Shown here: positions 1 through 64,000 of the stretch, piece after piece
Layout of the letters: every line of letters starts with the position of its first letter
How positions within the stretch are numbered: position 1 is the first letter of the stretch
Assembly: GCA_001938485.1 (NCBI GenBank)
Contig: MQRK01255124.1
Location: 1 to 64,000 of the forward strand
From: Girardia tigrina
Lineage: Eukaryota
Direction: 5' to 3'
Length of the DNA: 64,000 bases
Notes under the pieces: generated by a model
Database searches by the model: none
The model's input: only the letters and a program-made list of their open reading frames with translations
What the model was told of the DNA's origin: nothing
Made by a program: the position numbers and the translations under genes

Positions 1-23
1 TATATATATATATATATATATAT

Positions 24-55
24 ACAGGGTGTCCCAAAAATATGTATACACATTA
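24..55 (+). repeat. Tc1/mariner-type terminal repeat next to (TA)n
   Basis: ta-CAGGGTGTCCCAAAAA; partner end not seen. Confidence 0.45.
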
Positions 56-1210
56 AAAATTTAATTTTATTGAATTTTATTTATGTTTAACTTTCATTAT
101 ATTTAATATAAATAGTTTTATATATATATATTCGTAACACTACATTCCAATTTCACTTACTTTTATTCAAAAAATTAAACGTGTGAGTTACCAAACGCTC
201 ATCGATAACCAATGACAATAAATCACGTGTGAATGAAATCATTTGACATTATTTTTGGAGGGTAACTTTGAAATTTTTTATTTTTGATTGTGGCGAGTTT
301 ATTTAATTCAAAATAAAAAACCTTACATTTAAAATTTAAAGAAAGCAGATTTAAATAATCACAAAAATTCAATGATACCATCAGATATAAAATTTCAAAT
401 TACGAAACTTTTGGAGGTTGTTAAATGAACAATTATTAATAAAAATAAAAAAATTTCATTTGTTTGACCTTTATGTTCTCTTCCAACAACTTTATCGTTA
501 TTATTTTCAACGTCAATTTAAAAGACGTACACGTATCATCAAACACGTTAGATATATGACAACGTATAAGTTATCTCTTTAGGAGAATTCCTATATTCAA
601 TCTATTTTAGAGATAAACAGCAAGACAAACCATTACCATGCCTTATAAACATTACTTTATCTACTTTTGAACTTAATGTTTTGAACTTAATGATGTTATT
701 TGAAATTTTTTTCAGTACTTAGACGTTATTTAAAATTATTTATTGTAAATTAATTATAATTATTTCAAATTTGAAAAAGATTTTATTAAAAAAATTTTGT
801 ATAGACTTTTTCTAAACCCTTTGTTGATGTACAACAGTAAAAAGTCTTGTCAAAATTATCTTTAGTTTTTATGAATCGAATTCTTTAGTGGCGAAACTCG
901 AATATTCTAAGAAAATATTTATCGAATTATTTGATTAAAAAATATTTTAATTTTAAATAAATAATAATTCGTAATAACGATATCGTTTTACTTCATTCAT
1001 ATTTTTTTTGGTTTTCAAAAACTAAAAATGCTAGTAAAAGTAGTATTAACAACAAATATTCTGTCATTTTAATATTTAAGAAGTAAAGAAAATTTTTACT
1101 TATTTTTTAAGTAATTAAATGCATAATTATTAAAAATTAAAATACAAAATACTATAAGAAAATTATTTTTAAAAATATTATTTTGTTTAAGAAAACATAA
1201 AAAACAATCA

Positions 1211-1279
1211 ATTCTCTCTTTAAATTTTAAGTAAGTTTCAATCGTGACTTTTGGAATAAGATTAAATTTATTTTTCAAG
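1211..1279 (+). promoter_or_regulatory. Putative TCT/5'TOP-like start and 49-nt 5'UTR intron of eEF1A
   Basis: Pyrimidine tract attctctcttt at 1211-1221; GTAAGT at 1231 and tttttcaAG ending at 1279, 2 nt before the ATG. The size matches the DUR3 short introns. Confidence 0.55.
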
Positions 1280-1281
1280 AA

Positions 1282-2673
1282 ATGGTCTCTGAGAAACTCC
1301 ACATCAACATCGTCGTCATCGGACACGTCGACAGTGGTAAATCGACTTCCACAGGACACATGATCTACAAATGCGGTGGTATTGATAAGAGAACTATTGA
1401 AAAGTTCGAGAAGGAAGCTCAAGATATGGGAAAAGGTTCCTTCAAATACGCTTGGGTTTTGGACAAACTGAAGGCCGAACGTGAACGTGGTATCACCATC
1501 GATATTGCTTTGTGGAAATTCGAAACCACCAACTACTACGTCACCGTCATTGATGCTCCAGGNCATCGTGACTTCATCAAGAACATGATCACTGGTACTT
1601 CCCAAGCTGATTGTGCCGTCTTGATTGTTGCTGCTGGTGTTGGTGAATTCGAAGCTGGTATCAGCAAGAACGGTCAGACTAGAGAACACGCTCTTTTGGC
1701 CTATACATTGGGTGTCAAGCAAATGATTGTCGGTATCAACAAGATTGATTCATCTGAACCACCATACAGTGAGAATAGATACAACGAAATCAAAAAGGAA
1801 GTATCTGGTTACATCAAGAAGGTTGGATACAATCCAGATAGTGTTGCATTTGTGCCGATTTCTGGATGGGTCGGAGACAACATGGTTACCCCCAGTACGA
1901 ACATGCCTTGGTTCAAGGGATGGAACATCAAGAGAAAGAATGGAGCGACCAAGAAAGATGAAGAGAAGACTGGAACTACTCTCTTGGAAGCCATTGATGC
2001 TATTGACCCACCAGCTCGACCAACGGAGAAGCCATTGAGATTGCCCCTCCAAGATGTTTACAAAATCGGTGGTATCGGAACAGTTCCAGTTGGACGAGTC
2101 GAAACTGGTGTTCTTAAACCCGGCATGGTTGTTTCATTTGCACCTCACGGTCTGACAACTGAAGTCAAATCTGTTGAAATGCATCACGAGTCAATTGCTG
2201 AAGCGTGCCCAGGAGACAACGTTGGATTCAACGTTAAGAACGTTTCAGTGAAAGATATCAAGAGAGGAAATGTGTGCAGTGACAGCAAGAACTCTCCTGC
2301 TTTGGGAGCCGTTGACTTCGAAGCTCAGGTTATTGTCATGAATCACCCAGGTCAAATTCATGAAGGTTATACCCCGGTTCTTGATTGCCACACGGCTCAC
2401 ATTGCTTGCAAATTCTCTGAATTCCTGAAGAAAATTGATCGTCGTACTGGTAAAGAAGTTGAAGATGCTCCAAAACAATTGAAATCTGGAGATTCTGCTA
2501 TTGTCAAAATGGTTCCTTCAAAGCCAATGTGTGTCGAAACTTTCATGGAATTCCCACCTTTGGGACGATTTGCCGTTCGTGATATGAAACAAACTGTTGC
2601 TGTGGGTGTCATTAAAGCTGTGAACAAGAAACAACCAGAAGCAGCTAAAGGAAAAGCTGCCAAGAAGAAGTAA
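1282..2673 (+). CDS. EEF1A: Translation elongation factor 1-alpha (463 aa, uninterrupted CDS)
   Basis: GHVDSGKST, DAPxHRDF and NKID GTPase motifs; [10 protein letters not shown]; C-terminal [11 protein letters not shown]; opisthokont-type insertion after MPWFKGW. One ambiguous base at 1563. Confidence 0.99.
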
Positions 2674-3724
2674 ATGTGTTTTGAATAAATATTAGGATTC
2701 TGTTACTTTTTATGTGTTAATTTAAAGTGTGTTAATTTTAATCGGCAAATATTTAATGAAAGTTTTTCTCAATAATCGAATATCAGCGTTCTTTTAAAAG
2801 TTTTTTATTTAGAATAAGTTGTAAATTAACTATAATAATGTTGCCCTATTCAATTTGATATTTGAAATTTGATATCTTTAAAGAGACTTCTGGTCACGGA
2901 TATTGGTCACTGTACTATTTGTGGATTTGCATCGGTAGAGTTTAATGGTTTTGTTGAATAGGTGTAATGAATTTTTTAATTTTAAATAATTAAAACTAAA
3001 GTATTTTTTCTAAGTTCTAAACCATCAGCACCTTGTTGAAAATACTTTTAAAGAATTAAAGTTTTGTTTTGAATCCTACTAATATCAATCATTGTGTTAC
3101 TTCGAATAGATTTTTGTTTATCTTTTAATTTAATCGTTAAATAATCTTGGAACAAATATGGCTAATTCTAGAAGTAAGCAAGGTTACATCGAAACATCCG
3201 TCTACGTTTCGTCTTAACCATCCATGGGATTTGGCTGAGTAATTCATTTAACAAAAAGCTTTTCTTATCAACAGTGGTTTGAAATTTTGTTATTCTCGAC
3301 CATTTAGAGCAATATTATCTTTGCAAATTTGGAAAACTTTAGATGAATAAGTATTAGGATTCTTGCTATTTTTTCATTAGTTTTGTTTATCTCCATTAAA
3401 TATTTAATCATATTTAAGTGAATTTATCTTTAAATCATTTCGTCATTGTCACGCAATCAAATTAGTTACACAACCGATTATTCAATACTTATTTTTGATA
3501 AGATAAACGGTTCAAATGATTTTTTTTTGTTTTTAATATCACTATAGGCTATTTCAAAGTGTACATAACAAAATCAAGCACTTCCAGTGAAATTTTAATT
3601 TTATTTTACAGTTTTAAAACTAGTTAAAATTAGTTTAAGGTAATAGGAATAAAAAATAATCATTTATGCGTGTTTGAGAAGGTTTATTGTTTTATATGTT
3701 TATTCGGATTGTGTCTCTCGGTCT

Positions 3725-5150
3725 TATGTAAAATCCCCATGCGAAAACTACTCAAAACGAACTCCTAATTTACAAATTGCCTATGACTAGAACTCCTTTC
3801 CAACTAAATTTATAAAATATTTTCTTTTATTATGAAGAAATTGAAAAAAGTGATAACAATATAAAAATTTAATATTGCCTTATAATAATAACATAAAAAA
3901 TAACATTAAATTAAATTAAATGCCACAGCATTCACCATGGTGAGATTATGACGAACCAAATCTTTCTGTAGTTGCTATAAATTTTCATCAATTAGTCTCC
4001 AAATGCATTTCCGTTCAAAGTGTCAATGATGAGAGTGTTGTGCAGTTCACATTAATTCACATATTTTGCTAAGTTCTTCATCGACGTGTAAGCCGAGTGA
4101 TCAAAATGGTATATTAATACAGATGCCGAAGCGATCCATACTCTTTTTTGATCAACCTGAATACATCAAGGATCATTACCAATTTAAAATTGACATTTAA
4201 AATTTAATAAACGATTTCCAATGAAATAAGGAAATCAAAGAATTGTGGAATCCTTCATAGCAGTTTTTCGTTTAGAGCATTATCGTAGTTATGCCACATT
4301 TAATTAGAAATTGGGGATTTCTTCCTGTTGCACCTTCAATATATGTGGAAAAATGTTTGTCAAATCTTCGTTGAAATTTTCTTCATTGGGAAAAGTAGCT
4401 GCAAGTAAATCAAAAACTTGACATACATCATTCGGTGGAGCGAAATCAATGTTGCTATAAATTTTCATTTCGGTTAATGTCACTTTCAAATCCATGTTTT
4501 AAGCCAACATTGCCTATTTTCCTAAGTATTTACATCACTCTGTGAAAGATGAAAATAGCATCCCTTTATTTCAGCAAATGGAAAGGCATTGTTAGCCGAA
4601 TTCATACAAGCCTTTTCAAAATGCATTATAATTTGGAATTTAAAATTTTAAGATGTCAAATATTTGTGAATGTATCCCAGAGTTTTTCTTTTGCATAGAA
4701 AGTAAACATAGAGTAGCTAAGAATTGCCTACTATATCGTGTCATGTATATACTTGACAAAATATATTTGGTACTTTATCAAACGTGCCATCACCGTAAAT
4801 TTCTTACGTTTCTTATTAAATGAATAATTCTTTACTACGTACAAACAAAATTCTGTCTGGATCATCTCTCCAAGTATTATGAAGAATTATTTGGCTAAAC
4901 TTCTTCTGAATGGCAAAATGTTGGATTTGGTAAATGATTATCCTGTTTATAATGCAGTAAAGTTCTTGTCAAAGTTGTTTGCTTAGACAGGTAAGCAATA
5001 AGTTGAGACAATGACTAGCCAAAAATCTTTTGGTAAATTAATCTATTTCAGTTAATCCCTATTAACAACATCAATATGAGTTTTGCAACATTTATTATTA
5101 TCACAAGGGCATTCACTATTTGACATGTCTCTTAATCAATTTATTTCTGA
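3725..5150 (-). mobile_element. Decayed MULE (Mutator-like) transposase relic
   Basis: Minus-strand fragments AFPFAEIKGCYFHLSQS, FAPPNDVCQVFDLL and LWHNYDNALN with stops. Boundaries approximate. Confidence 0.65.
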
Positions 5151-5553
5151 GTTCAAACTAATTATTTTCAATAAATGAAAATCTGTTAATAAAAATTATT
5201 AATTATAAAGAATTTAATTGGTTGAAATTAAATCTAAACATTTTTTAAAAAAAAGAAATATTTATTATGTAAAATTCAAAAACTCAACAATAAAAAAAGC
5301 TGATAAACAATTTATGATATTTACTTTTATGTATATTAATTTTGAGAATCAAAAACTGTCATTAATTTTGTAATTGTAATTTGGGAAATTGTTAATTATC
5401 TTTATGGTTTTAATAAAGATCTAAATGCGCACATTTTAAATTCTACTTAAATAATATTTGTGTTTTCTCTCTATTGATTATTAATTATTGGTGAGTTTTT
5501 AACATGATCGTAATATTTATATAATTTAATTTGAACAAATTAATAGGTGTATA

Positions 5554-6420
5554 ATGAAAAGAAGAATTATTGATGAAAAGTGCGTCTACCAGAGTCATTG
5601 GGAATCTGAGTACTTAATTATAAATAATGATAATAAAATTCAATGCATTGTGTGTATGCAAGTTTTGTCAGTCCCGAAAGAGTTTAATGTGAAACGAAAT
5701 TATACTACATTACATAGTAAAACTTTCGATATATATATACTGGCGAATCAAGAAATGCAATAGTTGCACCATATAAAAAATTGTGACACCAGACAAGTTT
5801 TTTTTCAAAAATAAATTCTGATAACCTTGCTGCTTCCCATAAAGTTTCACTTGAATTGGTTAAAGCAAAAACTGCCATTTAGTGATGGAATGTTCGTCAA
5901 AAAATGTGCAATTGAGATGGCCAAACAATTTAAAGAACTAAAATTAGCTCAAAAATTTGAAACAGTGCCACTGCCTTATCAGACAGTCGCAAGGCGAATT
6001 AAAGATATGGATGAGCATGTTTCAAAAAAGCTATGTGATATAGTGAAAAAGTGGGGATATTTTTCGTTATGTATTGATGAGAGCACCGATACAGCAGATG
6101 TCAGTCAACTTCTTATTTTTAGTCGATATATTCAGGATGATTTCACTTTTCATGAAGAACTCCTTAATGTTGTACCTTTACATGGCACAACTAAAGGAAG
6201 TGACATTTTCGACGCGGTTTACAGTTCTGTTACTAGCTACGATGAATTTGATAAGTGTTCCCGTATCATTACCGATGGAGCAAAGGTTATGACGGGGTCA
6301 GAAAGTGACTTTTGTGGACTTTAAAAACAAAATAACATTATTTGTCCCACCATACATTACATTAAACATCAGGCTCTTTGCGGTAAATTTTTGAGGCAAC
6401 TTAATGTCGTGAAAACATAA
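5554..6420 (+). mobile_element. hAT transposase 5' fragment (SPIN/GTF2IRD2-like), frameshifted
   Basis: BED-like CIVC...KEFNVKRNYTTLH; FSLCIDESTD; GTTKGSDIF; TDGAKVMTG. Confidence 0.85.
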
Positions 6421-7317
6421 AAATAGTTATATCATGAATTTTAAAAATTTTAAAACTAATTTAAACTAAAATTAACTAAATTTAAATGTGATCTAATTAA
6501 AATCTAACTAAAATTTAACTAAAAATTTTAGTTAAATTTTTAACTAACATTTTTTTAATTAAAATTAAACAGCTTTTAGTTAGATTTTAGACTAAAATAA
6601 TTGTTTCTTCTGAGACTATGGGAGATCGACATAGTACAATTAAAATGATAAATTATTCAAGCTTACAAGGAGGGGGGCAACTGCCCTCTTTGCCCCCACC
6701 TTGGGGACGCCCATGAATATTCCTCATAAAGGAGTTGATAAAAAATGAGTAGTTTTTTGAAATTGCATATTTACGACAATGTAATGTGATTATGATTTAA
6801 TCCAATTCATGAAGGAAATAGTGAGCACAACATTTATTGTGAATTATGGGTGAAATAATCAGTTATCTTTGTTTGATGAACAGAACACATTCTCACTTTT
6901 ACACATCTCTGTTCGATCTAATCAATTTTTAAGGAATCCGGTATTCCATTTTCAACGCAAAATTTACGATTTTTGTGAAATGCAATCAAATATTGATGTG
7001 ACGGATATTGATAAATGCATTAGTTTCAGATAAAACATTTAAATATTGATAAATCATATGAGTAAGAGAGACACAATCCCAAGTCAACGCAACATTCAAA
7101 TAACTCGCAAAACATCATCATTCAAAATATTCTTCACACAAATAGCGAATAAAATTGAGCTTTAATATTATTTTAAAAAATTTTGTTACTAATTATGTTA
7201 TAAAATTATATAAATTATTAAAAAAACAAATAATAACGAAATAAAATAAATTAAAACAGAAATAAAGTTGTTGAAGATGATCAAAGATTGTTATCGAAAC
7301 ATGTCTAACGTTATGTT

Positions 7318-8374
7318 TACGTGTTCTACAGGCACGGAAACAAAATTTCGCACATTTCATCATTTTTCCAAATGAATCCTGTTGAGTACCGCAGTGTGAT
7401 TAAATTTCTTGTGCTACAAAGGGCAGACAGCCAGGAAATTATCACGCAGTTAACTGATGTTTATGGGATACATTTTCCCTCTAAAACGACTGTTTATGAT
7501 TGGATTGCCCAGTTTAAAAGTGGAAGAACAACTGCTTTAGATGAAGAGAGACGAGGACGACCAGGACGATGAAATCATCGAAACAGAGAGAAAAATCACT
7601 GCAAAGGCGCTTGGAGCTAGCATGAACATCAGTGAAGGGAAAGCACATGAGATATTGAAATCCCTTGGAATAAGGAAGCTGGCATCTCGTTTTGTACCAC
7701 GATTTCTGTGGGGAGAGATGTGCGAGGAACGTTTGCAGTGTTCTCAACAAAACCTGAATTTGTGGCATGCACATGAATAACTATATCTATCAAACATTGT
7801 CACTGTAGATGAGCAACCTCTATGTACCCGAGAGCAAAAGAGAATCTTCAGAATGGCGCCTTCAAAATGAAAAACCAGCACTAAAATTGAGGCCCAGGAC
7901 AATCCATCGGCGATGTCTTATGCTGACTGTATTTTTGGACGGTGATGGTGTCATGAAACTGGATTTTGCAGAAAAAACAGTGAAACTGAATAGCGCCTAC
8001 TATATCTCATTTGTTGCTGAGACTAGATCATTGCGTAGGAAACCTAGAGACTCACCACTGTGGTTGTTGCAAGACTATACACCAATTCGCAAAAGTGCCC
8101 TTTCCATAGCGGCTATTGATGATGCAGGTCTCAACCTCGTCCATCATCCTCAATACAGTCCTGACCTAACGCCAAGTGATTTTTGGGTATTCCGACGCCT
8201 GAAGAAGGCGATTCGTGGCAAAAACTTTAAATTCCATGAAGAAGTGAGAGGTGCAATTATGAATTTCTTTGCGGAATGTGACTCAAATTTCTTCAAAGAT
8301 GCCTTTTCGGAATAAGTGGTACGCTGGAAGAAGTGCGTAGCCAATAATGGTTCTTACATTGAGAAGTAAACGTT

Positions 8375-8380
<6 letters not shown>
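7318..8380 (+). mobile_element. Decayed mariner (DD34D-type) transposon
   Basis: YRSVIKFL, RFVPRFL, LMLTVF, HPQYSPDLTPSDF over several frames with stops. Confidence 0.85.
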
Positions 8381-8414
<34 letters not shown>

Positions 8415-8418
<4 letters not shown>

Positions 8419-9680
8419 GTTGATGCAAAAGAAATGTCGTTTTTAATGTATTTAATATTCATTGTTTGAAATATTTAGAAAATCATTAATAAATATATTC
8501 ATATTTAAATTTACTTTAAAGCTTAAACTTTACTCTATATTTTGACACCAAATATGACATTAATGTTGTTAATTTAATGTGTATTTATTTTATTTTAGAA
8601 ATGTTTGAAAAGAAGGAAATGAGAACAATTTTATTCTACGATTTTAAACTGGGTCGAAAATCGACAGAAACGACTCGGAATATTAAAAATGTATTTGAAC
8701 AACATACCACTAATTTATGAACAGTACAACGTTGGTTTTCTAAGTTTCGTAGTGGCAACGAGAGCCTTGAAGAGGAAGAACACGAAGTCGACAATCACAA
8801 GTTGACGACGACCATTTGAAGAAGTTAATCAATGTCGACCCGCATATAAAATCACCGGAAGTCGATTAAGAACTGAACGTTCACCAATCAACAGTTTTCC
8901 GCCGCCTGAAGAAAATCGGGAAAGTAAAAAAGCTGGACAAGTGGGTGCCGCACGAATTGAACGAAAATCAGAAAATCGTCGTTTTAACGTGTGTTCTTCT
9001 CTGCTTTTGCGTAATCAAAGCGACCCGTTTCTAGATAGCGTTGTAACGTGCGATAAAAATGGATCCTATACGACAACCGGCGACGTTCATCTCAGTGGGT
9101 GGATTTCAATGAGTCTCCAAAGCCTTTCCCGTAGCTAAAATTACACCAAAAAAGTCATGGTAACTGTTTGGGAGCCCGCACACGGTTTAATCCATTACAG
9201 CTTCCTAAAACAAGGCGAAACAATTAAAGCGGAAAAGTATTGTCAGCAAATTGACAAAATGCACCATGAACTACAAAAAAAGGCCAGCATTACTCAATAG
9301 AAAGAATCCAATTCTTCTGCATGACAACGCTCGTCCACATGTTACAAGAAAGACCATGAACTGTGATATGAAACTTTGCCTCATCCACCGTACTCACCAG
9401 ACCTTTCTCCTACAGATTATCACCCTTTCAAACATTTCAGCCAGTTCATTCGTGAAATATGCTTTAGAAACCAATGAAATGCTGAAAGAGCCTTGGACGA
9501 TCTCATCGCCTCCAGAACTCCAGAATTTTATGAAACTGGAATATAAAAACTTGTTACCCGTTGGCAACAGTGTGTTCAATGTAGTAGTTTTTATTTTGAC
9601 TAATGAAGTTAATTCTAAAGAAAGTTATGTTCATTTAAAGTTGACAGTTAAAAAACGAAATTTCTTTTGCATTAACCTAA
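8415..9680 (+). mobile_element. Full-length decayed mariner with TIRs
   Basis: TIRs ttaggttgatgcaaaagaaat / atttcttttgcattaacctaa; WVPHEL, VTCDK, HDNARPH, HPPYSPDLSPTDY. Confidence 0.92.
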
Positions 9681-11219
9681 ATATAATAAATTATTGTTGT
9701 ACTGACTTAGTTTATAAATATTTATTTAAAATTTTCATGTATAATTATAAAAAGTATCCAGAGAAAGATTTTTTACACAACATTATCGAACTATTAGAGT
9801 TTTTGTTAGACGAGATTAGGAAAGCTTTTCTTAAAATCTGAATCAAAATGAAAAAAACAATTTTTTTTAAAAATGAAAATTTATTTTATAAATATGAATA
9901 TAAATACAGTAGAATCTTTATATATACTTCTAATAATTTTAAAAATTAATTTATGATTTGATTTGAGTAAAAATATTAAGGTTTTTTACTAAAAAATGTA
10001 AAGCACAAACTAAAAACTATCAACATTTTCTTTTGTATTTATTTAAGGTTATTTCAAGGAATGTTTGGAATGGTTATTTGTTTGTTTGAAAGTTGTTCGA
10101 AATTTAAATTTCATATTACTATTTATTTTAGAAATTATTATTTATATTTCGAATATATCTCTCATCATCGCTCAAATTCAAATATGAAAAGAGAAAATAA
10201 GAAAGAAAACTTGAGAAAATTTGAATGACAATCTCTGAAAACATTTATCGCCTTGATTTGTTAACTTTTTATATACAATAGATATGATGATGTAACAATA
10301 ATTAAATAAGAAACATAATTAAAATTGATTAAATAAAAAAATTAAATAATTATTCGAATTTAAAATAAAACTGAGTTTTAATCAGTTGTTAACTAAATTA
10401 TTTAAATGAGCCATGTGACTCGAAAATTAATCGATCGGCTATAATGTGTGCCAAATCGAAGGAGAGAAAGAGCAGTTAGTGGTTTGTGTTCGAAAAGAAA
10501 AGGAAATACTTGCATTGATTAACTGGCGATCAGAGAGAGTATTTTGAATTGACACATATTTTCAAAATCATTTTTTTCTCAATTCAATGTTTTGAATGTC
10601 CTCGATTTATGAAAATGAAATTTCATGATATTTTTCGGCTATTCATAATCTCAATATTTTGAATGTTTTGCTTTTGAGATGAACCTTTTTACTTTGATGA
10701 TTTTAAAAAGAGACTCGTTTCATAAAAAAATATGAATTTTTGGTCGGCTCTAGTGGTTAAATTTGAAAAATTGTATTATACTTTTGAGAGAATTGTGTGA
10801 TTCGATTTGTTATTTTTTGTACTTTTGTATTGATTTGTCTGTACTGAAAATATAGATTTATTTTTTAACACTCGATTTATATTTTTCCCAAATAATTAAT
10901 ATGAAGAAATTTCACCATTCACTGACAATAATAACGACAATTTGAATTGTGTAATTTAAAATTTCAATCGATGATTGGAATTTTAAAATATAAATGAAGC
11001 CAGCACAATGAGTCCTGGCTCCCATATGATCCACTGCACGCTTCTGCTATCAACATCCCGTTCTCGGGGCAACTCGGGAATCTGGCGGAGCAAATGTTGT
11101 TTATTGATTTTGGATCGTGTCTCTCCCATACAGATGGCTGATTCAAACCTCAATCGTCAAAAGTATGTTGAAAAAATGAGTGTTATAAATAATACATACA
11201 ACATCGAAAATTTCGAAAA

Positions 11220-11683
11220 GGAAGCAATGATGTAGTATGAAATGTGTTCTACATCAGAAAACCTAGAATTATGTAATTTAGAATTTCTGGATTTCTTATC
11301 GAAAACTAGTTTGTTTCCAGCAATCCGTCATGGATTTTTGATTTTATTAACGTTAACTACAACCACGTTTACGGTAGATATGCCTTTAAAACATTACGAA
11401 GAGTTACAACTTGATTGATATCTACTATGTGTGATCACTGTTTATCTGGCCTTTGTATGTTAACTGTATACTGGGAAAAAATTTAGAACAAGACAAAATT
11501 CATGGATAGTGTAATTAACGAGTTTGCCACTGACCGAGGAAGCCTTCAATTTTTATTCAAGCATGATTCATGTAAACAAAATAAAATTCGAATTCAAGTG
11601 TTTTTTAGTTTTGTTATAGATAACATACTTATTTCTGTGTTATAATATTGCCGCCGCTACAAAAATCTCTGCCGGCGCCTATG
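11220..11683 (+). mobile_element. hAT 3' end relic
   Basis: Dimerisation-domain-like remnants; GC-rich terminus gccggcgcctatg. Confidence 0.45.
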
Positions 11684-13431
11684 CCTGAAGGTATGAACCG
11701 ATTTAGAATGAGCGGCAGTTCTCTCAATCATTATTAATAAGACACTATTCAATTAATAAACTTTCAACATGAACAAAGTAAAACCGTTTCAAATCTCAAA
11801 TTTTTGATTAAATTAAAAAAAATATTTTACCATTATTATCCAATAATATCTAAATGATTAACCTATTTATATTTTTAAGTAGAAATGAATATTCTTATCA
11901 ATAATTTCAAACATCTTTTAGTCAATTTTACTTAGTGAAAATACGGATAAGATTCTAAAGAAAAAATTTCAAATAACAATTATCTAACTAAAATGCATTT
12001 ATAATTTTTTAGTCGGTTCAATATACAATGAAATGCCTAAATCTTTTGGAATACAGAACAATGAAAACGTATTTTAGGACTAAAAATTAATATTCGATAA
12101 TTTATTAAAAGTCTAAAAAGGTAACATTAGGAGCTGTTCATAAATGATTTCATGCTATTTTAGCAGATTTCCAACCACCCAACCCCAAATTTCGTCACAA
12201 AAAGTCTGAACTCCCATTTAAATATGACATCACAAAGCTTTGACCCCCCTTACATTTTCCTTGTGTTATCTTAAATTGCTAAAAATATAAGTTTTTATAA
12301 TTTTTTTTCACAAAAATGTTAGCTATTACACATATATGTAGACTATACATTGTATAGCTTTCATTTTTTAAAAAGATTTTATGTTTTTTTCATCAGTAAA
12401 CTTAATGATAAAACCTAATAAACAGACTAATAATTTTGGGGATAAAAGCACGTGCATCATTCAGTGTGGTCGTCGAGTCACTATTTTATCAACTCGAGTT
12501 GAGTCACCCTAAATATTTTACAAATCGAGTCGCTAAAATTTTTACGATTCATGAGTTTAGTCACTTTACATATTTTACGTGTAAAGGGTAAAGTCAAGCC
12601 ACTTTCATATTTTACATTTTACGAGCCAAGACAAAAAATGTTTTACGAGTACTAAGTCAAATCATAAAATATTTTATGAAGATAAATATAACTATGTAGT
12701 TCATTATAATTATTAGTAATAGTAATTTTCAAAATTTTTACAACCAATTTTTACATAGAATAATTTTAATGTAATTCATATCTGAAGTTTTAAGAATATA
12801 AAATACTCATTATAATATCACAACTTTAGTTATAATAATTAGTAGTTACTGCAATATATTTATTTGTTCAATCTAAATCTCATTAAACATCTCACAGGTG
12901 AATTCAGAATAATATATTCAATAGATTATATATTATTCTTGGTATCGCGACAAAACACCGCGAACAAATTGCCGTGTGCCAAAAAATATAAATGTGCTAT
13001 AAATATTGTTAATTTTAAGATTCAGAGTGACAATTTTAATAGTTATTTGGCGACAAAATCCTGTGAAGCATTGTTAATGAAGTCACGTTTCCCTAAAATC
13101 AATGTTCAATCGGCTGTCTCAACCAGTTTATTGAGAATTTTTTATTGCGTGCAATTGATTACACAATCATTATTTCTGCATTTATATACAGGTGCATTAA
13201 ATTATTAATCAGGGACCTGAATATGACGGTTGATTTGTCAAAATATGTCGGCTTTGAATATATTTTTTAATGGATAAGTTTTGATTTTAATAAAAAAAAA
13301 TTCATCCGGATTGATGTTTATCAATAATTTTTATTTAAGATTTATTATGACGATTTTGTTCCAAAGCTTAAATTTTTGAAAAGCCACGTAGAATGCTTAA
13401 ATTTAAAAATGCTAAAAATATTAATACTAAC

Positions 13432-13621
13432 CCAAGCTGAGAATCCAAGATTGGTCAAAATACCAACTCCAATCATACTACAGGGCCAAATAACTATTAA
13501 GATAAAAGTTATAGAAAGTGAAACAATAATTGCTAAAATCCGCTCCATTTTGAACCCTTTATGCACTTCCTCCAAACTTGGCCGTTTGTCCAAACAATGA
13601 GCACCTGAGAGTTTCAATTCC
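13432..13621 (-). CDS. DUR3: DUR3-like late exon
   Basis: ELKL...RPSLEEV...[14 protein letters not shown]...FSAW; phase matches the exon ending at 26840. Confidence 0.8.
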
Positions 13622-16600
13622 CTGAAAATATTCATTTTAAATTTCGGAAGTAAATTAAATGAATTATTATAGTTATAATACTATATTAAATATAAGGATG
13701 TTCAGAAGTACAATTTAAAACCTGGTTCCCCAGCTATCTAACCATTTGAAAAGTTCAAATGTGAATCTTGTAAAAGTTAGCTGAATTTCCTCCGTTTTCG
13801 AAAAATTATTCTTAGCTAAATTTATGAAGCTAAAATTCCTCTAGCAGTGGTTTTTGACCATTTTTATGTCAACCCCAAAGTGCGACCCCAACTATGATGT
13901 AAAGTTTTATAACTACCGATAGAAATTAAATCAAATTTTTTACTTTTACATTATTTTCAAAACATATTTTTAATTATTTTAATGATGTTATTCATTGTTT
14001 TATTTAATTTAAAAATATCAAAATAATAATTATAAGGGGTTATTTAAATTTTGCATTTCGCCAAAATTGTTTATTATTTTTTAATTTGAAAATTTAAAAA
14101 AAGTAAAAATTAAAAATTAAATTGTAAAGTAAAATATCATAAAAATTAAAAATTTATATAAAATATGCGTGCAGTCATAAAAGTTGATATATTTTAATAA
14201 AAGTTATAAAATAAGTTTAAATAAATTTTAAAATTGATAATGAACGGATTAATATTTTAAGAAATAATTTTTTCATAAAAGGCCTATAGTAAATTTAAAT
14301 TAATTAGTCTTTATGATAAAGTTTCGTAAAAATGTTTGAATTATTTTAAAGTTTAGATTTCGTAAAATTTTCGTACAAAATATAAAAATTATTTTTATTA
14401 AGAACACCAACATGGCTTTTCAAACTTTTATTTTCATTACAATCAGAATTGTCTTTTGGACAACTCTCAGCGAAACTCTCGTCATTCGACATCGTTCTAA
14501 ATTGATAANNNNNNNNNNNNNNNNNNNNNNNNNNNNNNNNNNNNNNNNNNNNNNNNNNNNNNNNNNNNNNNNNNNNNNNNNNNNNNNNNNNNNNNNNNNN
14601 NNNNNNNNNNNNNNNNNNNNNNNNNNNNNNNNNNNNNNNNNNNNNNNNNNNNNNNNNNNNNNNNNNNNNNNNNNNNTTCAAAACTTAGTTAAAACTATTT
14701 ATTTTATTTAAATTTTAATATGAAGATTTGAAAAGATTTAATATTTTTAATGTTTTTAAATATCTTATGTTGTACTTTAAAATATAAATTAAAACAAAAA
14801 TTATATAAATTATACTCGAATAATTATTTATCGTGAACATCTAAAATATCAATTTTCCATCTGGGTGGGAGAAACACATTTCCAAATACTAAACTCAACA
14901 TACAAAATTCAACAAACCAATTTCAACATACCAAATTTAAAATATTCCTCACAATTTTAAAGTTTAAAATTTAGCAAATTTTCAAAATTTAATCGAAAAA
15001 ATTTAATAGATTAATTTTGGGCGAAATAATTGAAATAACAAGAAATTTGTTTAAATATGTATATTGTTGATATTAATAAATTTTGTGGTGTTAAATTATG
15101 ACTTCTGAATTTGTTAATAATGAAAGTGGTATAAACGCTACTTACAATAATAATATTTATTATTAACAAACATGTTTAACTAAACAAGAAAGAAAAGTTG
15201 TGACACACTGAAATTTCATGCTCAGCAAATCAATTTCATAGGTATTTTTAGTCAGCTTATTTCAGCTATTAATTTTTATTGTATTTATCGTAAATCGAAA
15301 CTTTCATACATGCTTGTTCGAGATACTTCAAAGTAGCAAAAATCTCAATAAATATTACAAAAAAGATATTGGTGATATGATTGTTATTTCAAGAGCTAGT
15401 ACCAATATACGAAAGCGTTTAAGTAGAATTTAAAAGTTATGAAACCCGCCTTTCAAAAGCTTTTTAAGTAAAAGTGCAATAATGGAAGATCTGGAAAAGG
15501 CTTTAAACTTTGAAAGATCTAAAATTCACTGGATGAATACTTTACCATGGCGAAGAAATCATTATCAAAATTGGCAAGACACAAGTGCACCGAGTAAGAA
15601 TTTGAAAGATGTCTTTTAATAACACAGTTAAAATTACAGTGATTTAAAGAATGAGATTCAATTCAGAGGTGTCCTAAGAAAAAGGTTGAACACAAACTAG
15701 TGTATAAAATTTATTAAATAAAATATTGATCGGGACTTGATAACCGATTTATCTTGGAAATCCTTGTTCTTTTATATTAAGGTAATATATTATAATATTA
15801 AATAATATAGCATGGGGTCAGTTATATATACAATTGCAAAATTTTATAATTATTAAATTAAAACTAGAAATTTTCGTAAAATTTTAGCCTAAAACTAATT
15901 AATTTATATTTACTATAAGCCTTTTATTTAAAAAAATTATTTCTTAAAATATTATAAAGTTTAATCCGTTTATTATGTATTTTCAAATTTTATTTAAAAT
16001 TATTTCATAGCTTTTATTAGAATATATCAATTGGTATGACTGTAAACATATTTTTATTTTTAAATAAGTATGTAATCTTTTATGATTTTCTTCATTTTAT
16101 CCTTTTTAATTATAAACTATTGGATTTATTTACTTTTTTTGAACTTTCAAATTTAAAAAGTAATAAATTATTTTGGTGAAATGCCAATTTAAATTAACTC
16201 CTTATAATTATTATTTTAATATATTTTAAAGTGAATAAAACGATGAATAGCATCATTAAAATAATTAAACATATGTTTTGAAAATAATTTAATGCGGTTC
16301 CTAGGAATAATGGATCATTTTATTAAATACATCAGTGCGAAGACAATCAAGACACAGGACGAGGAAACAAAAGTATCAACTATACTCTAGAAATCAATAT
16401 TAAAGTTTGGAGCACCAAAAGGAATTCACTCTTGATTGAGGAAAGAGTTTTGAAGCAAAGAAAATCATGGAAATTAGGATTTGGCACGCCAGTAGGATGG
16501 TGTTATCAATTGATTATCGCTCGAATTTGTCGTTAATTTGGCTTCATAGATCACGACCATCGTTATTAAACCATATAATCTTTATCTAATGGAATTCATA

Positions 16601-19600
16601 ATGAATCTGACCCATCATTTAATTGTTTCTTTTACAGTTTCTCAATAACAAAATAAAAATTATGGATAATCTTTCTTCTATGTATAAAGTAGAAAGATTG
16701 TCTTTTCACTATGCCTGTTTGTATCGTACATCTAGATTTAACCAAGATGTTCACAAATATTCTCTTCGTTGAGAAGAAAACCATGAGCAACTTTTTTTCC
16801 AAAAATTAATGTACCACCGGAAAAATCTCCGAATTCCACATTCCACCAATCTAATTGCAGTCTTTTTATACATGTTGAAAAACTACTTTTCTATCATTTT
16901 GGATATAACAGAAAAAAATAAATGGTGAATGTGAATTTAACTTGAGTTAACCTTAAAATACAATATTTTATTTATTGCAGTATATTGCGATAAAATCTTT
17001 TGTGTGTGAATAATCTATCACACACAGAAGAAGGAAGTAGCAAGTAGTGAGCTAAATTTAATGACTTAAAGACTCAAGATCTATTGCAGGGATGGCCAAA
17101 CATTTCTCGACGGAGCCGCAAATCAAAAATATCAGGTTTTTCAGAGCTGCAATAAGAAAAATGTGGTAAAATATTATATAATATTTTAAAGTAAATATAA
17201 ATCCAAGATTTTAAAAATTGTGTTTACATTACAAATGAATTGTTTTTAATATATATTTTTAATCGACAGATACGTTTTTTGTACGTTTATTTATTAATTA
17301 AAAATCTATGAAAATCCGTTTCATAGGTTGTTAGTACTGTACGAATAGGTTCAGTTAAATGTTCATTAGTCAGTTAAGAACGATGTTTTGATTTGATAAA
17401 ATTTTTTGTTGAATACAAAGATTTACAGGAGTACATTGTACCGAAAATTGAAATCAATTTACATGCAATTTTTAAATTAGGATACTTCGAATCCGGTACG
17501 ATTTTCCAAAATTCTTTTGTGAATTCAGATGATTTATGGTACAGAAACATATCGAACAAATAACGCCAATTGTGGAATATCTTGAATATCCGTAGATTCG
17601 TCAAGAGCTAAACTGCATGCAACATTGCCTTTTACACTTCTTATCAAAACTCTAGACAATCCTTACTGATTTCAGTAATACCTCGCTCAGTTGTATAACG
17701 TGGAATTGGAATTTGCGAAATTACTTGAAGTAGTTTGCTATTTATGGAATCTAAAATCCTTATAACTTCTTAAAATTCTTCTTAATATAATCGTCTTCTG
17801 TATATGGACTTTTAGCTAGATCAATATTCCACGATATTGGAAAGCCAGCTTCGACCACAGACCTATTTTCGTTAACAAAATGCGAGATTAAATGTTTTTG
17901 AGCATAGACTTTAAGGAATTTATTCGACATGTTCTTAAATAAGAATTATGCGGATATTCGACAATAAAGTTAGCACAGTTTTGATCATGGTATCACGTTA
18001 GATTACATGTTTTGTATTGACCAAGTGATCACTGCAAATAGTACACAGTGGTTTTCTATTTCTATCGATAAATACAAAAGTTTCTTTCTATTCTGGTTTA
18101 AAACTTCGATTTTCATCTTCTCATCTTCTTTTCTTGTAATTCGCCATCTTAATAAAACAATTTTTAAAACTTTTGAAGAGAAATAATTGTGGAATAATAG
18201 TTGTTTAAATATTCAGGAAACAATGGGTGAAATTTGAATCGAATAATTATTTGCTTATTGACAAGCTAGTACCGGATTCGAAGTATCCTAATTTAAAAAT
18301 CGCATGTAAATTGATTTCAATTTTCGGTACAATGTACTCCTGTAAATCTTTGTATTCAACAAAAAATTTTATCAAATCAAAACATCGTTCTTAACTGACT
18401 AATGAACATTTAACTGAACCTATTCGTACACTACTTATTTCGGATGAATGCGTTTAAGATTGTATGGGCGTGATAACGTCTCGATATGGATCAAGCGATA
18501 CCGCGAGTGTGCGGATACCCTCTATTAGGTTCGTGATTAAAATTGGAAGTCATAATTTTGTAAACTTTATTTCTATTACAATTTTCATTATTGAAACAAA
18601 TTTATAAGGAACAATATTTCAATTACATAATCCAGATCTCAAAATTCTAAATATAAATAATAATATCGATAAATATATAAATATGTTATTGTATTCAATT
18701 TTGCATAAATTTAGATTTTTAAAAATATTTTAAAAATTCAATTCCTAAATATCTTTCTTTGATTTTAAATCATTTGATTATAAATTATTTCTTTTTAATA
18801 AAAACCTTTTATTTGTTTTTAATAAAATTGCAAAAATAATTTACAAATTTAAAATGCAATTCACAAATTTGAAATACAAAAATATTTAGTAATATTTAAA
18901 TTTATTATTATTTAATATATATATATATATACAATATTTCATAATATTATTTAATTATAAAATTTTTAATATATATATNNNNNNNNNNNNNNNNNNNNNN
19001 NNNNNNNNNNNNNNNNNNNNNNNNNNNNNNNNNNNNNNNNNNNNNNNNNNNNNNNNNNNNNNNNNNNNNNNNNNNNNNNNNNNNNNNNNNNNNNNNNNNN
19101 NNNNNNNNNNNNNNNNNNNNNNNNNNNNNNNNNNNNNNNNNNNNNNNNNNNNNNNNNNNNTATATACTTTATCAATTATTTATCGAATTTTAATTTGCAG
19201 AATTTCCAACTGCCTTTAACTTCAAATTATCTTTTTTTATTATATCTCTGACAACAAAAATTTCAACAAAAAAATTCTTCCTATAAATCTTAAAATAAAT
19301 GCAAAACAATTAAAATTCAATTATTTATGAAATTAACTTTTTAAAATTAATTAAGATATTTTTTACTTATAACTGTTTAAAAACTTTTGATTTTAAATAT
19401 TTTCTTATTTCAGAGATTATTTATAACAATTAATTATTTTTAAAATTTAAAGAATGAGCCTGTTCTTTTTTTAGAGTTTAAAAAAAATTTATTTTCAAAA
19501 ATTATTTCATTTTAATTAATCGAACATTATTTTTAATTTATTTAAAATATAAATATAATTTTTAAAAATATCAAAAATTTAAAGTTCACCAAAAGGAACC

Positions 19601-22600
19601 CCAACAACCTCAAAGAAAGTAAATTGGTGATGCTGCCGCTGGCATTGACAGGCGAGGCGTCAGTGGTGTTCCTAAAACTCAGTGAGGTAACTTGGCAAGA
19701 CTTTGAAAAGAGCACAGCCGCGGTAACAGAAGCATTCGCTGCCAGCACGAGGCTGTCATGGGCGAGGTTTGCCTCACGACGATTGGTGCCCGGTGAGAGC
19801 ATGGACATGTTCATAGCCGATTTGAAGCGGTCGGCGGCCATGATCTGTTGCAACGGAGGCAACTGGGATGCTTTCGTGGCTCATACCTTCCTAAATGGGC
19901 TGTCCGAGGAAGTGATGAGGAGTATTGACGCTGAGGCACTGGGGAAAGCTCCAGATTTAAAAACGCTGGTTCTGTTGGCTTTATTTGGTTCCATCGACCC
20001 ACGAGAGAGATGGCGGTCGCCACGCGACTTGCAGACTGCCCAGCACTGTCATCATCATCGGATACAGGAGGGCTGAAATGTTATTACTGTGGTGGAAGAG
20101 GGCATTTTACGCGCGAATGCGCAACCGGGAAGCAGCGCACCCTAAAGACAACCGATCGAACCTCGAACCGAGAGTTGCGGAGAGAGAGTATATGTTTTAG
20201 CAAAGACCGAGGTGACCGCATTGCAAGGAGATGCCCGCACCGCAAAATTGACTCTGCGAGAAACCAATACCCGGTCCCCGCTATTGCGTGGTTGGGGAGC
20301 ACGGCTGCGGTGACGCGCGGTTAAAATTCATTCCGGTGAACGAGTGCGGAAGGACTCTGAGCGCATTGATCGACACAGGATGTTCAACATCAATCGTCGC
20401 GATTGCATTAGTCCCGTCGGCAAAGTTGGTCCGAGTAGATGAACTGGTACGGATGATGGAGGACTCTGTGGGTGACGTGCAGTTTAGGGCAACCCTGACG
20501 ATCGAGTATACGGGTAAGTGGATCGAAAGACATTTTTTAGTGGTGCCGGAAGTTGTTGGGTCGAAAACTGGGGTCCTCCTTGGTATGAACGTGATCAGTT
20601 AACTCGGGGTGTGTGAGTTCCAGGCACTCCAACGTTCGGACGGAACGAGCACCGGGCTACCGTAGGCAAAGCGAAGCAACCGGCACGCATACGAATTGAT
20701 GATGTTGATTGAGACGCCGGCTGCCGGATCGAGTGGTGGCGGCAAGCATATCTTAGTTGAGCGGGAAATTGTCGCTGGCGGACGTGATCGGTCGGTTTCA
20801 TACGCGGGCGCGCGCCGGCTCTCCAAAGTGTGTTGGTCCTGTCGGTGGTCCACTCAATGTGTCCAAGTGGGTTGTCCGGTTGCCGATTCGCTGAACAATG
20901 CGATGGCAGCTCTGGGCCGCTCGATTTCATTCGATTACAATTTTAAAAATGAAAAAGAAAAGTAAGAAATCGGATATTTTTGAAGAATTTATTTTCACCA
21001 TCATTTCACCACATTTGAATTTTTCTCACGTTTAATTATTTTGTTTAATTTAATTAAACAAAAGTCAGTTTTAGCAAGATTATTTTTTTGTTTGATATCG
21101 ATTAACAAATCACTACACTGATTTTTCGGAAGGAAGTGGAAGAGCGGTGAGGCGCCATCAAATTCACTCGGGGAGCAGCCGCATACACCCTGGTCAGACA
21201 GTACGAGAAAGAGGTGAGGCAGGAGCTAGCAAAATGGAAAAAGAACGGGTGGCTCATTCTATTCGAAGGGAAGGCAAAGACGGTTCAGACGGCCAAGGGG
21301 AAGGTGCGGCCGGTGCTGGACTACCGGGTGCTGAATGATTTTGTATCCAGCCACACCGCAGAGAGTCTTGTTTGCGCAGAAAACCTGCGAAAATGGAGGA
21401 AGATAGGGACGTCTCTCGACATTATCGACTTGAGGTGGGCATATTTCCAGATCAAGGTGGACTGGAGTCTATGGCCCTATCAAGTCATTCACTACGAGCG
21501 TAAGGCGTGGTATTTGACTCGATTGGATTTTGGGCTAAAAGCGGCGCAAAAATTATGAGGCGCATCATGGACTACGTACTTGGATACGACCCATATGTTG
21601 CTGAGGCTGCGGACGTGTACTATGACGATGTCATGGTCGACACTAGCAAAGTGTCCGCTGAACGTGTGGTCACTGTGTTCGATAGTTTCGCACTCGAAAA
21701 AAAGCTACCAGTAGAAATTAATGGAGACAGAGTGCTCGGACTCGTGGAACGAGAGACAGAGGGTGAACTGCGCTGGAACCGAGATGACCAGGTACCGGAG
21801 TTGCCGGATCGTCTGACGAGACGGAAACTGTTTTCATGAGTTGGTCAGTTGGTGGGCCACTTCCCGGCTGGTGGCTGGTTGAGGCCAGCATTTAGTGTTT
21901 TGAAAAGGATTGCCTGTCGCGGGGGATGGGACGATGCCTTGGAACCGTGAGTGGTAGACGTTGCAGAGAAGCTCGCAGGGCGACTGAAGAGTGAAGACTT
22001 TGAGAGCGGCAGGCGGTAGGTAATCGACTACAGTCAAGGTCGTGTATGGTGTAACACAAGCTCGATCGCAACCGATATTTCTGCAGAAATAGGGGGAGTG
22101 GTGGTTGAAGATGCGTCCGGGCTGTGCAAGGAGAACGATGCTGTGCACATCAGCCTGGCAGAACTCGAAGCGGCCAACGAGACAATAAAGGCAGCGGTTG
22201 CGTTGGGATTGAAAGATGTCGAAATTACAACCGACTCTGCCATTGTGTTACGGTGGTTGACAAACGTAAAAAGGGGTGTTGGAGCAGTTAGATCCAGCGG
22301 GGTGAGTGAGCTGCTCGTAAAGCGGCGCATCTGAACAATCAAGTAGACAATCGAAGATGAGCATCCGCAGGTGAAGTGGAAACTAATCGGTTCAGCAGAG
22401 AATCGGGTAGATTGCCTAACTCGTGTGCCCAGTGATTGACTAATAGCAGCAAAGGAGCAACTGGACGTTGCGCAGTAACGATTGAGGAGAGAGGGAGCCG
22501 AGAGACAGTTTAAAAATGCTACACGAAATCCACCATTTCTGGGTGAGACGGATGTCATTCCGGGCGAGAAAATTGTAGGGCCCAGGCGTGTGACAGACAG

Positions 22601-25600
22601 ACAAGTGTAGGCCGTGGTAAAATGATGCCTTCAATGCACTTTAATTGACCCGTCACTGGTAAAGTGGGAAAAGGGCGAGCTTGGCGTCAAAGAAACATGG
22701 CAGCGACTTGCCATAGATGTGACACATACATCTGAGAGAAAATATATGACGCTGGTCGATTGTGAGCCGCGGAGGTACTCGGTTTGGAGGAAGATTCCTT
22801 CAGAATGTGACAATGATTTATATGCAGCTCTGAAAGTGGTGTTCAATGAGTTTGGTCCTCCACCAGAGCCTTTACTTAATAACTTCACAACGGACCGCGG
22901 AACAGCAATCCGGAAACTACTGTCGGAAATGGGAGTCGAGATGCAGTTTCGGTGCGCAAATCGGCCCAGCAGAAGTGGAATTGTTGAACGCTGTCATCGA
23001 ACCATCAAACGCATGCTGGCACGGAGTGGTAAGCCAATCAATGACATGGTAGCGTGGTACAACGCCACTCGGAATGCGGTGGGCGTGATTTCGGCGTCCA
23101 TAGTGTTTGCACAATGGCGACGACTGCCGCTACCGATCAATTTCACTGACGAGCTAGCAAGGGACAGCGGAGTTTGACAGATGAAGGAACTACGAGTAGA
23201 AGACACCGTGTTCGTAAAACCGGCGAATGTAACTTGCACGACTCAGTGGAAACGAGCAGTTGTGAGCGGATTGGCCAAACCCCATCAAATTGAGATCAAC
23301 GGGATTCCATTCCACGTGTCACATGTCAGACGCGTACCGATCCGAAAGCAACCACAAGGGTGACGAACGCAGACAACTGCAATGACAGCTCTGATGGTGA
23401 AGACGAGCAGCCGTGGGACAGAGTGACAGATGACTCCGAAGGTATCAAGTCACAGACCGACGAGGTGAGTTAGTCTTTCAATCAATCGCCTTTAAATGTT
23501 AGCATATAAATTTACTAATATTAAATCAATTTTTTTAATAATTTCTTTCTTTTGATCCATAATATATTTAATATTTAGTTCATTAATCTATTAATCTTTA
23601 TATGATATATAAGAGTTTTATTTTTCAGTACTAAAATAACATGATATCCTCATTTTCTTCAACAGCCGCATTAAAAAGTTAGAAGAGCCGCAGTTTGGCC
23701 AAGTCTGATCTATTGTTTAGTAGCTGACATAGAAATAAAAATATTTTTAATGTGTTCGAATTTGCATTTAATTTTTAGATTTTGATTAAAATACATGTCA
23801 ATACATTTTTTTGTTAACTCATCTACTAGTTATTGCCAAAGAATGAATATGAAAATTAATTCTGTTTTTTGATGACTAATGCATTTACGTCTATGTCAGG
23901 GATGTCCAACCTTTTAATTTAATGGGCCGCATTGCAAACTTAAATATTTCACTCGGCCACAAAATTACCAGAATAAGTTAAGCCTAGCAAGGAAATGATC
24001 TCAAATTTTGGAGATTTTCTGGGGGAGAGGAGGTTCTTTGTTTCTGAATGTTGCAACCTTTTTTTTCCATGGCCGCGAAGCTCATAGGTCATAAAAAACA
24101 TTTAATTTAATTAACCAATATTTATTCAATCAGACTTTTGACTTTGTCTTCCAGCCATAATGTTTTCAATATTTGCATCGAAGGATGCATTCTTAATTCT
24201 AAGAATGTTTGCTTTAGGTATGTCAGTCAACCTATTTCTATCTGCAGTTTTAATGTTTTTCATGCTTGAAAAAAAACTGCTCACAAGAGTATGTTATTCC
24301 CCACATGCATAATAATTTTCTGGATAAATTTAGAATTTGATTGAATTAGGTTTTGAGGGAATACAATTTCTTATAAAATAAAGGAAGTGTGTTCTCCCTA
24401 TGGAAAGTTTTTAAACCTTCCTGACTTTGCAGCTCAATCAGTTCAAATTGTTACTCCACTGGTGCTTTATCATATTCAAATGAAAATGGATCATTAAACA
24501 ATTTTAACTCATTTTCAATCTTTCTAAAGTCTGAAAATCTAATTGTAAACTCTCCAAGCAAATCTTCACATAATTTAGTATATTTTTCATAGTTTAAAGA
24601 AAACTTTTTCTCTCTTTCAGATGGACTACGAAAGTATACAATTTTCCCGCTTTTAGATGTGCTATAAAAATATTCAATTTCCTTGTGAAACTAATTATCC
24701 ACTCAAACATTGAGGAACATAACTGGTCCTTTCCTTGTAAATGTAAATTAAGTTAAGCTAATACTTCGGTGATGTCTACAAAGAAAGGTAAACCATTCAA
24801 CCATTCTTCATTTTCTAAAAAATCCACATTTTGCTTCTTTTCTTCCAAGAACACTATTATTTCAGGTAACAATAACTGAAATTTTTTAAGGTTGCTGCTT
24901 TACTGAGCAATCTAACTTTTAAGAAATATACTACGTCTTCATATTCACTGCCAACCTCGTCCAAAAATGCTTTAAATTCGCGTTGATTGAAACCCAGTGA
25001 TCTGATGAAATTAACAGTCTTGACAGGATCAATCATCAAATGTTTTATATTTAGCTTTTGAGCACATAATTGTTGTTGATCAATCAAGCAATGGTAACTG
25101 AGAATCTCTTGATCAACAGACTCTTTGAATAAAGTAATAAAGCCATTGTGTTTACCAGTAAGTGCGGGTAATTGAATAAATGTTTTTCCTATCAATATTG
25201 AATTTATCTAATGACATATTAACAAACTCATATATGTCCTTGCCTGTTGTTGTGCCTTTCATATGACACAAGTGCAACATTTCTTGAATGATATTGAAAT
25301 TTATATCAATTCCTCCAATGAAAATAACTAATTGTGCAGTATCAATTTGGTCAGTACTTTCATCCAACGCTAAACTGTGAAGAACGCATGCAGATAATTT
25401 GTCCTGCAGTGTGCGTTCAATATTATCACCCAAGTCATCGATTCTTCTAGCGATTGTATGATGTGATTGATCATGTTTCCTTTACTAAATTCACCTTGTA
25501 TGGACAGTACTCATTAAAAGCAATAACAATGCATTCCTTTATTAATTCTCCATCCTTTCTTAGCTAATTTCTCAGCTTTAAGGTAACTTACTTTTGTATA

Positions 25601-28600
25601 TGTTCCAGTTTGGACAACATGTTTTTGAAGACTAGCTTGTTTTGACCTAATTGCCTTTTTCAATTCTCTAATTTTCGTTTTTCTTCTTTCTTCATTAAAC
25701 GTCTGATATTCTGACTCTTTTTTTCGAAGCATAATGACGTTTGATATTGTATTCTTTGCATACGCTAATCTTATCATTACATATAAGATATATTATATTG
25801 CCAAGTAACTAGGACACAAAATATTTTACTGTCCATTGGATATTAAATTTCCTCTTTTCTTCTGGTATCTTCCTCTTTTTAGTAATAGATTCCATGGCAA
25901 TATTAATATTAAATTTTCAATACTTAGGATTATAGTTCTCTGAAAAATAAATTAAGCATTAATAAGTATACGAAGTCGTAGTTTACTGAAAATGTATTTA
26001 TTTCAACAACAAAGAAAATTTAAAAACGTCTAAAAAATTAAAACAATATATTGACTTATATCAAATATTGATTTATATCAATAATATTGAAGTTTAATCG
26101 GTGGATTGCAGGATCGTATGCGATTGTAATAATATATGATTTTATAATAGGTTATGTTTATGTTTACATTCTCAGATGTCAGCTGAACGTCGCTTCGCGT
26201 TCACAAGTAGTTCAATTAGCTTTGCAGCGCCTGCGCAGAAACGACTTTGAACGGCTGTCAGAAGGGATCAATTCAAGATAGCGTACACTGGTCGTTAGTA
26301 AAGGTTAAGCACAAATAAATACACACGGGCGCAGAGGAGTAAGTAGCTCCAAAAGGAGTCGATAGTGAGCCGCATCCAAACATAGAGTGCGCAGTAAATC
26401 AGTCCGCGGGTCGCAGGTTGGACATCCCTGGTCTATGTAGTGACGAAAATTTATATCAATATTTACAAATATACTCATATATTAAATTCACATATTCTTA
26501 TTTAAAACAAAAATTTTTCAATACTAATAGTTCCCAATATTCCAATGAAAATCAAAAAATAACAATGATAAAAAATTAATTATGATATTTAAGGAGAACT
26601 AGACAATTTGTTTTATCGAAATATTTATTTGTAATTGAGACAAAATAATTCGATAAAATAAATTGTCTAGTTCGCCTTACATATTACTTTTATTATCATT
26701 GTTATTTTTCTGTTTTAAGGGAATATTATGAACTTTTTGTTATGACTAAGAATGTATGAATTTAATATATAATTATATTTGTAAATATTGATATGATTTT
26801 CGGTCACTGCAGTTAGATTTATATATAAAATCTGAATACTTTGCATATGTCTCTGGCCAGGGCGATAAAGGATTATCAATATCCCTTGTATTGTCCCAGA
26901 CTGCTGTGGTGTCATTTACAGACATCCGTCTACTTTGAATTACAGATATCACAATTGTAATAATAGTACTAACACCCATGGAAAGACAATTTCCTAAAAG
27001 CATTACCTGATCTCTTCCTGTAAAATATTTATACTTAATTCACGTCATTTATATTATTACCAGTATTTTCCATAAATGAAAGTAAGCCACCAGGAAAAAG
27101 AGCCGCATAGACTAACCATGCTGCAATTGCGCTTGTTGTTCCTAAAATAGATCCAACCATAGCTGCAAATCCGGTAAGTTTTGACCAAAACATTGTCAAA
27201 GACACTGGAACCACTGCCGAACCAATCAAGACTCCCATAAAGTTATATAGCCAACCTAAATTTATCTGTTTTTAAGTTATAAAATAAAAGAAACTGTTTT
27301 AGTTTCAACCTGCATCAGATCTACAAGAATTGTCATTGGTACTATAGCAATTACTATAATTACAACACACCAGTTTTTTTTCTGATTTAAGTGGTCTAGA
27401 AAATCCCGATATTGTCCATGAACACGACAAGAATGAGGCTGACGAACAGTTCTTCGAACACTTCGAGTTCTTTATGTTTAAAACCATTATCAGAAGTACT
27501 GTACGTGTAAAATGTACCTATCATCTTCAATACAGCTGTCACAAAAAGTCATACTCTCACAAATGCATTTATCTCTGGGATTCGCCATTCTTCCTCTCAT
27601 TTTCCCACACAGCAAACATGTATTAGCATCAAACGTTTTTCTATATGGCTATAAAGTTAATTAATAGATTTAAATAAACACTTTTCCAACACAAACTTTC
27701 ACATAAATTGCGTAAATATCGTAAATAAGAATTGAAGTCACTGCCATCACTTCACATGAAGCAGTGGAAGTTACAGCTAATATGATGATCATGATGACTA
27801 ACATTTGCCCACCAAAACCCATAAGTAAATTTGCAACAGTTGGAGGCACCAAACCTGAAATAATAATATTATAAATTGGAAATAAATTTCAATAAAACTG
27901 GAATAATATAAATAAAATTGAATCAATTAAAAGACATTTTAGTTACCCTAATTTACTGTGGATAACCTGCGGGTAATACGGTGGGAAAAGACGACTTTCC
28001 AAAAATTTATGGGTGCGGGTTATACATAGGTGAAACATACAAGGTGATTTAATTTTAAAAAGAAGCTTAATGATCAAAAATTGAGGTGCAGGTTAAAATG
28101 TATAAAAACATTTCAAATACATTCCAGAATCGTGCATATTGATAAATTGTTGTCTGTTGATTAAAATTTTTCTTTAAAATCAGAACAAAACATTTAAATT
28201 GATTCCAAATAGAATTTCATCAACAGCACAATATTCCACATTTGCATGTAGAAGTATGCATAATAATGAGAGAAAATAACAAAATCATTTCAAACATTTC
28301 TCTCATTATACACGGGGCGGTATTTTTTCAGTAAATTAGGATAATTAATTTCGATTGATCAACCGTCATTATCAGAAGAAATGAAAATTAAAACGAAAGT
28401 TGCTTGTGTTGGGCTTTTATTATCTTTTTTATGTATTATTTCTTTGTTATTATAAACTCAACACATTATTTTGATACGAACATAATCTACCTTTCCTCTT
28501 CTAACACAGGCAAATGGTTCATACCGTACCCAATTAGGTTCATCTGGCCCAATGATTTACCAGTGAACAAAATCAAATGCCTCCCGGGTTCCTCGTATAC

Positions 28601-31600
28601 TTTTTTTTATAAATATTCATCCATCTCATGTCTAGCGGAACAAATCTCTATTGATATCATGTTGCTATATATTCTGATAATTTCTTATATTTCCACTGAA
28701 TAATCTTTAAATATTTTAAAAGAATATAAATAAACTTAAAAACATAAATGTTTATCAATTATCCAACATTGATATTAAAGGTTTAATAATGACAACAAAA
28801 AAAAGGTTGAGGTTAATGGAGGTTTGATTATTAGACTCATCAACGGTGACATTTAAGATGTTCTATAGAGAACAATTTCTTTCGGCTACCAGATCATCAA
28901 TATACTCGGCAGGCCCTATGACCACCTGCCGGTAACTATCAACTGATCATCTGTCTTCAATTCCCTTTTAAGATCTTTTCATATTCCCTGCCTGATCGTT
29001 AACACTCACTGCAGGCACTATGAGCACCTGCCGGTAACTATCAACTGATCAGCTGTCTTCAATTATCTTCAAAGATTTTTTTCTCATTCACTGTCAGATC
29101 GTCAACAATCACGACAGGAACTATGAGCACCTGCAGTAACTATCAACTGATCGGCTCCCAGCAATATATTTTAGCATGTGTCCAATTTATATCTATACTC
29201 CATCAACCTCTAAAAAAATTAAAATTAAAAAAACTCACAAAAACTGAAGATTGAAAAATTTATTAATTTGTAATCATCAACTAGGCAAAAAACTTTCTGA
29301 ACAAATAACAGATTCAAACTAATTTATAGTAATTCGTTTTTTCGAAATTTTCACATAAATTTAGAGATCGCTGGACTTTGTGTCACTAGTTTCGGCAGGC
29401 ACTATAAGCCCCTGCCGTTATCTGTTGACAACAAAGTCCAAATCAGTTTTTGTTTAATCAAATAAAAATAACAACATTTTCATTTAGATGAACAACGATC
29501 AAAGGTCAGATAGATCAAGTAAGTTTTCTAATTACATAGATAATAATAGTTTTTGTTAATTTCAGGATCAAAGGTGAAATCAATTAGGTAAGCTTTTTAT
29601 TCAATTAATTTTAATAATCATATATTTTATTTCAGATCAAAGTTCAAAATCAATTAAGGTTAGTTTTAATTAATTAATATTATATTTATTTAATAATCAT
29701 TTTATTTTATTTCAGATCCCGAGAAATTTTCAATCAGACTCAGTGCCCCCGTAATGAATTGGCCTGGTGTCGATTGGGAAATTTCTCGATCCCAACACTT
29801 GTATCGTACAGTTAGCAATGATGAAATCAATATCTCATCAGTACATGATTTAAAAAATCCCAATAAACTTAACGAAAGTGACATTTCAGCATTAATATTA
29901 TAATCCAAAGATCGTATATATGACACTTCATGTCACTCTTAAAAGTTGTTAAGTTTTTCCATCTAACATGAATCATTTATATTCAAAGGTTTTTTAAAAT
30001 CTTCAATCTCACAGTCGTAACTGACAGCTTTAATATTTACGTCTCGAACAACTACGTATTTCTTCATTCACTAGACCGTTGTCAAACACGAACGTTCTCT
30101 AGTAGTTTTGTATTTTATATGCTACAATCTCATAAAGCAATCATTTAATGAATTTTCCCGATTCAATGATTTTCCAGCTTTATCCAAACATATTCTTTTG
30201 TTTATTAATTCCCTTCATCTCAAAAATGTCCTTATATTCAATGGAAATTTAATAAATGTGCTAAATGTTAACCAAACAGAACAATCATTGACAAACCATC
30301 ACGTTGTTTTCTAGTAATTTCCTTGAAACATAACTTTCAAGTTCTTTTCTTTTATTTCTAACCTTTTCTCTCATTTGAACTTCGATCACTTCAGTTGCAT
30401 CTGGCAATTTCGCTCTACTAGCGCCAAATATTATATTAGGTTGGAAACTATGAAAGGGGCGTATTTTGTGTAATCTGTGTTCATCTGCGATATTTCAATA
30501 TTTCAATATTTCAATAATTGTTTATAATTTTAATTATAAAGCTTAAAAGTAAAGTTTTGTAAAGTTTTTTTTGTGTTGGTATCCCATATTTATTTTATTT
30601 TTATCCTAAACCAGATGGAAACAAAACGCGATTTGCATCCACTCTTTTTGTACGAGTTTAAATTAAATCGTATAGCAGCTCAAGCTTCAAGAAATATTAA
30701 TCAGGCATTCGGAGATGGATCAACCAATGAAAAAAATGCTCGATATTGGTCCCAAAAATTTCGTTCTGGGAATTTGAGTATCGTTAATGAACCTCGAGGT
30801 AGACCATCGACCCATATTGATTATGAGGAATTAAGGACAACTGTGGAATTCGATCCACACACAACTATTCGAAAACTTGGGTCCAAACTAATTGACGGAA
30901 CTGGAGATGATTGACCGCGAAAGCAAGTTACTTCGCAATACTCGGTTGCCGTTTTTACACCAAATCATCCCTTGTGATGAAAAGTGGATTTTGTATGACA
31001 ATGGAAAACGATCAAGCCAATGGGTAGATAAGAATACACCCCCAGGACACACCCGAAAACCGAAATTTCATCAAAAAAAATTATAGTCACCATATGGTGG
31101 AATGCCCAAGGAGTGATCCATTATTCCTTTCTACAACCAGGAGAAACTATAACATCGATGTCTTATTGTCGTGAAATTGATGTCATGCTTGAGAAACTTA
31201 AAAAAAACAACCAGCATTGCTTAATCGGAAAGGCCCTATTTTATTGCGCGATAACGCAAGACCCCATAAAGCTTCGATTACTGTTGACAAATTAAATTCT
31301 CTACAATATGAAATTTAACTACATCCTCCATATTCACCTGATATTTCACCGACCGATTACTACCTTTTTCGTAATTATGAATTATTTTTAAGAGAAAAAA
31401 AATACAATAACCAAAATAATATTAAAAATGACTTTGAATTGTTTATTAACTCAAAAAATAAAAAAAATTTTCAAAAAGGCATATATGATTTGCTCAATCG
31501 TTGGCAAAAAGTCGTAGATGCCGATGGGAATTATTTCAATTGAATAAAATAAATAATGTGAAAATTAGCGCTTTTCGTTTTTTATTTTCATTCAACACCC

Positions 31601-34600
31601 GTTTCATAGTTTCCAACCTAATACTTATTTTATCGTAGTCTATCATGTTTGAAAGTAATGTAGTTTCCAAAAATGATGTCAACATATGCAGGCAGTCTTT
31701 CAATCAAAATAGTTTCAACATAGCTGCACCTTAAAAGACTATCTACGTGACTAGTATAAACCGTTAACAGGTTCTTGGTTTAAACCTCGAAGATTCATGA
31801 ATTCATTTTGCAACTACTGGTACGGGTTGTATTGCTACTAATGTCGATCATCACCTTCATCATCTCCCCATCGATTAACACTTGTTGGATTAAAAAATTC
31901 TAAACCACTACAGTACATGAATAAAAAATTGACGATATAGAATTGTAGAAGTGAATCATAATTTTCGGTGTTAGTATTGTTAATAATTTGCCAATGGGTC
32001 ATTCGTCCTTCAATAGATGCAAGGTTGAGTCAAGTTTCTCTTTCCGATGTTGTTTTTTATCGCTTTGCTATTGAATTTGAAATAATCGACTGAACTGAGG
32101 ACTGAGAGCAAAAAATATTACTAACTTTAAATGTCTATAACTGGAACATAAATTCACAAATTACAAAAAACTAATCAAGTGGGCTGTTGTTTGAATAAAT
32201 CAAAATAAAATTCGCTTTAGTCTTCATTTTTGAATTTCATTTCTCATGAATATGTCGTCAGAAACATGAAGTCGTGAATTAATTATTCATTTATTTCAAG
32301 AAAATCCACAATCAAGTCAGAAAAAAAATGCCACAAAGGCAAATGTTTGTTCGAAAACAGTTTCTAACGTTATTAAAAACTTCAATGAGAACTTGAACGT
32401 TTTTAGAAAAATTGGTTCGGGAAGAAGAAAGGGCTTTTCGTGTACACAGAATGGGAAGAAAGTAAAGGTTATGTTAGAGAGAAATCCTAGTCTATCAAAT
32501 GAAAACTTGCGGTAAAGGCGAATTGTAGCGAGAAAACAGTTAGGAAAATTAAACAATTTGGGGGTTTAAAAATGTATAAAGTTCAAACAGTAACAGACCA
32601 GAACGCTAACAAGAACGTAAAGGCATAGCAGCGAGTCAGAAAGTTTAAATCTGGTTTTCTTGCGAAGAAAAAATGTTGCATTATGGATGACGAGACTTAT
32701 GTGCTCTTCGAGTTTTCCCAGCTACCCGGACAAGCATTTTACTCTGCAACTAAGAGAGAAGGAGTTGAAGAAAAAATTAGAAGCAAGAAAAAATCTAAGT
32801 TTCCCAAAAAATTTCTTGTTTGGCAGGCTATAATGTGGATGTGGGAAAAGGAATAAATGCTTTGTCACATATTGCACAATAAACACAGAACTCTTTATGA
32901 AGGAGTGCTTGCAAAAGCGTTTATTACCATTCATAATTCAACACAGAGGTCTTACTTTCTTTTGCCCGGATTTGGTATCGTGCCACTATGGCAAGGCAGC
33001 CAAGAAGTGGTACAAAGATAATAACGTCGATTTGGGGCAAAGAGAGGCAAACCCACCAAATTATCCAGAGCATCACCAAATCGAAAGATATTGGGCCCTG
33101 GTAAAAAGGCAATTAAAGACGACAAACAAGAGGGCACAGACAATTGCAGATTTTTGGAACAAGTGCAGCTAAATGCAGCTAAAAACGTGACAGAAACTAC
33201 AATTGCAAGTCTAATGGCAGGCATTCCGGAAAAGCTCGCAGAATTTATTAAAAAAAATAAATAATCATTCTTAGCTTACTAAAATTATTTTGAATTAAAC
33301 ACATTTTTCAAAACAGTAGGTATTTTTTCAATCAAAAATATGGTTTTGAAGATAGAGGATTTTCAAGTTATTAATATTTTTCGCACTAAGTCCTTACATC
33401 TGAATCATTTATATTTACACATTTCGGAATGCTAAAGCTAGTGGTTTAAGACTCCTCGAAGGTTTCTGCAAGTCTTCGTAACAACTTCATTATTATACTG
33501 TCGAGGCCAGATCTTTTTGGCAAAGTATCTCTAACTTTAGAGGAGGGATTTTTAGTTCAATCTTGGTTGGATTTGTTTTAATTTCCTCCTTAAACTGTGA
33601 AGGTAGTCAATGGCCGTAGTTAGGTACGCCGGATCTCGTTCGATCTCCGAAGTTGAGTAACCAACGGCCGCGTTAGTACTTATATGGGTGACCGATAGGG
33701 AAATCGCGGGGCCATTGACTATAGGTCAGGTTAGACTAGATGTCTGCTATAGGTACCATGTAGACCTGTAATACATGTCCCATGGTCGAATGGTTGGCGA
33801 CTAAACCAGCTCCCTCATCCAGAGCAACCTGGATGAAGAGGCTGTGTCGACATCTAGCAGGATGAAAAACAAAACCTAGCAAAGGGCGGATGAGCTCCTT
33901 GGAGCCAACGACCATCCATACATGAAGAGTAGATAGGCGCCACCAAGTTCCTTGCTTACTGAGACACTCAAAAATATGCAAAACCAAACCATAATGCTTG
34001 TGCATAATTGAGTGCACTCACGGCCCCATTGTTAACGTACCAAAAAATCTGGGAATAAATGATTTTACATTAAATGCATCGATTTAATATTTGATATAAG
34101 TCATAGTCTCGATTGACTATTTGATTTTGGCTATCAAAACAAACAATCTGTCAACAAAGAGTTGATATAGCCGAAGCAATGTAACTATTTGCCTTTACTG
34201 AACTCTCGATGTAATTTTCTTAGTATTTTTTGTCGATTCAATGACAAATGTTTTTCTGAAAATCGCATTCGAAGTTTTTTAATAATTAGAATTAGAATTG
34301 CAAAATCATGGGTACCGAGGTCATAACTGTTCTGTCAAATGTAGTGTAGCGAAACGAACCAGAGCTTTGAAAATTCATAGATCTTTTCCAGTAGCCACGC
34401 GGAACTACCATATCACGATCTGTATCTGATTAAAAGGTTTTACACGATACGTACGTTATGGGCCAAAACCATTCGAATCAGTGCTGCTATGCAAAAATCT
34501 GCAAGGTCAGCGGAGGTCGATTGGAGAGACAAAATTGTCATTTCAAAACATGGATTAGTGAACATTCATAACCGAGAGGATCGATTAAGGTGCTATGCAA

Positions 34601-35554
34601 ATATCGATAAGTTAGGACTTCAATAGTTTCATAAGATTAGCTTCATATTCTTCAAACGATTTTTGATTCGCATAACGAGAGATTGTATTGAGAATCATTG
34701 TTTATCAGACAATACATATATTTAATTAATAAACAAGATGAAAAGGTAAAGCAGACTCAATATTAAATATTCAGTATTAAATATTAATTTATTTAATTAT
34801 TTTTATCATTCAAAAAATGACTTAATATAAATTTTTGTAATATTTATTTCCTTTTAGAACCATTTGGTAATATTTTTTGGTAATAAATAAATAAATAATT
34901 TCGAATGATGATCGACGTGGATCAAAATATGTTGAACGATTATTTTTTTGGAATAAAAATAATTTTTCTGAGACATATAGCGAATCTTTTTTACTTAAAA
35001 ATATGAAAATATATTATTTTAAAGTATTAAAAATTTTGTCTATTGTTTGACATTTATATCCGGCTTTGCGTAACTCCATCAATTTTTTATTTTAGTTTTA
35101 TTTATTTTTCAATTTTGCTCAGGAATTTTTATGAAGCAAAAAATTTATAAAATGTGTTATTGAAAAGTAATACTTAAGTAAAACCACCTGCTTGTATTTG
35201 AATGGGGGTTAATATCGATTTCGAATATTGGGAACTTAAGATCAGAAAAGCAAATCCCATGGTCGTTGCAAATGTAAAAGGAATCGAAAACCAAACCAAC
35301 CCTCCAAGAATAAATCCCCACATTCCTTGTCTTGGTTTTGCAGCAACACTACATTGCCAATATGCTTGATCGACAAACACTGTTCCGAAGTTTCCTAATG
35401 TATTTTATATAAATTTATTTTTAATAAAGGTTGATAAAATATTTTTGTGTACGAAATTCGGTGATTTTATTTGGATTTGATTCTTCAAAAAATTTAATAA
35501 TTTTGTAAATTTTGAATTAAATTTAAATATATCATACTTAAAACTAGTTACACA

Positions 35555-35596
<42 letters not shown>

Positions 35597-38269
35597 CAAT
35601 ATTTATATTTATATACATATAAAGGATCTTAAATATTATTATGACATTCTCCTGAATTATTGATAAAATGTTGTTCCCAGACAACAGTGGCGTAGCAACT
35701 GTTATTGGCGCCCGGGTCGGTCCTAAGATTGACCGCCCCCATAACTTTAACCCTAAACCCTAACCCTAACCATAAGCCCTAACTTTAACCCATTATTCGG
35801 AACCCTCAATTAGTGTCTTCGTTAAAAATTAAATAGAGTTATGTTATTGCTGGTCTCAAAATCTTTACTTTAATTTCATATTTTTCTTACGATACTCTTA
35901 TTCTTATACTAAGAATTATCAAGTAACGAAGTCATTTCAAAATTTTCAATTTTATTTACAATTTACAAGCGAAATTCTCATACTTCCATTTTCTACAAAT
36001 TTATTGATAACAGTATCAAAATTCATTTCAGTAGCAAGCTTTCTCTCAATGGAAAGGACTGCCAAGTCTGTAAGCCTTGATTGACTCATTGTAGCTTTAG
36101 TTTTGAAAACTAGCATTCGCAGCTGGTAACGCTAGTAGCCCGGGTAATAAAGATGCCCAGCAAGATCGCAATATTAAGGACGAATTCCCAAGGTTATCTC
36201 TCTGTATGAAGCTCAAAAGTTCTAAAGGGTCTGTTGATTCTGTAGTTTTCTGAAACTCGGACAAAATACTACATTCTTCTTCTTTCGGCTTACAATTCCT
36301 TTTTCTCCACCTCGTCTTCTAATGTTCTAAGCTGGCAATAGTAATTATAATCAAAGAGATTCGATAGTGCAATGAGAGTATATTTGTTTGCATGATCATA
36401 AACTTGTTGAAATGTTGAATATATTTCCTCAATTAACCTATCTACGACAGACAGCATTTCCTGTCTCAACCCAACATCAAATGTCATCGCTACATCGACG
36501 CTCCATGCTTATCCACATTTCAAAGAAGAGCTTCTAAGATTCGACCATTGCAATGCCCACCATCCTTTCTCTATTCTTAAAAATGTAATCTCTCAGTGCT
36601 GAGCTTGACAGAATTTTGATGCAGACCAAGCAATTTTGTTTAAAGACACTTCTTGGCATCATTGATCTCTGGTAGAACATAATTCTAAAGGCTCAGAAGC
36701 GACAGAAACGGAAATGACAGTACTGATGATAGAAGAAAAGAGGCATCTGATCTTGTCGTCACATTCTCTCCTTCTTTGGTGAACTTCACCAGAGCAGTCA
36801 CGACAAGTGATAATTTGTTCAAGAGAATATTTATAGCATTTGATCGAGTGCTCCATCTAGTTTCCACAAGCCGCTTAATATTTAGACCAGTCTCATGACT
36901 CAAAACATCCCAGCGATGCGTATATGCGGAAATGAAAGAGAACAACCGGTCCAATATGCCAAAGCATGTAACAGAGTGAACCACAACAGAAGCTGCATGT
37001 ATGCAAGTCAAATTCTGGGTGTGATTTGAGCATGGCACAAATACAACTTTCATGTTTATTTTGGAGATGTGCTTCTGGACGCCCGATCGATGGGCAGCCA
37101 TAACAGTAGGCCATGGCAATCATCAATCTGAATCTCGTCCTTTTCTAGTTGTCTGAATATCAGTTCACAAATTTCCGTTGCGCTTTTTCACTTTGTCTCG
37201 ATAAAGCGGACAAACGACTCCTCCACTTTCACTTCATTTTCATCCATGTTTACGAAGCTTAAGATCTCGTTGAATTGGTCGTTGTACGATATAGCTGTCT
37301 AAAATTATTCAAAAATACTTGCTCTTCTTGACTTGTGCGATGATTTTCTGTCTCACCTGCTGTGTTAATATGACTAGAAACTCATTTTGAACCTCTAGTA
37401 ACAAATATGAATTGATGATATATTTTCCCAGCTTAATTTTTATCAAATTTTCACGTAGCACAGGGTCATACTTAGCAAACAAATGAACCAATTCCCAATT
37501 TTTTATTCTATTTTCCTGATTTCCGTCGTCGTGAATGTCTTCCCGGTGGCCCCTTAGTCCCAGTAATCTAGCCAGACTTTCTCGCAATTTCTTAGTTTCT
37601 TTCTCAATTAATTCTTCCTCTACTTTTTTTATTGCCTTTCTTTCAGCGAGCCGGATCTCTACCTTTTTCCACTAGAGGCAGCAGCAGTATTGATTTAAAA
37701 TGTTGTATTAGTAATATAAACTTCATCTAAAAAGAATTTGTGCATCTCTGGCAAGAGACAAATCTTCAAGCCCATTGGCAGTTTTCACTAAATTCAGTGT
37801 CATTGTAACATTCTGTTATGGCCAGCATTTCTGATTAGATTTTTCTTCATTTTTTTATATATATAATATTATTTCCATTCCCAAATATCACCCCCAACAA
37901 TAATGCCACCCGGGGCGGACTGCCCCCCGCCCCCCTTCTTGGTTTGTCAACAATGAAATACCACTACTCTGATTGTTTCTTTACTTACTCAGTAATGCAG
38001 CACAGTTGACTTTGGTCAATTTGTTGTGGAGAAAAGGGAGCGATCTTCGGATGCTCTCGAGATGTTCTGAGGACAGTGTCAGGTGGGGAGTTTGACTGGG
38101 GCGGTACATCTGTCAAATGGTAACGCAGGTGTCCCAAGGTGAGCTCAACCAGGACAGAAACCTGGTGTAGACAAAAAGGGGAAAGCTCACTTGATTTTGA
38201 TTTTCAGTACGAATACAGACCGTGAAAGCGCGGTCTATCGATCCTTTTGAGTTTATCTTCAGAGTTTGA

Positions 38270-38302
<33 letters not shown>

Positions 38303-41300
38303 CAGGGATGTCTGTGCGGCCAGTGGGCATACTTCTACGTAGTATCCCTGAGAAACTAGAAGAAGGGTTTGATTCCGTCTCTAGGCTAAAGTGCCCGAAA
38401 GCTAGCCTTTCATTGCGGAAACAGCCGGCAATGTATCGTATTCAGGAATGGGCCAGGCGGAACTAAAGCATGCTCGACCCCAACATTGGGTTAGTGCTTG
38501 TTGAGAACCATCAGAGTCCCAGGCCTCCTATAAAGCCTCAGGCTTAATACTCGACAGGAGTTGAGGTGCACCACAGGGATGGGATACAATGTCGCTCGCC
38601 TCCCCGTGGTGTATCCTGGGAACTAGAAAGAGGGTCTCTCCCCTTTCTAGAAATAGAAGGGGGGGTCTCCTTGATCTTGCTAAATGAGTAGACGGATCGA
38701 TAGTGCCAGCAACTCTGTCTTTCGCTAAGACGCCGCTAACAAAACCCAAAACAGGGGTCTGGAAGGACCCGAAGTCATTAAGCTCCCGAGAGGGGGATCC
38801 CTCGTTAAGGATTCCACTATCAGTGGATTGAAGATTGGAACATGGAATGTTCGAGGATTGACCGACGAGAAGATACTAAACATCTCATGTATCTTTGAGA
38901 AATTAAAACTGGATTTGTGCATACTCACAGAGACGCACTGGCTTGGAAACGACATTACCTCATTCGGGGAATGGAGGATTCATCACAGTGGCAGTACGAG
39001 TGGCACTCGTGAAAGAGGCGTAGCCGTAATGATTCGATCGAGAGATTCCAAAGATGTGGAATTTGAAGCAGTAAGCGAGAGAGTTTTTCTCTGTCATATA
39101 CCCCACAGAAAGATCACATTAGTGGGTGTATACGTTCCAACTGACAGTGGATACTCGAGTGAAGAGAAGGAAGAGTTCTTTATTACACTACAAGAACAAA
39201 TTGAGAAGGCAACGGCTGAAGCAGAGAAGAGACGATTCGAGCTAGTAATTGGAGGTGACTTCAATTGCCGGCTCAGCCGGACGGACGAGAATGAGAAGAC
39301 GGTAGGGTGCTACACTAGTTCAAAGGTTACATCAGAGAATGGAGAACTTCTTATAGATCTCGCAGAGGCGTGCAACTTAAGGATAGAGAACACGTTCTAT
39401 AAACACAAGTTGACGCAAAGAACTAGCTGGACGCACCCTGCCACAAAGCAGAGACTACTATTGGACCTATTTCTGGTGCAGAAAAGCAGATGCAACAGGA
39501 TTAGGAATGTCAAAAGTTATCCTAACTTTGACTGCGGTTCAGATCATGACTTAGTCGTGTTAACAATACTTGTCAATAATAATAAGCAACTCAAATTGAC
39601 AAACGACAGAAGGAAGAAAAGCAAAGGAAAGGTGGACAGATTCTCTCTGCAGAATAACAAAGAGGCTATCAGCGCGGAGATTGGACGGGAATGTCCAAAG
39701 ATCGAGAGCTGGGACGATCTGGAAAAGACGGTCACAAGTACCATGGAGAAGTACCGTAAGAAGAAAGTCCTACTCAATCAAAGGTGGCTACATGAGCACC
39801 TAGAGGAGCTGAAGCCTCTACTGCAGGAGAAATGGAAACGCAGAAGAGAATATATGCAGAATAGGTGTGAAAGAACCTACTCAATATGGAAGGCTGCAAG
39901 ATTAACAACCTTGCGGATTCTCAGAAAATGGAAAAGAGAGAGGATAGAGACTATAGGCCAAGAGATAGAAGGGATTCTTAACAGAGAATGTCTCGGAAAG
40001 ACTTCTGAGCTATACACGGAACTCAGAATCTTGTGTAACAGTCAAACAAAGGAATCCTCTCTCTGTTCAGTGGAGAGTAGTATCAAAGACGAAGTGTTGG
40101 CAGAACACTTTTCACGCCTATTCAAGAAGAATGAAGGAGACTATGTCTTGGAACTGGATCAAAGTCAACAATTGGATATCAACTATTTACCGGACGTGGA
40201 AGAAGTGGGTGCCGCAATAACACAACTCAAAAACGGCACGGCTGCTGGAAACAATGGTATCATTCCAGAGCTATACAAGTGGGGAGGCCACCAGCTAACG
40301 ATCAAGATTATGCAATGTTTCGAGGCCATCTGGGAGGGAAGAGCAGAATTCCCGGAAGCATGGAAAACGGCGAAAGTCGTTATCCTTTACAAAGAGAAAG
40401 GGTCTAAAAAAGACTTGAATAATTACAGAGGAATATTCCTACTTGATGTAGGCGGAAAGATAATGGCTCGAATCATCGCAAACCGACTGATACCACATCT
40501 TGAAAGGATACTGGATGATTGGCAATTCGGCTTCAGGCCGAAAAGAAGTACTGGACAAGCGATAGGTATCATAAAGAAGATACAAGAAGAGGCAAGATAC
40601 CGAAGCAAAAGCGTATATGCAATATTCATCGACCTTGAGAAGGCTTTCGATAGTGTTCCCAGGAAAGTTCTCTGGGACTGCCTTCAAGGAATTGGGGTAC
40701 AAGGACATATGCTGAACGTCATCATGAAATTCCACGAAAACTTCACGGGTAGTATAGGAAAAGAAGTATTCCAGATGGACAAGGGAGTGCGACAAGGTTG
40801 TGTATTAGGACCCCTGCTATTCAACCTTGTCTTCGACTGTGCGATCAAAATATCAGTCAAGGATGGTCTATCAGGTGGAGTACAGGTGATTCACAATGGA
40901 GAAGTACTACTCGTGAATCGATTGGCGTACGCAGATGACTTGTGCCTGCTGGACGAAGATTATGGGAATATTGAGAAAAATATGACATGTCTAAACACTG
41001 CGTTTAAGAAGATGGGGCTCAAAGTAAACATTGGGAAAACGAAGATACTTAACCTCAATGGAGCCAGATATATCACGGCACGAGACGAGCTGAACGCCGG
41101 GATCGAATGGGTGGATGAATTCTGCTACCTGGGCTCCATAATTGAGAGCGGAGGGAGCTCAGGTGTAGATATCAAAAGCAGAATCAAGAAAGGAGTAATC
41201 AAACTAAGAACGATTAGACCAGTGTTGAAGAACAACAAGTTGTCCCTCTGAAACAAGCGCAACATCATCTCCAGCTGTGTATTCCCTGTGGTCTACTACA

Positions 41301-44300
41301 GCTGCGAGAACTGGAGGACAAACGAAGATCATGTCAAGAAGCTAAAAGCATTCCACAACTTGTGCACGCGGCGGACTCTGGGAGTTTCAAAAACTGAACG
41401 AATAAGAATGGATGAATTATCTATTGGGCTGCAAAGTCCGATGGATATTCTAGCACGAAGAAGATTGAATCACAACATCAAAATCGAACTCGGAGATTGC
41501 CCGGAGAACGTCAAACAAGTTTACGAATGTGAACTTATCGGAGGGAAAAAGGTAAGTGGGAGACGCAAACAACATTTGGCTGAATGCCTAAGAGTGGACG
41601 CTAATTGGCTCTTCGGTGACAATTACAGTGTCGGAGAGTTTAAAAGGGATATTCAGCAGGAGAACTTGTCTACAACGGATGCGAAGATGGCGAAAATCTA
41701 CAGAATCAAAAGAATCAACAGAAATGGAGACGAGAAAACACTAAGATTAGTGTTGCCCCGTCTGAAAGAGCACAGCTGCCCGATGGATGCCTGTTACAAG
41801 CAGTATGCAGAGGTGAAGGAGCTAAACAGGCATCTCAGAAGGGATCATGAAGGAGCCGAACCCATCCCGAGGAAACAAAGAGAGAAGAAAGCCCAGCCAC
41901 GACAGAAGAAAGGAATCTACAATTGCCCGCAGTGCCCCAAAGAATACAAAACTGCAGGATTCCTCAAAATCCACATTCAAAAGAATCACAAAGAAGAATC
42001 AGAACAATCCAACGCCCAGCAAGGAGATAATTTGGTCATCGAGAGAGAGGAAGAGCCGACAACAATCCAAACCAACCTTCAATTACCAGACGCAACTGAG
42101 AACACGCCGAGGATTTCTGGGACAGAAGACAACTCTACATATCACCGTGAAGAATCGCCGCACCGACAATACCGATTGCCAGCCAACTATGCAAAAGCAA
42201 AAGGACATTTTCAGTGCCCATTCCGAGGATTTTACGCGTCCACCGTAACCGCCAAAGGTATGTATGGCCATGGCACCAAATTCCATGGCTGGTCTTTAGC
42301 AACTGGAAAACCGATCGTTCGCAGGCAGAAGGACACTGACCCCGTAGGAGGCCTATCGGGGGGCCCTTAAGGACTTTAGTTTGGGTGGACCCTCTAAAGA
42401 GCCTTAGGCTCAATACCATTGAAAGAGATGGGAGGCCCACCACAGGGATCAGGGATCGCTGTGCGGCCAGTTGGCATACTTCTACGTAGTATCCCTGAGA
42501 AACTAGATTTGGTTCGATTCTGTCTCTAGGCTAAAGTGCCCGAAGCTAGCCTTTCATTGCGGAAACAGCCGGCAATGTATCGTATTAGGAATGGGCCAGC
42601 AATCCATTCACTAGGCTACGCTTTTCAATCTGGGTGTGAAGGCAGTGGGGAGTAGTGACCCTGCTGTCGATGGTTGGATTGCATCTTCATGATCTAGGAT
42701 GAATCAATCCCGGTGAAGGGTGTCGTAATGACGTCGTTGCATCTTCGGACTGGCGGAACAAAGGCATGGATCCTAACATTGGGGGAGTGCCCGTTGAAAA
42801 CCATCAGCGTCCCAGGCCTCCTATAAAGCCTCAGGCTTAATACTCGAAAGGAGTTGAGGTGCACCACAGGGATCGGGGATCGACTGTGCGGCCAGATGGG
42901 CTTACTTCTTCGTAGTATCCCCGAGAAACTAGAGTGGGTTCGACTCCTGAATCTAGGCTTAAGTACCCGAAAGACGTATACGTAAGTCGTCTGTAAGATG
43001 ACTTACTTGGCCCGATCGATCGAAGGACACACTAACACTGTGTTGCTCTAATTTAACTCGGTAGTCAGCAAAGGAGTAGAACATTAGTTTCGAGATCCGG
43101 AGCATGACATGTGAGCTTCACTGATATACTCTTCCTGATGAAGTGCAACCTTGAAATGTTTTTTGTTGCACATGATTCGGGTCGTGTTCAGACGGCTAGA
43201 AACGATTTTTTTACACTCTCCTGTGCCAACTGGTTGGGGTTTCTAGTTTGTCAAGGGTATACATTGCACTAGCCAGAAGAAACTAGTACTTGCACGAAGT
43301 GTCCCCGGATAGTGAATTGTTGCATTGTGACAATGGATTGATTTTTTTTCGATCTGTGAAAATCTCGATCAGCCAATGTGAGCATATTGAAATGATTTGT
43401 TTTGCCCGCATTAGCGATTTTTTTTGGTTGAGATCTTTACTGGTCTGATCTATTGAAGCGGTGTGATGGTTCATGAACTAAACTAGGAACGTTATGCGGT
43501 CTGTACCCTCGGATGGTCTGAATTACTCAATGGCAGTAGGTAGTAGCATTTGATATTTATATGGTACTAAATAATTAGTACTAGCTACTACCGGCATTTT
43601 AACTGAGTCACTGTTAAAGAGTAAGGAGGTAAGTTCAAGGTGTCGGTAATCTTATCCTTCCTATTGAAATGTTCTTATTTGGGAGTGGACTGATTGCAAG
43701 CTTTGCAGACCTGGCGTGGAAAGTTGCAGACCTGATCTACTAAATTCGTTAGACCTTGCACAATATCCTGATCAATCACGCTTTTTCTAGATATTGTAAT
43801 CAGTGCCACATAATTGTCACAAAAAAATTAAAAAAAAAGCGGACTTGATAAACAAAAAATAACAAAACATTTCAAATATCATTTATCAAATCACATCTTG
43901 TCGTAACGAATTACATGTCACGTATAATGCATTCAATAACAAAAAACATTTCAAATGAACACAATATACGCGAGTACTCCCCATTTGCCGGTTATTACCA
44001 ACAATTGAGCATAGGCACCCTATATTTTTAAATATTTTTTTAGTGTCGAACTTTTTTTTAATTTAAAACAAAAATTCAATTTTGAAAAATATTTATTTAT
44101 TTTTATTGATTTTTTAATTAAATTTAATGTATTTTTTACTTTTGTAATTGTTAAAAGAATTTTTTTGAAAAAAATGTGACTTTAGTAATTTAAAATAAAT
44201 TTATTAAAATATTTTGATTAAAAATTTGGGCTGGGGTGCTAGGGTGAATGCAGTTGGTTACACAGAGGTGCTACGCACGGTTGTTAAGTAGTTATTTATA

Positions 44301-44579
44301 AGTTGTTATTGTAACGTCATCACTGAGCAATCTGGGGGTCCCGTGAAGCATGGCAAAAATGACTTCGATGACTCTATCCGCGGGCGGTGAGAGAGTTGTT
44401 GGGGACATTACTCGAGTCATAGGGCTTAGCCTGTGGAGTACATTAGTACAAGGGTTGGTCTCAGCACGGAGAATAGTTCCAACTAGTCATTATATATGGC
44501 GCATGGGACAATATTAAAACTCCGGATTCACCACAAGGATAACTGGCTTGTGGCGGCCAGGCGTTCATAGCGACTTGCT

Positions 44580-44622
<43 letters not shown>

Positions 44623-44657
44623 GAATTCACAAAGAGTTGGATTGTTCACCCACCAAT

Positions 44658-44699
<42 letters not shown>

Positions 44700-47600
44700 A
44701 TTTACCGTACTATATAATATACTTTCTACTACTATAATAATATACTTTCACAATTGTACAAAGTGCAATGTATTCATGTTTTAATATAATATAGTGTAAA
44801 GTGAGGCAGAACATACATATGGTATAGCCTAAGCAAAGGGCGAAGCAAGAAAAATATCGAAAATCTGCCTGAACACATGTATAGTAACCCATAGGTAAAT
44901 AGTCGGAATATGATCTTAGATTCTCGAAAAAATCAATAAATAGTGCTTTATTAATATGTTGTGTATAATAGCTGTATAATAGTTGTATAATAGCCTAGGC
45001 ACAGGTCGAAGCAGACGCTTGTGGCCACCAAGCGTTCATAGCGACTTGCTTTTTTGATCCTTCAAGTTCGGCTCTTTCTATCATTGTGAAGTAGAATTCA
45101 CAAAGCGTTGTATTGTTCACCCACCAATAGGGAACGTGAGCTGGGTTTTGACCGTCGTGAGACAGGTTAGTTTTACCATACCATATAAACCGTCATTACA
45201 ATAGTAATTCTGTTAAGTACGAGAGGAACCACAGATTCGGATCACTGGTAAATGTGACCTCAAAAAATGTTGTAACCTCATGCTGTCGCAGACGAGTAAT
45301 TATGTTTGTCGTTGATTACATTCAGATGCGCATCCGTTAGAAATGCAACGTCCTGTTTATCCTGGTTGAACCGTCTTGGCATTGTCTACAAACGATGCCG
45401 ACGTCGGAACAAACAGGATGCCCCTGGATTCACAATAACAATTATGGAACTTTATGGAATTTGTAAGTTCAATTAATTAATTAAAATTTTTAATTAAGGT
45501 TTTTTGTTTTTAGCTTTACTCGAACGGATTTGAAGCAGTGGGACCGGAATCCTGACCCAGCTCATCATCGTGACATGACGGGCTGTGGGCCCCCGCCTAG
45601 ATCAATGTCGATCTGGGTTGATTTTATGTTGTGTAAGCACATATTCTTCTCCAGTGAATGCATCGCTCATGTCTACATGAAATGTGTCGACTGTGAACTT
45701 GTGGCACTGTCGTGTCTGCTTGGTCTAAATTCATGAAAACCATCATTATTATATATGATAAATTAATAATTCTAATAAATTAATAATGAGATGGAAGTGG
45801 AGAAAAGGAAAATTTTAATTATTTTAGATAATGCACCATCCCATCCGAATATCCAACTTTCGGCAATAGAGTTTTTATATTTGCCAAAGAACACAACTTC
45901 CATAACACAGCCATTGGAAATGGATTTGATAAAGGCATTCAAGGATCATTACAAGAATTCTTTTGTTGATTTTTTGGCAACTGAAGAAGATGATTTAAAT
46001 AATGATCCATTTAAAAACATTAATATTAAAAACGCTATTGTTTTTACTTTTATTGCCTGGGAGTTAATATCCAAAGAGTCGATTATTAATTGTTTCAAAA
46101 AGGAATTTTCCAAAAAAGAAGAAACCAACCAAAATTCATATGCTTGAGGAAAATATAGAGGACGTTATTGTTGAGGTTTATGAAAAAAAATTTATCAGAA
46201 CTACTGGAGAAGGAGACCGGAAAAGCTGAAATTTGTGAAAAAGTTCGTTATGATAAACTAAAGCTGGGATGGGAAAAACTTAAAGAATTGGAAAATGTTA
46301 TTGAATATACACCTTTTGATGTTCAAAAAGAATATATCAAGTTTAGAATGCAATTTAATACGCCACTGTCAGATATCTGGGTAGTGGGATGATTGATTAA
46401 TATTCAATATTATTATAATATATATTAAGAACATTAATTGGGTTTTCTTTACATTTATTTATATCACAATTTGAATTATCACTAGAACAATTCTCCGTAA
46501 AACTTGTGTAGCTCGTCATAGTTCTTGATTGATAATCTTTAATAATATTCTTTAACGTCTTATTATTAAAACAAATTTAAGTTACAATTTAATTATTAGA
46601 AAAATAATTTATATTTTAAATTTAAAATAATTTTTATTTATTTTAAGAAATTATTATTAAAATATTATTTATGAAATATTAGTTTAATTTTAAAGTGATT
46701 ATTTAACTTTGAAGAATTGATTAAACAACCCGACGTTTTAAAATATCAATCTTCCATCTGGGTGGGAGAAACACAATCCTAAAACAACATACCAAACAAC
46801 ACACAATAAACACCATTCAAAAATATTCCTCACAATATATATTCAATATTAATTGTTGCTCACAAAATACAGATAATTGTAAGTACATTGTATTTTTAAA
46901 TTTTTTTATAATGTAGCTTTGCTTTTTAGAATCCGCATGAAGTATTCAAAAACTCATCTCCTAAAAGGAAAGAGGCAATGGGTGGAAATGGTGGCAATCC
47001 AAGGAATGCAATTGATACTGTGCTTTCAGATATGAATCTGAGCACCGAAATTCTTCCACACATGCCAAAGAAAAAAAAGAACTTTAACAGAGTAAATTTA
47101 CTAATTAACAGGAACTCCAACATCCAACACAACCACATCCGTGTTTCCAATAACAAAGAAGTATTAAGTATCAATTCATGATTCTGGAGAGGATGATCAA
47201 GACAGAATATTGGCAATAGGCGAGAGAGAATTTCTGGCGGAGCTGGACAAACACTCAATATTTGGGGACGCCATCTTTGACAAAACACTCAATATGCTCT
47301 ATCAGTATGTATTGCATTGATTTCCTTCTTCTGAGAAAAAAATCAAGGGACATATAGAATAATGCTTATTATATTGAAAGACCTTCTTCCAAACTTCTTT
47401 CCTCATAAATTCCTCATTAACTTTGAGAAAGCTCAGGAAGAATTTCCAACAGTTCAAGTGAAAGGATGTGACTTCCACACTTGCCAAAGCTTTGTTAGGA
47501 ATTCTGGATCAGTTGGAATGAAAACTGAGTTTGATTCTGATCATGATGTCAAAGTTAGAATCAAATCAGTAACTGCTGTTACATTTGTTCCACCAAATGA

Positions 47601-50600
47601 TATTTTACATATATTCCGAAAACTTATGCTAGAGATTCCTGATGAGGAGGCTTTCACAATGCCCTTAATGTAATCTTCAACTGCAGTCATCCAAATTGGG
47701 GTTTTTATTTGATGGTCTGCAAAATGATATTGCTTACCATTGACTGACACTTGCTAATGTTCATGCAGGTCTATAAGAGATAAAGAAAAGAAGATATGTT
47801 GAGCTAAATGTTCTGGTTGCTGAGGAAGTACGAAAGTATATTAATGAACCTATTAAGATCAAATATTTGAGAATGGCTAATTTTCAATAATCAATGGAAT
47901 GTATACCATAGTGTTGATAATAAATATTTCTTTCGTGTCTTGTTGATTATTTTATCAATAGTTTTATCGATAATTTAATTTAATTTAATTATTTTATTTT
48001 AGATTTTAAAGATTTAATGATTTTGTTTTATTACTCAATTGTCAATTACCCAATTGTCTGGTTACCATAAAAGATATATTAATATTTGTTTAAAATTGTG
48101 TAATTTGAATAGAGTTATAATCCATATTTTCTTATGTATGATTCAGCTTGCATAATGTATTTATAATATTATTTTATAAATATATTTCCCATGGAATTTA
48201 ATGAGTCAATTTGAGTCTTCTCTTTTAGTTTCAAATTAATCGAAAAACTTGAAAGATCGCTAAATTGAAAAATAATTAAATCTCATATTTCAAACTATAA
48301 ATGCTTAAAATTACTTTAATCTCTAATTTACTCATAGTTTTGCTTGTATTAGTTTTATACACCTGTAAAGGAGTCTGTGTTGAAAACGCCTTTGTATCGC
48401 GATGCCCACGAACATATTTTAGACAAATAACTGTCGGTATTAATTTAGAGTTTCGTATTAAATTTAAGTTTCTCAAAAGCTATTAATATTTAAGTTTGAT
48501 TTTCTATTTGTTTTATAAAAAAAGAATAAAATGTATAATTAATCTAAAATTGGATGAATTATTTCCCACTCTTAATTTTGTTTCTTCCCCTCTGACCAAT
48601 TCCATGTTACAACTGAATTTTAGAAGATCTTCTTTGAAATTGAACGTTTATTTGAATGGATCTAGTTCTAGACTTTGCAGGATGTTGGACAGGAAACCGT
48701 GTCTCCATTATTTTTCTGGACTTTCTCTTGGTCCGCGACTGATCTAATGAATTTCTCAGAAGTATCTTAGTTTCGATCGATTTATTCTCAATGACTCTCA
48801 GATGGTCTTTCTCCAAAATAACCGCATAAAATTTTATTTTTGCATCTCCTCTTTTGTGAATCAAATCTACGAACAAATTGAGCAGCTTGAATTCATTTAA
48901 ATCGGGTAGAAAATAAACAATTTGTTTCGAGTATTTCTCGATATATTTAAACACATTCGATAAATTATTCAATTTAACAACTGTTAGTTTATTTTCCCTT
49001 GGTTTTTTTAGGATTTATTTTGCCATTTATTAATGAATTTTTCGAAAATATATTCAACTAAGAATCGTTCAAGAAAATATAATCTAACTCGTGTTCGAAA
49101 TCACAGAATGCGCACATCGAAGAAATAATGTTATTCGTGTTATTTTTAAAAAATTCAATTAAATTCAACGCTGATTTATTGAGATATTTATTTGAAATTT
49201 TTTATTTTAATAAAATTTTACACTTTTCACGATTGCCAACATTTTTTTCTTTTAAAACATCGAAATTGTTTTCAAATTTTTTATTTCAACTGTCATTCAA
49301 ATTTCAACTCACTTTTTTTTAACCGAAATTGTTTTATTGTGACAACTTTACATTTTTAAATTTAACACACACAATACACATAAAAAACACACATGCATCC
49401 AATTACAATTCATTACACACAAACACACTGCATTCAGACAACACACAAACACAAACACAGTGTCAGATAGAGAGAGAAGAGCCACATATTAATTACATTG
49501 CATTCCAGTACAATGAGGCTCACCATTTTGTTAATAATTTTTACTTTATCGATTTCTTTGAAAACCCATAAATACATTTAAAGATTCGGGATTGGAATTT
49601 TTGAAATATGCCAAATAAATTGTGTAACTCACTATTAAATCAGTATTTCGATCCTTTTGCTAATTTAATTTTTATTTTAATATATTTTATTTAAATTATT
49701 TAATTTTATTTATATATTTTATTTATGAATTCCTGAAACTGGCAAAAATGTTCGGTCAAATCGGCAATTCACCGCTCCAGATGTAAAGTAACGAGCTCAA
49801 AGAGAGTTCTCCTAGCTTTTCACAAATTATTTCAAATTTCAGAGCTCTTTCTTATATACTTGTTCAAATAAACCTCTTCTTACGTGTCCTTAGTAGAACA
49901 ATATCATCGTGGCATTTATTTTGAAATAGTTCAGTTTAAATTCTATAGATATAAATCATAATATCCACAGGCATGTAATATATACACAGTGATGTTTAAA
50001 AGAAAAATAACGAGTGTTACGTGGCGCTTGAGAAGTCAACTGGATTAACCGTTTCTGTCGCTGCTATGAATAAGGCCTCCAAATACAAAAATTGCTGCTT
50101 CTATAGTTTCGAGCCCCCTGACTTGTGAAATATATATGTTTGGATTCTTCAAAAATTGTTACTTGACAGCTGTGGCTTGTAGAGTTATCAACAACGACAG
50201 TGAAGTCTTAGAGACGAAAACCATTTTTAGATTCTGTCCTCCCTAATTTACGTTAATATTTGAAATACAACTTACAGTAATACAGCATTTATATTATAAA
50301 ATAAAGTGTTGAAACGGAGTATACTTTTGTTTTTCGTTCTTTTCTAGTACAATGGACTCTTTGATCCGGCTTTCAATTGACCGAAAACCATAAAATAAGG
50401 GATAATTAATATATTCTGAAACTTTTTATATCCTCTTTTGTATATGTTAATTTACAGTCTGTACATTCTCAACTATGATATTATAGAATTTTATATTAGG
50501 ATCAAAAACAAGAAGCTTTATTTATTGTTAGGATTTTGGAGAATTTTCATAAATTTTTTAATTTTAATATTTAAAATCAATCAAGTAAATTTTGAAAATA

Positions 50601-53600
50601 TTAAAAATATTTCTTAAATTAAAATTTAACGGAAGAAATTTTACAGTAAAAAATGTTTTATAAATTAAAAAATTAGAAAACTTTATAGTTGACAATATTT
50701 TAAATTAAAATCTAAAATGAGAATTTTATTATTGAAGCATTATTATAAAAATGCAAATTTTATAAGAATATAAAATCAAAATGACAAGTTTAGTTTTTTT
50801 TAATGATTTTTTTAAACGAAGATCTTTAAAAAATAAAAACTGGAAAAGTTTAGTTAAAGATTTTTAAAAAAGAAGTTTAAATATTAAAATAGAAATTTTA
50901 TAATTGAAATATTTCTGATATGAGATTTTATTAAATGAATTAAAATGAAATAATTTTAACAAAATCTTTAAAGGATCCAATTTTAATAAGAGAAAAGTTT
51001 ATAAAACTAATTTTTAAAAATTTAAAAAAAGAGAAGAAATTAAATATATACATTTACAAATAAGTTTGAAAAAAATGGCAAATCGTTAAAATTAAAATTA
51101 ACCAATCAATTAAAATGTTTTATATTGTTTATTAATTTAGACGGATTAACCATAATTTCCAGAACAACTGATTTTTAAAGAAAGTTATTTAAATAAATCT
51201 TTTACAAACTTTGTGCTCGGATCTCATTTACCAATGTACATGTTCTATACATTAGAGAGACATCATGCCACCTATGTCAGAAAATCCAGGAACACAGTCG
51301 TAAGGAAAGTGGAAGTAATATTGTTGGACATATTAAACATTGTAAAGGGGACATAAAAACCCATAACTTTAAAATTCTGTGCACTTAATTTAAGAATTAT
51401 TGGGAGAGAGTGATATGTGAAGCGTTATATATAAGCTTTTTGGGTCCTAAAATAAACGTTCAAAATGCACTCTCTACAATTTTATTGATTGTTTTTAAAT
51501 GATTTTTTGACGACATGCTGATTACGTAACTTTCTTTTTTAAAAATCTACTGTTCTGAAGATGACGGTTTATCCATCGAAATTAATAAACAGTTTAAAAC
51601 ATCTTATTTGGCTTGTTAACTTTAATTCATATTTATATTACATTCTTTTTATGCATAAAAAGTTTATGCAAAAGAAAAGTTCTTTCTCCAAAATTTCTTC
51701 GAAAAATATGTTATTGTGTATGAATAATAATGTGTTAAGTATTAATAAAATTTTGAATAATGTCCATTTCCGATTCTTCTTTAAACTAACAAGCATAATT
51801 ATATTCTTTAGTAATTTCGTTTTCTAATGTGATTTTATATATTTTTTAATATTGTGTATATAACTATTGTGTATTCTTGAATCAAATTTTTTGTGTATAT
51901 ATAAATATTTCTATCTTTTGCATTTTCTGAAAGATACAAAATATACCACTTTTTATCACTAAAAGAATGAGTAATTTTCAATTTTTTCTCATCCTCTTGG
52001 GAAGGATTACTGACTAAAATATATATTACCGATTATGTTAATTATTCCAAACATGAATCCAGATTCTGACACTAGAGTTAGATAGGAATTGTCCTTATTC
52101 CCACTCGGTCCCGAAATACAAAGAAGATGGTTATACATGCTTGAAATATTACCTGTAATTTCTTTAATGATTAAATCATAAACATATTACTTACCGAACA
52201 TGCCATAGTTATCGTTTGGTGTATGAAAAACTTGAACCACGAATATTAAGATAATTATAAATATTCCACATGTTGTAAAATATGAAACATAGAAAGTTGC
52301 TCCTAATCCTCCGACTAAAGTCATGCCGGCGACAAGGAAGCAGATTAATATAAGGGACAGTTCCAGAGACTGCTTCTCTACAAGACTCATAAGTACCGCA
52401 CTTCCTCCTAAGTATTAATAATTATTAGAACTTTAAGATATGTTTTTGTGAAGAAAACTTTAATGATTATATTATTTATTATTTATTTATAATAATTAGT
52501 TATTAAATTGATGTTTAAAAAATAAATTATTGAAAATTGAAAATGTTGTCTTTTTTAAATACCTAATTAATTGTCCTAAATGTTTTTTTTCTATTAGGTT
52601 GATACAAACGTTTTGCATCTTTTACTTTGTTAATTTCAAAATGTCATAGTTTTCATAATATTTGTTCGATTTAATTGAAATAAGCACCATTAGAATCAAC
52701 AAATTTTTACAAACGAGTAAAAAGACGAGAGATTCCATCAGCAAAAAATTGGTGGTCAGGATTTGATGAAGTCAACGAAAGCTTCTTTTGCTGTGTCCTG
52801 ATTGGCGAATATCCGATCGTGAAGAAGTTTTCAAGACACTTGAAAACATGAAGAAATATGAAACTACTCAATTTTAGTCCAGTTTGTGCAACGGTATCTA
52901 CTACTCGTTGCAATAATAGATATTTGAACCGGATGTTGATGGACTGATTGCGTTTCAACATTGCCTAATAAAGTATTCTATTCACATCTAATCAAACATA
53001 AAAATTGAGCTTCTTTTGATGTAGATTTTTCTTTCCTGGGGTTGTGCAGAAACTTTTGTATGTTCAGCTTCTTTTGAAGGTCCTCATTGGGTACCTTCTG
53101 AAAATCCAAATGACATTTCTTAACTACAAGAGTCGTTTAGGTGTCTTTACGACGTTGATCAAAGTGATTTGTTGAAGCGGTTTCTTCCACATTTGAGTTT
53201 CAATTTAGCCAATTTTATCTCCAAGATCATCACAGTTAAATCGAAACTGCTATGAAATTATTAACATATTTAAATGTATCAACATCGCTTTTTCAACAAT
53301 TATCTAAAAATTAGACTATTATTATTGCATGTTCACAATCTGATGTTTGCAGATCCACTATTTAAGAAGTTGATTTAACTTTTAAAAAAGATTAAGACTA
53401 AACTGCTACTAGTAAAGCGACAATTGCATGTTGATAGAAGAGGATAAGTAGATGGCTACATGTAGTCGGGGGATGAATTCTGGAAGAAGGAAGGAAATTT
53501 CTCATTTAAGTTATTTTATTGAACAATTAATTCACGTCGTAATGGATAAACTTGGAAGAAACAACACATGACCAAATATGAAATATTCATTTAGCCAGGA

Positions 53601-56390
53601 TAAATAAAATTTCCTTTCCTCTTTCAGCATTCATCCTATTAGAACATGTAGCCATCAACTTATCCTCTTCTATCAACATTTTAATTACTATCAATTTCAA
53701 GAATGATACAAAAGTATTTCTTGAAACAACAGTAAGGTGTGACGTTAGGAATTGTTTTTTATTCATTCGATATTTTTCGCATCGTTGTAGAAAATTGGAA
53801 ATTTCCTGTATTGAAGTTACTAAAGCTGGAATGCCTTAGCAATAGTGGCTCTTTTTTATTTATTCTTTTATCAAAAAATAAACTTGTTACTCAAGCTTTA
53901 TTGGTTCATATCTTAAAAATAAGAAAACAACTGATTTACTGATGAAATATGCGATGAATGACATTTAAAAGCTATATATCAGTTTGCGTATTTATACAAA
54001 TGCATTATACTGCGAGGGAAGATTATAGAACTAAGAACATGTAACATTTCCGAAATAAATCAGCCTTCAAATGGGCAATCAAATATTTTTAACACCTTTT
54101 GGCATTATATAAAGAGAAGAACCTTTAGATTAAGTTTATTTTATCTTTTAAAATTAAATAATTGTCTTATAATATTTTTTCGCAAAGTACCACGGTGAGC
54201 GCCATTGGTTGTTTTCATCTGTCTCAGGGAAATGATTAAACAATAACTTGCCAAATTTCTCAACTCCATAGTCACAGATAATTTGGTAAATTCGTTTCCG
54301 ATATACAACTTTTTTGAAATAAAGATATCATTTTGACGCTGTGAGGGGAATTATAATTAAAACTAATAAACGTTTGTTGCGTAATGTAATGTTGCGTGGA
54401 ATGTTCTATGTGTGATCTCTGTATTGTTATATAATAGGTCACGACCGAAATAATGTATATGATGAAATGAATGAATGTTTTACGCAGTTTGATGACGGCA
54501 TTAATCAATATATATACTGATGATATTTCTTATTGGGGATTCTTTTAGGAAGATCTTATTGTTTTTGAATAGATTATTTATGACAATCTCGAAGTCTTCT
54601 AACAAACGCAGAAATTGATTTTTGGTGAGAGCATCAATCAAGTTGTCTAGGAACACAGGCCACTCGTCATTTGACCACTTTCCAAAAATCTTCTCCAATA
54701 AACAGTGATTAAGTTTACAAAGAATTAACTCTTTAGATTGAATGATAATTTCAGCATCTTTTCCAATGTGAAATTCAATAAACTTTCTAAGATATATACA
54801 ATTCCATTTGTATTTAAGAGTCAATCCAGGGCCGCCGCGTGGGTAAGAGGCGCCTTTGTGCCAGATTATTTTCACACCCTTCCCCGAACTGAACCCCCAA
54901 TGTCAAAAACTATGACTTGTTATGAATTTAATCATTAGAATATTTCCAATGAATACTTTTATTTTATAAAATAATTACAGGTTATATAATACTTTTAATA
55001 TACAGGCATGGGTTATATACATACACTATATAATACTAAATCTAAGCAATCAATAAAATTTGCTTGTCTCAAACATATATTAAGAATTAGATTACTTTAT
55101 AATTATTCATCACTCAAAAATCAAAATACTTTTTACATATTTACTCTCTAATAAATCCATATTTGTCACTTTTTCTTTTTTATCATTTAATTTTTTTTAT
55201 ATTTAATTTTATTTATTTTTATTTAGTGAGGTGGCGCTGAGTGAAAGAGGCACCTGCCGGCGCCTTTTCCACTCGGCGCCCTTGTGCGGTGCACAATATG
55301 AACAATCGTACGCGGCGGCCCTGAGTCAATCAAAATAATCAATCCGTAATATATTTACATCTCATCATTCTTATTAAATAGGCATTCACTCTCCATCGAT
55401 GCGTTGGTTTTATTTTTGAGATTAATCAAAATTTCATTAGAAACTTAACAGTTTTCATTGTCGTCAATTTTCAGAAAATTTAACAATGCAAATTGTGCAT
55501 TCGAAATATTTACAGTTTCTCTTTGTTGCATTTCAAAATTGAGCAAAAATCAAAATTTCATAAAAATGAGGAAATCCACCAAATTCATTATTTTGAACAG
55601 ATTTAATTAAAATTGACGCGATAAACAAATTCAAAATTCACATTTAATATTTATTTTACTTTTACACGATAAAACAAATCTTCATTACGTTTTTTTCCGT
55701 ATAATTTTTCAATATCATTTTTTTACAATTTTCTCGGTTACTCAACTCAGACTAAAGAAGGGGTCAAGATACCATAATTAAAGTGATTCTCGAACAATAC
55801 TCTAATGCTAAATACGCAGGAATATTTATTCGATTTTATAAATAATAATTTTTGTAGCAAAGGTTCATAAATTAGTAATTAAATATGTTTCTGTACTTTT
55901 TTATTATGTTATGTGAATAATCTGGTTAATCTTCTCTTTAGGATTTTTAAAATTCAAAAAAAAACTAAAAATAAGTAATGACTTATTTTACTTGAAACTT
56001 ACCCAACATAAGCATCGCGGTTACAACTACATTTGTCATCAAAGCAAAAACACAAAACGTTATGTGCGTTCTCTTTCCAAATCTTGCTCGTACTACTTGA
56101 AGAAATGTTTTCGCGCCAGGAGCATGAATTTTCAATTGAACGGAAATAATTGAAAATATTATTATTTGAATAGAAGCACCCGCAGCATACCAGAAAGGCC
56201 CACTTAATCCCATCTAGGTTATTTATGTATACATAAATAATTCGACATTTGTTTAAACTAAACAGACTCGCTGACAGACTGTAGAGGACTGAAGTAATGT
56301 AGCCGCCCATGTCCATTGGGACACGAGCATTGTTGATGTGAGACCAACTGATACTTGTCCTCCAGCATTAAAATATATATCAATATTTTC
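13432..56390 (-). CDS. DUR3: Urea-proton symporter DUR3-like (sodium:solute symporter family), 11 recovered exons, first and last exons not located
   Basis: Exons 56268-56390, 56003-56213, 52195-52407, 52030-52152, 35188-35394, 27697-27854, 27518-27648, 27310-27469, 27061-27265, 26840-27017 and 13432-13621 are all GT-AG bounded and phase-consistent (1899 nt, 633 codons). Motifs: [67 protein letters not shown]. Confidence 0.9.
13960..16290. repeat. Diverged ~350-400 bp inverted repeat pair (about 13960-14330 and 15870-16290)
   Basis: Reverse-complement matches, e.g. ttttcaaaacatatt/aaacatatgttttgaaaa, ataattataagggg/ctccttataattatt, gaacggattaa/ttaatccgttt. Confidence 0.65.
17087..23707 (-). 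mobile_element. hAT element with 8-bp TSD carrying nested insertions
   Basis: TIRs cagggatggccaaac / gtttggccaagtctg; TSD atctattg at 17079-17086 and 23708-23715; transposase C-terminus [14 protein letters not shown]...ISIFG...KSKHRS. Confidence 0.85.
19624..23470 (+). mobile_element. Gypsy/Ty3 LTR retrotransposon internal region, decayed
   Basis: Gag knuckle [14 protein letters not shown]; protease ALIDTG; [26 protein letters not shown]; RNase H ELEA...TDS; integrase [11 protein letters not shown]. LTRs not identified. Confidence 0.9.
23897..26430 (-). mobile_element. Full-length decayed hAT (SPIN/Charlie/GTF2IRD2-like)
   Basis: TIRs cagggatgtccaacct / aggttggacatccctg; 8-bp TSD gtctatgt on both sides; [29 protein letters not shown]. 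Confidence 0.93.
26556..26709. repeat. Palindromic MITE-like foldback
   Basis: aaaaataacaatgataaaa...gaactagacaattt...tcgaa mirrored by ttcgataaaataaattgtctagttc...ttatcattgttattttt. Confidence 0.7.
26840..27854 (-). CDS. DUR3: DUR3-like cluster of five exons
   Basis: GLVPP...[22 protein letters not shown]; Cys-rich loop; [20 protein letters not shown]; [14 protein letters not shown]; introns of 48, 48, 44 and 43 nt. Confidence 0.9.
27943..28342. mobile_element. pogo/Tigger-like MITE
   Basis: Ends taccctaatttactg / cagtaaattaggata; internal gcgggttata-type repeats. Confidence 0.55.
28907..29155 (+). repeat. Three ~103-bp tandem units, each starting with a GC hairpin
   Basis: (c)ggcagg-N11-cctgcc(g)gtaactatcaactgatc at about 28907, 29010 and 29113; a partial fourth copy at 29393. 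Confidence 0.8.
30436..31621 (+). mobile_element. Decayed mariner with TIRs and TA flanks
   Basis: ttaggttggaaactatgaaa / tttcatagtttccaacctaa; [29 protein letters not shown]. Confidence 0.92.
32247..33398 (+). mobile_element. Decayed Tc1/mariner of DD37D (maT/mori)-like type
   Basis: [50 protein letters not shown]. Confidence 0.8.
33606..33720 (+). rRNA. 5S rRNA-derived sequence (pseudogene or SINE3 head)
   Basis: Terminal helix gtcaatggc/gccattgac; ccggatctcgttcgatctccgaagtt; gttagtactt; atgggtgaccg; no oligo-T terminator. Confidence 0.85.
33606..33990 (+). mobile_element. Putative 5S-derived SINE (SINE3) with structured body
   Basis: 5S head runs directly into ~250 nt of GC-richer self-complementary sequence. 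The 3' end and TSD are not resolved. Confidence 0.55.
35188..35394 (-). CDS. DUR3: DUR3-like exon
   Basis: [21 protein letters not shown]...[10 protein letters not shown]; AG/GT boundaries. Confidence 0.9.
35685..37935 (-). mobile_element. Decayed hAT (ZMYM/TTF-zinc-finger type), one terminus clipped
   Basis: Terminus cagtggcgtagc; [34 protein letters not shown]; GC-rich subterminal ggggcggactgcccccc at about 37912-37935. Confidence 0.85.
35748..35791 (+). repeat. Degenerate (TAACCC)n telomere-like tract
   Basis: taaccctaaaccctaaccctaaccataagccctaactttaaccc. Confidence 0.75.
37940..38302 (+). rRNA. 28S rRNA pseudogene fragment, 5' side of insertion (domain V)
   Basis: tgaaataccactact; ggtggggagtttgactggggcggtacatctgtcaaa; gaggtgtcagaaaagttaccacagggat. 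Confidence 0.95.
38303..38396 (+). ncRNA. HDV-like ribozyme variant (unit 1)
   Basis: P1 cagggat/atccctg; P2 gggcat/gtgccc; P3 act/agt; L3 tctacgt; P1.1 ct/ag; P4 ctag..ctag; J4/2 gCtaaa. Confidence 0.75.
38303..38571 (+). mobile_element. Non-autonomous ribozyme-headed retroelement, unit 1 (269 bp)
   Basis: Flanked by accacagggat at 38292-38302 and 38570-38580; homologous to unit 3. Confidence 0.85.
38581..38693 (+). ncRNA. Canonical HDV-like self-cleaving ribozyme at LINE 5' end
   Basis: P1 gggatac/gtatcct with G-U first pair; P2 gctc/gagt; P3 gcc/ggt; L3 tccccgt; P1.1 cc/gg; long P4; J4/2 gCtaaat. The predicted cut at 38580/38581 is the element boundary. Confidence 0.9.
38828..42370 (+). 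pseudogene. APE endonuclease-reverse transcriptase polyprotein with one in-frame stop (TGA 41249-41251)
   Basis: [28 protein letters not shown]; [46 protein letters not shown]. ORFs 38828 and 41288 are in one frame, and the relative at about 59790 has Arg (CGG) at the stop position. Confidence 0.93.
42450..42541 (+). ncRNA. HDV-like ribozyme variant (unit 3)
   Basis: Same P1, P3, L3, P1.1 and J4/2 as unit 1; P4 interior differs. Confidence 0.72.
42450..42864 (+). mobile_element. Non-autonomous ribozyme-headed retroelement, unit 3 (415 bp)
   Basis: Flanked by accacagggat at 42439-42449 and 42863-42873; unit 1 plus ~150 nt of internal sequence. Confidence 0.85.
42874..42968 (+). ncRNA. HDV-like ribozyme variant (unit 4)
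   Basis: P1 cggggat/atccccg (compensatory change versus units 1 and 3); L3 tcttcgt; J4/2 gCttaa; P2 partly mismatched. Confidence 0.65.
42874..44531 (+). mobile_element. Ribozyme-headed non-coding element, unit 4 (~1.66 kb, probably with a secondary AT-rich insertion)
   Basis: Starts after accacagggat and ends ...ggattcac before cacaaggat|aactgg; no long ORF. Confidence 0.7.
44530..44711 (+). rRNA. 28S rRNA pseudogene fragment, 3' side of insertion
   Basis: accacaaggataactggcttgtggcggcc...gatccttcgatgtcggctcttcctatc...gagctgggtttagaccgtcgtgagacaggtta. Confidence 0.95.
45017..45255 (+). rRNA. Second 28S fragment (duplicate of the 3' piece, extends through the sarcin-ricin loop)
   Basis: gcttgtggccaccaagcgttcatagcg...; agtacgagaggaacc at about 45216-45230. 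Confidence 0.92.
45791..46390 (+). mobile_element. pogo/Tigger DDE_1 transposase 3' fragment
   Basis: [40 protein letters not shown]...IINCF. Confidence 0.85.
46750..48067 (+). mobile_element. Decayed MULE element
   Basis: LINFEKAQ...[19 protein letters not shown]; terminus acccaattgtctggttacc; ttccatctgggtgggagaaacaca shared with about 14855. Confidence 0.7.
52030..52407 (-). CDS. DUR3: DUR3-like exons 52195-52407 and 52030-52152
   Basis: GGSAVL...[14 protein letters not shown] and [12 protein letters not shown]...[10 protein letters not shown]; 42-nt intron. Confidence 0.9.
52594..53250 (-). mobile_element. Highly decayed mariner
   Basis: TIR ttaggttgatacaaacg; minus strand reads ..VPNE.., [15 protein letters not shown]. 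Confidence 0.65.
53429..53678. mobile_element. MITE with ~35-bp TIRs
   Basis: tgttgatagaagaggataagtagatggctacatgt / acatgtagccatcaacttatcctcttctatcaaca. Confidence 0.75.
54827..55323. mobile_element. hAT-family MITE
   Basis: TIRs cagggccgccgcgt / acgcggcggccctg; 8-bp TSD agtcaatc on both sides. Confidence 0.92.
56003..56390 (-). CDS. DUR3: DUR3-like exons 56268-56390 and 56003-56213
   Basis: [30 protein letters not shown] and [15 protein letters not shown]...APGAKTFLQ; 54-nt intron. Confidence 0.9.
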
Positions 56391-57814
56391 CTATAATCAA
56401 ATTATAAGTTATAAATAAAAAATTAACTTGGATCAATTAAATCATAATTTAATTGACATTAAATTATGATTGTTATTTGTTTTAATTTTATATTCATTTA
56501 TTTACATCTCTTCCTGTAGGGTTACTTCATTACATGATACGTTATCAATTTTTTTCACATAAAACTCTTATATGTAAATATAATATAATATACATATGAA
56601 TACATAATACTAATGAAATTTTTTTTTCGAATAATTGTTTAAAACGATTCATTATCAAAAATCTTATCAATTTAGCCACATACCCAAGTGCCGGAGTTTT
56701 ACTGAGAATTGTCCTAAAGACAATTCAAACTGTGATAAAAATAAACGTCATTTATAAACGTAGGTGACAAGAAATTTTAAGTGGGCAAAGGAGATATTAG
56801 GACTTTTACTGACAAAATCTGCATCCCAAACAGTCACGGAAAGAGTGTTGTCTTTTTTTCCACAAATTTTTGTATCATGCATAAGTAAACAAAACATATT
56901 TATTCATGAAGGAGAAATTTGTACGAGTGATAATTTGTGCTTAAGAAAAGAAGTATTTACCTTTATAATTTTAGTTTGAACATTTTAATATGTTTATTTA
57001 TTTTTAAATGAATTTATTTGTGAATCTAGTATTTATTTGAATAATTATCATTTTTATCTTAAGACAAAATACTTAAACAATATTATGATAGCACTAAAAT
57101 AATACAAAAGTATATAAAAAATTCAAATAATATTTGTGATTCTTTAATAATAAATATAAAGAATTACAACGAAGAAGTACAACCAGTTTTTTCAGGGTTA
57201 CATCTTACATTAAGATTGTCTTATTCCAATTATCTTATTCAATAATCTTACCCATATTCTATAAACCTTGCCTCTTCAGATTTTCATGTTTCTGTGGAAA
57301 TATACAGAAAATTTCTTACAGTTTCTTTGAAAAAAAGTCTACAACCTTTTAAAATGCTCGAGAAAAGTTGTAGAAAATGATGGTGATTGGTATGTATATT
57401 TGAATAAAATTTGTGTTTTTGAATTTTATTTCAAATCAGAAACGAACCTTTTTAATTGTTTAAAAAAATTATTCAACTTGAAACTGAATAAAAATAAGAA
57501 AAGCTAGATGTAGATATATTAATCTCATTTGTTTAAATTCACCAAAACCGGTCATAGTGTTCTTTTCAAATAAAGTTTTATTCGTGTTGCTCTTGTTCTT
57601 TATACTATAAACATTTATTTTAATTTTAATATAGGTGTCTGTACGTTTAGTAAAAATTGTTAACGTTTAAATGTGATCCGTTTAAAGAATTAAACGTTTA
57701 ACCGAAAATTCTAGAGTCGAAATGAGTACTTTAAATTTATGAACAAAAACAATAGCATAGCTTAAGGAAACTTCATCGGCTTTCATTAAATTAGTTTTTT
57801 CTAAAATTAATATA

Positions 57815-59125
57815 CTTAGGCTGTCCCAAAAGTCCTCAGGTGGCCTTTAAAAACACACTAATATTTTACCAAATTTGGACTGAATATTATTCAGACTGTC
57901 ATAAATACTGTGTTAAAATTTCAAAGCATAAAATTAAAAAAAAGTAAAATTTTGTTTTATTAAAGTATTGAAATTTTAAAAGTGCAGCGAATTCAACTCA
58001 AGCGGTTTTTAACAATGGAACCAAAAAAATATTGTCAACGTTTTTTTGTTCTAACTCAAAGTAAAAGAGGATTCTCTGCTTCAGAAATTCTTCAGCAACT
58101 TCAGCAGGCATGGGAAGACGCAAATCACCCAGCACTGAAAACTATTCAACAATGGTTGACTGATTTTAAAAAAGAAAAGCGAACGTCCTTCGACGATTCA
58201 TCAAGAAGTGGCAGGAACAACGCATTAACACTGCAAAGCATATATGCCATGTAATTTCACAGATTGGTGATGAAGCATATTCCAACATAGCGATCGAGGA
58301 TGAGACATGGGTCTTTTTCCAAGATAGAGGAAAGAAAGAAGATTACAAAGTTTGGATTCCTTCTAATGCTGTTCCACCAAAAGTGATAAAGCCATCGCCA
58401 ATGACTGATAAAAAATCTCTTGGTTTCGTAACCTTTAACTGCAACAAACGTTTTAATGTAAAAGCACTGCCATATGGTACCAAGATTGATTCCGAGGCGT
58501 ATGTGAACTTTGTTCATGATACCGGTGAAAAATGGCGGAAACTTAGATCTAACAGCATCATGCTAAAGGAGCTTAAGTGGTGGCATGATAATGCAAGACC
58601 TCATTCTAGCAAAGAAACAACTCTTTTTTATGAAAGAAGAAAAATTGAAATTATCAATCGCCCTATACTCCAGATTTTAATCTGTGTGACAGATTCTTGT
58701 TTTCAAAAATGAAGAAAAGTTTTAAAAATCATGTTTTCAAATCACATGAAGAAATTGAAGAAGCTTGTTAATTCTTTTTTTAATTCTTTATCAACAGAAA
58801 CATTAAAAAATCAACTAGATAAACTTTTAAACTATTTTCAGTTGATTATTGACAACAATGGTGAATTTATGTTATTATGTTAAGTTATGTTGTTGCTTAA
58901 GAAATTTTTAAAATATTTTTTTTAAATAAATTTTTAAATTCGCTGCATCTAATTTTTTTGTTGGTTAATAATATTATTTTTTTGGTAAGTTTCAAATTTT
59001 ATGCTTTGAAATTTTAACACAGTATTTATGATAGTCTGAATAATATTCAGTCCAAATTTGGTTAAATTTGGTAAAATATTAGTGTGTTTTTAAAGGCCAC
59101 CTGAGGACTTTTGGGACAGCCTAAG
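57815..59125 (+). mobile_element. Mariner-like element with ~120-bp TIRs, internally deleted
   Basis: cttaggctgtcccaaaagtcctcaggtggcc... mirrored at about 58995-59125; TA flanks; DETWV, HDNARPH, PYTPDFNLCD. Confidence 0.92.
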
Positions 59126-59525
59126 TACATTTGGTATATAATATGTGTAAATATATATTAATATATAATATATGTTTGGTTTACTCGATACAGACGCTGA
59201 ATGTCAAGCATACAAACAAACTGTTCATGATTTGTGTGTTTTTACTGGGTGTAAGTAATTGAGTTATTACTTTCATCAGTTATTACTGGAGTTAAGGAAC
59301 ACTTTAAAGAAGAAAATACAGAAGAATGCAAACATTAAAATACCATATTTTGAAGGATTAAGAGCTTTTAAGAAGAGTATTTGTAAAATGATAAGTAGTG
59401 CCAAAGTAATCTCTGTCACATCCAAAGTTGAAAGTTTCCTCTAAAAAAAACAGTTTGTGGATTGCAAGCTAATCTGGTATATAAATTTAATTGTCACGGG
59501 TATCGAAATTTGTACGTTGAAGAGT

Positions 59526-60974
59526 TCTACTGAATGACTCATTTGTAGATTTAGGACTTAAGATCAATATAAATAAGACCAAAGTTATGAACCTAAACGG
59601 AGATACCAAAGTTCTCACCACCGGACACCAGCTTGAGACTGGTATTGAGTGGGTATTCAAATTCGTCTATTGGGGTTCCACAATCTCCTCAAATGGTACC
59701 GCTGAAGATGAGATAAGAGAAAGAATTCAAAAGGGTACCAGGAAGATCAGGGACCTCAAACCGGTTTTGAGGAGCTCCAAACTCTCTTTACGGAACAAGA
59801 AGAAGATTGTCAGCTCTTGCATACTTTCCGTAGTATACTACAGTTGTGAGAGTTGGCGAACAGGTAACAAAACAATCAAGAAGCTGGCTGCCTTTCATAA
59901 TTTGTGTACTCGCACAATCATGAAAGTGCAGAAGACTGAGAGGATACAGATGGACACTATCGACATTGGACTCCCGCTCCCCACGAATATCATTGCAAGC
60001 AGAAGACTTGCCTATCACAGCAGGTTGGACACCTCTGATACACCAAATATTATGAGGTGTGTGTGGAGAGCAACAATGCCAATGGGAAAGAAGATCAGTG
60101 GGAGAAAGAATCAAGCTCTCTCCGAATGCCTCAGAGTGGATATACAGTGGCTCTTTGGGGATAGTGCAAAGTATGAAGACTTCATACACCACATTGTCAC
60201 AGAGACCCCACAATAGATAGAAGGCAATACATCAACTTCTTAATAAGAGAAGGGAAGCAGAACAGAACAAGAGCCGATCTACCGAAAGTACTCAATGAGA
60301 GAGATAAACTCCTTCAATGTACGATAGAAGATTGCTTTAAGAAGTTTGCCGAACAAAAGGAGCTAAATAGACATCTCAAGCGGTATCACACGGAATCCAC
60401 AGTAAGCATCCCGCTTCAGCTCCCAGAAGATGAAAAACCGTTTAAATGTACCAAATGCAGCAAAGGTTACAAAACGAAAGGATGGTTCACTAGGCATCTG
60501 CGTAAAGATCATCGAATAGAAGCGAGGGAGAATATCAATGAACATCTGACAGAATAATCAGTGCAATCCAACAGAAGAAGCGACAATCCAGACAGAGACG
60601 AAGAACCCACACTTATCCAAACGACAAATTTTCAGCAACAGTTACCCCGACTATTTCAACGGTGGTGGAGCAAACGACTTATCCCGAAGATACACATTTG
60701 TCTTTTAGGATCGCAGATCCAAATGCGAGGGGAAATTTCAAATGTCCCTTTCGCGGCTGTACCAAGTCCACCAATACAGCCAAAGAGATGCTCAATCATG
60801 GTACCACAATTCATGATTGGTCGTTTGCAACAGGGAAGCCAAAGAAATTTCGGAGACTGAAGCACTCCGTCAACGTAGGAGGTCTATCGAGGGGCAGCTA
60901 GCTCTCTTAAGTTTGGGTGGACCCTCTAAAGAGCCTAGTGGCTCAATACCATTCGAAAGAGATGGGAGGCTCAC
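59526..60974 (+). mobile_element. 5'-truncated relative of the unit-2 LINE
   Basis: LGLKININKTK...VVYYSCESWRT...LSECLRVD, zinc fingers and the same 3'UTR; flanked by acgttgaagagt at 59514-59525 and 60973-60984. Confidence 0.9.
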
Positions 60975-60984
60975 GTTGAAGAGT

Positions 60985-61095
60985 GGAATATAACGCTGCT
61001 CGCCTCCCCGTGGTGTATCCTGGGAACTTGGGAGAGGGGTTCTTTCCTTTCTAGAAATAAATTGGGGAGGTTTTCTTGATCTAGGCTAAATGAGT
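60985..61095 (+). ncRNA. Degenerating HDV-like ribozyme
   Basis: ggaatat...gctcgcctccccgtggtgtatcctggg...gCtaaatgagt; one P1 mismatch. Confidence 0.75.
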
Positions 61096-63500
61096 AAGGT
61101 AGCGGATTAACGGTGCTAGCATCTCTGTCTTTCGCTAGTCCAAAGCTATGAAAACTCAAACTAGGGGTCTGACAGGACCCGAAGTCATTAAGCTCCCGAG
61201 AGGGGAATCCCTTGTTAATGATTCCACTTGCAGTGGACTGAGGATTGGAACATGGCACGTAAGAGACTTAACCGACGAAAAGATACTGAACATGATATGT
61301 ATTTTGACAAACTTAAAGTTGATATGTGCATCCTGACCGAGATGCACAGGATTGAAACGATATTGCCTCCATAGTGGAATGGAGAATCCATCATAGTGGC
61401 AGTACAAGTGGGACACGTGAGAGAGGTGCTGCCCTGATGGTACGATCAGTTGATTCGAAGGGAGTGGAATTTGAAGCTGTCAGCAAAAGACTATTCCTGT
61501 GCCATATACCCAAAAGGTTACAATCATTTGTAGGGGTATATGCACCAACGTACAGTGGATATTCAAGTGAGCAGAAAGAGGAGTTCTTCGTATCGTTACA
61601 AGAAAAAGTGGAGAAGGTGACTGTTGAAGCTGAGCGCAGAAAATACGAATTGGAGGCGACTTCAACTGCAGACTTAATCGGACGGAAGAGACCAGAGGAA
61701 GTATCCGGGTGGTACACTAGTTCATCAGCAAGATCATAGAATGGTGATCATGTTATTGATCTCACAGAGGAATGTAATTTGCAAGTAGAGAACACCTTCT
61801 ACAGGCATAAACTAGCGCAGAGAACTAGTTGGACACACGCAGTAACGAAGCAGCGCTTATTACTGGACCTGTTTTTAACACAAAAGAGCCGCTGCAGCAG
61901 GATATTAAATGTCAAGAGTTATCCAAATTTTGACTGTGGATCGGATCACGACTTAGTCTTATTAACCTTCTGAGTTAAAAATGATGGCAAGAAAAGCCTC
62001 AAGCTTGCTAATGATCGAAGAAAGAAGTGCAAAGGAAAGTTTGACAGATTCTCTTTGATGAACAACAAAGACACAATCAGTAGAAACATTGGACAGGTTT
62101 GTCCGAATGTTGAGAGTTGGGACGAATTAGAAAGAGTAGTTGTTTTTACAGCTAGCAAATACCGAAAGAAGAAAATCCCGCTTAATCAAGCTGGATTCAC
62201 AACCACCTAGATGAACTAAAGACGTTGTTACAGGAGAAATGGAAACGAAGGAAGGAGTTCATCCAGAATAGATGCGAACAAACGTATGCCAAATGGAAAG
62301 CTGCGCGACTGAATACATTATAGCAGCTGAGAAGATGGACGAGAGAAAGGATATAGATCATCGGACCTGAGATTGAAGGCGTGCTGAACAGAGAGGGCAT
62401 AGGGAAAACCTCTGAACTATATACGGAACTCAGAGCCCTATGCAATAGCGAAACAAAAGAATCAATCCTCTACACAGTACAGAGTAGTTTGGCAGACGAA
62501 GTGTTAGCAGAGCACTTCTCGAATCTATTCAGGAAGAGTGAAAGAGACTATGTCGTGATTGCAGATCAGAGACATATCTTGAATATTGACAACTTACCGG
62601 ATGTGGAAGAAGTGGGTTCCACAATAAATCAACTCAAGAACGGTACAACTGCTAAGAACAATGGTATCATCCCAGAGTTATACAAGTGGGCGGTCAACAG
62701 TTAACTCTCAAGATCCAGCAATTTTTTTAACTAATTCGGGAGGGAAGAGCAGACTTCCCGGAGGCATGGAAAACAGCGAAATTTGTAATCCTATATAAAG
62801 GGAAAGGTTCAAAGAAGGATTTGAACAATTACAGAGGAATCTTTCTACTCGATGTAGAAAGTAAGATAATGATGCGAATCATTGCAAACAGATTAATGCA
62901 ACACCTTGAGAGAATATTGGATGACTGGCAATTTTGGTTCAGGCCCAAAAGAAGAACAGCACATGCGATTGGCATCATTAGAAAGGTGCAAGACCAGGCC
63001 AGATACCTCAATATCAACGTGTGTACAATATTTATCGACATTGAAAAGCTATTCGCCAGGAATTGGAGTACAGGGTCGCATATTAAGCATGATAATGGAT
63101 TTTCATGAAGGATTTACAGGAAGTGTTGGTAAGAGCATTTTCACAATGGAGAAAGAAGTCCGACAAGGTTGCGTACTCGGTCCCCTACTATTCAACCTAG
63201 TATTCGACTGCGCAATCAAAACTGCCATCCAAGAAGGACTAAGTGGAGACGTGAAGGTCAAATGGGAAGACGGAGAAATACTAACTGTAAACAGGCTGGC
63301 ATATGCTGACGAACTATGTTTACTGGACGAGGATTACGAAAACATAGAGAAAAACCTAACGTACCTAAATACTGTGTTTCTTAGAATGGGGTTGAAGATC
63401 AACAGTGGGAAGACGAAGATCCTTAATCTCAATGGGGCCAGATATGTAACGTCGGAAACAAACTGAGTACCGGTGTAGAATGAGTGGAGGAGTTTAGTAA
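60985..63500 (+). mobile_element. Decayed 5'-complete copy of the same LINE family, 3' part missing
   Basis: Ribozyme, APE (GTWHVR, GSDHDLV) and RT ([25 protein letters not shown]) with many frameshifts. Confidence 0.92.
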
Positions 63501-64000
63501 TTCAACATACCTCTAAAAATATATAATTATTTTTATAAAATCTGTGTATTACTGTATTGGGTAAACTACCATGTCGATTTATGTGAGCTTAAATGGTGAA
63601 TGACTCACGTAGCGTTTAGAAGTGATGAATTATCTACCGTCCTGTCGAAAATCTACCGACAAGTATGTCTTGAGAAAATTATAGTGGTGTTAGAAATTAA
63701 TCAATTTAATCAATTAAATAAAGTCGATATATTTTAAAAGAGAAATAATCAGTAAAAGTTTTTAAAATTAGAATTTAAAAATAAATAATAAACGAAATAA
63801 AATTTATAATGTAAATTTATAATAAAAAGCTACTGCAAAATTATTTTTAAAGAAATTAAATTAGGTTAAATAGTTTTACAAAAAATAATTGGAAAGAAAT
63901 TTGAATTTGTATAAATTGAATAAATTTTATAAATAAATTTATGTAATAAAAAGTTTCATTAAATAAAATTTTCAAAAAAATGTTATAGAATATAATAAAT

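Follow-up and report, generated by a model that had tools for sequence, protein, structure and literature searches.

The closest described counterparts of the retroelement array considered here are R2 and its non-autonomous partners, the SIDEs, of Drosophila and other animals (PMC3774820; PMC3414825; PMC6765202). R2 inserts into 28S, carries a 5' HDV-like ribozyme and an ORF that lacks an obvious AUG, and is co-transcribed with the rDNA, and the SIDEs combine a ribozyme head with the 3' end of their partner. All of these features have counterparts in the present array; co-transcription would be one of them, although the insertion lies in an orphaned piece of rDNA. R2 differs in that it uses a restriction-like endonuclease at a site some 500 nt further upstream, is nearly exclusive in its specificity and produces no regular duplication, whereas the present LINE has an APE domain, a 9-nt duplication and several targets, and its short companions, in contrast to R2 SIDEs, are not recent deletion derivatives. 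R1, the R2/R1 hybrid SIDEs and the R1 arrays resemble the locus in APE-type 28S insertion with a fixed target duplication, and the tandem copies of R1 arrays likewise lie between identical rDNA duplications, which has been explained by double insertion (PMC3414825; PMC5932611). R1 itself, however, encodes two ORFs, lacks its own ribozyme, duplicates 14 bp and inserts at a different site.

Other systems share single features with the locus. The RTE and Baggins elements are promoter-less APE LINEs whose 5' HDV-like ribozyme frees them from host transcripts by cutting at the first base of the element, and no 28S site, trains or C-terminal zinc fingers are reported for them in the two papers concerned (PMC6765202; PMC3774820). 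L1Tc and NARTc of Trypanosoma cruzi are an APE LINE and a non-coding partner with a common HDV-like head, a relative site preference and tandem occurrence (PMC6765202), but they differ in their kinetoplastid host, a head doubling as promoter and an RNase H domain. Pokey of Daphnia occupies one 28S site plus resembling sites elsewhere, and its non-autonomous derivatives, the mPok MITEs, share that 28S site (PMC3849761); Pokey, however, belongs to the DNA transposons and targets TTAA. In planarians, R5 and LIN9/24/26_SM are 28S-resident non-LTR elements as well (PMC3636483; PMC4640811), but they belong to the restriction-like-endonuclease (R2/NeSL) group. The R5 and R2 sites are no more than a few bp apart, and the insertion point described below is about 500 nt from the R1/R2/R4/R5/Pokey cluster (PMC3849761). 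Identity with planarian R5 was rejected on the basis of the APE domain and the insertion point at U2449|A2450, as opposed to a restriction-like endonuclease acting beside the R2 site (PMC3636483; PMC3849761).

A four-unit train inside a 28S rRNA fragment

The window, i.e., the whole stretch of 64,000 nt analyzed here (Girardia tigrina, contig MQRK01255124.1), contains assembly gaps at 14509-14676 and 18979-19160. An eEF1A with 94% identity to a land planarian protein marks the host as a triclad flatworm. All features described below lie on its + strand. An upstream 28S rRNA fragment (37771-38302, about 2412-2827 of the Rfam eukaryotic LSU model) ends its alignment at GGGAU, at 38302 and model position 2827. 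The alignment resumes at 44538 with GAUAACUGG, model position 2825, and the 28S fragment that follows the train occupies 44541-44697 (model 2828-2984). Between the two halves, four same-strand units of 269 nt (unit 1, 38303-38571), 3860 nt (unit 2, 38581-42440), 415 nt (unit 3, 42450-42864) and 1658 nt (unit 4, 42874-44531) were found, and all four end in CAC at the 3' side. They are bounded by copies of one 9-nt target segment, located at 38294-38302, 38572-38580, 42441-42449, 42865-42873 and, with one mismatch, 44532-44540. Counted from 38292, the first copy is 11 nt long, and exact copies of ACCACAGGGAT start at 38292, 38570, 42439 and 42863, while a one-mismatch copy starts at 44530; with up to one mismatch allowed, 6 matches were found against 0.61 expected by chance, a number attained in 0 of 100 shuffles. 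Since the AC of the unit-terminal CAC also occurs in 28S, only 9 nt are unambiguously duplicated. The units and identical spacers reported in the first-pass annotation agree with these positions and lengths.

Alignment to an annotated 23S gene places the break point at E. coli 23S U2449|A2450, bearing out the position proposed before. We take this to be, by nomenclature, the insertion position of the L2449 group I introns. The two share the LSU rRNA nucleotide position, but the insert here consists of retroelements, and between 37500 and 46500 no group I intron family was matched at E up to 10. The break itself thus stands at the nucleotide first named; the interrupted sequence, however, is a 28S fragment and not a 28S gene. 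This orphan fragment covers model positions about 2412-2984 only, and the locus holds an extra, diverged 28S copy (model 2833-2984) and a short further match (45207-45237, model 3022-3052) of 20.5 bits, which is under the Rfam cut-off. Neither 18S nor 5' 28S was detected nearby in the Rfam model search around the locus. The flanking 28S is both duplicated and decayed, so that the train documents insertion into a decayed fragment and not into working rDNA units.

The LINE, its non-coding companions and their HDV-like heads

Unit 2 is a full-length LINE with a single ORF of 1181 codons in one frame (38828-42370), which is free of frameshifts, is interrupted by one in-frame stop and has no in-frame AUG upstream of the APE N-terminus. 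The ORF contains both domains of the single-ORF element recognized in the first reading, APE (about 38837-39556) and RT (about 40406-41140), and has C-terminal fingers of the C2H2 type (finger at about 41918-41989). A tail hairpin (42399-42411) lies within the 70-nt 3' UTR. The single ORF, the N-terminal APE followed by RT and the short 3' UTR make up an RTE-type layout, and the closest named match is CFDP2, presumably an annotation of RTE/BovB-derived sequence; judged from sequence features, an RTE-like affiliation is plausible. To our knowledge, C-terminal C2H2 fingers are not typical of RTE.

Units 1 and 3 constitute a non-coding family, here called family A; they are 88-93% identical, and unit 3 contains about 152 additional internal nt. 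The tail hairpin of the LINE is common to both (38533-38545 in unit 1) and is preserved through a GC to AU exchange. Without an ORF, with the 5' ribozyme and 3' end of the LINE type and with the same target duplication, the two units have the composition of SIDE/SINE-like partners. Unit 4 has the head (about 42874-42970, 84% identical to that of family A) and the spacer of such a partner, but not the tail. The LINE-type hairpin is absent from it, its body and tail are unrelated to family A, its middle is AT-rich, and no ORF, repeat or relative was found in its body. The sharing of LINE ends by non-coding elements, as first suggested, therefore applies to units 1 and 3 at both ends and does not extend to the tail of unit 4. 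Metagenome scans (degenerate head pattern; relative P0001) returned zero family members, so the short units have no copies known beyond the window. The 5' ends reproduce spacer letters: units 1 and 3 begin with the same 7 nt that close the 28S spacer, and the LINE begins with the final 5 nt of that spacer.

HDV-like folds, also claimed earlier, are present at the 5' ends of 4/4 units as double-pseudoknot pairing in the helix table. The head of the LINE (38581-38693) consists of P1, P2, P3, P1.1 and a long P4, that of unit 1 spans about 38303-38397, and the canonical nested double pseudoknot with the helices in this order is found in the LINE and short-unit heads. Under the double-pseudoknot model, the LINE heads form 41 pairs with 97.3% of cells paired, compared with 37-53% when slid, and their P1 shows a GC to AU exchange; the short-unit heads form 23 pairs with 95.7% paired. 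LINE and short-unit heads are equal in architecture but differ in the letters of P1, P2, P3 and P1.1. The first P1 pair is the usual G-U in the LINE and C-G in the short units, and the P2 helices of units 3 and 4 contain mismatches. The P3-L3 core of the LINE and the conserved core of R2 ribozymes, as given in PMC5035012, differ at a single base. J4/2 GCUAAA is conserved in the LINE and units 1 and 3 and changed in unit 4, and the P3/L3 letters and the C in J4/2 required of an active-site core are in place.

The Rfam model RF00094 matched the LINE head over its full length with 32.9 bits (E 0.004-0.09; Rfam cut-off 50 bits). The core was aligned letter for letter, and J4/2 was misplaced because P4 is 56 nt. 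The Rfam gathering score was reached with none of the HDV models, the LINE head included, and the short-unit heads gave no Rfam match whatever. With a covariance model made from the LINE heads alone, the three short-unit heads were the best non-self matches (E of 4e-4, 8e-4 and 0.06). Minimum-free-energy z-scores from single-sequence folding were unremarkable and uninformative, and a home-made HDV descriptor was discarded as far too permissive in AT-rich DNA. The LINE head is accordingly modeled as a good predicted HDV-like ribozyme, under the Rfam cut-off.

Target choice and the proposed growth of trains

The exclusive 28S specificity assumed in the first-pass annotation finds no support in the relatives of the LINE. 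Those with 79-90% nt identity occupy other sites, and the full-length ones found in other assemblies are flanked by sequence other than 28S. L001, the closest of them at 90% nt identity and without a difference in the last 120 nt, lies outside 28S, as do at least five other 3' junctions of relatives; with at least 6 non-28S junctions, the relatives depart from R elements, nearly all copies of which are at one rDNA site. The window itself contains a second train at a different target (59499-59524), which consists of a diverged motif and the 9-nt GTTGAAGAG and is homologous to the 5' flank of L005, L007 and L008. This train has two units with identical 9-nt spacers: a 5'-truncated LINE copy from a lineage with 72% identity (59525-60974; at least 2 frameshifts, 1 stop) and, behind the repeated GTTGAAGAG (60975-60983), a ribozyme-headed LINE copy cut short on its 3' side (60984-63494; at least 5 frameshifts, 6 stops). 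The second target recurs in another host. It presumably resembles a GIY-YIG nuclease motif, as in Penelope-like elements; a Pfam search of it gave no match, the pieces being too short or too decayed.

The motif GGTGT-N9-TAC, at 38277-38293 in 28S, ends immediately before the first of the 9 duplicated nt, and its position directly upstream of the duplicated segment is common to five different targets, some of which come from chimeric metagenome contigs. Compared in register, the upstream positions of the 28S and second targets match at 13/20 (p about 2e-4), and the 14 nt nearest the nick match at 9, against 1-6 when slid. The derived motif recurs in three further independent 5' flanks (chance about 0.25% each), and its pattern has only 3 sites on the + strand of the window. 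Its absence from the 5' flanks of L001 and L002 counts against it, as do three other motif sites in the window that are empty.

Our preferred reading, to which we assign a probability of about 60%, is that a promoter-less, motif-guided LINE with ribozyme-released RNAs builds trains by serial insertion at a motif that stays intact. The LINE would be an APE-type element of a triclad flatworm, the site of which is shared by two non-coding families. Its 5' HDV-like ribozyme would free element RNAs from read-through transcripts by self-cleavage, and family A, with the 3' hairpin of the LINE, is a likely rider on the LINE reverse transcriptase, mobilized in trans. Integration would occur beside GGTGT-N9-TAC: the bottom strand would be nicked directly after TAC, with priming possibly via the AC shared with the CAC end of the RNA, and a top-strand nick 9 nt further on would produce the 9-nt duplication. 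Reading of the motif by the C-terminal zinc fingers is a guess as to the protein part involved. Because the motif is wholly upstream of the duplicated segment, it would survive beside the new copy, and as the recognition site would be intact after each insertion, trains could grow serially, each new unit probably joining on the 5' side of those already there, behind an identical spacer. The frameshifts and stops per copy lend this insertion order weak backing. The 28S sequence just 5' of U2449|A2450 is universally conserved, and its perfect match to the motif would explain the four-unit train at this site, which may be the old home of the family; the second motif-bearing repeat hosts the two-unit train. 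Tandem elements, those of R1 among them, are known to arise by double insertion with a target copy kept between the two elements (PMC5932611).

Four insertions at a single nucleotide would also be expected of a strictly 28S-specific R-type system, in which the endonuclease recognizes the PTC-proximal 28S site only and other copies are strays or other lineages. The 28S spacer letters repeated in the unit 5' ends suggest long residence at the site, and in this they resemble R2 lineages carrying duplicated upstream 28S letters (PMC3774820). Such a system is nevertheless quite unlikely given L001 and the other junctions outside 28S and the second target, recurrent in the window and in another host. 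The membership of units 1 and 3 in one family and the duplication and decay of the flanking 28S itself would fit an array that was copied as a block from another train, by a multi-unit read-through RNA or by template jumps between RNAs, or expanded by unequal exchange, and was carried in with its 28S flanks; R2-type enzymes jump templates in vivo (PMC3414825), and insertion of oligomeric transcripts is assumed for Penelope-like elements (PMC6765202). Yet 7-12% divergence and a 152-nt indel separate units 1 and 3, the units differ in kind, the ends of units 1-3 are complete, and the first train would still need repeated use of one site, so that we regard a block origin as unlikely. Wrong joining of repeats that share an 11-mer would be conceivable in a repeat-rich region and in a window with assembly gaps, but the nearest gap is >19 kb from the array, the junction geometry is exactly that of target-primed insertion, and an independent second train has equal geometry, which leaves an assembly artefact very little room.

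Significance for rDNA parasites

An extension of the preferred reading, which we consider improbable, is that the 28S site near the peptidyl-transferase centre is the ancestral home, as suggested by the repetition of the final 5-7 nt of the 28S spacer at the 5' ends of the elements, and that trains are ribozyme-punctuated polycistrons with RNA-inherited targeting. A downstream head would cut just after the spacer, and the upstream RNA would therefore end in the 9-nt target copy. Base pairing of this copy with the nicked target could then return the RNA to the same site. If true, target choice would be partly RNA-inherited rather than endonuclease-fixed.

Under motif-guided serial insertion, the train is likely a variation on a known type of rDNA parasite and not a new kind. 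It would extend ribozyme-headed, co-transcribed partnerships of LINEs and non-autonomous elements from R2-type to APE-type LINEs in flatworms, and it adds an insertion point in the peptidyl-transferase centre, which coincides with none of the R1/R2/R4/R5/Pokey sites considered here. A recognition motif located beyond the duplicated segment would also provide a simple rule, open to checking, for how head-to-tail trains arise. Should the motif hold, this would be a rare APE LINE with a target code that is readable from sequence alone.

Units within the broken 28S fragment

The alignment to the Rfam eukaryotic LSU model stops at 38302 and restarts at 44538, and the 11-mer ACCACAGGGAT occurs in the window between 38292 and 44540 in four exact copies and one copy with a single mismatch, all on the + strand, against 0.61 matches expected by chance. 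The intervals that these copies delimit are 269, 3860, 415 and 1658 nt, in agreement with the first-pass annotation, and its placement of the insertion point at E. coli U2449/A2450 was borne out by alignment of the downstream 28S piece to the annotated E. coli 23S gene. Only a 28S fragment (model positions about 2412-2984) is present at the locus. Its portion at model 2833-2984 recurs 470 nt downstream of the first copy (44546-44717 and 45017-45188, 92% identity). Either a tandem duplication or an ancient insertion that produced a very long duplication of its target could account for this repeat. The two copies are separated, after GACAGGTTAG, by about 300 nt of AT-rich sequence.

Unit 2 (38581-42440) is a LINE with a single frame of 1181 codons, interrupted by one in-frame stop and free of frameshifts, which encodes APE and RT domains and a C-terminal C2H2 finger and is followed by a 3' UTR of 70 nt. 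No in-frame AUG was found upstream of the APE N-terminus, either in the window copy (38582-38857) or in its intact relatives, so that translation would have to begin at a non-AUG codon or internally; the lack of such an AUG is common to many ribozyme-processed elements. The intact relatives in other assemblies are 1169 aa (93% aa and 90% nt identity) and 1145 aa (82% aa and 79% nt) in length, and the next-nearest are only 27-29% identical. With CFDP2 as the closest named relative, and L1 ORF2p and R2 proteins as the PDB matches, the description "RTE-like" appears reasonable.

Units 1 (38303-38571) and 3 (42450-42864) belong to one family, with 93% and 88% identity over two blocks and 152 extra nt in unit 3. 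A 5-bp hairpin followed by AAUAC is common to both units and all LINE tails, and a GC to AU exchange in it preserves pairing. This tail is absent from unit 4 (42874-44531), the body of which is unique sequence with an AT-rich centre.

HDV-like folds at the 5' ends

The LINE head (38579-38663) is matched over its full length by the HDV ribozyme model RF00094, with a score of 32.9 bits against a cut-off of 50. The score is lowered by the 56-nt P4, which causes the model to misplace J4/2; the F. prausnitzii model locates the J4/2 segment beyond this long P4. Across ten natural heads, 97.3% of cells pair in the P1/P2/P3/P1.1/P4 double pseudoknot, compared with 37-53% when slid, and P1 includes a GC to AU exchange. 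The LINE P1 begins at the first base 3' of the spacer with a G-U pair, and the P3-L3 core differs by one base from the conserved R2 core (as quoted in PMC5035012).

An Rfam search of the heads of units 1, 3 and 4 returned no match. When a covariance model was built from LINE heads only, these three heads were the top non-self matches in 20 kb (E = 4e-4, 8e-4 and 0.06). The short units, for which HDV-like folds had been proposed earlier, fold into the LINE-head architecture. The J4/2 segment is kept, the letters of P1, P2, P3 and P1.1 differ, and unit 4 carries a compensatory change in P1. The weak points of these folds are a C-G first P1 pair and, in units 3 and 4, an imperfect P2.

Targets inside and outside 28S

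The specificity for 28S alone that had been suggested was not supported: in nine contigs with close relatives, at least five distinct non-28S sequences are found at the 3' junctions, and the 5' flanks vary. A lineage of 72% identity makes up a second train in the window (59525-60974 and 60984-63494), in the order target, 9-nt GTTGAAGAG, 5'-truncated copy, GTTGAAGAG again and ribozyme-headed copy. Its target shares homology with the sequences that flank the relatives of 82% aa identity, in which the duplication is ATCGGAGAG. Instances of this target were located at 59467-59524 and 34520-34567 in the window and, in contigs of other assemblies, at L005 1-55 and L002 3972-4025; the decayed 3' half at 34520, a third instance, is preceded by unrelated sequence. 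In frame, the target looks like a GIY-YIG nuclease motif whose I-G-E codons are spanned by the 9-nt duplication, and it may be part of a Penelope-like element; a Pfam search of it gave no match.

With the left edge of the duplication as the anchor, the 28S and second targets agree at 13/20 upstream positions (p about 2e-4), and the 14 nt nearest the duplication match at 9/14, versus 1-6/14 when slid; on the 3' side of the duplication the two sequences are unrelated (4/20 matches). The pattern GTGT-N9-TAC, derived from these two targets and then sought in other 5' flanks, was found immediately 5' of the element in three more independent flanks (each about 0.25% by chance) and is missing from two 5' flanks of relatives. 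The distance from motif to ribozyme core varies from 2 to 22 nt at the relatives' 5' junctions (contigs L003 83-89, L004 66-87 and L007 50-53), as expected if each element is cleaved at its own first base and the second strand is primed imprecisely. The full motif GGTGT-N9-TAC occurs at four sites in the window, including the 28S site; the other exact sites, 39864-39880 (+), 9131-9147 (-) and 31024-31040 (-), are without insertion, and the motif alone is insufficient to guarantee occupancy. One uninserted site falls within the LINE's own ORF.

An eEF1A ORF at 1282-2673 (+, 463 aa), intact and without introns, is 94% identical to that of the land planarian Humbertium and 81% to that of Schmidtea, which places the host among the triclad flatworms. 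This ORF, which may be a retrogene or a real gene, is surrounded by a transposon-rich stretch. A full-length 5S rRNA gene (33606-33720, +) and a reversed 5.8S gene (3970-4111, -) are far from the train in AT-rich, transposon-rich DNA, distant from any 18S or complete 28S, and the window resembles a graveyard for rDNA fragments. A mariner-type transposase fragment was detected by Pfam at 7809-8315, and the ORF at 58383-58712 resembles such a transposase by eye alone. The GC-rich block at 20000-24000 is possibly an LTR element; its match to the integrase core (rve, E 0.0023) is weak and does not reach the Pfam cut-off.

Proposed insertion route and related systems

From the insertion geometry, motif, folds and shared tail, all directly observed, we infer the following steps. 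The LINE enzyme would nick the bottom strand after TAC, the AC common to all targets and element ends may act as priming microhomology, and the top strand would be nicked 9 nt further along. Because the new copy would leave the adjacent motif undamaged, the same site could be used again, and arrays would extend at the 5' end with identical spacers. Double insertion by this route has been described for R1 and other elements (PMC5932611); here it would involve units of different kinds. In the second train, the numbers of breaks (3 in 457 codons upstream, 11 in 741 downstream) are weak evidence that the upstream copy is the younger. Read-through transcripts would be cut by the ribozymes into unit RNAs.

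The closest known systems are R2 with its SIDEs, R1 with hybrid SIDEs and tandem arrays, ribozyme-headed RTE/Baggins elements, and L1Tc/NARTc; Pokey with its MITEs is close conceptually. R5 and the planarian LIN families use another endonuclease type than this LINE. A search limited to published papers found no account of ribozyme-headed LINEs in planarians or of an element at this 28S position (U2449/A2450). Units 1 and 3 open with a repeat of the final 7 nt of the 28S spacer, and the LINE opens with a repeat of the spacer's final 5 nt, which is reminiscent of some R2 lineages in which P1 uses upstream 28S letters (PMC3774820). These spacer-repeating 5' ends are hints that 28S may be an old home of the LINE family.

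Follow-up and report, generated by a model that had tools for sequence, protein, structure and literature searches.

A conserved RNA module at the 3' end of a Girardia tigrina LINE is the likely tag (probability roughly 0.7) by which the LINE reverse transcriptase (RT) would choose its templates, and short units that carry the module would thereby be copied into the same 28S rRNA site. This reading is built on a common target with its 11-bp duplication, a tandem array, tail homology and covariation, together with HDV-like folds exactly after each duplication and the use of the same 28S base by two distant relatives.

A tandem array inside a 28S rRNA gene fragment

Within the window, the whole 64,000-nt stretch of DNA that was analysed, a zinc-finger LINE and short ribozyme-headed units are lined up head to tail inside one 28S fragment, with an 11-bp duplication between units (Table 1). 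The first copy of this duplication (38292-38302) closes the upstream 28S half; five plus-strand copies lie at junctions, against 0.61 matches expected by chance, and each array unit has its own. The LINE and the short units share both the target and the duplication. Units A and B are 88-92% identical, A lacking the middle ~150 nt of B, and the ribozyme of unit C is 83% identical to that of B. Further downstream, a third LINE copy begins directly after a 12-bp duplication, with a decayed ribozyme.

Table 1. Features of the array, its 3' structures and the related LINE copies in the window
Feature	Position	Strand	Basis and remarks
28S rRNA gene fragment, upstream target half	37771..38302	+	Rfam RF02543, E 2e-61; decayed, dispersed copy
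Short unit A, 267 nt	38303..38569	+	Predicted HDV-like ribozyme 38303-38396; B box 38366 (one mismatch); tail 38523-38567
11-bp target duplication ACCACAGGGAT	38570..38580	+	More copies 42439-42449, 42863-42873; 44530-44540 with one mismatch
LINE 5' end, predicted HDV-like ribozyme	38581..38691	+	Rfam HDV matches below gathering score; descriptor match
Single LINE ORF: APE endonuclease, RT, three C2H2-type zinc fingers	38729..42370	+	ORF and domain analysis
LINE 3' structure, predicted four-way junction	42350..42437	+	Fold prediction and alignment
Predicted helix P0, main LINE	42350-54/42433-37
Predicted helix Pa, main LINE	42358-62/42390-94
Predicted helix P2, main LINE	42399-403/42407-11
Linker AAUA, main LINE	42412-15
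Predicted helix P3, main LINE	42416-19/42428-31
Alternative closing stem P1 of the initial annotation, main LINE	42391-94/42432-35
Short unit B, 413 nt	42450..42862	+	Predicted ribozyme 42450-42541; exact B box 42511; three-way tail 42816-42860
Unit C: diverged short-type ribozyme, then unexplained sequence to last duplication	42874..44529	+	Exact B box 42937; P1 compensatory change
28S downstream part	44530..44697	+	28S resumes exactly at duplication
Second-family LINE, 5'-truncated, outside rDNA	59526..60972	+	35-50% amino-acid identity to main LINE; same tail 60881-60971
12-bp duplication flanking second-family LINE, begins AC	59514-59525, 60973-60984
Third LINE copy	60985..63480	+	72% nucleotide identity to main LINE; 3' end missing

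The LINE and its relatives

The main LINE has a single ORF, APE then RT, that starts ~150 nt past the 5' end; upstream of APE-RT there is neither room nor a frame for ORF1, a trait of R1 and Tx1 elements, and the short tandem-repeat 3' tail of RTE elements is absent. Because this copy carries a stop at 41249-41251 and the 28S copy is a fragment, there is no sign of current activity. In an RT tree of 93 rows, built without curated references, the LINE falls in a multi-zinc-finger clade of its own (support 100/99), separate from PF20049-bearing and single-finger relatives, neighbours that we take to be RTE. The same clade holds two distant members, L038 and L040, that end at the identical 28S base. 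The protein of L034, a metagenomic LINE, is 35% identical to the main LINE in APE-RT and 27% identical in the C-terminal part. Six protein clusters (P0001, P0002, P0007, P0010, P0288 and P0290) keep the closing ORF codons, PVGGLSG, which supply the 5' strands of P0 and Pa, and the frameshifted relatives P0128 and P0286 read through the identical 14-residue translation of the 3' UTR.

Viral contigs yielded no confirmed locus in four protein scans and no match to the tail pattern. A first metagenome protein scan confirmed 0 of 195 candidates, and from a second the best 80 of 130 loci were taken; the scan of prokaryote genomes returned 33 loci at 24-46% identity, with the zinc-finger C terminus in none of the 33.

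A 3' tail common to the LINE and the short units

The tail common to the LINE and the short units is real. The four 3'-end strings quoted by the initial annotation, from the LINE, two short units and the second-family relative, are present where it had placed them, and these ends lack poly(A), in agreement with the initial annotation, and lack a repeat tail (none of 31 TRF rows). A pattern spanning P2, AATAC and GAGG, derived from these very copies, has four matches in 64 kb and none in 100 shuffles. A tail model trained on the two window LINE tails only and run over 480,322 bases from 81 sources, up to E 10, returned five matches with rough E-values: the two training copies, L034 (2.3e-6), unit B (0.016) and unit A (0.021). 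In all five carriers the tail sits at the exact 3' terminus. When the LINE is compared with its second-family relative, identity is 42-67% in each of 14 upstream 100-nt bins and 82% in the last. The tail is the only LINE-like sequence detected in the short units, which have no blastn similarity to the three window LINEs and only two 16-nt matches, at chance level, to L040.

The tail model matches neither unit C nor the sequence that precedes the last duplication (to 44529), so a degenerate tail before 44530 is unsupported. The model does not match L038 or L040 either, whose 3' structure at the same site differs. Rfam gives no match at the tail up to E 5, ruling out a hammerhead, a twister or another Rfam family to that threshold.

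Four-way and three-way folds

The initial annotation had drawn one three-way junction for all these ends, with stems kept through compensatory changes. Compensation holds for the two hairpins, P2 and P3, which are kept with their A(A/G)UA linker via double-sided changes: in an alignment fitted to the model, P2, with two double-sided pairs, is paired in 25/25 cells, and none of the 26 filled cells of P3 is unpaired. It does not extend to the closing stem CCUC/GAGG, which is identical in all four window copies and shows no covariation; in the MAFFT register, three of the four pairs that it makes in the LINE are broken in the distant relative L034. Likewise, the three-way junction fits the short units, but the LINEs are better fitted by a four-way junction that reaches the last codons. 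On an unguided MAFFT alignment of three LINE tails, 60 of 62 cells of the four-way fold are paired, with six double-sided changes, a score matched by 1-2 of 500 shuffles, and RNAalifold gives the same fold for these tails; the fold was picked after L034 had been seen, and the DNA comes from three LINE families and two near-identical short units only. These models indicate that the tail probably folds into a four-way junction in the LINEs; a three-way junction, without the Pa arm, would be confined to the short units.

It is unlikely that the LINE tail, too, works as the CCUC/GAGG three-way form or switches between folds, the three-way form being the one that the RT reads and the short units mimic. 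Such a reading differs from ours in the fold only, the RT-tag function being common to both, and folding energies give it some room: the three-way form is the lowest-energy fold for the 3'-terminal 51-55 nt of the two window LINEs and, in longer context, lies within ~1 kcal of the four-way form, energies of -36.0 versus -35.6 and -34.1 versus -33.1 in the two LINEs not discriminating. It is also the lowest-energy fold of unit B, though not of unit A, and L034 is able to form a shifted UCCU/AGGG variant of the stem, its free fold (-44.1) and the shifted three-way form (-37.2) beating the constrained four-way form (-31.3). Against the three-way form in the LINEs stand the invariance of CCUC/GAGG in the window and its disruption in L034, as well as the upstream motif conserved in the final codons, which this fold leaves unexplained. 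The pairing probability of CCUC/GAGG in the two LINEs is at most 0.17 once at least 110 nt of upstream RNA is included. The shifted reading of L034 was put aside, being at odds with both the register of the alignment and the bulge in P3; the four-way fold was rejected for the short units, where it lies 10.4 kcal above the three-way form in B and 11.7 kcal in A. Ensemble probabilities of P0 and Pa vary strongly with the stretch chosen for folding, that of P2 is 0.00 in L034 with longer context, and isolated tails fold only slightly more stably than shuffled sequences (z -0.7 to -1.8).

Predicted ribozymes and B boxes at the 5' ends

An HDV-like ribozyme descriptor matches directly after the duplication in all four array units, with three matches in 30 shuffled 6-kb controls. 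Its short-unit matches, at 38303, 42450 and 42874, concern the fold only; 66 of the 69 cells of these ribozymes are paired, and P1 of unit C shows a compensatory change. In the LINE, the predicted P1 begins at the first base past the duplication, and Rfam HDV matches in the 5' region have E 0.28 and 2.2, both below the gathering score; nine clade loci gave no descriptor match. For the predicted short ribozymes, the cut would fall before a C (C1-G37), an atypical arrangement in ribozymes of this class.

Exact matches to the B-box consensus, with a shuffle rate of ~0.001 per unit, occur twice in 64 kb, both times inside short ribozymes, and unit A has a copy with one mismatch. They may allow Pol III transcription of the short units. 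The A-box candidate in J1/2 was not among the matches listed by an A-box scan, and unit B has an internal T4. No tRNA-derived head was found in the short units (ARAGORN, 0 genes; no tRNA family in Rfam scans).

How the short units would be copied

We posit that the module, a pair of hairpins linked by A(A/G)UA with a terminal helix closing the whole, would be read by the LINE RT, while the LINE APE domain would nick between T and AC. Each predicted ribozyme would free the 5' end of its own unit from a co-transcript, and in an array the preceding unit would retain the 11-nt duplication at its 3' end once the ribozyme of the downstream unit had cut. This overhang could pair with the nicked primer strand. 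The initial annotation had read an invariant terminal CAC as part of the element and its AC as annealing to the start of each duplication; the CAC consists of a C plus the two bases with which the target-site duplication opens, and AC also occurs at 38292 and 59514, in the upstream copies of the two duplications. Annealing of AC to the target is plausible, AC being the first two of up to 11 potential pairs, and because AC is target DNA, such annealing is indistinguishable from an endonuclease preference for T followed by AC.

A shared, selected 3' RNA structure that lets the short units use the LINE protein fits all the observations, and from it we infer recognition by the RT. We consider it quite improbable that the module was selected instead for 3'-end formation, RNA stability or translation termination, with templates chosen via read-through target sequence. 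An end without poly(A) would need other 3' protection, the module spans the stop codon, P0 and Pa overlapping the last codons, and the site is also reached by L038 and L040, whose structure is a different one; yet the short units keep the module although they are non-coding, which excludes translation as its sole role, and its placement at the very 3' end of every carrier also counts against this reading. In the accessible portions of PMC3747384 and PMC3414825, moreover, R1, R2 and many RTE-SINE pairs are established cases of stringent 3' recognition, and the use of LINE protein by short elements through a shared 3' end is the mechanism of stringent LINE/SINE pairs and SIDEs. It is very improbable that the short units arose as remnants of neutral deletion or as duplicates of assembly, with tails alike by simple inheritance. 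Just three short copies were found, all in one array; however, their divergence from one another shows that they are not duplicates, neither their ribozyme nor their body aligns to the LINE, compensatory changes are present in P2, P3 and the ribozyme P1, and each has a separate duplication.

Relation to known elements

The RT elements of Anopheles belong to the R1 clade and target a downstream 28S site. The L1Tc/NARTc and ingi/RIME pairs have 5' ends with a dual promoter-ribozyme role, and NARTc and RIME, unlike the short units here, derive from internal deletion, carry poly(A) tails and are not known to target rDNA. These pairs, named in PMC5786205 and PMC6765202, resemble the present one in having short non-autonomous partners, and L1Tc also in its 5' HDV-like ribozyme.

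According to the available part of PMC3414825, Drosophila R2/R1 hybrid SIDEs and R2 SIDEs are, like the short units, non-coding, with a 5' HDV-like ribozyme and a 3' end like that of the partner LINE; they share the partner's 28S target and duplication and are interspersed in tandem arrays, as here. Their partner, however, is R1 or R2 rather than a single-ORF RTE-like APE element, and the 28S site is different. Their 5' part has sequence identity to autonomous R2, whereas the short ribozyme here does not align to the window LINEs, and they are defined as not transcribed by Pol III, whereas the short units carry a B box. Partner LINE segments kept at the 3' end, another SIDE trait, are present in units A and B and were not found in C.

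A shared structured 3' tail is also described for stringent LINE-SINE pairs and bipartite non-autonomous RTE elements, and 5' ribozymes are reported for RTE elements (portions of PMC3747384 and PMC5786205). Unlike those pairs, the elements here have no microsatellite or poly(A) tail, form a multi-helix junction rather than one stem-loop, lack a tRNA head and are rDNA-targeted. Perere-3 of Schistosoma, as presented in part of PMC8501958, is likewise a flatworm RTE element with a ribozyme cut site adjoining the target duplication, but it has twister variants instead of HDV, is not site-specific and ends in a GTAA repeat tail. The NeSL-related LIN9_SM of Schmidtea, another planarian element, has its 3' junction 3 nt from the present 28S site; it differs from the present LINE in its opposite orientation, T-run tail and RLE-type NeSL lineage (PMC4640811, in the section available). 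The two represent parallel use of one 28S hotspot.

Implications

That a short element can hijack a LINE by way of a shared tail is already established. The present case adds a compact tail of <90 nt without poly(A), showing natural covariation and the natural loss of one arm; with it, template recognition by the RT of a single-ORF APE-type element becomes directly testable. In the parts of the literature at hand, the target-specific APE groups are Tx1 and R1 (PMC4640811), and the target-specific clades bearing ribozymes are R1, R2 and R4, RTE not being among those named (PMC5786205).

Tentatively, and at somewhat less than even odds, the LINE could represent a third lineage, and an old one, of APE retrotransposons that target rDNA and lie outside R1 and Tx1: RTE-like, with a C-terminal triple zinc finger, and homing on the peptidyl-transferase region of 28S. 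Each array unit would then be cut by ribozymes at its two ends, yielding RNAs that end in the four-way-junction tag plus an 11-nt target-pairing overhang, and the HDV ribozyme of the parasites would double as a Pol III promoter, avoiding the loss of a SINE head upstream of the ribozyme. According to part of a 2026 review (PMC13708176), the APE platforms RTE-1, Vingi-1 and L2-2 integrate at random and R2 is the rDNA-targeted option. An RTE-like element that is compact, prefers a conserved 28S site and has defined RNA ends as well as natural templates proven to be mobilised in trans would broaden both the view of how such elements evolved and the range of candidate RNA-based gene-insertion tools.

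A SHARED TAIL UNDER SELECTION

In this AT-rich animal DNA, a 28S fragment (37771-38302) ends after ACCACAGGGAT, and 28S continues from 44530 at a one-mismatch copy of the same 11-mer; between the halves lie the short non-coding units A and B, a LINE and unit C, which has a diverged short-type head, all set apart by exact copies of ACCACAGGGAT. The initial annotation proposed that the LINE and short units share a covarying 3′ three-way junction through which short RNAs recruit the LINE RT. The tail strings that it quoted are present in the window, and a pattern taken from them gives 4 matches, against 0 in 100 shuffles. As an independent test, a covariance model trained on the two window LINE tails only was run on the window and the best 80 of 130 metagenomic loci (480,322 bases); beyond the training copies it found L034, a distant relative of the window LINE (E 2.3e-6), unit B (0.016) and unit A (0.021), with no further match in these sequences up to E 10. 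The L034 protein is a member of the LINE's clade, 35% identical over APE-RT. Between the two window LINE families, no other 100-nt stretch compared is as well conserved as the tail (82% versus 42-67% elsewhere). Together, the independent matches and this peak of conservation establish that the shared module is real and under selection.

Locations of the elements and of a second 3′ UTR structure
Feature	Position	Description
Short unit A	38303-38569	Between 28S halves
LINE	38581-42438	One ORF (APE, RT, C2H2 fingers); stop at 41249
Short unit B	42450-42862	Between 28S halves
Unit C	from 42874	Between 28S halves
Second LINE	59526-60972	Another family; 5′-truncated; outside rDNA
Second 3′ UTR structure	L040:4310-4420; L038:4655-4760; L053:2760-2850; L049:4505-4600	Sister subclade

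Unit C contains a perfect 17-nt inverted repeat with arms ~770 nt apart (43151-43954), perhaps a MITE-like insertion. The segment 44230-44529, up to the last duplication, is GC-richer, has a long 3′ hairpin (z -2.0) and does not match the tail model; it may mark where an element of another family, using the same site, ends. The downstream 28S piece has a second, more decayed copy at 45017-45188 (92% identical to 44546-44717).

FOLD OF THE TAIL

In a plain MAFFT alignment of three LINE tails, the claim that stems persist through compensatory change holds for hairpins P2 and P3, which are fully paired with three double-sided changes, but not for the closing stem (CCUC/GAGG), in which three of four pairs are broken in L034. 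An upstream motif within the last codons, conserved in all three LINEs, provides two predicted helices: P0 is formed with the terminal bases, and Pa engages the CCUC strand. The resulting four-way junction, chosen once L034 had been seen and scored on these three sequences, has 60 of 62 cells paired and six double-sided changes, a score matched by 1-2 of 500 shuffles, which ignore relatedness; RNAalifold yields it unprompted. The peptide PVGGLSG, matching the last-codon motif, terminates six protein clusters, and translation of the 3′ UTR in two frameshifted relatives gives the same 14 residues as in the window. Predicted energies count against this reading: the folds tie in the window LINEs, and L034 and unit A favor other folds. 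Ensemble pairing probabilities, too, vary strongly with sequence context. In unit B the lowest-energy fold is three-way, the four-way fold being >10 kcal worse; in the short units hardly anything separates AGGCCU from the UAUA linker, as if the Pa arm had been lost. By this modeling, the fold first drawn was partly wrong, while the tail feature itself is real.

PREDICTED RIBOZYME HEADS AND THE TERMINAL AC

A descriptor with a background of 3 matches in 30 shuffled controls detects putative HDV-like double pseudoknots in units A, B and C and in the LINE (there with an Rfam score below threshold), P1 starting at the first base past the duplication. Because P1 of unit C shows a compensatory change, P1 is element-encoded. 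An alternative P1 can be built from the duplication itself in units A and B, an arrangement resembling the cleavage-site shift that PMC3774820 models for R2. J1/2 of the short ribozymes holds an invariant CTGTG (38313-38317, 42459-42463, 42884-42888) complementary to CACAG of the duplication, a pairing that might block the alternative P1. The window has two exact Pol III B boxes, each within P4 of a short ribozyme (42511-42520, 42937-42946), and unit A has a copy with one mismatch (38366-38375); the candidate A box is unconvincing. For unit C, T6 and T7 runs follow at 43159 and 43206.

At the other end, the terminal AC, which the initial annotation proposed to anneal to the AC that starts each duplication, in every case belongs to the duplication start and is also found in the upstream copy after T. 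L038 ends in T and L040 in C, each before the same AC. The T|AC start of two unrelated targets could reflect annealing or nuclease preference equally well, and DNA sequence cannot say whether AC is on the RNA.

TARGET SITE AND CLADE

Among the best 80 of 130 metagenomic loci, two distant clade members, L038 (position 4800) and L040 (4475), carry the same 28S segment and end at the exact 28S base of the array. At its far end the duplication coincides with the L2449 group I intron site, close to the peptidyl-transferase center. These two and the window LINE fall into one clade (support 100/99 in a tree of 93 rows picked by RT coverage, without curated references), most members of which have several C-terminal fingers. 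Four further finger-bearing loci with DNA past the ORF (L034, L037, L049, L053) and the second window LINE lie outside 28S, so 28S use is a preference rather than strict specificity. A different 3′ UTR structure is common to L038, L040, L049 and L053; it covaries strongly, with double changes at 16 of 34 predicted pairs, lies ~60-100 nt short of the 3′ end in the first two, and is not matched by the tail model. The clade's last zinc finger (CPF-GC...NHG...H-WS) and a following basic stretch, conserved in many metagenomic LINE proteins (clusters P0001-P0011, P0289-P0341), are a candidate DNA- or tail-binding module. Loci L001-L033 are eukaryotic LINE fragments inside prokaryotic genome records, likely contamination.

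The second window LINE is flanked on both sides by a 12-bp duplication, unlike that of the array yet likewise AC-initial, directly downstream of which a third LINE begins. This tandem insertion at a non-rDNA site (59514-60984), with one 12-bp duplication reused, suggests repeated insertion at element 5′ junctions. Elsewhere the window holds an intronless EF1-alpha gene (1231-2673, one N) and a short mixed telomere-like repeat (35748-35791). The EF1-alpha shares 92% identity with a Humbertium protein and about 80% with those of other named flatworms, making a land planarian the likely host.

MODEL AND COMPARISON

We posit, with a probability of roughly 0.7, that the tail tags templates stringently for target-primed reverse transcription, with units A and B living as non-autonomous parasites on the LINE family. 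T|AC would be nicked and the ribozyme would free each unit from a co-transcript; in arrays, the ribozyme of the next unit would leave the 11-nt duplication as a 3′ overhang that could base-pair with the primer strand. Structured tails are commonly shared by LINE-SINE pairs (PMC3747384), and the array elements work like the R2/R1 hybrid SIDEs of Drosophila described in PMC3414825, likewise interspersed with a LINE in tandem 28S arrays; the short units fall outside the SIDE family because their partner is neither R1 nor R2. For Kojima and Jurka (PMC4640811), the APE groups with target specificity are Tx1 and R1, and their supplement places planarian LIN9_SM, inserted in antisense, 3 nt from the array's 28S site. 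Full-text literature searches yielded no RTE-like element at this site and no junction of this kind; Repbase, subscription papers and bioRxiv supplements, outside the search, may have one. The mechanism is of a known kind, and the lineage and its target look undescribed.

Follow-up and report, generated by a model that had tools for sequence, protein, structure and literature searches.

Candidate HDV-like ribozymes with C at the predicted cleavage site at the 5' ends of short retrotransposons in flatworm 28S rDNA

Introduction

Must an HDV-family ribozyme begin with G? The G at position +1 (G1) and its G.U (G-Y) pair are regarded as invariant or essential for family members (PMC8495972, PMC6326823), and a published HDV descriptor fixes G at +1 and gives the catalytic stretch as C-R-R-A (PMC6326823). 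Changes to G1 usually lower activity, and that of the CPEB3 ribozyme is strongly reduced (PMC8233481). According to the same paper, which cites Cerrone-Szakal 2008, fast-folding HDV constructs tolerate such changes. A 64-kb stretch of Girardia tigrina DNA (the window) raises the question anew. It holds three copies of an HDV-like fold whose first base is C, and a sequence-only reading had taken them for a natural variant that cuts before C.

Results

Four insertions at one position of 28S rRNA

The three folds lie in a block of retrotransposons that interrupts a 28S rRNA sequence. The 28S stretch 5' of the insertions is only about 530 bp long and is not a whole gene. The block is laid out as follows.

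37771..38302, + strand: eukaryotic 28S rRNA fragment that ends at the insertion site (about 2412-2827 of the Rfam LSU model)
38296..38302, + strand: cagggat, the final 7 nt of the 28S fragment; the same as the element's first 7 nt and an alternative 5' strand for P1 of unit 1
38303..38571, + strand: element A1, a short non-coding, non-autonomous retrotransposon with a ribozyme-like module at its 5' end and a B-like 3' tail
38572..38580, + strand: 9-nt 28S target repeat cacagggat at the A1/B boundary, a target-site duplication
38581..42440, + strand: element B, a non-LTR retrotransposon of autonomous type with an APE endonuclease, a reverse transcriptase and C-terminal C2H2 zinc fingers
42441..42449, + strand: 9-nt 28S target repeat at the B/A2 boundary
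42450..42864, + strand: element A2, like A1 with an additional internal segment of ~150 nt
42865..42873, + strand: 9-nt 28S target repeat at the A2/A3 boundary
44528..44712, + strand: resumption of 28S (target repeat and downstream 28S, to about 2997 of the Rfam model), where the insertion block closes

A1, B, A2 and A3 are four insertions at a single 28S position, each preceded by the same 9-10 nt of 28S, and a 9-bp target duplication flanks every one of them, A and B alike. The 5' ends of A1, A2 and A3 fall on the identical base after the target repeat, despite substitutions and the ~150-nt indel between the copies. This pattern is evidence that the copies were inserted separately and in full length, from RNAs whose 5' end was defined. 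The likeness of A3 to A1 and A2 stops near 42975, and no additional A copies were found in the public sequence collections searched. The copies look like relics, since the 28S sequence is merely a 530-bp fragment and B contains a stop.

The A elements begin with a nested double pseudoknot

Each A element starts with one unit of the fold.

38303..38396, + strand: unit 1, HDV-like fold whose P1 opens with C-G; C38386 predicted to be catalytic
42450..42541, + strand: unit 3, HDV-like fold whose P1 opens with C-G; C42531 predicted to be catalytic; one P2 mismatch
42874..42968, + strand: unit 4, a third, diverged version of the fold; G-C at P1 pair 2 by compensation, two P2 mismatches, J4/2 altered

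We re-traced every segment, and the coordinates, segment order and catalytic-position C given by the sequence-only reading were all recovered. In unit 1, P1 is formed by 38303-38309 with 38344-38350 (seven Watson-Crick pairs, C-G first) and is followed by a J1/2 of 15 nt. P2 pairs 38325-38330 with 38391-38396, and P3 pairs 38331-38333 with 38341-38343 around the L3 loop tctacgt (38334-38340). P1.1 consists of C38335-G38352 and U38336-A38351. P4 spans 38356-38384 on a ctaga/tctag base, and J4/2 is gctaaa, which contains C38386. Units 3 and 4 align to unit 1 in the same register. All three have the nested order P1-P2-P3-L3-P3'-P1'-P1.1-P4-J4/2-P2', with 95.7% of cells paired across them. Units 1 and 3 have the complete fold, which starts exactly at the 28S/element junction; unit 4 keeps the segment order, but only 4 of its 6 P2 pairs form.

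The core retains further family traits. J4/2 is gCUAAA in units 1 and 3, as in the ribozyme of B, and gCUUAA in unit 4, which differs by one A-to-U change. A catalytic C in J4/2 followed by A's is the HDV-like pattern (C-N-A-A). The U..CG of L3 is kept in tctacgt (units 1 and 3), tcttcgt (unit 4) and tccccgt (B). In HDV-like ribozymes the L3 U and C-G form a reverse wobble and a metal site.

The cleavage-site pair departs from the family. A +1 G paired with a pyrimidine is absent from the A units, and C-G takes its place in all three. By sequence inspection, no register of the A units that has both a 7-bp P1 and a 2-bp P1.1 puts G at +1. P1.1 is C-G plus U-A in every unit, again as had been described. 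In the viral HDV form, a two-pair P1.1 is made of G-C pairs. The U-A pair had been counted as non-canonical; however, PMC13635239 documents a P1.1 U:A pair in fast natural HDV-family ribozymes of C. briggsae and Ackermannviridae. There, too, P1.1 has a U:A pair in place of two G-C pairs, but the second pair is non-Watson-Crick, whereas that of A is C-G.

In the alignment to a model built from B, the 5' strand of P2 in A is able to pair with P1' as well. The U at -1 could pair with the A of P1.1 and so lengthen P1, and extension of this kind is reported to lower cleavage in L1Tc and R2 (PMC3185411).

Within-A covariation, chance matches and folding energy

P1 had been said to covary. The compensated change is real, from A-U in units 1 and 3 to G-C in unit 4 at pair 2, but this is the sole compensatory pair among three sequences, and it is not significant (180 of 500 shuffles match or beat it). 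The P4 interior differs across all three A units and its 5-bp base is constant, in agreement with the earlier description. Pseudoknot-free folding energies of the units are ordinary (z -0.2 to -0.7).

It had also been suggested that standard descriptors could miss the fold. Indeed, the Rfam HDV families gave no match to the A units, including unit 1 in a search of 131 nt with E allowed up to 10. A relaxed HDV descriptor, which the sequence-only reading had proposed and which here permitted any +1 pair, was run over the 64-kb window and over 30 dinucleotide shuffles. It matched units 1 and 3 only. The mean chance rate was 0.067 full matches per window, with one match in 2 of the 30 shuffled windows.

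The A core probably derives from the ribozyme of element B

Element B carries a 5' HDV-like ribozyme and a long reading frame.

38581..38696, + strand: unit 2, 5' HDV-like ribozyme of B, with G.U at +1 and CC/GG in P1.1; P4 base damaged in this copy
38828..42370, + strand: open reading frame of B, with one in-frame stop and no frameshift; the ATG of the closest relative is absent

Unit 2 was left out of the three copies listed by the sequence-only reading. B has a single ORF with an APE-type Exo_endo_phos domain N-terminal to RVT_1, and it does not carry a restriction-like endonuclease with an R2-clade reverse transcriptase. B is accordingly not an R2-clade element. Relatives of B are located outside 28S. 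Its best named protein match is CFDP2, which we take to be RTE/BovB-derived, and on that match we tentatively call B RTE-like.

The ribozyme of B is canonical-looking. The window copy and the relatives L001 and L002 gave sub-threshold matches to two Rfam HDV models, in every case at base 1 of the element: 30.5-32.9 bits to RF00094 (gathering score 50) and 23.2-28.6 bits to RF02682 (gathering score 44). Over 7 distinct B-type sequences the full pseudoknot is 98.8% paired, and in 5 of the 7 a G at +1 pairs with a pyrimidine.

A covariance model built from B alone returned the A units as its best non-self matches, at 25.0, 18.6 and 13.7 bits against a background of at most 8 bits; window-wide E values for A units were 2e-4 and 6e-3. 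The model recovers all three A units, and we therefore consider that the A core derives from the B core. Two C-G pairs of B, the third of P3 and one of P1.1, are U-A in A, and both helices stay paired. J4/2 (gctaaa) and the P4 base are identical between A and B, and the L3 U..CG is common to both. The 3' tails of A and B also have a common structure, in which 7 pairs still pair after two-sided changes. The comparison with the B ribozyme is stronger evidence than the covariation within A. The view that the A fold is a genuine HDV-like ribozyme derivative is thus supported, and the fold sits precisely where a mobile element begins.

The C at +1 probably comes from the rRNA target

The P1 strand of A, cagggat, is a tandem copy of the final 7 nt of 28S, and P1' is perfectly complementary to this 7-mer that is identical to the 28S flank. 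A P1 strand copied from 28S has C at +1. The best account of the +1 C thus seems to be that it was taken over from the rRNA target and did not arise as a separate innovation within the catalytic core.

The exact fall of the element boundary at that C had been offered as support for a cut there. The fold does start at the junction. However, the first 7 nt copy the preceding 7 nt of 28S, which makes the boundary argument ambiguous: in units 1 and 3 either copy can serve equally well as the P1 strand, which gives two candidate cut sites, one at the junction and one 7 nt upstream in 28S. Both precede C. Use of the upstream site would stretch J1/2 to 22 nt. In unit 4, the 28S copy of the 7-mer would give an A.C mismatch with P1', while the internal copy matches.

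Discussion

We think it probable that the A units are 5' HDV-like processing modules of a short non-autonomous retrotransposon, partner of B, with P1 re-tuned to 28S and a predicted cut before C. In this scenario, A and B insert after the same 28S position, each making a 9-bp target duplication, and a 5'-terminal HDV-like ribozyme would free either RNA from a read-through transcript. The A ribozyme would have descended from the B type, with P1' re-tuned to pair with the final 7 nt of the 28S target. The tandem copy of these 7 nt may then have become A's own 5' end, so that C-G replaced G.U as the cleavage-site pair. With C-G fixed there, cutting is predicted before C. Units 1 and 3 could be cut at the junction or in 28S, 7 nt upstream of it, and unit 4 at the junction only, where the compensating change favours the internal copy. 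The sequence itself shows the anatomy, the pairing, the kinship with B, the common 3' tail structure and the repeated insertion with identical 5' ends; from these we infer the RNA cleavage, its position and the mobilisation of A by a B-type protein.

The A module may instead be an inactive or barely active fossil of the B type, its inherited fold crippled by the C-G pair and its 5' ends set otherwise, by precise annealing of the 28S-like 7-mer at the target, by an internal start site or by host nucleases. The descriptions of G1 as invariant and of G.U as essential (PMC8495972, PMC6326823) speak for this, as does the strong loss of CPEB3 activity on G1 changes (PMC8233481). The missing Rfam match, the damaged P2 of units 3 and 4, the changed J4/2 of unit 4 and the location in fragmentary rDNA beside a stop-bearing B copy point the same way. 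However, the remodelled P1', which lies immediately next to P3', makes seven pairs without a mismatch, and unit 4 shows a further compensating change in it. The differences from B in P1.1 and P3 are compensated as well, and units 1 and 3 retain the L3 U..CG, the catalytic-position C and the A's that follow. Such a pattern implies that the fold was under selection once the C-G pair had arisen. One exact 5' end common to three distinct insertions also fits a fossil poorly, and we regard a fossil as unlikely, if a serious contender.

Less likely again is an active ribozyme that cuts only at the upstream cagggat, 7 nt before the junction. The element boundary would then not be the cut site, and the 28S leader would anneal to the target, as in many R2 lineages, and so keep the two-copy junction uniform. 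For units 1 and 3, P1' pairs equally well with either copy of the 7-mer, and the two-copy junction is the same in all three A copies; uniform junctions with leader-length tandem 28S duplications are the signature of upstream cleavage in R2 (PMC3774820). The altered P1' of unit 4 and the 22-nt J1/2 argue against it, and the +1 base would still be C, which leaves the main point unaffected. That a repeated sequence merely happens to satisfy a permissive HDV-like descriptor is very improbable. The descriptor was matched in shuffled windows, three related copies amount to one event, and the folding z-scores are ordinary. Nevertheless, the matches begin at the exact 28S/element junction, an HDV-like ribozyme that Rfam models detect occupies the equivalent place in the related neighbour B, the B-only model finds the A units at low window-wide E, and differences in P1, P3 and P1.1 are compensated.

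The favoured reading, a 5' processing module re-tuned to 28S, has its closest parallel in R2 (Eickbush, Burke and Eickbush 2013, PMC3774820). There, too, a 28S-specific non-LTR element starts with a ribozyme that would free it from the co-transcript, 28S serves as P1, and tandem 28S duplications at the junction make a second, internal P1. The model of Figure 8 in that paper has a compensated substitution move use to the internal copy, as we propose for unit 4. Unlike R2, the host element here is APE-type, without a restriction-like endonuclease, and occupies a different 28S site. The recruited stretch is 7 nt abutting the junction, in contrast to 9-36 nt upstream in R2 (PMC3774820), the recruited P1 begins with C, and the carrier is a non-autonomous partner.

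Other systems share parts of the arrangement. HDV-like ribozymes of RTE-clade elements such as Anopheles drz-Agam-2 also have a sizeable J1/2 that may be structured, according to Ruminski et al. 2011 (as cited in PMC3774820) and Webb et al. 2016 (PMC4908430). However, B differs from RTE-clade carriers by its C-terminal C2H2 fingers, its RTE placement is tentative, and no drz-Agam Rfam match was found for A or B-type sequences, whose only ribozyme matches were to RF00094 and RF02682. R2 SIDEs (PMC3414825) and L1Tc/NARTc (PMC3185411, PMC5814959) are non-autonomous partners with the ribozyme of their LINE and resemble A as short non-coding elements that retain a 5' ribozyme and a 3' tail of autonomous type, but more than an internal deletion separates A from B: the ribozyme and tail of A have diverged with compensating changes and its P1 has been re-targeted. 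The genomic and antigenomic HDV ribozymes and CPEB3 (RF00094 and relatives) share with A the nested double-pseudoknot topology, the L3 U..CG, the J4/2 C followed by A's and a cut site, predicted in A, at the first P1 base. They differ in having a G1.U wobble where A has C-G, and A has a long J1/2 and no Rfam match.

Should the RNA prove unable to cut, the locus would be an ordinary accumulation of decayed elements that target rDNA. The broader possibility, which we rate as somewhat less likely than not, is a natural HDV-type ribozyme that is efficient with a C-G cleavage-site pair and for which G1 is dispensable in vivo, reached through a flatworm APE-type LINE/SINE pair that convergently recruited its rRNA target into P1 as R2 did. 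If A-type RNA does cut before C, the sole substrate-strand sequence requirement of the HDV family would be relaxed, and motif searches that fix G at +1 would under-count the family. The change from the B type (G.U, CC/GG) to the A type (C-G, CU/AG) would be a compensated series for the drift of a double pseudoknot with its fold kept. Ideas so far specific to R2, that the host rRNA target supplies the substrate helix and that junction duplications shift the cut site, would reach a flatworm element of APE type, unrelated to R2, together with its non-autonomous partner. This would be a second, convergent case of a target sequence recruited into the substrate helix of a ribozyme.

Successive insertions at one 28S target

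Alignment to Rfam identified positions 37771 to 38302 as a 28S rRNA fragment. It ends in ...ccacagggat, where the Rfam consensus goes on with AACUG. At 44528 the 28S sequence restarts: the ten bases come again, with one substitution, and aacugg follows them. Inside the block, ccacagggat occurs four times, at 38293, 38571, 42440, and 42864. These repeats partition three copies of A, a short non-coding, non-autonomous retrotransposon, and one copy of B, a LINE.

Features of the insertion block
37771-38302, eukaryotic 28S rRNA fragment (Rfam LSU model about 2412-2827)
38303-38571, A1, between ccacagggat repeats
38581-42440, B, between ccacagggat repeats
42450-42864, A2, between ccacagggat repeats
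From 42874, A3, a further unit after the last internal repeat

The 3' end of B, at ...gaggccca(c), is set by relatives in metagenome assemblies, whose proteins are 93%, 82%, and 55% identical. Therefore, the repeated cacagggat is a 9-bp target-site duplication. The block is a series of successive insertions into one regenerated 28S target, and the three distinct A insertions share a single exact 5' end.

Neither A1 nor A2 codes for protein. The two are 96 to 100% identical over the first 140 nt and 91% identical over the last 110 nt, and the length difference comes from an internal segment, about 150 nt long. The 44 nt directly after the ribozyme (38399-38442 in A1, 42543-42586 in A2) are 100% identical, contain an imperfect hairpin (cattgcgg ... 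ccggcaatg), and are better conserved than P4 of the A ribozyme. Past the 5' module of A3 (42976-44527), the similarity to A1 and A2 ends, and about 1.5 kb of unrelated sequence, with a very AT-rich stretch at 43800-44230, runs up to the 28S restart. No A- or B-type 3' tail was seen in this interval ahead of the last target repeat. A3 may belong to another non-autonomous family, or it may be a rearranged copy.

Elsewhere in the window, rRNA pieces are scattered and do not form a unit. There is a lone 5.8S (3970-4111, minus strand), a 5S (33606-33720, plus strand), and three partial 28S fragments (37771-38302, 44528-44712, and 45017 to about 45400), two of them derived from the same part of 28S. 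Transposons and what looks like degenerate or orphan rDNA are interspersed in this rRNA-bearing region. The window has further decayed mobile elements, a mariner/DDE transposase fragment (7809-8315) and an integrase-core fragment (22719-23177), the latter in a GC-rich island at 20-24 kb. An intronless, uninterrupted eEF1A ORF of 463 aa (1282-2673, plus strand) is 94% identical to that of the land planarian Humbertium sp. and 81% identical to that of Schmidtea. It places the host among the triclad flatworms, with a land planarian the most probable source.

The 5' modules of A have the segment order of an HDV-like ribozyme

The first 92 to 95 nt of A1, A2, and A3 are units 1, 3, and 4 (38303-38396, 42450-42541, and 42874-42968). 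The sequence-only reading had given them the segment order of an HDV-like ribozyme. We could place every segment in unit 1, and units 3 and 4 are in register with it.

Segments of unit 1
38303-38309 with 38344-38350, P1, 7 Watson-Crick pairs, the first C-G
38310-38324, J1/2, 15 nt
38325-38330 with 38391-38396, P2
38331-38333 with 38341-38343, P3
38334-38340, L3, tctacgt
C38335-G38352 and U38336-A38351, P1.1
38353-38355, J1.1/4, aaa
38356-38384, P4, base ctaga/tctag
38385-38390, J4/2, gctaaa, including C38386

Standard pairs fill 95.7% of the 69 pair cells in the three A units, and 14 to 55% when the partners are slid by 1 to 3 columns. P2 has one mismatch in unit 3 and two in unit 4, and J4/2 of unit 4 is gcttaa. 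The covariation claimed for P1 is present at pair 2 (A-U, A-U, and G-C). However, no other pair is compensated, and column shuffling did as well in 180 of 500 trials. Two metagenome pattern scans for further A copies returned 0 and 30 matches, all 30 of them chance on inspection, and one viral and one prokaryote-genome scan returned none. Because these scans of public collections found no more A copies, the covariation test covers these three.

Pseudoknot-free (MFE) folding of the A units recovered P1 and P4 with ordinary energies (z of -0.2 to -0.7), but z-scores of nested folding are uninformative for a pseudoknotted fold. In unit 1, the 5' strand of P2 (tgggcat, 38324-38330) could also pair with P1' (38344-38350), with one mismatch and two wobbles, which would be a possible competing fold.

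We drew a descriptor from published family rules and left the +1 pair unconstrained. It specified a P1 of 7 bp, a P3 of 3 bp, a P1.1 of 2 bp, a P4 base of 4 bp, a P2 of at least 5 bp, an L3 of 7 to 8 nt of the form U....G., and a J4/2 of the form C-N-A-A. Of the three copies claimed, this relaxed search recovered units 1 and 3, which were the only matches on both strands of the 64-kb window, but not unit 4. Both matches start exactly at the 28S/element junction. In 30 dinucleotide-preserving shuffles, full matches averaged 0.067 per window (maximum 1), so the descriptor by itself is only modestly specific in this AT-rich window. As had been anticipated, the standard models missed the A fold: a gathering scan of Rfam and two E-value scans, one of them on 131 nt alone, gave no HDV-family match for the A units.

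Relationship of the A core to the B ribozyme

B has one reading frame for an APE-type endonuclease, a reverse transcriptase, and C-terminal C2H2 fingers, with one in-frame stop and no frameshift. The planarian element R5 was considered as its identity and is disfavored, because R5 is grouped with R2-type restriction-like-endonuclease elements (PMC3636483), whereas B has an APE domain; R5 was compared through that grouping only.

The B ribozyme starts at 38581 and is canonical-looking. P1 is gggatac/gtatcct with a G.U at the predicted cut site, L3 is tccccgt, P1.1 is CC/GG, P2 is split, and the P4 base and J4/2 are as in A. The P4 base is damaged in the window's copy. This ribozyme is the sole target of the Rfam HDV models in the region, with sub-gathering scores of 32.9 bits (RF00094) and 23.2 bits (RF02682). 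The first bases of two metagenome relatives also score below threshold (32.5 and 28.6 bits for L001, 30.5 and 26.2 bits for L002). No Rfam ribozyme match was found for the distant relatives L040-L042 (27-28% protein identity) or for L009 (P0003, 55% protein identity), the 5' end of which is truncated. Over seven distinct B-type sequences at different insertion sites, pairing in the full double pseudoknot is 98.8%. At P1 pair 2, G-C and A-U alternate; five of the sequences open P1 with G.U, one with A-U, and one with a mismatch.

We built a covariance model from B-type sequences only and searched the whole window. It matched B itself (142.9 bits), positions 60985-61100 (93.8 bits), and two A units, unit 1 at 25.0 bits (E 2e-4) and unit 4 at 18.6 bits (E 6e-3). 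Unit 3 came up at 13.7 bits once the filters were turned off, against a background of at most 8 bits. This recovery indicates that the A core is related to the B ribozyme and has diverged from it. The model aligned P1 onto tgggcat, a register that we rejected as a gap-avoiding artefact; it consumes the P2 strand and leaves no P2.

From B to A, the third P3 pair and one P1.1 pair each change from C-G to U-A, while L3 U..CG is kept and J4/2 and the P4 base are the same. These compensations, which fall in the two pseudoknot helices, support the fold more strongly than does the lone covarying pair within A. Judged by sequence, the A units are built like an HDV-like ribozyme and are descended from one.

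A and B also align over their last ~60 nt. They have a common hairpin-within-stem, in which seven pairs are kept after two-sided changes. R2 SIDEs and L1Tc/NARTc show the same pattern of a short non-coding element with the ribozyme type of a LINE and a mimic of its 3' tail (PMC3414825, PMC3185411). A is presumably mobilized in trans by a B-type protein.

Other B-type copies lie outside 28S. L002-L008, seen in the first 60-135 nt on ENA metagenome contigs, are close relatives at several non-rDNA sites; their first two P1 bases are gg, ga, ag, or cg, and P1' co-varies. Three of them (L005, L007, and L008) have one flank in common but not the few bases that separate it from the element, so their 5' junctions vary. 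The 3' flank of L002 resembles this 5' flank, which suggests tandem arrays. A second, more diverged head-to-tail B-type pair lies at a non-28S site in the window (59500-64000). Its upstream B-like 3' tail ends near 60974 and is followed by a spacer of ~10 nt and a B-type HDV-like ribozyme with one P1 mismatch (60985-61100); an RT fragment ORF lies at 62906-63466.

The L001 ORF starts with an ATG (region 340-370) that is absent from the window's B copy (38760-38830) and from L002 (360-470), where the gene caller took a downstream ATG. HDV-like ribozymes have been reported to aid translation initiation of such elements. The missing ATG may be relevant to ribozyme-assisted initiation.

Origin of the C at +1 and candidate cut sites

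The first seven bases of A (cagggat) are identical to the preceding 28S bases (38296-38302). The junction therefore carries these 7 nt twice in tandem, and P1' (atccctg) pairs with one copy as well as with the other. The sequence-only reading had taken the element boundary at the C as support for cleavage there. The fold does begin at the junction, but in units 1 and 3 the descriptor reports both cagggat copies. In unit 4, the internal copy is cggggat and P1' is atccccg; the 28S copy would leave an A.C mismatch.

In R2, P1 is built from 28S sequence (PMC3774820, Eickbush et al.), the junctions carry tandem 28S duplications as long as the leader (PMC3774820), and a substitution with its compensation is able to move cutting to the internal copy (PMC3774820, Figure 8). 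The A junction matches this R2 situation, and unit 4 fits the shift to the internal copy. Compared with P1' of B (gtatcct), P1' of A looks like a 2-nt register shift deeper into the 28S flank. The C claimed at +1 is present in A, but given this shift it is most simply the 28S base at that position, with no re-engineered active site. Registers that would restore a G at +1 were rejected. With a 5-bp gggat/atccc P1, or a 6-bp P1 from the second base, P1.1 is either unpaired or reduced to one wobble, and no register with G at +1 avoids the loss of two P1 pairs and P1.1.

Predicted activity and standing in the family

Several studies weigh against cleavage before a C. According to reviews, G1 is the only substrate base that never varies and the G.U pair is essential (PMC8495972), a design study keeps G1-Y fixed (PMC6326823), and G1A nearly abolishes CPEB3 activity (PMC8233481). 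In favor, fast-folding HDV constructs tolerate G1 changes (PMC8233481). The U at -1 could pair with the A of P1.1 and so extend P1, and interference of the P1-extension type is described for L1Tc and R2 (PMC3185411). We put the chance that A truly cuts before C at even or a little better. The U-A pair in P1.1 had been called non-canonical, a description that does not hold, because fast C. briggsae and Ackermannviridae ribozymes already have it (PMC13635239).

The A copies are probably relics of once-active elements, since the 28S fragment is 530 bp and, in the adjoining B copy, a stop codon interrupts the reading frame and the P4 base is damaged. HDV-like ribozymes are established at the 5' ends of R2, R4, RTE, L1Tc, and Baggins elements (PMC3774820 and references therein). 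We do not count the A units among the established members, because they lack G1 and their cleavage is a prediction.

In the mechanism we propose, read-through transcription that enters from 28S, or from another element farther upstream in a tandem array, would span the element, and the 5' module would fold in the read-through RNA. The J4/2 cytosine would act as general acid, and a cut at the first P1 base would give the element RNA a defined 5' end. The 3' tail would then be used in target-primed reverse transcription at the 28S site. We infer catalysis by the A units, and likewise the choice between the two cut sites.

Two features appear to be new. One is a natural lineage with a C-G pair at the predicted cleavage site. 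The other is the recruitment of an rRNA target into P1 outside R2, in a flatworm APE-type LINE/SINE pair.

Follow-up and report, generated by a model that had tools for sequence, protein, structure and literature searches.

The stacking of retrotransposons is a known process, which has been documented for R1, including its insertions outside the 28S gene, for ingi/RIME and for jockey. Tandems of R1 arise when a new copy inserts into the target duplication that lies 5′ of a resident copy (Stage and Eickbush 2009, PMC2718515). Insertions of R1 at places other than the 28S gene show 4–9 bp of likeness to the target and carry duplications of 3–14 bp (PMC2718515). The ingi/RIME, L1Tc/NARTc and TSIDER1 elements of trypanosomes are characterized by 12-bp duplications, by upstream motifs and by tandems of long and short elements that are parted only by the duplication (PMC3820030, PMC5814959). 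In Drosophila double insertion is described as general, and dimers favour better-than-average sites (McGurk and Barbash, 10.1101/158386). For RTE elements, binding upstream of the nick and priming through short overlaps at the 3′ end have been proposed (PMC6007223), and RTE-1 is listed as inserting at random in a 2026 review (PMC13708176). According to a 2015 paper, most target-specific APE elements belong to the R1 and Tx1 clades (PMC4640811). RT1/RT2 of Anopheles and R5 of planarians also insert into the 28S gene, though not where R1 and R2 do; the RT elements possess two ORFs, and R5 carries a restriction-like endonuclease. RT1/RT2, which belong to the R1 clade, may use a 28S site near or identical to the site of the family analysed here.

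The present analysis covers a 64-kb stretch of DNA (the window), in which one family of elements forms two stacks, the first in a 28S fragment and the second elsewhere (Table 1). R1 of Drosophila differs from the window element in having two ORFs, whereas the latter has a single ORF, three C-terminal fingers and another 28S site. R1 is similar to it in being an APE-type, 28S-targeting element with tandems parted by the target duplication (PMC2718515). The ingi clade shares with the family the single ORF, the HDV-like ribozyme at the 5′ end, the 12-bp duplication (in the window 12 bp at the second site and 11 bp in the 28S fragment) and the tandems of long and short elements. The target motif of ingi lies upstream of the insertion point; in the window an upstream likeness of 8 of 15 bases was noticed post hoc and between two sites only. 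In contrast to the ingi clade, the window element lives in an animal host, targets the 28S gene, has RT motifs that look RTE-like, and did not yield an RNase H. The dimers of jockey and of the P element are likewise head-to-tail, with a duplication at the junction and differing 5′ truncations (10.1101/158386), whereas here two diverged lineages meet at one site, in a family that targets the 28S gene as well. Common to the RTE clade and the window family are the single APE-RT ORF, a 3′ target overlap of 1–2 bases and, as putative features in the latter, an HDV-like ribozyme cutting at the 5′ junction and recognition upstream of the nick (PMC6007223, PMC3774820); the window family differs in its three C-terminal fingers, its rDNA target and the absence of a microsatellite tail. 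The family thus works in an R1- and ingi-like manner, yet its single ORF sets it apart from the former and the RNase H not found sets it apart from the latter.

The newer part of these observations is the RTE-like, 28S-targeting three-finger family itself. It is notable as an APE element of compact build, with one ORF, three fingers at the C-terminus, a putative self-cleaving 5′ end and short partners, which has used one 28S site four times. Neither an RTE-like 28S element nor the 11-bp site is described in the literature searched; Repbase, subscription papers and supplements may hold such a description. The available text of PMC5035012, of a Dugesia genome preprint and of PMC1919474 contains nothing on the family. 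Judged from one 28S locus and from literature outside Repbase, the chances are about even that the family represents a lineage specific to rDNA that stands outside the R1 and Tx1 clades and has not been described. If so, target specificity would have originated independently once more among APE elements, and the family would be a candidate RNA-only tool for insertion into rDNA.

The element family and its stack in the 28S fragment

The near-intact full-length element of the first stack is 93% identical to the intact relative P0002. It contains one ORF, which starts at position 38729 behind a short 5′ UTR, and does not show a layout of two ORFs with a gag-like ORF1. The ORF encodes an N-terminal APE domain, an RT domain and C-terminal C2H2 fingers. 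Zinc fingers are all that the C-terminus holds, with no restriction-like endonuclease of the R2/R5 kind. An RNase H family downstream of the RT was not found in a Pfam scan of both ORF parts of this copy, and a microsatellite-like repeat tail is absent from the five 3′ ends compared.

Public protein sets contain intact relatives of 1145–1242 residues, most of them from contigs of ~4 kb. In an RT tree of 64 rows, which is midpoint-rooted, the family falls into a clade of 22 rows with a support of 100/99. Most members of this clade bear two or three finger motifs, and its neighbours are mostly unnamed APE-RT proteins, many of them with PF20049. No relatives were found in the viral collection. 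Among the 80 loci listed in a metagenome scan, the only near relatives are L001 and L002 (34–35% identity), in which neither a target duplication nor a matching ribozyme was found; none of the 20 metagenome loci scanned with Rfam gave a match at the gathering score. In L001, a 35% relative, the 3′ region (4660–4745) resembles the 3′ stem-loop of the family and is followed by CTC/AC, as at the junctions of the window. By Rfam, rDNA is not the target of L001; no duplication was found there.

The first stack consists of four elements, two short, one long and one non-coding of 1.65 kb, which are parted by five copies of an 11-bp sequence. This sequence is single-copy in the intact 28S of 41 eukaryotic loci. 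Of 15 long loci, 8 yielded the R2 motif, and in these the 11-bp sequence lies 438–734 nt downstream of it. The R1 offset is ~74 nt. Profiles of the 5′ and 3′ ends revealed no solo copies in the window, and all six copies belong to the two stacks. A short inverted repeat, AGTT...AACT (38288–38306, 44541–44544), borders the 11-bp duplication at the intact 28S site, and with it both nicks would fall at T/AAC on opposite strands; the second site retains only T/A at the first nick. The right 28S flank is present twice, at 44546–44717 and 45017–45188, with 92% identity. The 28S piece, a 5S copy (33606–33720) and a 5.8S copy (3970–4111, minus strand) are orphans outside any rDNA unit.

Table 1. Features of the two stacks (positions in the window)
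Feature	Position	Strand	Description
28S rRNA fragment (orphan), flanking the first stack on the left	38092..38291	+	
First of five 11-bp duplications of 28S sequence	38292..38302	+	others at 38570, 42439, 42863 and 44530 (the last with one change)
Short non-autonomous copy	38303..38569	+	HDV-like 5′ end, family 3′ end
Near-intact full-length element	38581..42438	+	single ORF (APE, RT, three zinc fingers), one internal stop
Second short non-autonomous copy	42450..42862	+	
Fourth element of the stack, non-coding (1.65 kb)	42874..44529	+	5′ end ribozyme-like and akin to the short copies, 3′ end diverged
Continuation of the 28S fragment behind the stack	44541..44717	+	partly duplicated at 45017–45188
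Host flank upstream of the second site	59499..59513	+	8/15 bases match the 28S target in register (weak, post hoc)
Left 12-bp target-site duplication	59514..59525	+	
Copy A, 5′-truncated non-LTR retrotransposon	59526..60972	+	RT end, post-RT region, three zinc fingers, 3′ UTR
Right 12-bp duplication, A/B junction	60973..60984	+	
Copy B, 5′-complete, 3′-broken element	60985..63494	+	APE and most of the RT
HDV-like ribozyme fold (predicted), 5′ end of B	60985..61096	+	P1 from the first base after the duplication, one mismatch

The 5′ ends of the elements were searched for HDV-like ribozymes. A strict fold descriptor, which was tuned on these same elements, detected five cores in 128 kb (both strands), all of them at element 5′ ends; a looser descriptor gave 32 matches in the window, and only the stricter one is specific. 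In all five 5′-complete copies a P1 stem is possible from the base that directly follows the duplication. The putative fold at the 5′ end of B is assigned by descriptor only, and no Rfam ribozyme family was found there. In the short copies the P1 strand repeats, or pairs with, the final 7 bases of the duplicated 28S sequence (38296–38309, 42443–42456), and the fourth element (42867–42880) shows a compensatory change at the P1 pair. B carries no 28S remnant. Because the P1 of the short copies uses the end of the 28S duplication, this arrangement suggests that 28S is the evolved target of the family. The ribozymes of R2 likewise use 28S sequence (PMC3774820).

Structure and surroundings of the second site

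The original prediction, made from the sequence alone, stated that one 12-bp sequence precedes a 5′-truncated copy and follows its 3′ end, and that a 5′-complete copy of a different subfamily starts directly behind it. Both statements are correct. Two exact occurrences of the 12-mer ACGTTGAAGAGT, at 59514 and 60973, are all that the 64-kb window holds, and an 11/12 match to it is found nowhere in the window. The two occurrences form an identical duplication (12/12) on both sides of A. The frameshift-aware alignment of A to its nearest intact relative P0143 begins at 59527, one base past the left 12-mer. The 3′ end of A is in register with that of the full-length copy of the first stack and lies directly before the right 12-mer. 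The chance of the 12-mer falling at both boundaries of A is ~4e-6, allowing for 60 candidate positions, and its chance recurrence was rejected. [quoted passage not shown] Copy A is flanked by a target-site duplication on both sides, and B adjoins the right copy of it.

A is 62% identical to the intact P0143 and B is 74% identical to the intact P0003. The nearest lineage of A is P0008/P0143, and that of B is P0002/P0003. Compared with the LINE of the first stack, A shows 50% amino-acid identity over 225 residues and B shows 67–76%. The two copies represent two lineages, ~50% identical in amino acids, of one single-ORF family. A reading of A and B as one permuted element was rejected: they overlap by ~45 codons, and their sequences differ there.

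The pair had also been predicted to re-use its own 12-bp duplication. A is shown to be flanked on both sides. For B the re-use is not confirmed: B ends at 63494, inside the RT domain, and is followed by no third 12-mer in the window (best 9/12); B may have made or reused the same duplication. The final 500 bases of the window have a GC content of 20% and contain no element sequence. The segment 63495–64000, after the abrupt stop of B, is very AT-rich and has no self-match in the window; it would represent either a deletion or an insertion running past the window end.

The upstream flank does not look like rRNA, as had been predicted. No credible RNA was found in Rfam for 58500–64000 or for the flank alone (one snoRNA match each, E 4.5 and 6.5), and blastn of the flank against the 41 rDNA loci gave a best E of 0.35. 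In these loci (110,619 bases, a set outside which the host's own complete rDNA lies) the 12-mer is absent, with a best match of 10/12. The flank of the second site is apparently not rDNA, and its likeness to the 28S target is weak. In register, the host flank matches the upstream part of the 28S target at 8 of 15 bases, a score equalled by 2.5% of the window positions and by 1.9% of the AC positions; this post hoc comparison of two sites only corresponds to a p of about 0.02–0.03. A shift of 2 bases scores equally well (9/18), and near the nick the likeness vanishes (4/12 at −6..+6). Both duplications begin with AC, as had been noted; they share only 4 of 11 bases and differ in length (12 versus 11 bp).

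An AC-anchored context, which had been offered as one explanation, fits these data if it is partly degenerate. Stacking has occurred at a site that is not rDNA, and the prediction that it does not require intact 28S sequence is thereby upheld. The off-target stack shows which bases are tolerated by the enzyme. Contrary to what had been supposed, the second site does not compete with strict 28S specificity, because the 28S-specific R1 also makes tandems and non-28S insertions (PMC2718515).

Succession of insertions at the second site

The relative age of the two copies was assessed from their decay. In A, the 451 codons aligned hold 3 frameshifts and no stop (3 lesions over 1369 bp); in B, the 718–735 codons aligned hold 7–8 frameshifts and 6 stops (13–14 lesions over 2172–2228 bp). 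The number of lesions per base is 2.7–2.9 times higher in B, with binomial p values of 0.08 and 0.06, and of 0.053 for the stops alone. Invariant columns are changed at 3/40 positions in A and at 16/98 in B, and broader conserved columns at 15/152 and 28/196, respectively (p 0.14), despite the weaker constraint on the region covered by A (outgroup differences 42% versus 26%). None of these tests is significant alone, they are not independent, and A and B span different protein regions, but all of them point the same way, and B is probably the older copy. Since B is more decayed, A is likely to have been inserted later, into the duplication at the 5′ side of B. A younger duplication would also agree with the identity that the two 12-mers have kept.

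We propose that the second site was formed by a sequential double insertion of the R1/ingi type, in which both insertions were guided by the host site; the probability of this reading is estimated at about 0.6. Two separate events of target-primed reverse transcription would have taken place at the same site. In the first event, the HDV-like ribozyme would have cut the RNA of B at the 5′ end of that RNA, which would then have been inserted off-target in host DNA. With the 28S target of the family the site would have had in common the AC where the first nick falls and, perhaps, a few of the bases upstream, and a 12-bp duplication would have resulted. The upstream flank and the left duplication would have been left intact, so that the site would have remained a target. 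In the second event, the RNA of the other lineage, A, would have been primed at the same first nick, possibly aided by pairing of the AC with its 3′ end, copied incompletely and joined 12 bp away at the first base of B. B would later have lost, or been parted from, its 3′ part and the 3′ duplication presumed to have followed it. The stack in the 28S fragment shows the same architecture. Against sequential double insertion stand the 3′ duplication of B, which is not visible in the window, the age tests, the post hoc nature of the upstream likeness, the differences between the two duplications and the stacking of all six window copies, which is above the prediction for a weakly degenerate target, although only one locus is non-rDNA. 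The main point that it does not account for is the presence of ~50%-identical lineages at the same base of a weakly target-like site.

A rival reading is self-targeting, in which the protein, for example through its zinc fingers, would read an end of a resident element (the conserved 5′ end, 12 bp away from the nick, would be one candidate) and re-cut whatever host sequence is found there. The stacking of six out of six copies, the meeting of the two lineages at one base with little 28S likeness and the resemblance of the three C-terminal fingers to DNA-binding C2H2 proteins would all fit such a mechanism. However, the 3′ ends of the elements are unlike the target and match its upstream part at 2–5 of 15 bases in register, against 8/15 for the host flank. 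Moreover, the 5′ ends of the long and the short elements differ, yet all of them stack, published stacking is explained without recognition of the element, and the case concerns a single non-rDNA locus. The decay suggests entry on the 5′ side (p 0.06–0.14), where the upstream DNA and the first nick are host sequence untouched by B and recognition of an element end would not be needed. Self-targeting of a resident element end, which the original prediction had put forward, finds no support in these comparisons and is considered unlikely. Equally doubtful is the wider proposition that an RTE-like lineage with a 28S specificity independent of R1/Tx1 also reads its own resident 5′ end, perhaps via the three fingers. 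If this were true, an off-target copy would seed a new safe-harbour stack, reused even by distant sister lineages.

It is also improbable, to a similar degree, that the 12-mer is part of a second conserved multicopy target in the distal 28S, in another RNA gene or in a repeat; such a target may be the real one of the A lineage. When 127,968 window positions are scored against the profile of a motif conserved close to the 3′ end of 28S, the 17 bases that end with the 12-mer take rank 7; intact relatives of the A lineage exist on ~4-kb contigs, and non-28S insertions of R1 often lie within repeats (PMC2718515). But the motif was chosen because it resembles the site, and the likeness does not extend upstream. 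With 150 composition-matched pieces of the window searched over 15 loci, the p value becomes 0.27–0.75, and the distal motif as a second target was rejected as non-significant once the search of the whole rDNA had been corrected for. The best match of 10/12 in the 41 eukaryotic loci, outside which the host's own 28S region lies, and the flank without a credible RNA in Rfam also argue against it.

Two further alternatives to the sequential double insertion are less probable still. In a single coupled event, the reverse transcriptase would have copied B, jumped to the 12-nt target overhang and re-primed on an RNA of the A lineage before ligation; exact reuse of both nick positions would then need no independent second insertion, but the two copies would be equal in age, yet B looks more decayed, and RNAs of two lineages would be required at one site and at one time. 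The reverse order, with A inserted first and B later entering the 3′ duplication of A, to which this duplication and the host sequence downstream would have guided it, would give an identical architecture and is favoured by the weakness of the age tests and by the duplication being shown on both sides for A only, but it is very improbable in view of the higher number of lesions per base in B, of the formation of R1 tandems in the 5′ duplication and of a first nick that would abut element sequence unlike the target.

Minor features of the window

A DNA transposon with 127-bp inverted ends (91%) is located at 57809–59131, ~380 bp upstream of the second site. It contains a decayed transposase-like frame without a Pfam match, which is mariner-like by a motif. 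An intronless EF-1alpha gene with one N is located at 1231–2673; its protein is 94% identical to that of the triclad Humbertium and 81% identical to that of Schmidtea, which makes a triclad flatworm the probable host. A decayed, GC-rich remnant of an LTR retrotransposon with an integrase match extends over 19550–23450 and is interrupted by AT-rich sequence near 20900–21100. A fragment of a mariner-type transposase and several inverted-repeat or palindromic MITE-like elements are found at 7809–8315, 13946–16292, 17333–18435, 26436–26811, 51090–51627 and 53428–53679.
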